DNA from: Callorhinchus milii
Taxonomy: Eukaryota
NCBI RefSeq assembly: GCF_018977255.1
Contig: NW_024704751.1
Coordinates: 4,216,001-4,280,000, forward strand
Length of the DNA: 64,000 nucleotides
Reading direction: 5' to 3'
The notes below the pieces were generated by a model. It ran no database searches. It saw only the letters and a list, made by a program, of their open reading frames with translations, and was not told the DNA's origin. Below are positions 1-64,000 of this stretch, one piece after another. How positions within the stretch are numbered: position 1 is the stretch's first letter; every line of letters begins with the position of its first letter. The translations under genes and the position numbers were made by a program.

Positions 1-75
1 TTTCAGCCTCAGACACGTGTAGACTGCAGAGTTGTTGCATCCTCTAAAAAATGCTTTCTGTTCCTTCCCCCTTAG

Positions 76-3000
76 CTCCTCTGTGACGAATTGTCCAGTG
101 TGAAGTTTGCTCCTGTTCTTTACCCCAAGGTAAGTGCTCGGCAAGACAATACCCTGTCCAGAGTGACCTCATTTTACATTTGAGGGAAAGAGCAGTGATA
201 AGTTACATTTGATTCCACTATATTGTTCAATATACTCGACACTGTACGCTTTCTAACCCATATACAGTGTTGAGGTCCTGGTAATATAATGGCTCAGACT
301 GGACAATACTGTGATTCAATTTTGATTGCAATACAGTGAGAAAAATAATAATAATGATAATAATCCATCCATTTGATATGGTGCCTTTCTCATCTGCAGC
401 ACATCTCAAAGCATTTCACAGAATTTGCTGTAAAAGTGTAGTGACCGTGTACTTCTGCGGGCAAACAGAGCAGCCAATTTGTGCACAACTGTGTCCCACA
501 AACAGCCGTGAAGTGAATCACTAATTGTATCTGGGGGCTTGGTGACCAGGATACCAGGAGAATGTCCTTTCTCTTTTTGAATGGCACCACAGGATCCTTA
601 ATATCTATCTGAACAGGGAAATGGGACCTCAGTTTAATGTCTCAACTGAAGGACGGCACCTCCAACAGTGTATCGCACACCCAGTCCTACATTGGAGTGT
701 CAGCCTAGACTATAAGAAGTCAATGTCCTGATGTGGAGGTTGAACCCCTCAACCTTTTGCCTCTGTGGTGAAACTGCAACCACCTGAGCATGGCTGACAC
801 CTAACAGGACTCTCTAACCGCTAACCCACTGCACCGTTCACTCCTCCCTGAGTATTGTATTTGCAAACGTTTTTATCTTCTTCATCTCGGCTGCTTTCCA
901 GAAAAAAGGTAGGTTGTTTTTTTGCCTGAGATTGGCGGAGAAGTACACGGTCACTACACTTTTACAGCAAATTCTGTGAAACGCTTTGAGATGTGCTCCT
1001 GATGAGAAAGGCACCATATCAAATGATCAACTTTCCAACCAATTGTCCTCAAAGTCGTTGGACAAGTTTTGGGGGAAGGGAAGACTGCTGAAAAGCATTG
1101 TTGTCGTGTTGCAATCTGTTGATTGACCGCTTTATTTATTTTTACACACGCAAGGCGTCCCAGCTGATTGTCACATACGACGAACACGAGATCAATAACG
1201 ACTTCAAGTTTGGTGTGATTTATCAGCAATTAAGTCAGGTGAGTAATGGCTGCCCTTAACGAGAGGGAGAGGAACTAATAAGATGCAGTTTTTGCATTGC
1301 ATTGTTTTTATTTTCAGGAGCAACAAAAAAGCACTTCACTTTATTATGTACCTTCAGGTGATAACTTGAGACCATCACTGATCTGGGTTGATAATGAGAG
1401 CCCAGTGATCGAGCAGTCACAAGGGCTGAGATAACAACCTCATCACTCAGTAAGATGGCTGCAGTCTGCCACATACATATATATGAGGGAGATAGTGACT
1501 AGGCTGTTTATGAAAGCGTTACCAATCCAAGTCTTAATTTCAGTCTTTTTTGCCCATCATTATCCAATCCAGCCCCTACGAATAGTCTGCAAATAATAAT
1601 CCTCGCGTTTGATGTAGCGCCTTATCATGTCGTTGAGACGTCTCAAATCGCTTTGTGGAATATATTGTTTAGTGGATTGACAATTTTTTGTCGGGAAAAA
1701 TACGGCAGCCGATTGCGCCCAGAGGTGTCCCACAAACAGTCGTGGCTTGAGTGATCAATTTGTTTTATTTTGGAGGGATTATTACCCCGGGGAAGCAATC
1801 TGTCAATCGACTAACAACTGGGTTCCTACTTACTGCTAGGTAAACAGAGGCACGTGGAGTAAGGGAACTTGCCTAAGGTTTTACCCTGCCTGAGAATCGA
1901 GTGCAGGTTTTATCTCGCTTGCGAAGCGAGTGCTCTAACCAATACACTGCGGTTTCTATGTGAACGCTTGGCTCGATATCTTGGGCTACTACCTTATGTT
2001 ACGTTTCAGTATTTAATGCTCTAGCACTAAAAGGCTTTGTTTCCACTTTTCAGACCACGGAAGCGGAATTGTTTGGGAACAATGAAGAAAGTCCTGCCTT
2101 TAAGGAATTCCTACAGCTGCTTGGAGACACAATCATACTCCAAGATTTCAAAGGGTGAGCGAAAATGCCTTGGCACATTGCAAGGGGCTCTTTGCACTTC
2201 AGTTGTGTTTATAAAGAGTAATATGGGTGTGGGGGAATGTGATGGGGAGAGGAGGAGGTGGGAGGTGGATTAACTGATCTGGAGAATTGTTGGCCAGGAC
2301 AAGGGATCTTTGGACCTCATCCACCTGAATGGGTAGATCTCAGTTTTGTGTCTCACCTAAAATAGGGCACCCCTGAGAGTCAGGCTCCCCCAGCAGGAAC
2401 CCGGTTGTTAGTCGATTGGCGGATTGCTTGCCAGGGGTAACAATAATCTACTCAAAAAAAATGTGGGACACTGCTGGGCGCAATTGGCTGCCACATTTCG
2501 CCCACAAAATACCAATCTATCCACTTTACAATATATTCCATGAAGTGTTTTGAGATGTCTCGATGACGTGATGATGATGATGATGATAATAATAATAATA
2601 TTTGCATTTGATGTAGCGCTTTTCATATCTTCTAGACAGCTCAAATACACTGTAAAGTGAATCAACTGTATAATTTGTGGGCGAAATGCTGCAGCCAATT
2701 GCGCACAGGAGCGTCCCACAAACAGTCGTGGATTGAGTGACTAAATTATGATTGTTTTCTAGTGATAAGGCGCTACATCAAATGTAAGGATTATTATTAT
2801 TATAACTGAGCCAGGCTGACGTTAGGCACAGGTCTGACTGGTTCAATGTCTCCCTGATGTAGGTTCCGAGGTGGCCTTGACGTGGTACATGGTCAAACTG
2901 GGATCGAGTCCGTCTACACCACGTTCAAGCGCAGGGAGATAATGTTCCACGTCTCCACGAAGCTTCCGTTTACAGAGGGAGACACCCAGCAGGTATTTGC

Positions 3001-6000
3001 TCTGCGCACTTTCATATGACATCATCCCATCACCTACAGGTCCTTTGTATAGGGCGGTGGGGAGGAGGAGGGGAGGAGGAACCAAACATATTCTATGTTA
3101 AACAAAAACTATGGGGAGCGGTTGATATCATTTAGATTATTAATGAAACTCAAACACTTCATAGCAATCGACTGAGCCCTGACATTATTGTACAGCCTTG
3201 GAATGGCTCCTTGGCATATGTTTCAGATTAGATATGGCAAGAGGCTATTTACTGCCTACCAGTAAATTTAGCAATGAGATATTTCCGCCTAATTGATAGC
3301 AGCCGACGCAGTTTTATTACTGTCTTGTTTATCGAGCAGTTTAACACCTTGACAATTTTGCAGCCTATAAATTGGCCCGTTTTTTTTTCTCTCTCCCCAC
3401 TAAATTTCTCTCTTCTTCCCTTGATGGGACTATTAGTTCTGGAGCAATTCCACAGCAACAAGAGGGAGGGTGGGTGAGACTAAGTAAGAGTTTTTCTCCA
3501 ACCATCGCTCATTAGATTTTAATAATAATGTGGATTGAAGAACAAGTTCCTAAACCCTCGCCTTCAGAGAGTGGAACGAAAGCAGATAAATAAGCCATTT
3601 CCTAGCTGTCACTCCAAAAACCAAGAGGAAAATGTGCAGCGTCCTAAATAACAGAACCAGAACGTTCGTCCCCATCCATTTAAAACTATCTCATCTTGAA
3701 CCTCGTAGATTAATGGCCATGGTGAATAATTCAGCAACTGCTGGATATTATTAATGCTGGAGTCAGGACCCTGCTCTTGCTCTTGCCCTCTGCCATCATA
3801 AGCTGCCTGTCCCCTGCTCCTGCATAAACCATGACCATTCACTGCAGCTTCACCATATTTTGCTCAGAATGTTAATATGGCTCCTTTAGCATCTTCAAAG
3901 AAAAGTGCCCAGAATTGGAAAATGCTCCAGTGACAAACTGAATAAATAGATGAACTGGTTCCTTGACGATTGTAGGAGAGAATGTTTCTTTCTAAGGAGA
4001 GAGAGCTTTAGTATAATCTCCTTTTCTCTCTCTCCCCATTACACCTTCTCAGCACTCAGTTGTTAACCACTGCACGACATGAAACTGAGACTTATCAACC
4101 CAGAAGGTTTGAGCATCTCTGGTCCGTGCTAAGTCTCAGCCCCTGGGAGGTTACCCCTGCCCTCCACCCCTCCTGACCTCAACTCCTGGCTCGAGTCCAA
4201 AAGCCCTTGACTGTCCAGCACCCTGGGTTGTCCTTCTGACGTCAAGGGTGCTTTACAAGTATATTTTGTTGTTGTTGTCGAGACATCACTGTGGATCCTC
4301 AGCTCCTTTGGGTTTGGGAAAGAATACACTAGCTCCGCCTGGGTCCGTCCTCCCAAAAGCTATCCAGTGACCTCTGTTAGATAGATCGTGTGCTTGGGTG
4401 TAGACAGGGTTGAGCTTTGCAGTGACACTCCTGTGGTTGACTTACCTGCCAACGTACACCATCTGGCCTTGCTCCTGAATCACTTGGAGAAAGACTTACT
4501 GGATGGTAGAACCGTACGGCTGAGTAAGGAGGAGGAGGCGTGAAATAGATGGAGGGGGCAGGGTGCAAAGGGAAGGGTATCTTGGAAGCGTTTCAGCAGC
4601 AGGTCTCAGGCTTAAACCTTACCAGACCCAACCAAACCCTACACAACATTAATCCGACTCATTCCAACTCGACTCAACCCAGCTTTAACGCCATTGAAAC
4701 TGTTCACTTTGATTAAAGCCCTTGGTTTGCCCGTCACAGCTTCAGAGAAAACGTCACATCGGGAACGACATTGTAGCCATCGTGTTCCAGGAGGAAAACA
4801 CGCCCTTCGTGCCAGACATGATCGCCTCGAACTTCCTTCACGCCTACGTCGTGGTGCAAGTGGAGAATCCAGGCACCGATTCGACCATTTATAAGGTAAC
4901 TTGGAAGGTTTTCAGCCGCAGGCCTCAGTTAATGCCCAGCCAAACAACAACAACAACAACTTGCATTTATATAGCTCCCTTCACATGGGGTAGCTTCCCG
5001 GAGCACCTGAAACCCAAACCCAACACAACTAAAGCCAACACAACTTAATCCAACTCAGTCCTACTCGACTCAACCCAATGTAACTCAATAGTAATTTGTG
5101 TTAGGTGTACATTACACTTACAAATATAACTTAACTTATTTTTCTCCCCACCTGGTCAGATTTCAGTTACTGCTCGAGATGGAGTTCACTTGTTTGGACC
5201 GATGCTGCCAAGCCCACCCGTCTTCAAGAAGGTAAGAAGGTCCTGTACATTTGTTTGGCCATGGTGGGGTTCTTGCTAAAATGCAATACGTTGAATGATC
5301 GATCCCCTCCTCAAATCAAACCCCCTCCCCCCACCCCCACATCCTTCTGCATCTCATAGAAACCTTACAGCGCAGTAACAGGCCGTTCAGCCCATTGAAA
5401 CGGCACTCGTTTCTTTCTCTACCTGAACCTGTTTCCTCCTGATCCTATTCCCAATATCATTTTTAATATTCCCTGTCTTCAGGAATCTATCCACGGCAAT
5501 GCCTTACTCTTTAGGATCGTTACCTGAAAAATTGAGGGGATGGGGGAAAGATTGGAAGAAATGTCTTTGCTCAACGGGATGTCAAAAACAACTCTGACCA
5601 CTGGACGAAAGCAATTATTGGAATTGGACCTGGAAAAGTATCTGAGCAGTAGAAACATTAAAGGATTCGGGAAGTGGGGTTAGTGGGGAAACAAAATAGC
5701 TTTGAAAAATGGATAGAAAGCATAGTTACGATGGGTCAAATGGGCTCTTATGATAAGATGTACCTTTCTACATAACTAATGGCTTTGTCAGGTCGCTATC
5801 CAATCGCTATCCTGTGCGTAACCTACTCACGAGCAAACTTCTTAAACGCTGCCCCTTTGTACACCTAGGGCACCGAGCTCAGGGAGTTTCTGCTCACAAA
5901 GCTCATCAACGCGGAAAGCGCTTGCTACAAGTCCGAGAAGTTCGCCAAGCTCGAGGTAAGTGAGAAAGTAAGGTCGGGCAACGGTGCGGTGGGGACAATA

Positions 6001-9000
6001 TCCCCACCAGGAAAAGTATCACAAATTTAGACTCCGTTGTAATTTCAGACTGGTATGAGTCTGATTCCGCGCCAGCCGTCGCTCTGTTAAGAGCCCGAAC
6101 TAACCATCCTCTGGGGCTGACCGTGCCTTTGGCTTCATTCTCTTTGCAGAACCGAACGCGAGCAGCTTTGCTGGACAACCTCCACGACGAGCTCCACACA
6201 CAGACGCAGGCCATGCTCGGGCTGGGCTCTGATGAAGACAAGATGGAAAACGGGGGCCACGGGGGATTCCTGGAGTCTTTCAAGGTAGCGTCGCAGAGAA
6301 ATTTACGATTAAATCAGAGGCCGCAGGTGTGTTCCTCTCCGCTACGTTCTACTGATGTCTCGGTTCCTGTCAATTTCGCTCATTTGACAAGTCTTCCAAA
6401 TGACTGACTGACACACACACGTGCGGGCGCACACAAATAATCCTTGCGCTTGATATTCGCACTTTATCACATCGTCGAAAGGTCTCAAAGCACTTCCTAC
6501 GATATACCATATACTATAGAGTGCAGTGAGTGTATTTTGTAGGCAGCCAGTTGCGCACAGCAAAGGTTGTGGATTCAAGCCCCACTTTGGGACTTTGAAC
6601 TCGGTCTAGGCTGACACTCCAGTGCGTTGCTGGGGAAACGATGCTTCGTTGGAGGTGCCGTCCTTTGGTTGAGATGTGAAACCAAGGTCCCGTCATCCCT
6701 GTTCCGGGGTCATCAAAGTTCCCGTGACACTATTCAAAAAGAAAAGAGAGTTTCTCTCTCCCGATGCCCTGGCCGACAGTCCCCCAGATAAAATTGAACG
6801 GTCGTTTCGTGGCTGTTGGTAGGTTGCTGCTCTGCGCAATTTTAACTGCTGTGTTTGACTACAAAATACACAATGGCTGCACTTCAGAGTAAATCCTGTG
6901 AAGCACTTTGAGACAACCTCCCGACGTGAAAGGCACTGTATCAAATGCAAGGCTGATTATTTGCGTTTAACCTATTAATACAGGTACAGTGAAGTGTGTA
7001 GGCACAGATGGTGAGGTGTAATTGAAGACTATTCTGGAGATTCAGTGATGAGGTGATACAGGTGGGGAGCGATAATGAATGCAGGGGCTGACAATCTGCT
7101 TGTAAATGAGGCAGGATTGTGTCTTTATTTTGCTCTGTATTTACATAAACAGCTGAAAGCAAATTAATTTATATAGGGCTCTTCGTGTTAAAGGAACATC
7201 TTTACGTGCTTTACCCAATGAGGTTATAACTAGACACGGAGTGAATGCTGTTATGTAGGTGTCGGGAAGATCCAAGAAACTAGATTGGGTTGATTAATAA
7301 CAACACTTGCATTTTATTCTATTTTTGTGTCTTATCATGTCGTCGAGACGCCTCAAAGTGCTTTGCAGGATTTTGGTGTAGTGACTGTGTGGTTTGCAGG
7401 CCACCATAGTCAATAAATTTTAATTCGGATCAGGAGGGGAATATAAGGGAGGATAACTGAGAGTTCGGTGTCTGTTTGTTTGAAATAGGAGAGGAGAGAG
7501 GTGTTTGATCCTTAACATTCGCCTGAATCATACGCGGGATCTAAATGAATAGCTCAAATGTTTTTAAGAACAACAACGACCTGAAAAGAAGTCATAAATA
7601 ATAAAAACATGTGTATGATACAGACTGATGCAAAGTGCTCAGTGCTGAATGCAGCAGGTTTAAGAACTCAGGTTTTTCAGGGGTTTTTTTTTGGGGTGGG
7701 GGGATGTGTGGGTTGGTGTGTGTGTGTGTGGTTTGGTGTGTGTGTTGTTTGGTGTGTGTGTGTGGCTGGCTGGGTGGGTGTTTGGGTGGCTGGGTGGGTG
7801 CCTGCTCGGTGACTGGGTGTGTGGATGGGGCGGTGGGTGGGTGGGGCGGTGTGTGGGTGGGTGGCTGGATGGGTCAGTGGGTGGGTGGATGGGTGGGTGG
7901 CTGGCTGGGTGGGGTCAGTGGGTGTGTGGGTGGGGCAGTGGGCGTGTGTATGTGTGTGTGTGTGCACCTCGCGATGTGATGCCACCTGTTTTCCCTCGCA
8001 ACACACAGAGGGCAATTCGCGTCCGCAGCCATTCGATGGAGACGATGGTCTCGAGCCACAAGAAGCACCACAGCGTAGGGATTCCTGGGAGCCAGAGCGG
8101 TGGTGTGGCACACAGCACAGTGGAGAACATCAAGCACACACCCATAGTGAGTAGGGAGCCCTGCGGTGTTCAGTTTGCCACGATTATTATACAGTAAACT
8201 CCGGATTGCTCGTCACTCCAAAGGAAAAAGGGCTCAGTGACTAGTTATCCAGAACAGCGAGTTAGGCATATGTATAAATACATTAATAAATGTATTTGTA
8301 TATTTATTTATTTAGTTGCACACACAAACACACACAAACACACACGCACACGGGATATTGACATTATGGCAATTAAGCGGTGGTAACAAGTTAAGCCAGG
8401 GTCGAGTTATCAGGAATTTACTGTATTATATAATATTAATAGTGGTTATTATTATTAGAATTCCTATATTTGATACAGCGTCTTTCATCTCGGGAGGACA
8501 TCTCAAACCATTTCGTACTGTAAACTGCAGTGACTGTATTTTACAGGTGATCAGGGCAACCAATTTCCGATTTATTTATTTTTAACGGCTGTTTTTAATC
8601 AAGGCGGAAACTTTGAAGAGGGAGGGAGGTGAGTGTTTGGTGGCAGTGGTATGGAGGGCTATGGTGGAGGACAAAGAAATGGTAGTAAGTTGCAGAGGAG
8701 TCTGGATTAGCTGAGTGGGCTGCTGCTGATCCCATCTCGTGTTCTTAGACCAAACTTACAATAAAGTTAATAAGATTGCCGGTAAAGAGAATCCAATTAA
8801 TACAACCAAACCTTGTAAGAACCACCACCCCTCCCACCCACTCCCCCCGCCCGCCCAGGGAAGAATAAAGCTAATTGGCTGAATTCCTAGCTCGCTGCTT
8901 AATTTGCTGGATGCCTCCAGAAGGCAATTCCGAGGCTTAATTATATATTAACCTGGGATGCTTAGCTCTGTCATGAAGGTTTAAATCAAACTGTAGGTGC

Positions 9001-12000
9001 TTCCAGACCTGGCAAGCTGGATGCCCTCTATAAGAGGTCAAGACAATGAGCTCAACAACAACGACAACTTGCATTTATATCACAACCCTCACACAGGGTA
9101 GCGTCCCAGAGCTCATTTAAGAGGCAGCTCACTGCTGTGACGGGAGGATAATAATAATCTTTGCATTTGATATAGCGCCTTATCACATCTTCAAGACGTC
9201 TCACTGGGAGGGAGGGAGAGAATTTTCGAGGGCTGAGACCAGATAAGATGAAGGGCCTTCTTCATTCAAACCGTTATCTTGTGATATACATCCTTTTTTT
9301 AAACAAAAGGATATCTTTTAAAATATTTGGTTGCATATAGCGGATTTGCAGTGAACAGATAAGACATTTTAAAAAAGAAAGGTAATTTTATAACTCATTT
9401 TAAATTTTTTTAAAAAGATTATTAATAATAAGCATAAGCCTTGCATTTAATACAGCGCCTTATCACGTCTCCGAGACGTCTCAAAGCGCTGCACAGAATA
9501 CACTGTGAAGAGAATTGACTGTTATTTGTGGGTGAAAATTGCCTGGATTCTGTGTCCCTATTCCATCTCAAGCTACACTCATGGTTTCTTGTTGCATGTT
9601 GAGCTGCCTACATCTCTCTAAAGTAACATAGTCTCTCTCTCTCTCTCTCTCTCTCTCGCGCTCTCTCTGTCCTCAGCAACAGGTAAAGATGCTGAAGAGC
9701 CCGGTGAAGCGAAGATCAGGCCTCTTCCCTCGACCCCTCGCAGGCTCGGACGGACAATCAGACAGCCGCCCGCGATGGTGAGTGTAATGGTGAAAAAACA
9801 CCCGTGGCCCTGTTTAAAAACTACATCACCTTGCGTCTTTATAGTGCCTCGTCGCGTCTCAAAGAGCATCAGAGCAATTACTGGCGAGAAATCCAGGGAA
9901 ACCCGACATATCGAGGTCCGTGACCAATTCATCTGGAGGATTGCTGGCCAGGAATTGGTCTTCAGGTCACAAAATCCGTTCAGATGAAGAAGGCTCTTCG
10001 GCCCATCTGATCGCATCCCTCCATAACACCCACCCTACTGTTCTGCCATCACAGCATCGAGGTTTTTTCCATTTAAATGTATCCCAGCATCTTGGCCTCC
10101 TTTCCTGGTATCCTGCTGCAGTTGATCGGTCGTTAATCAGTCTCTGGATAAAGACATTTTTCTTGATGTCTGGCCTGAAATTGCCGTCTTTGCAAACTCT
10201 AAACCCGCCCCCCCCCCCCCCCACACACACACACCTTTCTGCTGCCACGGGGTGGGGGCATGAGATCAGATAAGCCGAGATGTCTCGGAAAGCAGTGGTT
10301 GTTTGGAGATAGGTTTCTCCAACCAACCAATTCCACCGAGACATCTCCATTCAAGATTCGGCTCTGACTAATCGTTTATTAAGACCTCAGTGTAATTTAG
10401 AGTGACCCTCATTTTCCCCTGGCCCCTTCCTTGCTTGGTGTCCACCCCTCCGTCTGCTAAATACAGTCGCAGTTTATTTTTAGTTCTTCTATCACTGGCC
10501 TGTCACTTTTTACAAATGATGCCCGTGGCTAGATGGAGCTGTTTAGCCAAGCTGCAGATCGTTGCTCTTAATGAGGAGCTTAATCATCCTGAATAAAAAT
10601 GAGCTCCTCGAGTCAGTCGGGGCCCCGAATGGAGGGGAAAGATCGCGGCTTTGGTCGGGGCGGTGATTTGAGATCCCGTGCGGCTTTAACAGACGGTTCG
10701 GTTTGGGGAGAACTGTTTCACTTTAAGAGGCACTGTTCACAGAAACGAAGGTATTTCCCGGTCACTCTTGGCAAATGTATTGCTAGTTGGTTCAGAACAT
10801 TTTTTACTTAAATAATCGATCGATCGATAGATAATAAAAAATAAATCGATAAAATTTTAAAAATCGAATAAGAAACGGAGCGGAAAAATTACACCTGGGT
10901 CCAGACTTGCACAATTTTCTTAGCATTTTGGAGCTCTGAATCGGGCAAAAATTCTCAACAAATCTTAATTCTGAATTCGGAAAATGTGTACATTTTGAAA
11001 CGCTAAGAAAATATCCCAAGCCTAGTTGGAATTTCTCTTTCCCTCACCCCCACCCTCTCTCACTCTATGTCTGCCTCTCTCTCTCTGTCTGTCTGTCTGT
11101 CTGTGCTAAGTGTGATGCTGATTCCCCATCAGAGAACGATTCCTCCTGCATCCGACTCTCTCGATTTTTTTTAATACACTTGTCGAATTTCCCTTTTTAT
11201 TGTTTTGTGTCTGTGGGTAATGCGCCTGAGCTTTCCTTGACCTGGGTTGGGCTCCACTGGGGGAAAGAAATCTCATAAATGTCAAATTTCTCTCTGCTTC
11301 ACCTCCAGCCCTGAAGGTCCTGCAAGAGCAGAACACATACTTGACACTGAGCCAGACTTCCACTTTGCTATTGAGTTTGACTGAAGGATTTTTATGCTTC
11401 GAGCAGGAATCGGCCGGGATTTACAGTAATGTGGCGTTTTCACATCCCCAACAGCAGCGTCCCACAAACACTCATGGATTCAGTGACCAAATTATTATTT
11501 TTTAAAACAATTTTTTTTTATTGTATTGTTTTTCTGTGTGTGACAGTGAGAGCTTGTCAAGTTTACCAAGAACGCCTGAGAGCAGCCAAATCATACAGGA
11601 GGTCAAATGGGACACTTCCTCCAATCCCAGCTCGCCTGAAATGTGCCCCAGCAAAGACAGGTAATGCCAACCGCCATCAGCCTGACTCTCTAAATAACCG
11701 TAACCCTTGGGTCTGCGCGGTGAGGTCGAAATATCACAGAGAATTGCCATCAAGTGTACTCACTGTGTTTGGAAGCAGCCAAATTGCGCACTGAAATGTC
11801 CCACAAACAGCTATGAAATGAAGGGCCATTTTATACCTGGGGGGATGGTTGGCCAGGAAGAGACTATTCCTTCCCTTTTCAGAGAGCTTCATGGGATGTT
11901 TAACATCCACCTGATCAGGCGAGAGGAATCTCGGTTTAACTTCTCGTCCAAAGGACGGTACCACAGACAGTGCAATGCTCCCCCAAGACTGTACTGGACT

Positions 12001-15000
12001 GAACGCTTAAACCCAGAGCTTTTCTAACTCAGAGGCGGGGCTGCAACTTAGCCACTGCTGTGCTCGATCTGAGGAGAGCATTGGAAAGAACTTTTGTTTT
12101 GACAGAACACTGTCTCTAAAAATTGCTTCGCAGCCATCACCCCAGGGTGCAATGGTATCGTTTTAGGAGGTGACCACGCACTCAATTGAACGTCCTGATT
12201 TATTCGAGCCGAACGACATAAACACGGGTGGCACCACGCAGCTAAGGCAATGCAGAAAAGCCGTGAAAACGCATAGTCCTCATAGCCGAATTGCGCAGAG
12301 CGAGTGGGAGCCCAAGAACTGATCGTAAAGTCCTGACCGTGTGCGTGCGTGTGCGTGAGAGAGAGAGCGAGAGAGAGAAAATGCAAATACTAAATGCAGC
12401 ACTGTATGTCCGTTTGTTTGAGGATGAATGCCCCTTATCAGCAGTGACACATCCAGACTCGAATATATTTCTCGGCCAGACTTCTGAAATGCGATTCATC
12501 TGATTCCTCGAACCAACAAAGCACCTGCCCTTTTGAAGTGGTTAGCGCTCTGTCAGTTATTGATCCTATCTGCGCCATTTTCATTACACCGCTCAGCATC
12601 GGGTTTCTGACAGACACTGGTCTTTAATTGCACTCCTTTTAACCCCTTGAGATCCTCACCAAACGTGCACCGCAGGTCAACTTCTCATCGCGTGTTTCCT
12701 TCTCTCCCTCTCCCCCATCACCACCTCCGTCTTTCCTCCTACTCAGGATCTTCAATAAACTCAAGGAGAACGGGAGGGACAACATCTCACATTCTTCATC
12801 GAGTACCAGCAGCTTCAGCAGCACTGCCGGCGAGAGCGAGGCGATGGAGGAGTATGAGACCAGTGCAGTAAGTCTTCCCAACAGCGCCACGTCTCAGAGC
12901 GGTGGAGTTTAAAGATCTTTGTGCCGTGGAGAATTATAATAATAATGATAATAATAATGATAATCCTTGCATTTGATATGGCGCCTCATCGCATCTTTGA
13001 GACGTCTCAAAGCGCTTCACAAGACGTACTGATTGCTTGACTATATTTTGTGGGAAAAATAAAATACGATATCTAATGTAATATAAAATAAATAATATTT
13101 ATTCAATAAATAATTTATTTTAGTATTTTTATTAAATTATGCTCTTAATTTAACGAATGATATTTTGACGGGCCCTGCCTAGTAAAGTGGCAGAGTCCAA
13201 GGTGGGTATCGACTTGTATATAAAGGCTTAAGGGAGTTGATGGCGATCAGGGCAATGGGATGAATGGGCAACTTGCTCTGAGAGCCAGTGCAGGCTCGAT
13301 CGTAGTAGTAGCAGTAATAATAATAAAAATAATGGGCCGAATGGCCTCTTTCTGCTCTGTAGATTTCTCTGGTTCTCTTCTACACCCACTTTGGTATTAA
13401 TCCCTACAATAGATGATCTTTATCAGTGTGCCTTCCCTCCGGTCCACCTCCATCCTGCAAACATAGGCAAAGTTTTATTGAACGGCACGGATTAAACCCC
13501 CCCTTTAAACATAGACATTGAGAACGGTGGTGGAGCGGGTAAACCGGTGTGACTAAACTTCACCTCGAGAAAACTGGTTTTGAAGAAAGAGTTACGGAAC
13601 TGACAGACTGACCGTAGGGATTCAAAGTGATTGTCGTCTCATGACAGTCCGGTGTTTGTGAGCGGCCGAAACGTGAAACAAACCGTCCCTAACCTGGCAC
13701 CGAAACTCGCTGTGCAACACGGCACGGTCACACTGACGCAATGCGGTGGGGGTGGGGGTGCTCTTTCTGTGAGCTGGGATAGACACGTGTGTTGGGAGAT
13801 CAGAAGGAGCTTTGTTGAGCCTTGAATTATTTGGGGTTCCTTACCACCATCCTTCCCTGGTTTGAAGACCCATCTGTAAATAAAACAAAACTTTGGACTG
13901 GGCCCTGACGCATATCTTTCCGCCATCTCCCACCCCTGCCCGGGCTCCATCGGTGTGCCTGAGAAGCACTTGTAGATGTTTTCTGAAGGTGAAAGGCACT
14001 GTGTAAGTGCAAGTTGTTTTGGGATAACAACATGGCTTTTCAAAGTCGTCACTGGGCGACTGATGCTGGTGGAGAAGTCAAAGACGTGAAAGAATTCCAC
14101 TCGATTCCCGTAATGGGAACGTTTTCTTTTCAAAACAAATTCCTTGCGAATGCTATTATAATAATATTATTGTTGTTGTTGTCACTGATTTTTTTGGTTA
14201 CTTTGTGTTGCGTTTCGTAATCGTTCTTTGCCCTCGTAGTCGTCATCACCAATTTCTTCTTCGCTCAGGGAAGCCAGACGTCCATGGCGTCTCCTTTCCG
14301 ACAGGATGTTTTTCTCTACAGCCCGTTGGGGAACAGCGAAAACCAAAACGTCTTCAACCCAGGCAGCTCCTGCAAGAGCCCCACAGGTCTGCACAGAGTG
14401 TCTCACACTGCTGCTACCTCAGTGTCTTGTCTGCCCGCAGTCATACACGTACCCCACACACGCACACACATTCCTCCCCCATACGTACACGGGTGAATAC
14501 ACACACAAACACCCTATGTGCACATGCGCGCGCATACATACACGCCAACTTCCCCCACACCTACATATACAAATGCCACACACACCCTCCTCTCTTCCCC
14601 TTACTGCTCACACACACGCACACCCTCCTCCCACAGATACAGGCTAGCACACACACACACACACACACCATCCCCATCAGCCTGACAACAATAACGACAC
14701 TATCGTGCCTTTACACAGTGCCTTTCACTAACGAAATCTTCTGCAAATGGAGCAACTGCGGGTGGGAGTTAGGGATGGCTCGGAGTGAGACGGTCAAAGG
14801 CTCAGTCAAAGAGAAAGTTTTTTTAAGATGGGTTTTGAAAGCAGGGGGAGGGTTGCCAGGAATAGGGGATTTAGGGAGAAAGAGATGTAGGTCACTGGTG
14901 TCATTGAATCCTTAGCGCTGAAGGTAGGAAGTTTACTGCACCTATCGCAGTGAGCCCACAGTGCACCCATGACAATAAGACTTACATTTGATCAGGTGAC

Positions 15001-16446
15001 TATCACGTCGTTGAGACGTCTCAAAGGTCTTCACAGGGTTTTCTGTAAAATGCAGTGACTGAGCGTTTGTAGGTGAACGCAAATTTCCGCACAGCAAATG
15101 GCCGTATAGTGAATGACTGATTCCATCTGGGGAAATGTCAGCCAGAAGAAAGATACTTCCTGCTTTTTTCCGAATAGCGCCACGAGATCTTTAATGTCCG
15201 TCTGCACAGACACGGACGGGACCTCGGTTTAACGTCTCATCCGAAGGATGGCACCTTTGACAATGCATCGCTTGCCAACACCGTGACTATCGAGCACTGC
15301 ACTGGAGCCTAGACTGTGAGCTCAAAGTTCAAAGTCATGCTAGGAACAGGAGTAGGCCATTCAGCCCCTCGAGCCTGTTCCGCCATCCTATTAGATCATG
15401 GCTGATCAGTACCTCAACACCAATCACCCACCTTTGCCCCATATCCCTTGACACCCCGACCTAACAAAAAAATCTGTCCACCTCCATCTTGATAATTCGA
15501 ATGGATCCAGCATCCACGGCCTTTTGCGGGAGAGAGTTCCAGATTTCCACTACACTTTGCGTGAAAAACTGCGATGGTGGGGGGGTGGTGGGGGGTGGGG
15601 GGTGTGGAGTGCAGTGAGAGCAAGAGTTGAAGATGTGGGTTTCACAGTTTCGCTCTGATCTTTCCTTCTCTTCTCCTGCGACAGACACGGCAAAGTGCAA
15701 AACCTCCCCGGGAGCTGCTCTGAAATTCCGGTTCGAGAAAGTTCACCACAACCCAAACACGGTAAGTCAGTGGAGTCCTGTAGCTCAGTTGCCTCGCAAG
15801 CGAGATACCTGGGTTCAATTCCCGGCGGGGCGAAATGTTGGGCAAGTTTCCTTACTCCACCCGCCTCACTTTACTTAGCAGTAAGTGGGAACCCGGTTGT
15901 TAGTCGATTGGCGGATCGCTTTTTCGGAGGTAATAATTCCTTAAAAAAATAATAATAATAATAAATTGGTCACTTCAATCCACCGCGGTATTGGCACAGC
16001 AATGTAACCCCCAAATCCAAACGTGAATGTTAAACCCAGGCCCCGTCTTGGTCTGTCCAGGTGGACGTTAAAGATCTATTCGAAAAGAGAAGGGACTTTC
16101 TCCTAGAGCCCTTGGTTTTTGGAAAAAAAATACCTCTTCCAGAAAAGTTTGGTCATTCACTTCATGGCCGTTTGGGGGACGTTGATGTGCGTAAAAGTGC
16201 ACGCCTTTGATCGCCTACAAAATACCCATTCACGCCGCTTTACAATACATCTTGAGAAGAAGATCTTTGAGATGTTCTTCCTACATAAAAGGCGTATCAA
16301 ATGCAAGGATTATACGTATTATATGCAACCCGTACAGGGACTGGCTGAATTTTTTTCATACACACACACACACACACACACACGCAGATATATATGTATA
16401 TATATATCTCTGTCTCTCCCGTCTTCTTTTTAAGCAGAGTCACTAG
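76..16446 (+). CDS. RAP1GAP2: Rap1 GTPase-activating protein 2, 5'-incomplete (last 15 coding exons)
   Basis: Exons 76-129, 1155-1238, 2054-2154, 2863-2992, 4740-4895, 5160-5231, 5869-5955, 6150-6284, 8009-8146, 9677-9777, 11547-11660, 12747-12867, 14269-14386, 15685-15761, 16438-16446 (stop TAG). All are GT-AG and phase-consistent. The RapGAP domain includes [24 protein letters not shown] and the catalytic KRHIGND. RAP1GAP2-type motifs: [44 protein letters not shown]. Confidence 0.95.
360..800 (-). mobile_element. Deu-domain-type SINE (older family)
   Basis: Minus strand reads tctaggctgacactcc...ggaggtgccgtccttcagttgagacattaaactgaggtccc, resembling the Deu domain of DeuSINEs, followed by the shared core and tail. 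Confidence 0.75.
1590..1950 (-). mobile_element. Long-form SINE (older)
   Basis: Reverse-complement tail, core, central segment and degenerate tRNA head. Confidence 0.8.
2395..2800. mobile_element. Inverted pair of SINE 3' halves plus an extra tail
   Basis: Plus copy at about 2395-2570 and minus copy at about 2600-2750, joined at a (gat)n(aat)n tract. Confidence 0.8.
6560..6965 (+). mobile_element. Deu-domain-type SINE
   Basis: ggtctaggctgacactccag...ggaggtgccgtcctttggttgagatgtgaaaccaaggtccc, plus core and tail. It abuts a reverse SINE fragment at about 6440-6560. Confidence 0.75.
7690..7965. repeat. GT/GGGT-rich low-complexity tract
   Basis: Degenerate (gggt)n, (ggct)n and (gt)n upstream of RAP1GAP2 exon 8009. 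Confidence 0.9.
11690..12060 (-). mobile_element. Deu-domain-type SINE
   Basis: Reverse complement of the same Deu segment, core and degenerate head. Confidence 0.65.
14745..14940 (-). mobile_element. L2 LINE 3' fragment
   Basis: The reverse strand resembles the L2 ORF2 C-terminus (FKTHLK-type motif) and 3' UTR. Confidence 0.5.
14985..15330 (-). mobile_element. Deu-domain-type SINE
   Basis: gggacctcggtttaacgtctcatccgaaggatggcacc is the reverse Deu segment. The tail is at about 14985-15035. Confidence 0.7.
15342..15570 (-). mobile_element. CR1-clade LINE 3' end
   Basis: Minus-strand [33 protein letters not shown], then a 3' tail ggctgaatggcctactcctgttcct. Confidence 0.85.
15772..16320 (+). 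mobile_element. Long-form SINE head and centre followed by a Deu-type SINE 3' part
   Basis: The head starts 11 nt into the intron. A Deu-like segment (gttaaacccaggccccgtc...ggtggacgttaaagatc) follows from about 16030. Confidence 0.7.
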
Positions 16447-16676
16447 TGGGAAGTGAGCACTTCACCTGGAAACAGATTTATAAGGTGAGTCACGCTGCGA
16501 GTCCAAGCCTGTGACAGTCGGAGCTTGTGTTTTGTGTGGTTCTAAAGCAGGGAGCAAGTCAACTTTCTGTTGCTGGTCCAGCGAGGACCACCCTCCCCTT
16601 TAGGGCTATAGATTGCAGGGATAACAGGAGACGAGTCAGAAGAATTCTTTGTATGTAGAGGCGAGCGGGCTAATAT

Positions 16677-16960
16677 CAACAACAACAACAACTTGCATTT
16701 GTATATAGCATCCTCAAGCGCTTGACAGTGATGGAGTCTGACCGAGCCAGAGGGAGTTGGGGGTGGGGTGGGAGGAGGTGACTGTAAACACGATCAAAAA
16801 GGAAGGTCTTCAGGTGGGATTGGAAGGCGGGGAGAGAAGGGGGCAAGGCGGAAGGATTGAGGGAGAGAGTTTCAGGGCGTGATGGCTGATTGCACGGCCA
16901 CCCCTGGGGTATTAGGTGGCTCATGTGGAGGAAAGTCGAGAGTGCAGAGCTGATGTACCG
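16677..16960 (-). mobile_element. L2 LINE 3' end
   Basis: Minus-strand SLPAFQSHLKTFLFDRVY (L2 ORF2 C-terminus), then the tail gctatatacaaatgcaag(ttg)n. Confidence 0.75.
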
Positions 16961-17236
16961 AGTTGTAACGTTCGATGATCGATGCCAAATTCTCTCCGAT
17001 GATTTACCGATTTATTTACTGTCGTTATGTCCTCTTTTTCAGTAAACGCCAACCCAGCTAACGGCCCTTTAGTGCGATGCGCCATCGCCATTTCTTTGAC
17101 GGCTTTGTGAGAACTCGCATTCACTACAAAAAGTAGCTACGGAAAAGTTTTGCCCTTCGCTACCCTTAAAGCTGCGTCTTTTGTTTCTCTCTCTCTCTCT
17201 CTTTCTCTCTTACTCTCGCTCTCTCCGTTCCGCGAG

Positions 17237-20200
17237 GAAGGAGAGTAGCACTGAGACATCCCACCTGCTGTGTCAGGGGTTCAAATAAACTGCTCCAAGT
17301 ATTGCCTCCTGAGGAGATACCCTCCATGACTCCGAGTGACCCAGAGGACAGCACAGAGGGGAGATCTTTGACCTTGGTTTCAGTTTGTTTGTTTGTTTGT
17401 TTGTTTCTCATGTATTGGCCGTACAAATTGTGAAGACCAGGCGAGGCTTGAACCTTATTTTTTTAACAAAAGCCAAAATGAAACACGCCAAAATGTTTCG
17501 AGATTGAGAGTATCACGCCCTCGTTTCCAGATCGAGGCGATGAAATATATTTTGTTTGAAGATTATGCGGGTGCTCGTGCAGTGAAATCTCACTGAGTTG
17601 ACCTTTGTTGAGGGGGGGGGCTGGGTGGGGTGGGGGGAGTTCATGGGAGGGGGCGGCTGGAGGGGAAGGGAAGGGAGAAGGATTGCAAGGAGACTTCCAT
17701 GTTTTTTTTTAGGGACACTAGCTCTTGTGAAGTGTCGGACCTTGAGGAAACAGTTGTAGGGCGTGTGCAGGTCACAGCTCAAAATGGAAACTGTGCCCAT
17801 GGTTTGTGTGTCTTGAGAATCTCCTAACTGCTCCTCTGGGGTTTGATCAGGTACAAAAGTCAAGGATGGCCATGTTTTCCCCATATCCTGGCTCCTTGCA
17901 GCGCGGAGAGGGTGTGTGATGGAGAAAGGGAGGGGCAAGCGAGATGGAGAGAGTGGGGGGCGTGGGCGAGATGGAGAGAGTGGGAGTGGGGTTGAGATGG
18001 AGAGAGAGAGAGAGAGAGAGGGTGGGGGCAAGATGGAGAGAGGGGGGTGTGGGGGTGAGAGATGGAGAAGGGGTGCGTGAGGGGGGTGGTGGTGAGCGAT
18101 GGAGAGAGGGTGCCCAAGTATAATTTATTTGAACTCCTGCTGATGTTGCTTTGCACCAGTACTCCACGTGAGAAGCTAAAACCTACGTGTCGTAACCCGT
18201 TATCTGCCACGTTGTACACTGCCCGTTGACAAAAATCGTGCCCACCTTAGGATTGTCGTCTGCCTATTTCATACTCAAAACAGTTTTAAATGTGGTGCGT
18301 GTGCAAAAGGAAAATCTCGCCTTGTCGTCTTAGGGGCAAACCCATCCTTCGGGGATTCCAGTAGAATTTCTGCACCGATAAGCGAAATGTACACCAGTTT
18401 GTGTGAGGGGGGGGGGGAGGAAACGGGGCGAACCGACAAGATTCCTCCCGCGTTACTAAATTCCTCCCACGTCTTGATTTATATTATTTCCTCAGCTTTT
18501 CAGGGCACGGAGCAGCTTTGGCAAATTCCTAAATTCAGGCTGGATTCGGTAGCTCTCGTGGAGCCCAGACCCAAAAAAAAAAGGCTCGAAGTCGAGATGG
18601 AAATGCAACACTATGCCAAATCTTGCTCGCTCTTAAATGCTGAGAGATTAGTGTGTCTGCAATTTCTGCTCCTCCTCCCCACCCACCCCCCCACCCACGC
18701 CTTTTACAAGCTGTTCATCGACCGTAGGTTTTGTTCCTCTCGAATGATGGCGTTCTTGACCTTTTGGAGGAACAGGCTGAGAGGTGATGTACACAACCAG
18801 CCGACGGTTCCCAATCCCAATTTGCTACAAAAATGCCCTTTGGGAGGAAAACCAAATAGAACGTGGCCGCCCCGTGGGAACACGGCCGTCTGGGTCCCAC
18901 GTCTCGGACCAAACGCCCCCCTTCGCACGGGTAAATGGCCAACCTCTGGGTGGGTGGTTAGGTGACCGTCAACGTCACTTCTTGTGCGCGCGCGAGCTGC
19001 TCGCAGGGCGCAGGAAGAGATGTCAGCGGCAACCTGGGGACCTGGAAATATCCTTTTTCTTTAGCGTGCCGGAAGCCAAGATGGCGCCGCCTTATAAGCA
19101 AAGCACTTTATTAGCAGGTTGCCCCCGTTCCAACCCGCCCCCCCACCGTACGTTGCTATTGGCCAGCGTTTTGGTGCAGTTGTGCTACTGTTAATCCCAG
19201 GAGAGCTACGACATGTTCTGTGATCCTATCTGTCTCTCTGATGGTACTGTACAAATAATCAACGTTAGAAATTAGCAAGCCAAAAAAAAAAAATCTCATC
19301 TGCAGATGTAAGCGTGCATATTTTTGTAAAGATGATAGTTATTTAGGATTAAATGGGGCAGGGATGCTGGCTTCGTGAAAGAATGTTCGGCAAGTTTTTA
19401 TTCAGGCTGAGGATGGGGCGTCAATGCGAAGCTCTGAGCACATTGACACCCTGCACGAAGAACAGGAATATGTTTGATGCAATTTGACTGTGTCGTGCGT
19501 TGGTATTTGAATCGGTGGGTGGGGTGGGGTGGGGGGGCGTTGGGGGTTGCGGGGGGTTCGGAGAAGTTTGCCAAGCTTTATTTTTTCACGAAACCCTTTG
19601 AAGGGGTTAATCGAGCCAGGCTTTGGGGACCAAATCCAGCTCAAGAGTTGTCTGTGAGGGACCTCTTGTGGCTGAAGGCCAGTAAATGATGTGAGAGTTC
19701 GATGATGATTGGAATCAGTGGCAGCTTCAGTGCAGAACTGTTAGAAGTCAGGAATCTGTTGACGTGACGCTCATTCAGATAAAGCAGCATCCAGTTATTT
19801 CGGACATTTTTCTTTTAAACCCCCCCCTAAAAAATCCTCAATTCGGACAGAAATCTGAAAAACAATATTTAAGGCCGTGATATTTATATCTAATGGTGCA
19901 GGATATTAGAAAATTTCTCGTGTGAATCTAGGTTAGTCGAGGAAGAGGGGGTGAATATAGCTTTCTTTTCTTTTTTAATTCCCCCCCCACCCACCCCACC
20001 CCTCTCTTGCCCCACTCTCTCTCATCCAAGCCTTACTCCCCTTTCACAAGATGTCATTCATCAGCAAATATCAACCTATCTATTTTCACCCAAAGATAAC
20101 CAAAGGGGCCTTCACATTGGGCACTCAAGTGATGAAATCTCTTTTCAAAAAAAAGTTGGAAAAACTCAGCACTGCAAACAATTTAATGCACTTTCCGTAA

Positions 20201-21625
20201 CACTCAAACCTTCTGAAGTAAACAATTCTTATTCTAACACATCACCTGAGGCCCACAATTCCAACCGGTCGTAGCCTGTAAAACTTTTACCGTTTCAAAT
20301 CCTGGAGAGGGAGAAGGGTGGTGGGGGGGGAGGCGGGAGTTTAAATTAAGACCGAAATTTGGAAGCTGCTTTATTTTTTAAAATAAAAAATCGCGACTGA
20401 ATTTAAGAAGTTTTCCACCCTCCTTAAATTTGAAGGTGAAATTGTCGTTGCTGCTCAGACTGGGTCAGCACATTCATGTGATCAAACAAATACAGGAAGG
20501 GGACCACGTCCATCTTATATTAAATTAATTAATATGTTCAAATATCAATATAAAAATACATTTAATGTAAGTCTTCTGCATTCCTTGTTTAAAAAAAAGA
20601 CTGAGAATTTCCTTTCAATTCTCTTCACTCCCCCTCCTCTCCCGAAGGTGTTTTTTTTTAACCCCTTTTATCCTCTTACTGGTGTCTGCTTTCCCATGCC
20701 CCTCTCCAAAGTGGCCACTGTTCAATATTGACGGTGAGTGAAGGAACCAGATTAGGAGCATCGGTGGGAACGCAGATCTGGATCGTGTAGTTCTTCATCG
20801 GGAATTGATTTGGGACGTCTCAAAGACGTGATAAGGCTCTACAATCAAATGCAAGGATTGTGATTATTATTACCAAGTCGGTAAACCAGGGCAACAGAAG
20901 GTTGATGTGGAAAATGCATGGTTATACGATGGGGGGGTGGGTGAGGAGATACTCATTGAATGAGGAGAGCTGATAAGAAGGGTCTTAAATTAAATCACCA
21001 CCGAACCTAACTCACAATGTACCTTTAACGTGAAAGTGCATTCGTTGCTGACACTAAACACCTCCATCTTTCACCTTAATCCGCCCAAAAGGCTTGTTTT
21101 TATTTTGAAAAAAAAGCACTATTTGCACACAGCTTTTGTGCCAATCGTGAGTTAAAGGGGAGTGAAAGCGCCAAAGTTTGTTGCGCCTTCTTTAAATATA
21201 AGACCTCACGCTTTAAAGAAAAACAAAGTGACTGTTCCTCACACGTCAATAGTATTCACCTTCAGAACTTCCTTGGAAGTGTAACATAGAATGCAGAAGG
21301 CTGAATTATTGAGCTGAACGGACGTATAAAGCGTCTATAGCCATCAGTTGTTGAGATTGCTGGACATGAATGTGACTGACCCGTGGCAAGTGGGAGTACT
21401 ATTTGAGCCGCAGCATAGCTTTATGAAGCTGCCTGGACTGTCTGCAGCTGTAAATACTGTACATTTAATTTATTGCTACTTTGGCAAATTTCTTTCGTCG
21501 TCGTGTTGTTTTAAAACAGAAAAAAAAATAACTCATTTGTACATTTGGTTTTCCTGTCCTGTCTTTTTTTGTGTGTGTGTGTGAGTGTAACGCAACAGAA
21601 TAATAAATGTGGTATTTTGTGTCAA
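17237..21625 (+). other. RAP1GAP2: Probable terminal 3' UTR exon of RAP1GAP2
   Basis: The stop-containing exon ends at a GTGAGT donor (16485). A long polypyrimidine tract ends near 17236-17248 (exact AG uncertain). AATAAA at 21602-21607 follows a U/GU-rich stretch. The interval is nearly SINE-free. Confidence 0.55.
17930..18110. repeat. Purine-rich minisatellite (gagatggagagag...)
   Basis: About seven recurrences of gatggaga at roughly 20-30 nt spacing. Confidence 0.8.
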
Positions 21626-23199
21626 AATGATTTTGAGAATTGAGTTGTCTTTTATTTGAGGCTATTTCTGCTTCGACATTAACCATTGTGTATTCAACCC
21701 ACTTAAAAGGGGAAGACGAGTTTACCACTGGATCCTAAAACATTACAGAGCGGCATTAAAGAGGGACGGCAACACGCAGGACTGAAGGTCCCGAGTATAT
21801 TCTACACTCGGCCAACTTAAAGCGGAGGGTGAACTTGCTATCCTGGTCGCAAATATTACGAGGCATCATGGGGTTGGGAGCAGAGCTGAATGATCTGAGT
21901 CTATTGTGCCTCGGCCAACTTAAAGAACTGGGTCGTAAAGTTTACGGAGAGGCAAGGAATAGAGGGGGGAGCAACTCTTGTTCACAAAAATATCTTTTCA
22001 CCTTTCCTTTGTGGGTTGCCACCCGAGTCTCCTCAAGGAGACTACGCAAATCCCTGACTGTCCAACGGCGCCTTGGGACGTCCTCCCGCCGTGAAAGGCG
22101 CCGTGCGAATGTCATTCTGTTTTGTCGTGCGGGGGCGGCGTGTAATCCGACACACTCGGTCGGAAGGAGTGAGCGAATTATCTTTACCGATTGCACGCCT
22201 CCTCTCCTCCTGTTGCACGCCACTCGCTGCTTCAATGTGGAGATTATGTGCAACCCAAGTAGCCGATTGTGACTTGCAAAACGGGCGAGATCCTGGGCTT
22301 CCCGTTTGACCTACTGAACCTGAAACCGAGGTGCGATCACAATCCGAGCTCCACTTTTATAGCCAAGTGGGTTTCCCCTTTTGTAGTAACGTATTTGAAG
22401 TCGCCTCACTCCGGCCTATTAGTGACAAAGATCTGGGGTTCAAAACCAAAAATGACAGTGAATCCACTTGTATTTTGGGGGGGGCTTTTAACTACTTTTA
22501 CAGTGAGGTGGGCAGGTACTAATGCAGTTTTATTTCACTAAGGTGGTGCGTCCGATTGAGAAAATCATCTATTTTAATAATTACTGCATTTGATACAGCG
22601 CCACTCACTTTGGGAGAACATCAAAGCGCTTCACAGGTTTTATTGTAAAGGGTAGTGATTGTATTTTGTAGGTGAACCCAGCAGTCATGAAGTGAAGGGA
22701 CCAATTTTATTCGGGGGAATTGTTGGCCAGGACACCGGGAAAAACTCTCTTCTCTTCCCGAATAGTGCCATGGGATATTTAATATAACATATACACGCAA
22801 ACACATAGCAAGCGGCAAAATTTACTGTAAAGTTTACTGATGAAGTATGAAACGCTAATTTTAGTGACTGTGATGAAGTGGTTGCCCTTGAGTGAGAACT
22901 CGAGTCAGCCGATGGTTTCAATGGAGAGTGTGTTGTCGTGAGTTGGGAATGCAGATTAAAAGATACGGGAGCAACTCAGTGAGGGCTTGAACAATGCGTG
23001 TATTTATTGACTGGGTTTGACCACTTGGCGACATTGCAATGAACAAAGGTTGGGTAAAGGCCACATCAACATTCGTAGACAGAGAGCCTGTCCCCTGGTG
23101 GCATCTGCTGTGTTTGCCACAACCATCTTCAACTCCCAAGAGTACCTGCTGTCACACCAATAGCATCATTTTCCAGCCATTCAATCGATACCTTATAAT

Positions 23200-23521
23200 A
23201 ATAATAAATAATAATAATCCTTGCATTTGATATAGCGCTTTTCACGTCGGGAGGACGTCCCAAAGCGCTTCACAGAACATACTGTAAAGTGAATTGACTG
23301 TATATTTGTGGGCGAACGCGGCAGCCAATTGCGCACAGCAATGTCCCACAAACCGTAGATTGAAAATGACCAATTTATTATTGTTTTGCTTTTTGGAGGG
23401 ATTATTATTAGGCTCTGTGTGGAGTAAGGAAACTTGCCCAAGGTTTCGCCCTCTGCCTGGAATTGAACTCAGGTCTCTCGCTTGCAAAGCGAGTGCTCTA
23501 ACCACTGAGCTACAGGACTCC
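23200..23521 (-). mobile_element. Young tRNA-derived SINE, short subfamily, full length
   Basis: tRNA-Ala(TGC)-like head with A box (TAGCTCAGTGG) and B box (GAGTTCAATTCC), the shared core, and a tail ending gcgctatatcaaatgcaagg(att)n. Near-identical to the copies at 28918, 32500, 35739 and 43151. Confidence 0.9.
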
Positions 23522-23649
23522 ATACCTTGGCCCGGACAGGAGAAAACCACTGACTGAACACACACACACACACACACACACATAGCTGGCCTTTGTATCA
23601 ACCTGACACCGAGCGGGACCCACAACACTGCCCCTGAAAAGTATTTTTT

Positions 23650-24511
23650 TTATATCATTTATTTTATAAATTAATTTATTTTCGACAATTTATTTTTTTA
23701 ATAAAAATGATCACTTAAAATTTAGGTGGGGGGGGTGGAGGGGAGGGCAAAGAGAGGAGGAAATATATGTACTTTTTTTAATTTCAACTTCACTTACCCC
23801 CAGAGAGAGAGAGAGAGAGAAAAAAATCCTTGATATGGACAAACTCTCTCACCCCGCCCGAGGCACACGACGATTGTGTTTTAATAACGTTTCATTTTTG
23901 GTCATCCACGTGCGGAAACCCATCACCCAGGTTCAAAAGAGCTCTGGAAGAATGCGAGTTATCAGGATTTGGTGAGTGGGATGGGAGGGGAGGGGAGGGG
24001 GAGAAAGAGATTAATATTTTATAAGCATTTGGGTCCGGGGAGAAATAGTGAAAATATATCATGTACTTTTCTCACGATTTGCTTCCACACTAACTCTGTT
24101 CATTCCCCCACCATCTGGATATAATAATCCTTGCATTTGATACAGCGCCTTTTCACATCTTCGAGGCGTCTCAAAGGGCTTCACAGAATATACTGTAAAC
24201 TGATTGACTGTGTATTTTGTGGCCGAAACTATATAAACGTCACAATAAGAAATTCTGTGATCTTGTGGGCCCTGCGCGTCCGAGTCCAGAGAACTATGCT
24301 TTGAAAAAGTTCAGTGAAATCATTTTCACGTTCATCCTGAGACTCTGACGTCAATGTTGTCCCAGTCGCCAATCCGACTGCTTTAACGTAGTTTGAGGCC
24401 TTCGCTCTTGTGACTTAAGTCTCGTTAGGAATTAACGTCCTTTGATTGGGGAGAGGGGAAACACATCACGAAGCAACAAATAGTGTTCCTGCTGTCTCAG
24501 CTCGGCCACAG
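23650..24511 (-). other. Probable terminal 3' UTR exon of the tapasin-like gene
   Basis: A GTGAGT donor follows 25039 (minus strand). A strong acceptor ctccttctctttgtcttcttatcag| lies at 24512/24511. There are AATAAA candidates on the minus strand around 23660-23690. Confidence 0.5.
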
Positions 24512-25058
24512 CTGATAAGAAGACAAAGAGAAGGAGAGTTTGAGTCCTGTTGATCTCAGTCACCTTGAGGCAATGGTCATTTCATTCACATAAAATAACA
24601 ATGATAATAAATCCGGCATTTAACACAGCGCCTTTCACGTCAACGCACTTCACAGGACACACTGTAAAGTGTGTTTTGTCGGCCAACTTGTTTGAAACCA
24701 GCTGACACAATATGAATGAATGAGCCTACTTTACATGTGTACCCTATTCTCTGGAACTCCCAACCTCTATCTGTCTTTTAAACACTGCCTCAAAACAACA
24801 ACAATTTGCATTTATATAGCGCCCTTCAAGCAGGGCAGTGTCCCGGAGCGCTTAAACCCAACCCCCTTCAACAGCAGCTATGGTCACCTCCCTCTTGCTT
24901 CCGCTCATCACCCAGGTAAATACTGTCTCACATTTGACCTGTGACTTTGGCTGGTCTGGTATCAGTCTCATCAGTCAGTTTCACGATCAGTATAAAGCGA
25001 AACCACATTCATTGCCCAGAGCTCTTCCATACACTCACCCTGAGTCTTGCCCGATGCT

Positions 25059-28000
25059 TTAGTACGGCTTCTTCTGTTGAAAAGAGAATAAATAATACAT
25101 GGAGCATTATTTTGAGTTTCTGTTCAGAAAGAAATCATATTGAAACGTCTCACCGTCTCGTCTGCGGGTAATTACCTCTGAGTAAAGTGACTGTTGCGTG
25201 GGCAAGCTTAAATAAATAACATAATAATCCCTGATAATAAAAATCCTAAAAGTAATCTGAAACACAACTGAAACCGTTTCACAGGCACAGGTTTGGACCT
25301 GTTTTAACGTCTCATCCATAGCACAGACAATGAGACACTCCCACCAGCGCTGCACCGGAGTAACAGCCAAGATTACATTTCACCACGAGAATGGTTGGGG
25401 AAGACACTGTTCCGGGTTGTTTGGGATTCCACCAATGATCCATCACTGTGATTACAGACACGTGTGAGCGATAAGCGCTTACTGACCTACACAAGTATCA
25501 CGAGATAGGTGAGTAAAGTGAAAAAGGGCTTTCGTTTTTACCTTGTTTCTTTCCCAGCCTGCGAAGGAAAAAGATAAAGAGAATCGTCAAAAGTTCATAT
25601 CAGCGCAATTGCGTCCTGCGGTAAGTGGAAGGTCACGATGCACTGTCCTGGTACTGGTACACCTTACCGGCACAGACACGATGGGCCGAATGGCCTCCTT
25701 CTGTGCTGTATAATTCTATGACTCTATGATCTTTTCATTCACGGCGCGGTGCAGGTGAAGTTGCTTTAGCCGGCCGTGATCCTTAGTGGGACGCTGTCTC
25801 CAAGTCATTTGCTGCAACATATGTATTCGAGTTTGTGGCTAGGAACTTTTAAGGTAAGTTTTTTCCCATCCAAATAAAACGGTGGTTAAGTCTGGAAGTT
25901 TCCATATTTTCGAGAAATTGCCTATTTCCTCTCGTTCTGGACGTGCAACAAAACAGCTGCTGTAGTAAATGGCGGAAAACTGAGTTGATGCTAAGCCTTC
26001 AAAACAGGCCACAACACGGCGAGTCCAGATCAAGGCTAATTATCAATGTGAAACCATAGAAATTTACAGCACAGAACAGCGACCATTTGACCCAGTGATG
26101 ATTCTCTGTAAGATCTACCTGTTCAGTCCAATTCTCATGCCTTTCCCACATCCTTTCATGTTTCTCTTTTGCAGGTGCTTATCTAAGTCCCTCTTTAAAG
26201 CTACCAGTGATTCACCTGAAACCTCACAACCTAACCACTCTTTGTGTTAAAAAATATCCTTCTAACCTCTCCCTTTCCTCTTTTCACCTAAATCTCTGGC
26301 TTCCGATTCACCGACCAGGGGAAATAATTTCTCCCTGTTTATTTCATCCCAATCTTGCTCCAATCTTATCTATGTGCCGATCGATACTCACTTTTGCTCA
26401 AGTAGCACAACAGGCCGATGAGGACAGCTAAGAGGACGATGACGCAGAACCCGATGAGAAAAACTGCTAAGCCTGGAGGTTGAGCTGTAACGTTTAATGG
26501 CAAATTGTCAACAACGGCGAATTAAGATAAATGTTTTCCAAATGCAAGGCTTATTATTCACTTTAATAACTGCACGCTTTTAAAATGGGATGTACGCAAT
26601 AAGAATATCAATAATAACCCTCGCTTTTCATGCGTCAAAGTGCTTCGCAGGATTTACTCTAAAGTGCAGTGACTGGGTAATACGTAGGTGACCAATCATC
26701 TGAACGAGACCATTTAAATCGCAATCGTTCTCTGGGGGTTATTTCTGCTCCATTCACCTTTAATGAGAACTACTCATGAAATGGACATTAAAAGAAGTGG
26801 AAAACTTTCTGCCATGTGAATAGCTGCCAGGAGCGGAAACACTGGGCTGATTTTCTACACCACATCCCAAACGGAGCTGAAGCCAACTGTAGTCGAACAA
26901 TGTGTAACTGGGCTCTCCTGCCTGTGTGACTTGTGCTGCACCTGGAGGTGCCTTTATTCACTGCAGAGTAAGAGGATCTTCCCACAAGATTTTCAGCGTC
27001 CCGTGAGGGGGAGGGGGGAAGGGGACATTAATGTTTCAAATAAAATTTCGTCACCTCCAATAATGCTGCAGTGACTGCAGTGTCTGCGTGGATTACCGGT
27101 GCGGCACTTATACTAATCCTTATGCTCGGGATAACATCCTTCGTCCCAGAGCGCTTCGCACAGGACAGACCGTAAAGTGCAGTGACCGCAGTGCCGGAAC
27201 CCGTGCGTTTTGTGGGCAATTTGAGCTCCGCAGCCGTGGAGTCAAAGGCTCGGGTTTTGAGATTTGAGATTCGATCAAACTATTGATCGAAAAAAAATAG
27301 CATCAACACTCCCTCCGCTTCCTGAGCCTGGAGCTGTTTATTATACATTTCTAATGACTCACAAACTTCACCTCTCTATTTCACCATCCCACCACACCAC
27401 ACTCCACCCCACCCCACCCCACCACACCCACCCCACCACACCCCACTCCATCCCACCCCACCCCAACATACCCCATCATATCCACCCAGCCATATCCCAC
27501 CACAACATACCACACCCCACCTGTGCCGGTTGCTTACGTTTCACTTTGACGGAGACCGAGCGTTTGATGGTTTTCGTGAGGCTGAGGTGGTCGACGCGAC
27601 ACGTGTACAGAGCCCCGCTGTCCTTGAGCGACGCACGGAACCTCAGGAAGCTGGTCAGGTTGAAGGTGCCGTCCGCGTTCCTCTTGTGGGGCGAGAAGAC
27701 CACGTTGTCCAGGTAATCGGGCAGCGTGCGTTGCCCTTCCCACTGCCGCAGCCACCTCACAGACACATCCAGAGGGTAGTAACGGGCCATCTCGCACGTC
27801 AGCTTCTGCTCCTCACCGGCCATCAGCTCGAGCGGCTCGGTGTTCATCTGCACGATGGGCGACTCTGCCGGGAAACCGTTGAGAGGGTTCGTTTTTATTT
27901 TGTAAGGTTTATTTTCTAACCGCTACTCCAAAATGAACCTTACGTTTGACAGGCCATCGATTGACTCGCCCGCTACGTGTTTTTCGTGTTGGTGACTAAT

Positions 28001-31000
28001 ACTCCGTGTTTTCGAACACCCCCTACACCCTCCACCCTCCTGATCCCAGCCACCAGTTTGGGTGTGGATCCTGACTGTCTAGCGCCTTGGGACGTCCTTT
28101 TGACGTGGAATGCGATGTGTAAGTGTAACTTGTTGTTGTTGTAGGTAGGCAAGAGCCAACTCTTAAATTGTTTTAAGGCAGGTTATCTTACCCATGATCT
28201 CCAAGAGGACGATGCTCATGCCGAAGAGCGGGGGGACGTAGACGGAGCAGATGTAGGTGCCCTCGTCTTTGACGGCCAAGTTCTGGATGCGGATCGAAGC
28301 GTTCCCGTTCCTGATCTGCTCCTCGAAGGCCACGACCCCCTTCTCCAGGTGCTCGACCTGGCGGTGTCGCCCGTTGTAGGAGAACAGCTTTGTCTTCTTT
28401 CTCTCGTGCTCGTGCCGCCATTCTATGATGACGTCGGCGTTGTGGTCAATATTGTAGCTGCAGTCCAGCACCACGTCTTGCTTGAGCTTGGCTCGGATCA
28501 ACGGGGTGCTTGTGCGGACAATGTAGACCACTGGCGGGTTCAAAAAAAGAGCAATGGGCGTCTTCCAACGTAAGTGGGATTGAAAACATTCTCGCTGCTT
28601 CATCGTGGGGCTCAGATATAATAATAATAATCCTTGCATTTGATACAGAACCTTATCACGTCTTCGAGACGTCTCAAAGCGCTTCACAGAATGTACTGCA
28701 AAGCGAATTGACTGTATATTTTGTGGGCCAAACGCGGCAGCCGATTGCGCACAGCCGCGTCCCCACAAACAGTCGTGGATTGAAGTGAACAAATTATTAT
28801 TTTCTTATGATATACTTTTTTTTCAAAAATATACAATTACTTCTCTTAAACTCATCGCCACGCATCGGCGTCTCGTAGCATTGCGGTCAGCGCACTCGCC
28901 TCGCAAGATAAATTTGTGGAGTCCTGTAGCTCAGTGGTTGAGCACTCGCTTTGCAAGCTAGAGACCTGAGTTCAATTCCAGGCAGAGGGCGAAACCTTGG
29001 GCAAGTTTCCTTACTCCACACAGAGCCTAATAATAATCCCTCCAAAACCAAAACAATAATAAATTGGTCATTTTCAATCCATGACTGTTTGTGGGACATT
29101 GCTGTGCGCAATTGGCTGCCGCGTTCGCCCACAAATATACAGTCAATTCACTTTACAGTGTGTTCTGTGAAGCGCTTTGGGACGTCCTCCCGACGTGAAA
29201 AGCGCTATATCAAATGCAAGGATTATTATTATTATTATAGAGGACCCTGGTTCGATCCCCGGGCAGAGCAAAACCTTAGGTAAGTTTCCTTACTCCACAC
29301 GCCTCTGTTTGCCTAGCGGTAAGTAGGAACCAGGTTGTTAGTTGACTGGCAGATCGCATTTCTGGGGCTAATAATCCCTTTTAAAAAAAGTATTTAAAAA
29401 ATAATAATAATTGGTCACTCAATCCACTGCTGTTTGTGTGACACTGCTGCGCGCAATTGGCTGCCGCGTTTCACCCACACAATACGCAGTGAATCTCTAC
29501 TTTACCGTGTGTTTTGTGAAGCGCTTTGAAACGTCTCAAAGGCGTGATGAGGCGCTATACCGCCTCTTTGACCGTGCCTTCAGCTCCCCTCTCGACTCTC
29601 TTCCCCCTCCTCGCTCCCTCCCTTCCCTCCCCTCACCCTGACCATTTCCCCCCTCCTCGCTCCCTCCCTTCCCTCCCCTCACCATTTCCCCCCTCCTCGC
29701 TCCCTCCCTTCCCTCCCCTCACCCTGACCATTTCCCCCCTGCTCGGGTCATGACCCAACTGTGCAGCGCCTTGGGACGTCCTCCTGACGTGAAAGGCGCT
29801 TTATAAATGGAATCTTGTTGTTGTTGTTGTATATCAAACGCAAGGATTATTATTATCATGTCAACAACCACACCACCCCGACACCCCCCACCCACCCCCT
29901 CCGCGCGCACAAACAAATCACACATCCCTCTTGCGAGCTCCTTAGCTGCTTGTGAACATTACCTTTAACCAGCAGCGTGTCTGTGTCACCAATTGTTGAA
30001 TTCTCATCGTCCTCTTTCGTTCCATGATCAGCTGCCTGTTGGCTGTCTGGTGCTGGCACCTTCCTCAAGAAGCTGGTGGTGGTGAACTTGTCTTCGGTGT
30101 GTTTTATGGTCACTGTGAACCAGCGATTGAGTAGATCTCTATCGAGCTCCTTATCCTGCTCAGGCCACGGCACGTGAATGCCGTGAGTCGAATATCGTTT
30201 GATTTCGCAGTCCAGCTTGCTGGCTTCTCCTTCCACGTACCGGAATATGTCTAGCAAGGACTCTGCAAACACAAGGCAAAGATCCACCCGCTTATTGGAT
30301 CGACATAAGACAACCCGGATTCGCAAGGCACGGAGAGTGAGGAGGGTTCTGGACAGAACAATCTGCAGCCAAAAGCAGCCGTTTGCTGCTTTTAGTTATT
30401 ATCCCTGGAAAACGGATCGCTTTATTAAGCGGATCGCTTTCCAGGGTTAATAATGCCTCGAAAAAAAATCGGTTACTCAATCCACAACTGTTTGTGGGAC
30501 GCTGCTGTGCGCAATTGGCTGCCGTGTTTCGCCCACAAGATAGTCAATCCACTTTATATTATATTCTGTGAAGCGCTTTGAGACGTCTCTCAATGACGTG
30601 ATAATTTCATAATTATAAATTATAAAATTATAAATTATAAAACCATATCAAATGCAAGGATTATTATTAGTGTTGCAATGGGCAAGGCTTGGATTTATTA
30701 TAATAACTCGATAATATAATCATTCGATATAAACATCTTATCACGTCATCAAAGTACCTCAAAGCCCTTACTGTTAAGTGTAGTGACTCTATTTGTAGAC
30801 AAACAGTACATGTGGTTAAATACAGCGCACCAGAGGTCCTTAGGACATATTTTTTTTTAACAGAGAATATTAGTGGAGCGTGTATTTAATCCGCTGGCCG
30901 TACCTTTAACATTGAAGGTGATGGCTTTTTCTTGCTGTAAATCCTCTGCCCCCATATCGCCAAACACCAGGAAGGCCTTCCTCCGGATGATTTGTGGGGC

Positions 31001-31695
31001 AAACATAGTTCTGTCGTTGGAACTCTCTTCCATAAAGGTGCAGTCCCACTTCTCTGCCGTCCATTATGAGCACGTGCAGATCCTAAACACGGAGGAGATG
31101 CGGAGTCTTGAACAAGGCCCGAGTCAGACCACGTCCACTGGCGCGCTCATCAATAACACAACGACATATTGCCGAACACCAAACACCGAGTATATTAACA
31201 ACAATAATCCTTGCATTTGATATAGCGCCTTATCACGTCGTTCAGGCGTCTCAAAGCGTTCCGCGGAGTATTCTGTGAAGCGCTTTGAGACATCTTGAAG
31301 ACGTGATAAGGCGTTACATCAAATGCAAGGATTATTATTATATTGTACAGTGGACTGACTGCATTTTGCGGGCGAAAGCAATGTTGGATTGCTCATCTGC
31401 TATTTTTTTGGAGGGTGACCCGAGGTCCCGCCTGCCTGTTTGGGCAGGTGTTGAAGATCCCATCGTGGTAAGCGAAAAGAGGAAAGAGGAAGTAAGTTTC
31501 TCCCAGAGTCCAGGCCAACAATCCCCCGAAACAATATTGCTCATTCACTTCAGGGCTGTTTGTGGGATATTGCTGTGTGCAAACTGACTGTTGTGTTTAC
31601 CTCCCGATAGCCAGTGACCAGACTTTACAGTAAAAGCACTTTAAGATGTTTTGACAATCAGTTGTAACAACTGACAATCCTATTACCAAATGCAT

Positions 31696-31728
<33 letters not shown>

Positions 31729-32044
31729 GTGTACACTTTAATAGGGTGCATTATTGTTTGTCATCTCCTGCTCTAGTCAACTGGATTTCTTTTATATTAA
31801 AAAAAAAGAGCTGAATGCATATCAAAATCCACATTCACTTTTATTCTTGGGTGATTAAAAAAAAAGTTTGATGGGAAGCAGTTTCGTTTGTGAATTCGGA
31901 GTTGCTTGAGGCCAGCCAGCTTCAACACACAAGGATCAAAGGACAAGCTACACAAAAACAAAAACCCCAAAGGCATTGAGACTTCTGTTAGCCCTTACCT
32001 GAGCACAGGATCCACAGGTGCAGGAGCAAGGTGGCAAGAATCAT
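25059..32044 (-). CDS. TAPBPL: Tapasin-family protein of the third (TAPBPL / tapasin-like) lineage: signal peptide, N-domain, IgV, IgC1, TM, KKPY tail
   Basis: Exons 32044-31999 (MILATLLLHLWILCS), 31082 or 31053-30904 (WDCTFMEE...ITFNVK), 30262-29963 (LDCEIKRYSTHGIHVPWP...RWFTVTIKH), 28530-28192 (IgV: LDCSY..W..DEGTYICSV), 27864-27538 (IgC1: LTCEMARYYP..YTCRVDHLSL), 26484-26392 (TM), 25558-25542 (17 nt), 25073-25059 (KKPY*). Phase-1 introns separate the domains. The symbol refers to the non-mammalian TAPBPL lineage, not human TAPBPL/TAPBPR. Confidence 0.88.
26055..26350 (-). mobile_element. Degenerate CR1 3' fragment
   Basis: A catagaaatttacagcacagaa...ccatttgacc tail in reverse. Similar tails lie at about 5355-5420 (-), 13225-13370 (+) and 25670-25730 (+). 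Confidence 0.55.
27380..27520. repeat. (ccacaccc)-type low-complexity tract
   Basis: Degenerate C/A-rich repeats next to the IgC1 exon donor. Confidence 0.8.
28918..29238 (+). mobile_element. Young short SINE nested in the head of an older long SINE
   Basis: Same consensus as above. The older element's head is at about 28875-28908 and its remainder at about 29239-29560. Confidence 0.9.
29590..29740. repeat. Pyrimidine-rich tandem repeat of about 40-46 bp, three or more copies
   Basis: ccccctcctcgctccctcccttccctcccctcacc(ctgacc)attt repeated. Confidence 0.85.
30310..30670 (+). mobile_element. Long-form SINE (older, degenerate)
   Basis: Head, central segment, core and tail are recognisable. 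It sits in an intron of the tapasin-like gene. Confidence 0.7.
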
Positions 32045-32108
32045 TGTGGATCCTTATTTTCTCAGCAAAGCTGGATCCATCCACTGAACCCTGGTCGTGT
32101 CTGGCTGT

Positions 32109-32180
32109 GCTTTCAGTTTCAGGAAGTTTCTGTTTTATTAATTCGGCCTGCAGAGAGAGATAGAGAGAAACGAAACCAAT
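32109..32180 (-). promoter_or_regulatory. IRF-E/ISRE-like motifs and CCAAT box upstream of the tapasin-like ATG
   Basis: GAAACTGAAAGC on the minus strand at 32120-32109; GAAACGAAACC on the plus strand at 32167-32177, overlapping CCAAT at 32176-32180. These lie 65-135 nt upstream of the ATG at 32044. Confidence 0.5.
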
Positions 32181-32499
32181 TGTGCAACCAGACAGACATC
32201 CTACTCTGGGTGTGTGGGTGGGTAACGTTGAGTGGGGATCTTGACCTCAAAACTCATCTCAATAGTGAGCAGGGTGGGATTGAGTCAAGGAAAAACCTCC
32301 TTTATAAAATTATTAAATGATAAAAAATTATTAAATTATTATAAATTATAAAAATTATTAAAAAACTGCCTTTTATCACCACTCACTGACTGCATGAGGT
32401 TTTCTGGGACCTTTGGAATGCGCAGTTGGCAGAGAAGGTATTGGACTGAATAAGCAAAGAATGACTGTGCCAGTGCGAGTTCTACCTAAGTTAACTTTA

Positions 32500-32826
32500 A
32501 TAATAATAATAATAATAATCCTCGCATTTGATATAGCGCTTTTCACGTCGGGAGGACGTCCCAAAGCGCTTCACAGAACACACTGTAAAGTGAATTGACT
32601 GTATATTTGTGGGCGAACGCGGCAGCCAATTGCGCACAGCAATGTCCCACAAACAGTCGTAGATTGAAAACGATCAATTTATTATTGTTTTTGGTTTTTG
32701 GAGGGATTATTATTAGGCTCTGTGTGGAGTAAGGAAACTTGCCCAAGGTTTCGCCCTCTGCCTGGAATTAAACTCAGGTCTCTCACTTGCAAAGCGAGTG
32801 CTCTAACCATTGAGCTACAGGACTCC
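32500..32826 (-). mobile_element. Young short SINE, full length
   Basis: Same consensus, reverse orientation, upstream of the tapasin-like promoter. Confidence 0.9.
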
Positions 32827-34822
32827 ACTCCACTTTAACTTCAAGACGTTAACTTTGCGACATCTAAGAAGGCGTGAAAAGCACCATATCAAAGGCAAGG
32901 ATTATTTATTATAACCTGGCAGAGAATTCAAGGGTTGGCATTTTGGAAGGATTGAGATCGACCGGACTGAAGAGCTTAATAATAATAAAATAATAATACT
33001 AATCCTTGCGTTTGATGTAGCGCCTTATCACGTCTTCAAGACGTCTCAAAGCGCTTCACGGGATGTACTGTGAAGTGAATTGACGGTATATTTTGTGGGC
33101 AAAACACAGCAGCCAATTGCGCACAAGGTGTCCCACGAACAACTGTGGATTGAGTGACCAATTTATTATTATTATTAAAGTTGTTGTTGGTGTTGTTGAG
33201 CCAGCTTTCTTTATCTGAACCGATCTTTTGAACCAGCCAACGGATTAGATATTTGCCAATGTCAAGTGTCAGTGGCTTCAGGGCATTGCAGTCTATAACA
33301 AGGCATTTGTTGGTCCACCAGAATTTCGCTTGCACTAAAAATACTGACTGATACCTCCCAATGTGAAAGGCGCTATACAAATGTAAATTTGTAATGTATT
33401 TTTCTTGGAAAATGACTCAGCACTCAGCCCATCAATAATTCCTTCAAAAAAAATAATTTGGTCACTCAATCCACGACTGTTTGTGGGACACTGCTGTGTG
33501 TAATTGGCTGCTGCATTTCAGTTCAGTCTGTCTGCAATATTACAAAAGTGCAGAACTTTGCAATAAGATCTCAAAGGGTCCTTATTGACACATCAAACGA
33601 CTTTGCGTGTGTGTTTTTAAAATACTTTTGTGAACGGGAGTCTGCGCTTCAAATGAGCACTCACTTTGTACCTAAATCACAAGAGAACACAAGTTTTATT
33701 TATTGAAAATAAATATAAAACACATCGACATTTTCCTTTAAAATGACATTAAAATAATTTTAACATAATACATCAAAGAAAGGTAGTGTATAGAGTGGTT
33801 AAAATTGTTTCACATGGATTAATGTTAACTTTATTAAAAAAATTGCTCAATGCTTTAAAAATAGAAAAGGTTTTTTTTTACTAATAGATGCTTCCGGGGG
33901 AAATTCCACCTGTGTCTAGATTCACTGCATTGCGTCTTAGGCGGTCCAGAATTTGGCGAATTATTGAATATTCGGTCTCAACTTTGAAGTTTTTTTTTTG
34001 GGGGGAATTCTTTTAAAAAAACTTACAGAAAACCAGTTTCAAAATTAAGGCTGTATTGCCAGATTCTGGATGCTCTGAAATGCTACATTAAAAAGCAAAT
34101 CTAGACCAGGATGGATTTTCTCTCCACTTTATTGTTTATTCCAGCAGGTGACCACCTTTCAAACCTATTCTAAAGACACAGGATAGTAGACCCACAACTC
34201 AAATGTCCCTTCCCCTGTGAGTCAGCTGGGATTGGAAAATTAGCAGAACGCAGGATATTGTACTCTGGTTCCTCAGTGCCATAGAATTAAGCGCTAGTGC
34301 CCAATGTGAATACATACATAGCACTACTACTTTGACTGGAAGGACCTTTTAAACATTCTTCTAAAACACATTCCACATACATTCAACTGAAAATTGACGT
34401 AGATTTTGCAATATGTCCAATTAAAGCATACAAGGATTGACGCTGTAGCTCAGTAATTCCATTCAATCCAATATTCCCATGTTGAGATGTCCATTAATTG
34501 TCCTGTATGGGATATAAAACTCAGTTTGCCTTCAAGTATACATTCACTACATTTCACTGCGAAAGCCTGCAAAGTGGTTTGCGATGTCTCAACGACGTTA
34601 TAAGGTGCTGCATTAATTATTATTATTATTATTGCATTGTGAAGTAGTGATCAAACTTGTAGTTTATCGTAATGCCTGCAACTTAAAAAATAATTCTGAT
34701 GAAGTCTGTTTAGGCAATAAAAAGAGCTTCTCTCAACTTAAAACCGCTCTTCTGAGAATTTCCAGTAGCTTTAATCAAGATTAGACTTTCTTGCAAGGAG
34801 AAACTATAGAAGAAACGCATGT

Positions 34823-37800
34823 TTAATGTAACTTAGGTCTGCCTCTGCTTTGAATTGCTTTATATTTTTGTGTTAATTCTTCGGCTTTTCTCTGCCTCCA
34901 GTCGCAGATGTCAACAAAGTCACACGAGCAGCACTTCCACGCCTCTTCGATATCCACCCCCTCGGCTTCCCTCTGCCCCTTCCAGAAGGAGAAGCAATTC
35001 GCCAGTTCTCTTCGCAGCCATTCCTCCTGGAAGCACACCGCCTCCGCTCCAATGGCAGATCTATCGGCCTGGTAACAGTATTCTATCATCAGAGTGTCGA
35101 TCTGGGGAATCTCCGAGTAGGTTAGATTCAACAACACCAAATCCAGTAGGTCACCAAACGTGTGCACAGTGAATCCCATCTTCTCAGCGTGCTCAGAAAC
35201 CTCTGAGCCAAAGGGTTGCTCGGTCCGTAAGCGGAGATGGCGAAGGAGAATGCCCTTGTCCACCTCACCTCGGATCATGGCCTCGAACAGGCATTTGTAC
35301 ACTCTGACCTGATAACGACAAGCATTCGGTGTCACTTGACAATAAACATTCAGTTAAAGTGTTAAAGTGATAGGTTTACTCCACCAAATTCGGCAATGTC
35401 TGCTTTCTATTCATTCCACTTGCTGGTGGGAGGTGGGGCTGGCCAGCAATTGTTCTACAAGGGCTTCGAAGCAAAAAGAAATGAACACAAATCCACCTCG
35501 CTAGCCTGAAGACTACAATGCTGGCTCCTAACCAGACAGAATGAAGGGTCAGGCACCAGAGCTGCCTGTCAATCATTGGTTAGGCCGGACATTTACACAC
35601 AAAAAACTCAGTTACTCAACTGGGGTAATAATCCCTTCAAAAAAAAATGATGATAATAATTTGGCCACTCATTTCACGACTGTTTGTGTGACGCTGCTGC
35701 CCGCAATGGCCTGCCGTGTTTCGTCCACAAAATTATGTGGAGTCCTGTAGCTCAGTGGTTAGAGCACTCGCTTTCCAAGCGAGAGACCTGAGTTCAATTC
35801 CAGGCAGAGGGCGAAACCTTGGGCAAGTTTCCTTACTCCACACAGAGCCTAATAATAATCCCTCCAAAACCAAAAACAATAATAAATTGGTCATTTTCAA
35901 TCTACGACTGTTTGTGGGACATTGCTGTGCGCAATTGGCTGCCGCGTTCGCCCACAAATACACAGTCAATTCACTTTACAGTGTGTTCTGTGAAGCGCTT
36001 TGGGACGTCCTCCCGACGTGAAAAGCGCTATATCAAGTGCAAGGATTATTATTATATACAGTCACTACACTTACAGTCAATACACTACAGTGTATTCTGT
36101 GAAGCGCTTTGAGACATTTCAATGACGTGATAAGGCGCTATATCAAATCCAAAGATTGCCTATTATATTATAACACAACATAAATCAAATACTACTGAGA
36201 AAAATACTACTAAAATACTGTGAAGCAGTGACCGCTATAATAAAAATGATAATAACAAAGATCCGGCAAGGTCATAAACGAATTAATCGGGAGGAACATT
36301 GGCTAGGAGGTGGGGAGGGGAAAATTCCCTTCTCTTTTCAAACAGTGTAAAAGAATCCTTAACATCCAGCTGAACAGATGTCATCGTCCCCTACTACTGC
36401 ACTAGTATCAGTCTAGGCTGTGATGCCAAGTCCCGATTTAGGACTTGAACGCATAACATTTTGATCCAGAGGCAAGAATGGTAGCAATTGAGCCAAACTG
36501 ATTGATACCTAAACGAGACTACCAATTTAGTGCTCCATATGAATAACCTTTGGTACTGCGCCCACGGAGTTTCCAATCTTATGCATTCTCTTCTACCCAC
36601 CCTCTTACCTGTAAGTGATGGCTTTTCCTCTGGGCTGCACCTGGGAATGATCGCTGGCTGCGTGTTTTGAATTCACACAGCTCAAGTTCGCCCTTGGAAT
36701 TATAACGCAGCTCATCGATTATACCAACCAGAAACAAGCCATCCAGCTCTCCAAATACAGGCATCTCCCGCACAATCCCCCCTAAACAGACAGACACATT
36801 ACAACATTAGAATACCACGGACAGCTCAACGACATTTATAATATTAAAGGCGTAACAAATGGGCTGTTTTATAACTTTTTTTCCCCCATGACTTAGTACC
36901 CAAAGGCCAAATGTAAAGGAGACATGGAATCGCGATGCTGTCATTGTTCCTTGGCTGAGGTCAGCGAATGGAGAAGATTCCAAGGATTGATCCTGGAACT
37001 TTATTAGTCCATAAATTATTTTAATAATCTTAAAAACTACGACTTGCATTTACATAGTGCCCTTCACACAAGGTAACATCTCAGAGTGCTTTACAAGTTG
37101 GGACGTTGAGCAAGGCAGGGGTGGTCATAGGCACATCCAAAGAGGATTTGAGATGGAACTTAAGACAGAAAGGGCGGCAAGACGGAGGGATAGAGGGAGA
37201 GAGTTCCAGAGGTTAAGGGTTTGGGAACTGAACTTGGTCACTGAAGGTACTGAGGAAAGGGCAAAGGACCTGCAACAAGCCTGAGTTAGCTGAGAAGAGG
37301 GGCCAAGTGGAGGAGTAAGGTAGGAGAAGGTCGGAGCTAAGTAGAGTGTTGACAAAATGCATAATATTGCACTTATTACATGTAAACTGTAGAGTTTTGA
37401 AGAAAACCAAATTCCTGTTCTGCACATGCCATTACATACCCGTCTGTAGGACTTGAATCGCTGAGAGAAGATTAAGAAGTTTAATGGCCCAACTATCTTC
37501 CCGGCTTGTTACATTTACTGCCACAATGTCATGGACCTCCAACTCTGCAATGCATCAAATCAGACATAAATTAAGACATCCTTCAGATAAACCCTTCGCT
37601 AGAGAGCTTTGATAAAGTGTCACACTAACCAACGTGCATGCAAACCAAACTAGATCAACATGGGAGATCCATTCCTTTAGGCAGATTGTTCGAAGTCTGA
37701 AAAAGATCTTCTTTGAGAAATGGCAGTTCAGCTCCAGCATTATTCAACAATGCGGCTTTATTGCATCATAAAACAAAATACATTGGGATGGGGAAAGGGA

Positions 37801-40692
37801 AATCACTCTATAAAAACATTGAAGCTAATCGTGTGCAACTAGGAATTGAATTGCATACTAAGCAAGCTACTGGAAAATTCTTCTTCGATGATTGGAAAAT
37901 TTTTGTTTTGTCCTTTCTGAGGAGTACCTACACAACAGGCAGACACCATCAAGAACAAGTCCTAGCTTGATCTAGTGGCAGTTATTTTTAATAACAAATC
38001 TCATTACAAATTGTTGCATGTCAAGCCTCACTGACAAATTAATCGCTGCATCACCTCTTGCCAGGTGTAGGCTGCTCCCCGCTTTCACAATTGGCAGCTC
38101 AGCTCGCAGCTTCTCAATCTGCGGCATTTCCATCCCATAAACCACTTGCTGCTCACACCACACCTGTCTACTTAAGTGAGTCACACTCAAGTAAGTTAGG
38201 CCAAACTTCTCCATTGGTGTCCGTTTGTCCTGCTTTTGTCTTTTAGCGACTGTGCAGTCAGGGTTTGGGCCACTTGCCTCTCCGGGCTCAGGTGACAGAT
38301 TGATGGATTGATGTTCATCCTTCCTATGATGAAGAGTATCCCACAGTTAACTCTTCGAGTACTGAAGCATGCAAAGAATTCCAAAAACATTCAGAGGTGA
38401 AAATTCATAAAAGACTAACACTGGTCATCACCATCGGGTCTCCTTCTACAGAAAGTGTCTCAGATGAGCACAGTAAATGCACCACATGATGCAGCAAAGA
38501 ACCATACAGATCTGAAAGATCCTGGGCCTGACCTCTTTTAGATACTGTCTTCTGAAAACTACTAATTTCACATACTTTCTTCTGCTTTCATATCTTCAGC
38601 CAGTATTCTTACTCCAAACTATTATGCAATGACCTGCTGCTGGCAGTGTGAATTTACCCCTTAGATGAGGACAGGGTGTATAGGCTCAGCTTTAACACCT
38701 CCCAGCCCATATCAGTTAACCCCTCTCTCAATCAAACAGCCTATCAACACTACCGTCTGCACTCACATGGCAAATTGTCACTTAGATGAGAAGCTCAAGA
38801 CTTCCCAGGACCACTGCACATTCCAACATATTGCTGATTTCCCAAAGAAATCCAAAGGTTACCATTATCCGGAAAGATAAGACAAAGTTCAAAAAAGTTA
38901 AAATAAAGTTCAAGAAACAAGTTTTTCCCCACCCCGTTATTTCATATTGATTTGTGTGAGGGCATCAGAAAAAAAATGAATATATAATAGGAATTCAACC
39001 TCACAGCATAAGCAAATATTAAGATCAGCAATTGTGCATTTTACATAAATCATTTTATATGGAGTTTCAATTCAACGACTGTATTTCCAAATGAGTTCAA
39101 AACACAGCAACACCCACTATTGACTAAGAACTTACTGTTTATTTGAATACAACTGAGTTTTCCTTCATATTTTAGTAAACAAAATTGATTCCCTTATAGG
39201 TAGTGAAAGCATGCATTAGTTTCTCATTCCTACCTGGCATTAAACAAATTTAACTCGATCCATATTTAATTATTTAATGTCAAAAGTCAGCCAATCCCTC
39301 CGTGCATTACAAGGTGGAGGTCAGATACACTCAGCAGCGGCTCAGCTACCTGCTTGTCAGTGCAGCTGTCTCTTGGTTGCTACAGCAAGGCTCAGACTTG
39401 ACTGGTGTGCGATCATTGTCTTCATCACTCGGTTCAGGTTTTCCTGAGAATTTAGGAAATACAGACTTCATACATTTTTCTAAAAAACAGGTTGCATGGT
39501 GAATTCTAACATAACTGACTTTCAAATCTAAACTATATTTCTATAACTAGATGAGATCTAACATGAAAAGAATAAAGTGCTGTATGTCCTTAATAATCTT
39601 ATGACATTTGGATTTTAAACAGTTAAGAGCAACGCCAAACGATCCAGTAATGCTCCCGTACTCCAGACCAGGTTGGGAGACGCTATCCTGTATGAAAGGC
39701 GCTATATAAATGCAAGGCGTTGTCAGTTTGCATCCCAGTCTGCACTGATTTAGCTGATCTTAAATGCAATTTTATTGTTGTTGTTCTTGTTGTCTCAGGT
39801 GCGGGAGGCAGCGTAATTGGCCATCGCAATTGGGTTCACTGATTTGGGTGGAGGTGAGGAGTTTGTAGGAAATAAATCAGATCTCCCAATTCCTATCCAG
39901 TGACGCTTCCCCTCCTCGGCAGATATACCAACACACACACCATTTGGTGGGTATTTATTTGTATGTGCAAATAAACAGAATTTTACGCGTAGGACAACTT
40001 TTTATGTGCAGGTTGGGGAGGGGGGAGAGGAGGGGTTGGGAGGGGGGAGAGGGATTGGGAGGGGAGAGAGGAGGGGTTGGGGAGGGGGGAGAGGAGGGGT
40101 TGGGAGGGGAGAGAGGAGGGATTGGGAGGGGAGAGAGGAGGGGTTGGGGAGGGGGGAGAGGAGGGGTTGGGAGGGGAGAGAGGAGGGATTGGGAGGGGAG
40201 AGAGGAGGGGTTGGGGAGGGGGGAGAGGAGGGGTTAGGAGGGGGGAGAGGAGGGGTTGGGAGGGGAGAGAGGAGGGGTTGGGAGGGGAGAGAGGAGAGAG
40301 GGCTTGGGGAGGGGAGAGAGGAGGGGTTGGGGAGGGGGGAGAGGAGGGCTTGGGGAGGGGGGAGAGGAGGGCTTGGGGAGGGGGAGAGGAGGGCTTGGGG
40401 AGGGGGGAGAGGAGGGGTTGGGAGGGGAGGGGAGAGAGGAGGGGTTGGGGAGGAGAGAAAGGTTTTTTTTCGCTGAACTGTGCATTATTATTATTAATAT
40501 GCATTTGACGCAGCGCCTTATTGATCACGTCGCTGAGACGCCTCGAAGCGCTGACTCAAGACAGTTGCCCAGACCTCCGTCAGTCTGCGGTTGGGTGTGA
40601 CAGCCCCGGGGCTTCGGGCCGCACAGCTGCTCCAAATCCAGCTCCAGGAGCTCAGCGTCGCTGATCTCAAACACATCCGGCTGTCCGGTCAT
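34823..40692 (-). CDS. EXO5: Exonuclease V (DEM1 family), copy 1, six coding exons, about 414 aa
   Basis: Exons 40692-40575, 39443-39350, 38323-38055, 37544-37440, 36781-36609, 35308-34823 total 1245 nt and are phase-consistent. Motifs: [80 protein letters not shown] (the 4Fe-4S cysteines and RecB-like catalytic residues). The exon-1 donor (GAG|GTCTGG) is the least certain boundary. Confidence 0.92.
35739..36055 (+). mobile_element. Young short SINE nested in an older SINE (EXO5 copy 1, last intron)
   Basis: The older SINE core at about 35530-35738 resumes at about 36056-36160. Confidence 0.9.
37035..37350 (-). mobile_element. L2 LINE 3' end (duplicated at about 44434-44750)
   Basis: Minus-strand [12 protein letters not shown] motif plus the tail gcactatgtaaatgcaagtcgtag. 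Confidence 0.75.
40010..40460. repeat. G-rich VNTR, unit about 19-21 bp (ggggagagaggaggggttgg); shorter counterpart at about 47405-47625
   Basis: Direct tandem repeats, about 450 bp here versus about 220 bp in copy 2. Confidence 0.9.
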
Positions 40693-40699
40693 GGCCGTG

Positions 40700-40830
40700 G
40701 CCTGGGGTCTGAGCCTGGGGCCTGGGACCTGAGCCTGGGGGCCTGAGCCTGGGACCTGAGCCTGGGGCTCTGAGCCTGGGGGCCTGAGCCTGGGGCTCTG
40801 AGCCTGGGGGCCTGAGGGCCTGAGGCCTCG
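40700..40830. repeat. GC-rich VNTR, unit 12-14 bp (ctgagcctgggg), just upstream of the EXO5 ATG; longer counterpart at about 47870-48060
   Basis: Direct tandem repeats with different length in the two copies. Confidence 0.9.
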
Positions 40831-41329
40831 GGTTCGCCTCCGGAGCGCGGATCCAGCAGCTCCTCTCAGTCCGGCTGTAATAAGCGTCCCCCACCACAGC
40901 CGAGGTGCCGCACATTCGTTCCGGGTTGAAAAGTTCCCCCCCCACCGACCGACGTGTCTCTGTCTCTCACTCACTGTTACCCCCTCCATCACCACCCGGA
41001 GGAATCCGACGCTTTTCTGTTCAGACGGTGACGTGTTATATTCTCTCTCTCTTTCTCTCCGCGGCCCCAAGTAATTTTTTTCCCCCCCAAAAAAATCATC
41101 AACGAGAACAAAGAGTTAACAACCACAAAAATATTTCTTTTAATGAAATGACGAAATAAAAATTATTAAAATTAAAGAAAATTCATCGAATAACCGTGTT
41201 AAATGATTGTATCGAATAAATAAACAAACAAACAAACACAAATACTGATTAACACTAAATAGATAATTGTTAATAGCCGTTATTGTGTGTAAATGTATAT
41301 TATTAAAAAGCGAACTTTTTGGGGGAAAA

Positions 41330-41719
41330 AAAGGCGGCGCGTGGATCGGCACAACCCGCCGATCACGGTTCGGCGACTGAGAGGAACTTTTTTTTTAATT
41401 TAATTTTTTTTAAAAAAAAACAAGGAACCGGGAGCAGTGGTTGTTCTTCACGGTGATAGAGAGATCGCGACCGGTTTACGGTGTCAAAACGATTTTTTTA
41501 TTTCTTTCTTGTGGTGAAAAAAAATAGTAAAAGGTGGCGGCGTGAACTACTTTGTCCAGGCGGAGGCGGACCCACCGACCGGGAGGGCGGTTTGGCGGTG
41601 TCGCCATGGCAACGTGGCCGCGGGAAGGAGGCGGAGAGAAGGCGCGACTCGCTGCTCCTGTGAGGAATTCACACACAACACAACACACAACTGTGTGAGG
41701 GGGAGAGGAACCCAATACA
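41330..41719. promoter_or_regulatory. CpG-rich promoter region with RFX X-box (copy 1)
   Basis: CpG-dense, with GTCGCCATGGCAAC at 41600-41613, upstream of EXO5 (minus strand). Confidence 0.6.
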
Positions 41720-42014
41720 NNNNNNNNNNNNNNNNNNNNNNNNNNNNNNNNNNNNNNNNNNNNNNNNNNNNNNNNNNNNNNNNNNNNNNNNNNNNNNNNN
41801 NNNNNNNNNNNNNNNNNNNNNNNNNNNNNNNNNNNNNNNNNNNNNNNNNNNNNNNNNNNNNNNNNNNNNNNNNNNNNNNNNNNNNNNNNNNNNNNNNNNN
41901 NNNNNNNNNNNNNNNNNNNNNNNNNNNNNNNNNNNNNNNNNNNNNNNNNNNNNNNNNNNNNNNNNNNNNNNNNNNNNNNNNNNNNNNNNNNNNNNNNNNN
42001 NNNNNNNNNNNNNN
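41720..42014. other. Assembly gap (295 N)
   Basis: Run of N. Confidence 1.
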
Positions 42015-42237
42015 ATAATTGCATAATAATAATGCAATTATTATTATTGCATTGTGAAGTAGTGATCAAACGTGTAGTTTATCGTAATGCCTGCAACTTA
42101 AAAAATAATTCTGATGAAGTCTGTTTAGGCAATAAAAAGAGCTTCTCTCAACTTAAAACCGCTCTTCTGAGAATTTCCAGTAGCTTTAATCAAGATTAGA
42201 CTTTCTTGCAAGGAGAAACTATAGAAGAAACGCATGT

Positions 42238-45200
42238 TTAATGTAACTTAGGTCTGCCTCTGCTTTGAATTGCTTTATATTTTTGTGTTAATTCTTCGGC
42301 TTTTCTCTGCCTCCAGTCGCAGATGTCAACAAAGTCACACGAGCAGCACTTCCACGCCTCTTCGATATCCACCCCCTCGGCTTCCCTCTGCCCCTTCCAG
42401 AAGGAGAAGCAATTCGCCAGTTCTCTTCGCAGCCACTCCTCCTGGAAGCACACCGCCTCCGCTCCAATGGCAGATCTATCGGCCTGGTAACAGTATTCTA
42501 TCATCAGAGTGTCGATCTGGGGAATCTCCGAGTAGGTTAGATTCAACAACACCAAATCCAGTAGGTCACCAAACGTGTGCACAGTGAATCCCATCTTCTC
42601 AGCGTGCTCAGAAACCTCTGAGCCAAAGGGTTGCTCGGTCCGTAAGCGGAGATGGCGAAGGAGAATGCCCTTGTCCACCTCACCTCGGATCATGGCCTCG
42701 AACAGGCATTTGTACACTCTGACCTGATAACGACAAGCATTCGGTGTCACTTGACAATAAACATACAGTTAAAGTGTTAAAGTGATAGGTTTACTCCACC
42801 AAATTCGGCAATGTCTGCTTTCTACTCATTCCACTTGCTGGTGGGAGGTGGGGCTGGCCAGCAATTGTTCTTCAAGGGCTTCGAAGCAAAAAGAAATGAA
42901 CACAAATCCACCTCGCTAGCCTGAAGACTACAATGCTGGCTCCTAACCAGACAGAATGGAGGGTCAGGCACCAGAGCTGCCTGTCAATCATTTGTTAGGC
43001 CGGACATTTACACACAAAAAACTCAGTTACTCAACTGGGGTAATAATCCCTTCAAAAAAAAATGATAATAATTTGACCACTCATTTCACGACTGTTTGTG
43101 GGACGCGCTGCCCGCAATGGCCTGCCGTGTTTCGTCCACAAAATTATGTCAGGTCCTGTAGCTCAGTGGTTAGAGCACTCGCTTTGCAAGCGAGAGACCT
43201 GAGTTCAATTCCAGGCAGGTCAGGGCGAAACCTTGGGCAAGTTTCCTTACTCCACAAAGAGCCTAATAATAATCCCTCCAAAACCAAAAACAATAATAAA
43301 TTGATCATTTTCAATCTACGACTGTTTGTGGGACATTGGCTGCCGCGTTCGCCCACAAATATACAGTCAATTCATTTTACAGTGTTTTCGGTGAAGCGCT
43401 TTGGGACGTCCTCCCGACGTGAAAAGCGCTATATCAAGTGCAAGGATTATTATTATTATATACAGTCACTACACTTACAGTCAATACACTACAGTGTATT
43501 CTGTGAAGAGCTTTGAGACATTTCAATGACGTGATAAGGCGCTATATCAAATGCAAGGATTGCCTATTATATTATAACATAAATCAAATACTACTGAGAA
43601 AAATACTACTAAAATACTGTGAAGCAGTGACCGCTATAATAAAAATGATAATAACAAAGATCCGGCAAGGTCATAAACGAATTAATCGGGAGGAACATTG
43701 GCTAGGAGGTGGGGAGGGGAAAATTCCCTTCTCTTTTCAAACAGTATAAAAGAATCCTTAACATCCAGCTGAACAGATGTCATCGTCCCCTCCTACTGCA
43801 CTAGTGTCAGTCTAGGCTGTGATGCCAAGTCCCGATTTAGGACTTGAACGCATAACATTTTGATCCAGAGGCAAGAATGGTAGCAATTGAGCGAAACTGA
43901 TTGATACCTAAACGAGACTACCAATTTAGTGCTCCATATGAATAACCTTTGGTACTGCGCCCACGGAGTTTCCAATCTTATGCATTCTCTTCTACCCACC
44001 CTCTTACCTGTAAGTGATGGCTTTTCCTCTGGGCTGCACCTGGGAATGATCGCTGGCTGCGTGTTTTGAATTCACACAGCTCAAGTTCGCCCTTGGAATT
44101 ATAACGCAGCTCATCGATTATACCAACCAGAAACAAGCCATCCAGCTCTCCAAATACAGGCATCTCCCGCACAATCCCCCCTAAACAGACAGACACATTA
44201 CAACATTAGAATACCACGGACAGCTCAACGACATTTATAATATTAAAGGCGTAACAAATGGGCTGTTTTATAACTTTTTTTCCCCCATGAGTTAGTACCC
44301 AAAGGCCAAATGTAAAGGAGACATGGAATCGCGATGCTGTCATTGTTCCTTGGCTGAGGTCAGCGAATGGAGAAGATTCCAAGGATTGATCCTGGAACTT
44401 TATTAGTCCATAAATTATTTTAATAATCTTAAAAACTACGACTTGCATTTACATAGTGCCCTTCACACAAGGTAACATCTCAGAGTGCTTTACAAGTTGG
44501 GACGTTGAGCAAGGCAGGGGTGGTCATAGGCACATCCAAAGAGGATTTGAGATGGAACTTAAGACAGAAAGGGCGGCAAGACGGAGGGATAGAGGGAGAG
44601 AGTTCCAGAGGTTAAGGGTTTGGGAACTGAACTTGGTCACTGAAGGTACTGAGGAAAGGGCAAAGGACCTGCAACAAGCCTGAGTTAGCTGAGAAGAGGG
44701 GCCAAGTGGAGGAGTAAGGTAGGAGAAGGTCGGAGCTAAGTAGAGTGTTGACAAAATGCATAATATTGCACTTATTACATGTAAACTGTAGAGTTTTGAA
44801 GAAAACCAAATTCCTGTTCTGCACATGCCATTACATACCCGTCTGTAGGACTTGAATCGCTGAGAGAAGATTAAGAAGTTTAATGGCCCAACTATCTTCC
44901 CGGCTTGTTACATTTACTGCCACAATGTCATGGACCTCCAACTCTGCAATGCATCAAATCAGACATAAATTAAGACATCCTTCAGATAAACCCTTCGCTA
45001 GAGAGCTTTGATAAAGTGTCACACTAACCAACGTGCATGCAAACCAAACTAGATCAACATGGGAGATCCATTCCTTTAGGCAGATTGTTCGAAGTCTGAA
45101 AAAGATCTTCTTTGAGAAATGGCAGTTCAGCTCCAGCATTATTCAACAATGCGGCTTTATTGCATCATAAAACAAAATACATTGGGATGGGGAAAGGGAA

Positions 45201-47860
45201 ATCACTCTATAAAAACATTGAAGCTAATCGTGTGCAACTAGGAATTGAATTGCATACTAAGCAAGCTACTGGAAAATTCTTCTTCGATGATTGGAAAATT
45301 TTTGTTTTGTCCTTTCTGAGGAGTACCTACACAACAGGCAGACACCATCAAGAACAAGTCCTAGCTTGATCTAGTGGCAGTTATTTTTAATAACAAATCT
45401 CATTACAAATTGTTGCATGTCAAGCCTCACTGACAAATTAATCGCTGCATCACCTCTTGCCAGGTGTAGGCTGCTCCCCGCTTTCACAATTGGCAGCTCA
45501 GCTCGCAGCTTCTCAATCTGCGGCATTTCCATCCCATAAACCACTTGCTGCTCACACCACACCTGTCTACTTAAGTGAGTCACACTCAAGTAAGTTAGGC
45601 CAAACTTCTCCATTGGTGTCCGTTTGTCCTGCTTTTGTCTTTTAGCGACTGTGCAGTCAGGGTTTGGGCCACTTGCCTCTCCGGGCTCAGGTGACAGATT
45701 GATGGATTGATGTTCATCCTTCCTATGATGAAGAGTATCCCACAGTTAACTCTTCGAGTACTGAAGCATGCAAAGAATTCCAAAAACATTCAGAGGTGAA
45801 AATTCATAAAAGACTAACACTGGTCATCACCATCGGGTCTCCTTCTACAGAAAGTGTCTCAGATGAGCACAGTAAATGCACCACATGATGCAGCAAAGAA
45901 CCATACAGATCTGAAAGATCCTGGGCCTGACCTCTTTTAGATACTGTCTTCTGAAAACTACTAATTTCACATACTTTCTTCTGCTTTCATATCTTCAGCC
46001 AGTATTCTTACTCCAAACTATTATGCAATGACCTGCTGCTGGCAGTGTGAATTTACCCCTTAGATGAGGACAGGGTGTATAGGCTCAGCTTTAACACCTC
46101 CCAGCCCATATCAGTTAACCCCTCTCTCAATCAAACAGCCTATCAACACTACCGTCTGCACTCACATGGCAAATTGTCACTTAGATGAGAAGCTCAAGAC
46201 TTCCCAGGACCACTGCACATTCCAACACATTGCTGATTTCCCAAAGAAATCCAAAGGTTACCATTATCCGGAAAGATAAGACAAAGTTCAAAAAAGTTAA
46301 AATAAAGTTCAAGAAACAAGTTTTTCCCCACCCCGTTATTTCATATTGATTTGTGTGAGGGCATCAGAAAAAAAATGAATATATAATAGGAATTCAACCT
46401 CACAGCATAAGCAAATATTAAGATCAGCAATTGTGCATTTTACATAAATCATTTTACATGGAGTTTCAATTCAACGACTGTATTTCCAAATGAGTTCAAA
46501 ACACAGCAACACCCACTATTGACTAAGAACTTACTGTTTATTTGAATACAACTGAGTTTTCCTTCATATTTTAGTAAACAAAATTGATTCCCTTATAGGT
46601 AGTGAAAGCATTAGTTTCTCATTCCTATCTGGCATTAAACAAATTTAACTCGATCCATATTTAATTATTTAATGTCAAAAGTCAGCCAATCCCTCCGTGC
46701 ATTACCAGGTGGAGGTCAGATACACTCAGCAGCGGCTCAGCTACCTGCTTGTCAGTGCAGCTGTCTCTTGGTTGCTACAGCAAGGCTCAGACTTGACTGG
46801 TGTGCGATCATTGTCTTCATCACTCGGTTCAGGTTTTCCTGAGAATTTAGGAAATACAGACTTCATACATTTTTTTAAAAACCAGGTTGCATGCTGAATT
46901 CTAACATAACTGACTTTCAAATCTAAACTATATTTCTATAACTAGATGAGATCTAACATTAAAAGAATAAAGTGCTGTATGTCCTTAATAATCTTATGAC
47001 ATTTGGATTTTAAACAGTTAAGAGCAACGCCAAACGATCCAGTAATGCTCCCGTACTCCAGACCAGGTTGGGAGACGCTATCCTGTATGAAAGGCGCTAT
47101 ATAAATGCAAGGTGTTGTCAGTTTGCATCCCAGTCTGCACTGATTTAGCTGATCTTAAATGTAATTTTATTGTTGTTGTTCTTGTTGTCTCAGGTGCGGG
47201 AGGCAGCGTAATTGGCTATCGCAATAGGGTTCACTGATTTGGGTGGAGGTGAGGAGTTTGTAGGAAATAAATCAGATCTCCCAATTCCTATCCAGTGACG
47301 CTTCCCCTCCTCGGCAGATATACCAACACACACACCATTTGGTGGGTATTTATTTGTATGTGCAAATAAACAGAATTTTACGCGTAGGACAACTTTTTAT
47401 GTGCAGGTTGGGGAGGGGGGAGGAGGGTTGCGGAGGGGGAGAGGAGGGGTTGGGAGGGGAGAGAGGAGGGTTGGGGAGGGGGGAGAGGAGGGGTTAGGAG
47501 GGGGAGAGGAGGGGTTGGGAGGGGAGAGAGGAGAGAGGGCTTGGGAGGGGAGAGAGGAGAGAGGGCTTGGGGAGGGGGGAGAGGAGGGCTTGGGGAGGGG
47601 GGAGAGGAGGGGTTGGGGAGGAGAGAAAGGTTTTTTTTCGCTGAACTGTGCATTATTATTATTAATATGCATTTGACGCAGCGCCTTATTGATCACGTCG
47701 CTGAGACGCCTCGAAGCGCTGACTCAAGACAGTTGCCCAGACCTCCGTCAGTCTGCGGTTGGGTGTGACAGCCCCGGGGCTTCGGGCCGCACAGCTGCTC
47801 CAAATCCAGCTCCAGGAGCTCAGCGTCGCTGATCTCAAACACATCCGGCTGTCCGGTCAT
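42238..47860 (-). CDS. EXO5: Exonuclease V, copy 2 (near-identical; real duplicate or second haplotype)
   Basis: Exons 47860-47743, 46838-46745, 45722-45454, 44943-44839, 44180-44008, 42723-42238. The ORF-track translations match copy 1. The only exonic difference I noticed is a synonymous change in the last exon. Confidence 0.8.
43151..43460 (+). mobile_element. Counterpart of the 35739 SINE in EXO5 copy 2
   Basis: Same position and the same private tail variant (atcaagtgcaag), plus a 13-bp internal deletion. Confidence 0.9.
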
Positions 47861-48967
47861 GGCCGTGGCCTGGGGTCTGAGCCTGAGGCCTGAGCCTGGG
47901 CGCCTGAGCCTGGGGCCTGAGCCTGGAGGCCTGAGCCTGGGGCCTGAGCCTGGAGGCCTGAGCCTGGGGCTCTGAGCCTGGGGGCCTGAGCCTGGGGCTC
48001 TGAGCCTGGGGGCCTGAGCCTGGGGCTCTGAGCCTGGGGGCCTGAGGGCCTGAGGCCTCGGGTTCGCCTCCGGAGCGCGGATCCAGCAGCTCCTCTCAGT
48101 CCGGCTGTAATAAGCGTCCCCCACCACAGCCGAGGTGCCGCACATTCGTTCCGGGTTGAAAAGTTCCCCCCCCACCGACCGACGTGTCTCTGTCTCTCAC
48201 TCACTGTTACTCCCTCCATCACCACCCGGAGGAATCCGACGCTTTTCTGTTCAGACGGTGACGTGTTATATTCTCTCTCTCTTTCTCTCCGCGGCCCCAA
48301 GTAATTTTTTTCCCCCCCAAAAAAATCATCAACGAGAACAAAGAGTTAACAACCACAAAAATATTTATTTTAAATTAAAAAATAAAACGAAATGACGAAA
48401 TAAAAATTATTAAAATTGAAGAAAATTCATCGAATAACCGTGTTAAATGATTGTATCGAATAAATAAACAAACAAACAAACAAACACAAATACTGATTAA
48501 CACTAAATAGATAATTGTTAATAGCCGTTATTGTGTGTAAATGTATATTATTAAAAAGCGAACTTTTTGGGGGAAAAAAAGGCGGCGCGTGGATCGGCAC
48601 AACCCGCCGATCACGGTTCGGCGACTGAGAGGAACTTTTTTTTTAATTTAATTTTTTTTAAAAAAAAACAAGGAACCGGGAGCAGTGGTTGTTCTTCACG
48701 GTGATAGAGAGATCGCGACCGGTTTACGGTGTCAAAACGATTTTTTTATTTCTTTCTTGTGGTGAAAAAAAATAGTAAAAGGTGGCGGCGTGAACTACTT
48801 TGTCCAGGCGGAGGCGGACCCACCGACCGGGAGGGCGGTTTGGCGGTGTCGCCATGGCAACGTGGCCGCGGGAAGGAGGCGGAGAGAAGGCGCGACTCGC
48901 TGCTCCTGTGAGGAATTCACACACAACACAACACACAACTGTGTGAGGGGGAGAGGAACCCAATACA

Positions 48968-49252
48968 NNNNNNNNNNNNNNNNNNNNNNNNNNNNNNNNN
49001 NNNNNNNNNNNNNNNNNNNNNNNNNNNNNNNNNNNNNNNNNNNNNNNNNNNNNNNNNNNNNNNNNNNNNNNNNNNNNNNNNNNNNNNNNNNNNNNNNNNN
49101 NNNNNNNNNNNNNNNNNNNNNNNNNNNNNNNNNNNNNNNNNNNNNNNNNNNNNNNNNNNNNNNNNNNNNNNNNNNNNNNNNNNNNNNNNNNNNNNNNNNN
49201 NNNNNNNNNNNNNNNNNNNNNNNNNNNNNNNNNNNNNNNNNNNNNNNNNNNN
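48968..49252. other. Assembly gap (285 N)
   Basis: Run of N. Confidence 1.
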
Positions 49253-49980
49253 GGAAAGAAGGAAGGAAGGGAAAAATCGATATTTTAAGTCAAAAGAACG
49301 GACAGGAGAGGTGTTGAAGGGAAGAGAAGAGAAGAAGTTCGGGAGAGGAGGGGAGAGGAGGCCGGTGTGGACATGGGTTTGCACGTCACGGTGTCGCTTG
49401 AAGCTGAGGAGAAACACAGAAGAGAGTAGAGAGGCCATTAATCTAAAGAGGCATCGAGCGGGGTCGGGGGGTCGGTGGTGAAAAGGGGGGAACATATCCC
49501 CCAAAGACTTATAAAGTGAAGAGAGGCCAAGATTGATCCAACCCCCAACACTCCACAGACACACTCCCCCCCCCCCCAACCCCCCTCTCTCCCCCCCCCA
49601 CCCCCCACACACACACATCCCCAAATCCCCAACGTCTTGGAAGTTTCGCTCAGAAGTTAAAAAAAAACACCACCGAAAATTAATTTGTTTTGGCCGCTGC
49701 TGTCCAAACTTTTTTTTCACACACACACAGTGTTTTAAAAAAAAAGGGGCAGAAAGAAAGGAGAAATATCCTTCACTGAGAGGAGAGGTGGTGGGGGTGG
49801 GTGGGTGGCAAAAAGGGGTTGAGAAAAATAGGTATTTCTGGGGCATTTTGGGTGGAAAAGATGCTGATTTAAGATCATAGGGAACATGTGGTTCGTGTAC
49901 CCAAAAAAAGAACTGACGCCCAGGCTCAGAGGTTAAGGGTTGTAGGGGATTTCAGAGGCTGAGGGTGAGGGTGGGGTGTT

Positions 49981-52875
<2,895 letters not shown>

Positions 52876-55800
52876 ACTGTTCGAGGCCAGTATCAAAGAA
52901 CATCAGATATTCCATGGATTAGCTACAGATCCATACATTGAGTTGTTCAAATGGCCTTTTTTTTATTATGTCAAGTGCTGTAACAGAAAATATTGCATCG
53001 AACCAAGCAGAATACAAGAAGCTCATCTGGTTTCATCTCCTCTCATCTTTTATATCTTAAAAGCATTGAGCTAAGCTCTTTTCAACACATTTGAGTCAAC
53101 CTAGCCTTATACCAGCTGGTTCTATCTCATTAGTCTCACCTAATTGTAAACCTACTAATGGAATGAAAAGGAATCCGTTTATTTCATTTGATGGAAGAAG
53201 TAATGGCTATCCTTGTACCTAAAATTGACACTGTTGTTTACGTGATCTTGCCAGCAAAAGGGGAAAACTGGTGTTCAGACATGGAAGTTCTCGGGTCTTT
53301 AAGACCAGAAATAATTACAATTGTTGATCCTCTAGTTTGATTTTCCTGAGCTCTATTTACACCCCCCCACCCCACTTCACCCCAAGTTACTGAAAAAGAG
53401 TGATGTTTTCATATTGATTTCTATTAACCCCGTTTACAGCAATGGTTTGAATTATTTGAGAGTAGTAGAAACCTTTAATCAGCTTATTGTTTGAGCAACA
53501 TTCTGTGTTAAATCCTATACAGATTCTTTAAAGGATTGAGATGTTTTGTGGGAAGCATAGGTTCAAAAACCTGCTAACTATAATAGGCAAAACGTTAATC
53601 CAAATCTCTGCTAGAGCTCAATAATAGCCCATATTTTCTAGAATATCATGGGTGGACAACTTGACCAACAGAACAATTGTTTTTTTTTCTTGCTTTTATC
53701 CCTTTCTTTATTCAGCTCAGTTCACTCAATATCTTATTCTGCCTCCCTATCAGAAATTATGCATCCGTGTGCCTGGCAGCCTATTCCCCATGCATCCTAC
53801 TTTCTGATATCAGTAGTAGTGCTCAGCTTTGCTCTCCTTCTTTGTCAGAGTGAGGAATAACAAAGAATATAGGTAGGATCCAACATATTCCAACTTGCAA
53901 AGAGCAATTGAAGGTGCTCCATAGTTGAGAGTATCTTGCAACAGCCATTGTGCAATGGGACAGATCAACAGATGGAGGTACACAGACTTGTAGAACTGTG
54001 AGTCAGTTTAGCATCAGTCCAGGTTTGTGGGGGAGTCACGAATCAGACACAGCCACAATTGGTACAACCTTTGGAAATCAAATCCATCATAGTTGTGAGA
54101 TAAATCTCCCCTTTTTGACCAATGTGAGGAAGCCACATGAAATGAATTGATATCTCAATCTAGTTTCTTGCAAAAAAAAAGGTAGAGATGTCAGAACAAA
54201 TTTACCTCTAGCAGAGGTTTTAGCAGACCCTCATTTTAGGTTACGTGGGAACTTTCATATGCAAATCGACGGCAGGCATGAATTCCATCATCGATTGTCT
54301 TCATCCAAATAACCCAAATAGCCACAACTCACGTCTCAGTCCTCAGCTGTCACTGTTATTTAACAACTACCTCTTCACAGCCTGTTTTAAAAGAATTAGG
54401 TTGCCCACCCTGTCAGTCCTTGGTGTAGGGTGACCCAATTGGGGAAAAAGAAACTGCGATAATAAACAATAAAATGCTCTATATTTTCATTCCAAGTTTT
54501 GCTTTGTGCCAAAAAGGCAAACTCATGGCGCAGAATCAATTTATTAAAATATGATAAGATTAAGCAAGGTTAATTCTTGATTATGAAGACTTCAATCTAC
54601 GACTCTAGGTGTAAACAGGAAAAGATATACCCATTGTATCTGATTGTAATTGTAACAACATTTTCATATTACATTAGTCATTGAAACCTAGACTGAAAAG
54701 AGCAGAGATTCTAGGGCAGGGTGATATGCTACACTTTTATGAGGATCTTTTCAAATCCATTCAATCCCCTTCACTGGAATGTCTCATTTCTATACTTGAC
54801 CAAAACTTTGAAACTAGTTCCTTCCAGATAATCTCATTCCTGTGTGTTCCATGCTATGAATTAGCACATTTTAAATCTATGCAAGTATCTTTTTGGAGGC
54901 TTTCTCATCCAAATCCTCAATGCCAGTTAGAGAAAGCTCGCTATGCAATATAGTGTGTGAGTTGTAGTCGTACAACTCAAACGCAGAGCCACAGTTATAC
55001 GATGAACGCTTAACATTGAAGTCCTTTTCTGGTGTATGTGTGTGTTTTGTATTCTTTCCTTAAAAANGTTGAGTTCTGTAGAAATCTGTTACGGGAAGCT
55101 GAGAATACGCATTCTTTTCACAAGAGTACATAGAGGATTCTTTGCCTACTTCAAAACCAAACGGGTAATAAAACTCCAGATAGGCTGGAGAGAGCACTAA
55201 TGTAATGGAAGTGTATGTTGGCCACTTGAAGCCTCACCCTCAAAAGACTCTTGTTAAAAATCATGTAATTTGCAGAATCCCTTAGTTGTAAAGCAGTTTC
55301 AATTTTAAAAGATTCTATGGGTGCAATGCTCATTTACAAATGAAAAATGTGGATTTTATTTGTGGTACTCCATCAATTCTACTCAGGAACAGAGCTGTTT
55401 GTGTTTACTCTACTGCTGTACCCAGAATTATTAAAACATTTTGATTGAAGCTTTTTNAAACATTTGTTTGTCGTTTGAGCAGATTAAAGTGGTTCCATAC
55501 AAGTTTTCAGCCACATTACATCGCGAGAGATGGCAACACAGCAAAAATTCAACAGCTGTAGCTTCTTTAAAAAGTTTATTATAATTTACAGCATTGTCAC
55601 ATCACAAAGCTCTGTAGAATGTTAAAGCTCCAAATTATGATTGATTTTTTTTTAAAAAACTGAATCCAACAAGACCCACCCACATCAGCTCAAAGCAAAA
55701 CCAAGGTCCTGCAACACACAAAAAATGGTCTTGTTTCAGACTATTGAGCAAGTTTAATAGGATGAACAGAATTTAAACCAGTAACTCACTACGCAGCTTC

Positions 55801-58800
55801 ACTTCCAATTGTGAACACTACGCATCACCTAAGACAAAGTGAACCTTAATATTTTAGATTGAACGTGTTGATCTTCAGAAAAAAATTAAAAACTGGACAT
55901 GAATTAAAAATGTCCTCCCCACCCCACCACTCCAAATATCCGAACCATTCAAACATTTTTCATAAAGTCCTGGAATGTTGCTAGTCTTATCAACAGGGAC
56001 TGTGATGATTTTAACTCTATGGCAAATTGTAATACAATAGAATGAAGCCGAAGTAAATCGTCATTGAGTTTATTCCTCCATTATAGCCAGGGATTGTCTT
56101 ATCAATTTTTCTTCAGCTTTAATTTGTACGGATGAAATCGGGAATGAATCGAAGGCATCCTCGTGAGATCGACAGTTCAATACACCAGCTTGACCTGTGC
56201 TGTGATCAGGGAGAGCAACCACGTGGAAGTCTAAACCACATGGCCTTGCTCTCCTTTAGCAGAAGAGCTACAACCTGGAAGAGAGGAGGAAAGTGGGAAT
56301 ATAAATGTCTCTTCCCCCCCCCCCCTCCCTACCTCCCTCTCTGCAGGAGGAGCAATTAACAACTTCAGATGCTTCATTCATCACAAAACTCAAGCAACGT
56401 GAGGCAGAATGTGTGTTGTGCAAAAACCAAGAGAGGGAGAAAAAAACAGTTCTATGAAAACTCGATCTTGAGGAGACCCATGCACGACAAATTAAAATCT
56501 ACCCCAACCATGTCCTGTAGTATATAATGGGCGCAGAAGCTGAAAGGAAGATTGCACTATAAAACTGTCCATAGCTCAACTTTGAATTGAATTGGCAACG
56601 TGACTCAGGATCGCTGGTGTAGTCAACAGTAACGCCACACGTGTAATAATGGGCATTCTTCCATGAGGTGGAGGGACGTCGCTGGAGGAGAACAAACAGA
56701 CCTTTACCACTTCACTTACCCAGGTGCTACGCTTAACCTCCGACACTGAGCAGAATGTACCCCTAACTTCAGACATCAATTGAACCCCAATATCATTGTT
56801 GAAAATGTAATAAAAATACTTTACATGGAATTTCAGTCATTTTCTACACATAGCAGGGATCCATGATAATACCAAAATCAAATTTATTTATTATTTGCAC
56901 GTGAATCACTAATTTCCATTCACACAATACATGTGTAGAAATTGCAACATTTACATAACCACCTTAGCTTGCTCGCTTTCCCTTTTTTTAAAAAAAAAAC
57001 TTGCAATTGTCCATCGTCCCCCATGTTACCTTGGATCCCAAGCAGGAGTTCCTCCCTTTAACCTGTCTGCAAGAGACAGGTTGATAAAACTAGGGAAGGA
57101 AACCAGCACAATCTACTTCCACTTCTCCTCCGCTGTCCGTTTAATCACTTAAACCATCACTTCAACTTGTTCCATCGAACACACTATTAAGAGACCTGTC
57201 CAATCAACAGAAGCAGACTTCAGACAAGTTGGGTCATCTCTATCGCATCACGTTTGAAAGACAATAACAAAGCCCAAACGATTCCATCGGAAACCTGCAG
57301 CCCATTGAGTTGAATTTTTTCTGTTTAACTTAACACACAACCGTTTGGAAAGTGAGGGGGGGGGGAAGGAGGGAGGGGTGGTATTTTGTTTGAAAAGAGA
57401 ACTTTTATCTTGAGTATCCCATTCAGTGAGAATCACAGGCAATTTGTTTTTAAACCGCCATACAAATTGAAGGGAAAAAGCATAAAAAGGTAAATGTGGG
57501 GTGAGTGGGACTTGACAGATAGCTCTGAAAGAGAGCTGGCACCGGTACGATGGACTGAATAACCTGTGTGCGATTCTAACTGGCATGTGCTCAGGTAGCT
57601 TTCAAATAACACACTTGCAATTATTTTTCTTTTCAACGCGGGACCAGAATGTAAAGGCCTACAATGTCATTGGGTCCCACAAAATGTTTAGCTGAATTAT
57701 TATACAACTACAGGCCACTGGATATTCATAGCGCATTTATTTATCCAGCTCGCAATTCATTGCTAGGCCACCACAGTATTGCTATAGCTGCTTGGCTGAG
57801 CCGGGATATTCGTGCAAACTTCTTACAATCTTCCATTGAACCATGTTCCGAACAAGTGCTTTAGTAGCAGAAGCCTCTTCTTCCTTCTTTGGTCTGTCTA
57901 ATCCCTCATATAAAAGGGCTAAGAGGAAGCCTTGCCACAACTCTTAAAAGAAAAACCTTACAAGTGCTTTTAGTAGTTTTAAAGTGGCTTAGAAAGAATT
58001 GCCAAATGGTTTGCAAACGCTGCATTGCCAATCGCAACTCACGTTTAAAAGCCGGATGGTCATTAAAGGAGCAGTCCACTCTAACCATACCAACCATGGA
58101 TATACTAGTTTTTAAAATTATAAAGCTGCCTCTTATGAAACAAGCTGCAATTTCCAATCGAGCAACGCAGAAGCTGTGAGATGCCTCAGTTTTGTAAACA
58201 TCGATTGAAAGGAGAACTGAATTCTGTCCCATCACATCACCATTTGTAGAAACCAAAACTCGGAGTGTTTCAATGAATTGAAGGCGTGGCACACGCAAAG
58301 TTTTTGGAAACTTTTTTCTTTGGGGTGGGGGGTGTGGAGAGTTCCAACATATTCTTCCAGCACCTACTTCAACAGAGCATATACGTCATGGAGCCAAAAC
58401 CAGGACACATTTTAAATAGGTGCAGTCCGCGATTGAGAGATTATGCATTTTGTACAGTGAAGAGTCACCACGCACCTCCCCCCTGGCCTCCAATGCCAAC
58501 TGTTCCTTGCAGTTTGGTTGTACTGGGAAATCACACAGAATCATTCTGTTTACTGCATTTGCTACCTGCCTTTTGGGTTGGTTAAGGTGGACTGCTCCTT
58601 TCGATTGAGGAAGATTAGACCTTTCGAAATGTACATTAACCCTTCGACAAATAATGGGTTGCCCTAGTCACGTGCGTGCATCTGCGCAAAAGCATACACT
58701 TTACTTAACTACACGCACCTTTCAGTGGGCTATTTTTTTTTGTTGCAGGCATACACACTGCAAGGTCCCATAATTAAAGGCAAATATCTCATTTAAAGGA

Positions 58801-59631
58801 TTGTCAGCCAGTTAGGATGTATCAAATACTGTACGGTAAGCATCAGGGGGCGATGTCAGAAACGCCAGGAATGAGCCACGTTGAGAACCGATACGCTCTC
58901 GATGTCCCACTAGTTGAGAAATAACAGGTACGCTTAACTGAACTGGCGTGCATTGGAAGAAATTGTTCACTACCATTTACACAGAAACGAGCAGTAAAGA
59001 TACTGTATACAGAATTACAACCGACGTGAAATCTCGATACTCCGATGAAGCTTCTTGCCCACTATCGTTCTGGCATCCCATCCCACATACAAGAGGGTCG
59101 TAATCGCTGCTTCACCCAGCAACTCTGTACTACGCACGTCTTGGCCCAGGTTGGAATGGGCAAATGTCACGCTTGCATCTTTAGCCAGAATGCACTTTGC
59201 ATACAACCCTGTGCAACCATTTAAGTCCTTAAAGAAAATAACCGACATTCAGTGTTCGGTCCTGGATAGTTTCAGATCGGAGATCCCCACAGATGAACTG
59301 GAGCCGGATAGCTTGCATCTCGACACCATGTCCAGTCTGTGCACAGACTGTAAATCCTTTATTCATTCCCCAAAAAAAATTAATAGAAAAACTTCCCTCG
59401 TGGTTTAATTTCCTGCTTAAATGTTAACGGTGTTAACTTTTGAAAATGAAATTGCTAACTTTATCCCCGTGGTGGTTTAATGTAGGCTATGTTGCAAGGA
59501 GCAAAAAGAAATTGAGTCTCGAACAGGTTAAGAAGCAATTGGACAGTTTAAAGAATGACTGCAGACGAGGATTCAAAAGAATATTCTTTCTTCTTCGAAC
59601 AAAAAGCACGACACAGTATTTGTTGTTTCAG

Positions 59632-60922
59632 TCACTGGTCATCTCGAAGGACCAATTCACTGCCGTTGTATTCCGTCGTCTCGAGTTCAACGCTGGACAG
59701 AAATCGCCTCGCTGCTTTCCTGCAGTTGTAATCCACGGTGGTGGTGTAGACAGTCTTTGCGCACTTGGGATACACAATGGTGGTGCTCAGGAATCGCAGA
59801 GGTTTGAGTCGCGGTTGAAATCTCAGCTCGGTCTTGTAGCTCCGCCACGTGCAGTTGGGGACACAGACGACTGTCTGGCTGCAGGAAGCGATTCCAAAGG
59901 TTAACGGCAGGAACACGTTGTCGATATAGTGCCTGTCCGAGTCGTACCTCACCGAGGAGGTGTACCTGGATCACACAGACATCATTAATTATATTAAGAA
60001 CGTTCATGGAACACAACAATAATAATAAAAAAAAAGCATTCCTTGCCTTTGATATTGCGTCTTTCACATCAGGACAACGTCTCAAAGAGCTTTGTGGTAT
60101 ATGCTGTAAAGTGGAGTGACTATTTTGTAGGAGAATGTATAAATTATTAAGTATAAGTGCTCTGAGACGCTACCCTGTTTGGAGGGGGCTATATAAGTGC
60201 AACTTGTTGTATTACAGTACGAGGAGTCCTGTAGCTCAGTGGTTAGAGCGCTCGCCTCACAAGCGAGAGACCTGGGTTTGATTCCCGGCAGAGTGAAATG
60301 TTGGGCAGGTTTTCTTACACCATATGCCTCTGTTTGCCTCGCGGTAAATAGGAACCCGGTTGTTAGATTGGCAGATCGCTTTTCCGTAGGTAATAATTCC
60401 TTCCTTAAAATAATAATAAATTGGTCACTCAATCCACGACTTCTTTGTGGGACGCTGCTGTGCGCAATTTGCTGCCGTGCTTCGCCCACATAATATACAG
60501 TCAATTCATTTTACGGTATATTCTGTGAAGCGCTTTGAGACGACTCAAAGACGTGATAAGGCGCTGCATCAAATAAAGGGTTATTGTTATAGCTTTCTCC
60601 CTCCACAGACCCTCGCTCAACTATGAGCTAACCACAGCCTGTGTTACGGCAGGTTCCCGAAGAATAGCGGTGGCTGAGTTTGCCTGCGCACGACATCTCT
60701 CAAACAGAGGTTCAGCAGCACCCCCCCATTTCTTCATTTACAATACATCTCAGATGTTCAATGAAACATGTAACGCAACATCTCTCCCAGTGCTGCAGGA
60801 TGTTTCGTTTACCTGATCTCCTTTGGTGGCAGCGGATCAACTTCCACCCCTTCTCCAAATGACAGAGGATAGAGTCGGGGCCCAAAGCCTGTGACTAAGA
60901 AGGGGGAAGTGAACTGAGCGCC
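59632..60922 (-). CDS. RFLNB: Refilin B (FAM101B), last two coding exons; first exon not found in window
   Basis: Exon 60922-60813 ([21 protein letters not shown]) and exon 59965-59632 ([15 protein letters not shown]...[10 protein letters not shown]...[10 protein letters not shown]), phase-2 join. These motifs match RFLNB rather than RFLNA. Probable polyA signal at 55580-55575 (minus strand). Confidence 0.93.
60223..60590 (+). mobile_element. Long-form tRNA-derived SINE, near full length
   Basis: Same head type (anticodon loop ctcacaa). It retains the central gcctctgtttgcctcgcggtaaataggaacccggttgttag segment that the short form lacks, and has the same core and tail. Confidence 0.85.
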
Positions 60923-61419
60923 CTGTGAAAAACAGAATGGGAAAGATTAAATCTCCCGTCACAAGAAGCTTTCAGACAATCCAGAGCTGGTTTCAATACC
61001 AGCCAATCAGCCCCTTCTCTCTAAACCTCTATCCCAGAGCCCCTCTGTCTCGTTCCCTCCTTTTAAAACACATCTTTAGACCTTTCTTGTCGATTTACTC
61101 ACCTCTCTCTCTCTCTTCTTCCCCCCCACTCCCATTATTCCACAGCTCCCCTCTACTCCTAGCTCAGGTCCTAGATGATTCGATGAAGCACTTTGAAATG
61201 CCCTCCACATCAACGTGACAGGTGCTATATAAATGTAAAATTGTTGTAATAATCTTTGCACTTTACTTAACGCCTTATCACGTTGTCAAAACCTTTCAAA
61301 GGCACACAACAGGATTTGTACTGTGGGGTGCAGTGACTGTATTTGTAGGCAAACTTGAAGTACATTGAACGCTGTGTATGAACAATAGTAACATCCAACC
61401 TAGAAAGAATCACAATTTT

Positions 61420-61690
61420 AGTCTGTTTCAACGTGTCCAGAATACTAGAACCAGAGGACATGGCCTGCGATTGAAGGGACGTAAATTCAGAACAAATCTA
61501 CGCAAACACTATTTAAGTGAGCAAACAGTGAACCTGCGGAACAGGCTCCCGAGGGAGATAGTTGAATCAGGAAGTGTTGATTCTTTCAAAGACAGATTAG
61601 AGAGTTTTCTTTTAGGAAACAACATTATGGGACATAGGTAGTTTGGGGCATATGTGCATGGTATTTCTCGTCTAGTATTACTTATGTTCT
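61420..61690 (+). mobile_element. CR1-clade LINE ORF2 C-terminal fragment
   Basis: RTRGHGLRLKGRKFRTNLRKHYLSEQTVNLRNRLPREIVESGSVDSFKDRLE. Confidence 0.85.
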
Positions 61691-64000
61691 TACAACTTCA
61701 CCTTTGATCTGAGACGTATTAAAATAGCCAAAGTAGCGGCAACGGTGCAATGACAGACAGAAGTAATTCCCTCGGACAGAAAGTGTCCTAGTTTTGAGGT
61801 TTTTATAAGGAACAAATTGTAATGTCTCAGCCAGCTCACAGGACGGTGTCAAAACAAAACTGGTGACTTGTTGACGTTTAAAAAAAAACTTCATTTTATG
61901 TTTTGTCTTCATGATAAGATGATGCATCGGAAACTACAGAAAACATTTACAGCATTTGGATTGCCAACTATAATAACAAAGGGTGGTACAGTACTACTGT
62001 AAAGCCACGAGATGTCAGCAGCACCTTAAATACTCTTTAAAAAAATGTCGATTACTTTCCGTGCACTGAAAACTACCACAGTTTGCCATTGCACCAGTCA
62101 GAGCAGATTCCTGGTATAAGCAGTTAATGCTCTCGTCAATTAACTCCTTCAAAAAAAAGAGCTAGATAAATACGCGATTAGAAACAGGCTTGAAGATTAT
62201 AGAGCTAATTCTTAACAGCAGCGATCGAATCCTCCATGAACCACAATGATCGCTGCAATGGAAGATGGACAAGTTCCCACAATAACTGAGTTAGAAAAGC
62301 TGATTGACATGTGTGGCAGTTTCCTCTGCTCTCTCCCAGAAGTTTCACAGAACTATTGCTTAGGCTATTGAAATAACCAGGGCAATAATCCTCCGTAACA
62401 GGCAGCCTATGTATGGAATGGGGAAGGAGTTGGCTTAATGGGTCAAAACGACTTAACTGCTATAAAAGGGGAAATTAAACAAATCGTGCTGATGTTACAA
62501 CAATGTAAATGCCTCCTATCTTTCGCAATTAATTCATTAGATTGGGAAATTATTTTTCTTGCGGTTTGACCGTGATGTGAATGCACAAGGTATTCTGCAA
62601 TGTTCTTACCACACCTTCTGTATTCATTCATCAAGGCTGTGTCACAGCACAATTACTTTTAATTATAAAGTACTTAGCAAAAATACCCAATTGCTCAATT
62701 GGATTTTAAAAAAAGCTCTTTGAATTCGTGTCAATTACTAAGATAAAGTATATGTTTTAACTCCAAGAGCCATCAGTCACACACACAGACACACAGAGAG
62801 AGAGAGAGAGAGAGACAGAGTGAGAGAGACACACACACACACACAGACAGCTGACTTATCCATGCCACTCCTAGACTTCAAACATTAAATAGAATTAACG
62901 GAGGGCATTTTTTTTGAAGGAATAAGGATTACTTTCAGAAGAACTTTTGAATGAACTCAAGCAGCTGAACCAGACTGAAAGCTTTGGGGTATTACTTATT
63001 GCCGCTTTCCATTGTTCTTTTCTACAAAACAGGATTGGTGCAAAACCATCCCTCGGAAGAAAAAAAAAGACATCTCCAACGCCCATAGGTTACTGATGAC
63101 CTACACACACCTAATAGTTATCCTCGCTGCATTTTTGTGGTCCTGTACAAGCATTAACCGAAACTCCCTTTAGCTGCTTGAAGTCAAGACACCCACGCCC
63201 CATGTGCCAGAAGGTAGGAAAGAAAATTATGACCGACTGAGTCAGGCCGTTAACATTGCACACAAACAGAAATCCCTGTTATAAGTCAACTAATGGCAAA
63301 ATGTGTGGCATTTGGTCAGCCCGAGGAGCCAATTTAAACAGAGGTAAATTGTGCCTTTTCTCACGGCAGGGTTACAGGGCACTTTATACACCCCTCCGTA
63401 AGGTAATTTTCTCCTCTCGAACTCTGCCTGTTGTGTACACTGACAATTATGATGTTCCCAGGAGAGTTCAAGATGATTTGATCTCGGGGGTGGCCACCTA
63501 CGACTAACTTCTCTTTTCCGGCCGCCTGCACCTGACCTCACGCTCCGAGATGTTGCCCTACATTAAGAGCACTATGTAAAAACGTAAGCCGTAATCCTTG
63601 CGTTTCATATAGCGCTTTATCACGTCGTCGAGACGTCTCAAACGCGCTCCACAGGAAAACACTGTAAAGTGGTTTGACTGTGTATTTTGTATTGCACGTA
63701 CGTATTTAGACGCTGTTGACTTCGTGTGTGTTTCGTAGACGTTTATGGAAAATATTTGCGGATAAACGCGAGAAAGGAAAAATTCTCCGAAAATTGGGAT
63801 GGTCTGTCGGAGCTCAGTGACTATTTGCCCCATTGAGCAATAAAATATTGTGAAGATCACAGTTTTCTGGAGCAGGCGGAGGCTTTGCAAGCCTACACAG
63901 GTTTATTACCTCTAGGGTGGAAAGATTCCAACGTCAAACAATACCGCAAGCTCACCCTCCCAACCCCAGAGAAACCTACAAAACATTTTCACCCTAGAAT

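Follow-up and report, generated by a model that had tools for sequence, protein, structure and literature searches.

We examined which lineage of the tapasin family is represented by a gene of the elephant fish, Callorhinchus milii, found within a 64-kb stretch of genomic DNA (the window, i.e., the whole of the DNA analysed), and what the product of this gene might do. Tapasin (TAPBP), which is MHC-linked, is the bridge within the peptide-loading complex and TAPBPR is a TAP-independent class I editor; to our knowledge these two proteins are the sole known catalysts of MHC class I peptide selection. The HGNC symbol TAPBPL refers to TAPBPR, not to the third lineage of Grimholt, for which the name is used herein. 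Grimholt 2018 (PMC5824609) gave the name TAPBPL to a third tapasin lineage, as published covering bony vertebrates (teleosts, gar, frog, turtle, birds, marsupials), of which the gar, turtle, bird and salmon sequences end K-x-K-P-Y. The literature that was searched yielded no paper assigning cartilaginous fish to this lineage, and no binding, localisation or editing experiment on any TAPBPL.

The predicted gene lies on the minus strand between the ATG at 32044 and the end of the stop codon at 25059, and is drawn with 8 exons, GT-AG at every intron of the 8-exon model, phase 0 at the last intron and phase 1 at all earlier junctions. The gene is real: an earlier note on this DNA had placed it at 25059-32044, exactly the span from ATG to stop, and the strings quoted in that note are all present in the sequence where it placed them. 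The predicted product is a 428-aa type I membrane protein, in which a signal peptide is followed by a tapasin-type N domain, then IgV and IgC1, a TM helix without charged residues and lastly a tail ending NKKKPY. Exon 1 (31999..32044; this and all the exons below are on the minus strand) includes the start codon and the signal peptide (MILATLLLHLWILCS), is modelled by AF2 as a helix over residues 2-20, and ends in phase 1 at the donor gtaagg. The N domain is split between exon 2 (30904..31053), with the first conserved Cys (KWDCTFMEE...), and exon 3 (29963..30262), with the second (LDCEIK). Exon 4 (28192..28530) encodes the IgV domain, with an EWRxx strand at the TN6-patch position, an NGNAS glycosylation site and GTYIC; exon 5 (27538..27864) encodes IgC1, with the S-x-H-[K/R]-x-N-x-D-G-T loop at the TC2/TC3-patch position.

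Pfam detected a V-set domain in exon 4 (E 1.6e-14) and a C1-set domain in exon 5 (E 5.4e-12), and the IgV exon aligned across the full domain to the TAPBPR chains 5opi_C and 5wer_C (E ~1e-7). Exons 2 and 3 searched alone against PDB and Pfam gave no meaningful match, so the case for a tapasin-type N domain is built on the fold model plus the alignment of the full-length protein. The AF2 model of TAPBPL had a pLDDT of 85.8; when it was compared with the PDB by Foldseek, the best 16 matches were all tapasin or TAPBPR (370-450 columns, E 1e-20 to 1e-26), with the tapasin entries 3f8u, 7qng and 7tue among the top. The model thus predicts the full tapasin fold, with an N-terminal barrel fused to IgV and IgC1 after it, the N domain being some 20 residues shorter than those of TAPBP and TAPBPR.

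Lineage was assessed with an unrooted maximum-likelihood tree (LG+C20) of 56 sequences. TAPBP, TAPBPR and a third clade were each supported 100/100, and branching inside each of the three agreed with the species tree; because the tree is unrooted, it does not give which two lineages are sisters. The window protein was placed in the third clade, as sister to C. milii P0184 (with which it shares an identical C-terminus) and within a chondrichthyan subclade supported 100/99. The third clade was equated with the published TAPBPL through its taxa, names and shared tail, and spans cartilaginous fishes at one end and marsupials and platypus at the other. Judged from sequence, the locus is almost certainly the elephant-fish orthologue of TAPBPL sensu Grimholt 2018, the third ancient tapasin paralogue. 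Fold match and phylogeny thus agree with the tapasin-family membership claimed by the earlier note, and the tree, by setting the protein outside both TAPBP and TAPBPR, bears out its assignment to a third lineage. The same note was inexact in counting two mammalian members, since marsupials and platypus retain the third, and it overstated novelty: the gene was already annotated, and both the missing TM lysine and the ER signal of the lineage were already noted in 2018 (Grimholt). The window protein and the C. milii entry UniProt A0A4W3I7M7 ("tapasin-related protein-like") are essentially identical: they differ at two aligned residues and, where exons 1 and 2 meet, over a stretch of 10 residues.

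The gene probably lies outside the MHC, as the earlier note had it: no MHC, TAP or class I genes were found within the 64-kb window around TAPBPL. Upstream, on the same strand, is EXO5 (34622..48762, minus strand; Pfam Exo5 matches), which occurs in two nearly identical ~7.3-kb blocks around gaps in the assembly, with direct repeats that are 98-100% identical; downstream and convergent is an exon of a RAP1GAP-like gene (4713..5045, plus strand; Pfam Rap_GAP E 5.8e-19), which matches human RAP1GAP (1srq/3brw) at E 1e-24. EXO5 is also upstream of TAPBPL in the sawfish Pristis, and a Rap-GAP gene has the same position relative to TAPBPL in the bird Numenius; the order EXO5-TAPBPL-RapGAP is common to elephant fish, a sawfish and a bird.

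An ISRE/IRF-E core (GAAACTGAAA; 32111..32120, minus strand) is found in the sense direction, 76 bp before the ATG. In all four species compared (elephant fish, sawfish, teleost, bird), a GAAANNGAAA core precedes the ATG by 36-76 bp, with just 2-5 sense matches to it per locus in 24-64 kb. The evidence is weaker for an inverted IRF-type element (TTTCGTTTC; 32167..32175, minus strand) ~125-130 bp upstream of the ATG, a similar one being found at -93 in the Denticeps orthologue. A candidate GAS element at TTCCTGAA, just upstream of the ISRE, was rejected for wrong GAS spacing. In salmon, IFN-gamma raises the expression of TAPBPL genes by log2 1.5-3 (PMC7573153). RNA runs contained 0.56-0.66 of the words sampled from a stretch that is 0.67 exon, and a spliced TAPBPL mRNA contig exists in a related chimaera; compared with that relative, dN/dS was 0.47 overall and 0.27 in IgC.

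What such a protein might do is suggested by the positions at which MHC class I is contacted (patch positions taken from PMC6307860). At the TN6 positions, chondrichthyan TAPBPL has E/D in 12/12 sequences, R in 12/12 and Q in 10/12, and essentially every third-clade member retains the H and the basic residue of the IgC loop. The Q272-equivalent is not retained in chondrichthyan TAPBPL, and the elephant-fish protein is unlike other sharks at two patch positions (E at both the Q209- and the K211-equivalent). The E-W-R patch is kept in sharks and ray-finned fishes and largely lost in tetrapod TAPBPL, and the lineage may for this reason have changed its client or its mode of binding.

We propose that TAPBPL would be made in response to interferon/IRF signals; that COPI would keep it in the ER or bring it back there by means of the dilysine tail; and that the E-W-R patch on the IgV face, together with the S-x-H-[K/R] loop of IgC, would grip a peptide-receptive heavy chain, class I or class I-like, together with beta2-microglobulin, just as these parts do in tapasin and TAPBPR. 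It would not be docked on TAP, for want of an intramembrane basic residue, and would form no covalent conjugate with ERp57, for want of a free luminal cysteine. On this analysis the chances are about even that TAPBPL acts on class I as an ER-retrieved chaperone or editor independent of TAP; to the explanation taken whole (TAPBPL identity plus a class I chaperone mechanism) we assign a probability of roughly 0.8.

The alternative that TAPBPL is itself a member of the peptide-loading complex, in cartilaginous fish bridging class I to TAP or ERp57 through contacts different from the Cys95 and TM lysine of mammals, was weighed on the TM helix, the tail and the cysteines. The TM helix (GLAVFLIGFCVIVLLAVLIGLLCYL) in exon 6 (26392..26484; AF2 helix 403-432 in P0184 numbering) has no charged residue, as the earlier note had seen. 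The K or R by which tapasin binds TAP within the membrane occurs in the TM helix of 14/15 TAPBP sequences and in the TM core of no third-clade member; an acidic S-I-E-D motif preceding the helix, conserved in TAPBP from sharks to turtles, is likewise absent throughout the third clade. Both absences speak against a loading-complex role, as does the lack of TAP or class I genes beside TAPBPL in the window. A tail of the ER-retrieval type, by contrast, is common to tapasin and TAPBPL and speaks for such a role, as does the interferon link that TAPBPL shares with loading-complex genes. The tail ...SWERNK/KKPY is assembled by splicing of the two small final exons, a 17-nt cytoplasmic exon 7 (25542..25558; SWERNK) and exon 8 (25059..25073; KKPY and stop codon), which completes K-K-K-P-Y. 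The dilysine signal proposed in the earlier note is therefore present in the window, and it is conserved in the lineage: K-[K/R/P]-K-P-Y ends 22/26 third-clade members in the set, with K at -3 and -5 and PY at -2/-1 kept from chimaera to marsupial. TAPBP tails keep K-x-K-x-x or K-K-x-x, and TAPBPR has neither.

The segment between the conserved tryptophans in exon 3 (VPWPEQDKELDRDLLNRWF) contains no Cys, as the earlier note observed; the note was mistaken in taking the missing Cys95, in human tapasin the free cysteine for the disulfide with ERp57, for a mark of exclusion from the loading complex, since a Cys between the two tryptophans was found in 0/15 non-mammalian TAPBP sequences, elephant-fish tapasin included. 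The absence of Cys95 from non-mammalian tapasins was also noted by Grimholt 2018 (PMC5824609). It was accordingly rejected as evidence of ERp57 independence, and it favours the loading-complex alternative to the extent that covalent ERp57 capture is no general requirement. A better argument is that the luminal cysteines of the window protein (C20, C84, C189, C260, C302, C367) align with columns in which essentially every one of the 56 sequences has Cys and, by homology, are probably paired, one pair in the N domain and one in each Ig domain; as only these six family-wide paired cysteines are present, none would be free for a mixed disulfide. We regard loading-complex membership as improbable.

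A TAP-independent class I chaperone is also to be preferred to the view that TAPBPL keeps only the ancestral fold and works either at the surface, as an IgV-IgC ligand of B7 type, or as a chaperone whose clients are not class I. Two observations are consistent with this view: the next-best matches for the IgV-IgC part of TAPBPL were B7-H3 and B7-H6, and the tetrapod members have largely lost the E-W-R patch. The protein, however, has the N-terminal tapasin domain and is matched over its whole length only by tapasin and TAPBPR, the dilysine tail speaks against steady display at the surface, and the patch residues are retained in sharks and ray-finned fishes; we judge a B7-like or other-client role to be improbable as well.

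Whether the window copy is intact depends upon the 5' end of exon 2, which is ambiguous. A strong acceptor at 31085 is used both in the mRNA of the related chimaera and in the UniProt A0A4W3I7M7 model; in comparison with both of these the window is 1 nt shorter at ~31050, and acceptor 31085 is consequently out of frame, so that reading from it runs into a stop where exon 3 begins. An in-frame protein from this assembly requires the weaker acceptor 31053. The window copy may accordingly represent a null allele or decaying pseudogene, its frame from the normal acceptor broken by a 1-nt deletion in exon 2, and two 31-mers sampled across the indel site were in none of the runs listed, though this is weak evidence (61 bases searched, only 2 words). 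Against decay, the remaining exons are all intact with canonical splice sites, the protein otherwise has only the two residue differences from the independent C. milii model, the exons are present in RNA runs, the dN/dS is that given above, and an error of one base in a short run of purines is typical of assemblies. A disabled copy is thus quite unlikely.

The reading that the locus is instead the elephant-fish orthologue of TAPBPR (official symbol TAPBPL), i.e., of the second known lineage, draws on the naming of the clade as "tapasin-related protein(-like)" by NCBI and UniProt, on TAPBPR rather than tapasin being the top tapasin-family PDB match of the IgV exon, and on the missing TM basic residue, but it is contradicted by the tree (as is a TAPBP duplicate, and both identities were rejected), in which shark TAPBPR (Carcharodon, Cetorhinus, Scyliorhinus, Heterodontus) groups apart, with bony-vertebrate TAPBPR at 100/100, and by the dilysine tail absent from TAPBPR and the TAPBPR-wide extra Cys absent from the window protein (human C94 column; Cys in 14/14 TAPBPR sequences, Gly here), and it can hardly be correct.

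With the locus taken as TAPBPL, cartilaginous fishes have all three lineages, and the triplication therefore dates from before the jawed-vertebrate crown. A broader scenario, which we offer tentatively and which is unlikely to hold in full, would have the three paralogues predate the last common ancestor of jawed vertebrates, and TAPBPL serve as an interferon-driven, COPI-retrieved, TAP-independent editor or retrieval receptor for a subset of shark and fish class I molecules unserved by tapasin (e.g., non-classical genes outside the MHC in this genome), its binding face having changed in tetrapods before the gene was lost in placental mammals. The lineage was already named and the gene already annotated, and the result is a consolidation, not a discovery. 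It adds to the bony-vertebrate literature the occurrence of all three lineages in cartilaginous fishes, the retention of class I contact motifs in shark and fish TAPBPL, and the retention of the dilysine tail and a proximal ISRE. Apart from placental mammals, all jawed-vertebrate groups have retained this third paralogue for over 400 million years, and its contact motifs, dilysine tail and ISRE are concrete handles for experiments.

Compared with the known systems, the window TAPBPL has the fold of tapasin and, in common with it, the NG-N-A-S glycan site, an E-W-R-x-Q strand, the S-x-H-R loop of IgC, all six conserved cysteines of the luminal part and a dilysine tail of the ER-retrieval type; tapasin differs in forming a separate clade, in its N domain longer by ~20 residues, in having the TM K/R and the S-I-E-D motif, and in being MHC-linked near class I/TAP, whereas the window gene adjoins EXO5 and a RapGAP gene. 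TAPBPR (PDB 5opi, 5wer), the best tapasin-family PDB match to the IgV exon, has the same fold and an uncharged TM helix and, as is probable for the window gene too, is not MHC-linked; it differs in its separate clade, in being without a dilysine tail, and in the lineage-wide extra Cys (human C94) that Grimholt 2018 (PMC5824609) linked to UGT1 binding. The TAPBPL of Grimholt differs in a "unique cysteine 11 residues downstream", which the window protein lacks and only ray-finned fishes and a bird possess; in domain order, in the K-x-K-P-Y C-terminus, in the missing TM lysine and in clade (100/100), the two are the same.

The minus-strand gene at 32044-25059 was modeled from ORF lists and a three-frame translation of the window. 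The model has eight exons, E1 (32044-31999), E2 (31053-30904), E3 (30262-29963), E4 (28530-28192), E5 (27864-27538), E6 (26484-26392), E7 (25558-25542) and E8 (25073-25059), with GT-AG at every intron and phase 1 at all junctions up to the last, as is usual in Ig-superfamily genes; the product is 428 residues. Pfam placed a V-set domain in E4 and a C1-set domain in E5. The strings quoted in the earlier note were all found: E3 has the Cys-free W...W segment, E6 the TM helix with no charged residue, and the tail, ...SWERNK|KKPY*, is the splice product of the last two tiny exons, E7 (...SWERNK) and E8 (KKPY*).

At the 5' end of exon 2 (31045-31090, minus strand) the window lacks 1 nt relative to the mRNA of a related chimaera and to the sequence inferred from A0A4W3I7M7, the C. 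milii UniProt entry "tapasin-related protein-like". The missing base is a purine at about 31050; its absence puts the strong acceptor at 31085, to which exon 1 is spliced in the chimaera mRNA and the UniProt model, out of frame in the window, and reading from it ends at a stop codon where exon 3 begins. The shortfall is most likely an assembly indel. It may otherwise represent allelic variation or a null allele, or exon 2 of the window may use an alternative acceptor; the one at 31053 is weak and is the only one that keeps frame. The window protein and A0A4W3I7M7 differ at two aligned residues and, where exon 1 joins exon 2, over a stretch of 10 residues. A C/T difference (R to C) lies near the exon 2 discrepancy and a T/M difference lies in exon 5, assembly indel or allelic variation being the likely cause of the differences.

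The IgV exon was scanned, without a profile, against 1.8 billion representatives. Matches included many multi-Ig proteins and a set of 300-470-aa proteins aligned across the whole domain, from skate, lungfish, sturgeons, arowana, frogs, caecilian and wombat, with cluster names "tapasin-like" or "tapasin-related protein-like" and, in several, a C-terminal ...KKKPY. Three word-based searches for named full-length relatives gathered third-lineage members from about 15 cartilaginous fishes, coelacanth, teleosts and tetrapods (including marsupials, platypus, turtles and birds), and TAPBP (tapasin) sequences from sharks to turtles. An unrooted tree of 56 sequences and 457 columns (IQ-TREE, LG+C20 PMSF) gave three groups, each at 100/100: TAPBP (n=15), TAPBPR (n=14, four sharks among them), and a third of 26 sequences plus the window. 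The phylogeny that the earlier note had suggested thus confirms its observation of a third tapasin-family gene, separate from TAPBP and TAPBPR. Within the third group the expected subclades are seen for chondrichthyans (100/99), for ray-finned fishes, and for lobe-finned fishes with tetrapods, and TAPBP and TAPBPR likewise divide into the expected species subclades; all three lineages are therefore older than the split between cartilaginous and bony vertebrates. Since the tree is unrooted, it does not indicate which pair of the three are sister lineages. The third group is the "TAPBPL" of Grimholt 2018 (PMC5824609), described in teleosts, gar, frog, turtle, birds and opossum and lost in placentals; Verissimo et al. 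2023 use "tapbpl" for TAPBPR. No paper assigning cartilaginous fish to the TAPBPL lineage was found in the literature searched.

The N-domain exons had no match by sequence alone in PDB or Pfam. AlphaFold2, run on A0A4W3I7M7 with a 33-sequence clade alignment, returned a model of mean pLDDT 85.8 and pTM 0.76. In Foldseek comparison with the PDB, places 1-16 were all tapasin (among them 9rcv, 3f8u, 7qng, 7qpd, 6eny and 7tue/f/g) or TAPBPR (7rno, 5opi, 5wer), over 370-450 columns, and the next matches, B7-H6 and nectins, covered two Ig domains only; this ranking supports tapasin architecture for the N domain too. Compared with TAPBP and TAPBPR, the N domain is without a segment of about 20 residues.

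By Pfam matches, EXO5 lies upstream of TAPBPL on the same strand, and a RAP1GAP-like exon (4713-5045, plus strand; human RAP1GAP PDB chains, E 1e-24) lies downstream and convergent. The upstream same-strand neighbor in sawfish is also EXO5, and the convergent downstream neighbor in curlew is a Rap-GAP gene; the locus is therefore orthologous over >400 million years. Human EXO5 and RAP1GAP are presumably both on 1p. No MHC gene stands beside TAPBPL within the 64-kb window. The EXO5 exons lie in a pair of direct repeats (34622-41514 and 42037-48762), each about 7.3 kb long and 98-100% identical to the other, with an N gap bounding each (41720-42014 and 48968-49252), a pattern suggestive of duplication, either by assembly or in tandem in the very recent past; each block contains a long G/A-rich low-complexity tract (39870-40600 and 47260-47770) translating as GEGREG/PLLSP-type sequence. 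An interspersed repeat, probably a SINE-type element, is found on either strand within introns and between genes (about 28600-29330, 32376-32750, 2411-2777, 43100-43520 and 60085-60510); translated, its copies give peptides that resemble one another and include an oligo-I/oligo-Y run.

The sequence GAAACTGAAA is present in sense orientation 76 bp upstream of the TAPBPL ATG, the sole such match within tens of kb in the window, where IRF-type elements lie at 32111-32120 and 32167-32175 (minus strand). The same core stands at -53/-47 in sawfish, -36 in the teleost Denticeps and -76/-70 in curlew, so that chimaera, sawfish, teleost and bird have an ISRE/IRF-E core (GAAANNGAAA) 36-76 bp before the start codon (orthologue loci L004, ~9948-9965; L002, ~9965-9975; L003, ~9925-9945). 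Each relative locus has 2-5 sense matches in 24-40 kb; the product of chance values across species, roughly 1e-8, is an order-of-magnitude argument because promoters differ in composition. The conserved core fits the induction of three salmon TAPBPL genes by IFN-gamma (PMC7573153). C. milii RNA-type runs contained 0.56-0.66 of sampled words from a stretch that is 67% exon, and the related chimaera has a spliced 1.8 kb TAPBPL mRNA contig. Comparison of these two species gives dN/dS values of 0.47 (overall) and 0.27 (IgC), which indicate moderate purifying selection.

Mutation of TAPBPR at E205-Q209 (TN6), I261 (TN5), R335 (TC2) or Q336-S337 (TC3) abolishes class I binding (PMC6307860). Patch residues were counted in aligned columns for chondrichthyan, ray-finned and lobe-fin/tetrapod TAPBPL, respectively: E/D at E205 in 12/12, 5/5 and 2/10; R at R207 in 12/12, 4/5 and 2/10; Q at Q209 in 10/12, 4/5 and 4/10. 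At the positions of Q209 and K211 the elephant-fish copy carries E, which its chimaera relative does not. All third-clade members have the IgC loop H, and 26/27 the basic residue that follows it; tetrapod TAPBPL has largely lost the E-W-R of the IgV patch and kept the IgC loop and dilysine tail. From residue conservation we infer that the class I-binding face may be retained in shark and fish TAPBPL and remodeled in tetrapods.

As the gene is annotated and its lineage was published in 2018, finding it in a cartilaginous fish adds only modestly to a known lineage. New in detail are a tail that does not vary, an ISRE and a gene order that are both conserved, and a binding patch eroded in a lineage-specific manner. 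The earlier note read the protein as an ER-resident editor or chaperone independent of TAP and ERp57, perhaps for non-classical class I or other Ig-fold clients; this reading is right in part, in that its lineage, ER signal and uncharged TM stand, and its argument from the missing Cys95 does not. In tapasin, 14/15 sequences carry K or R in the TM helix, and in all 15 the helix is preceded by an acidic motif of S-I-E-D type; no third-clade member and no TAPBPR of the 56-sequence set has either feature. The uncharged TM, common to the whole lineage, supports TAP independence; its missing charge was previously noted by Grimholt 2018 (PMC5824609). Cys95 is uninformative, because the window protein and 15/15 non-mammalian TAPBP, C. 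milii tapasin included, have no Cys between the two tryptophans. Instead, some 20 residues further upstream, C. milii tapasin has an additional Cys in a column common to ray-finned-fish tapasins, and the TAPBPR-wide extra Cys (column of human C94) is missing from the window protein, whose cysteines are the six family-wide ones only, so that none is free for a mixed disulfide. Elsewhere in the third clade an extra unpaired Cys is lineage-specific, at one column in ray-finned fishes and a bird and at another in marsupials and platypus. Grimholt's supplementary TAPBPL C-termini are KKKKPY in gar, KPKPY in turtle and bird and QRKPY in salmon. In our set, members ranging from chimaera to marsupial share K -5, K -3, P -2 and Y -1. 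Dilysine signals are of KKxx and KxKxx types, to which the KKKPY, KRKPY and KPKPY variants appear to conform. The dilysine tail is also kept in TAPBP, and in no TAPBPR.
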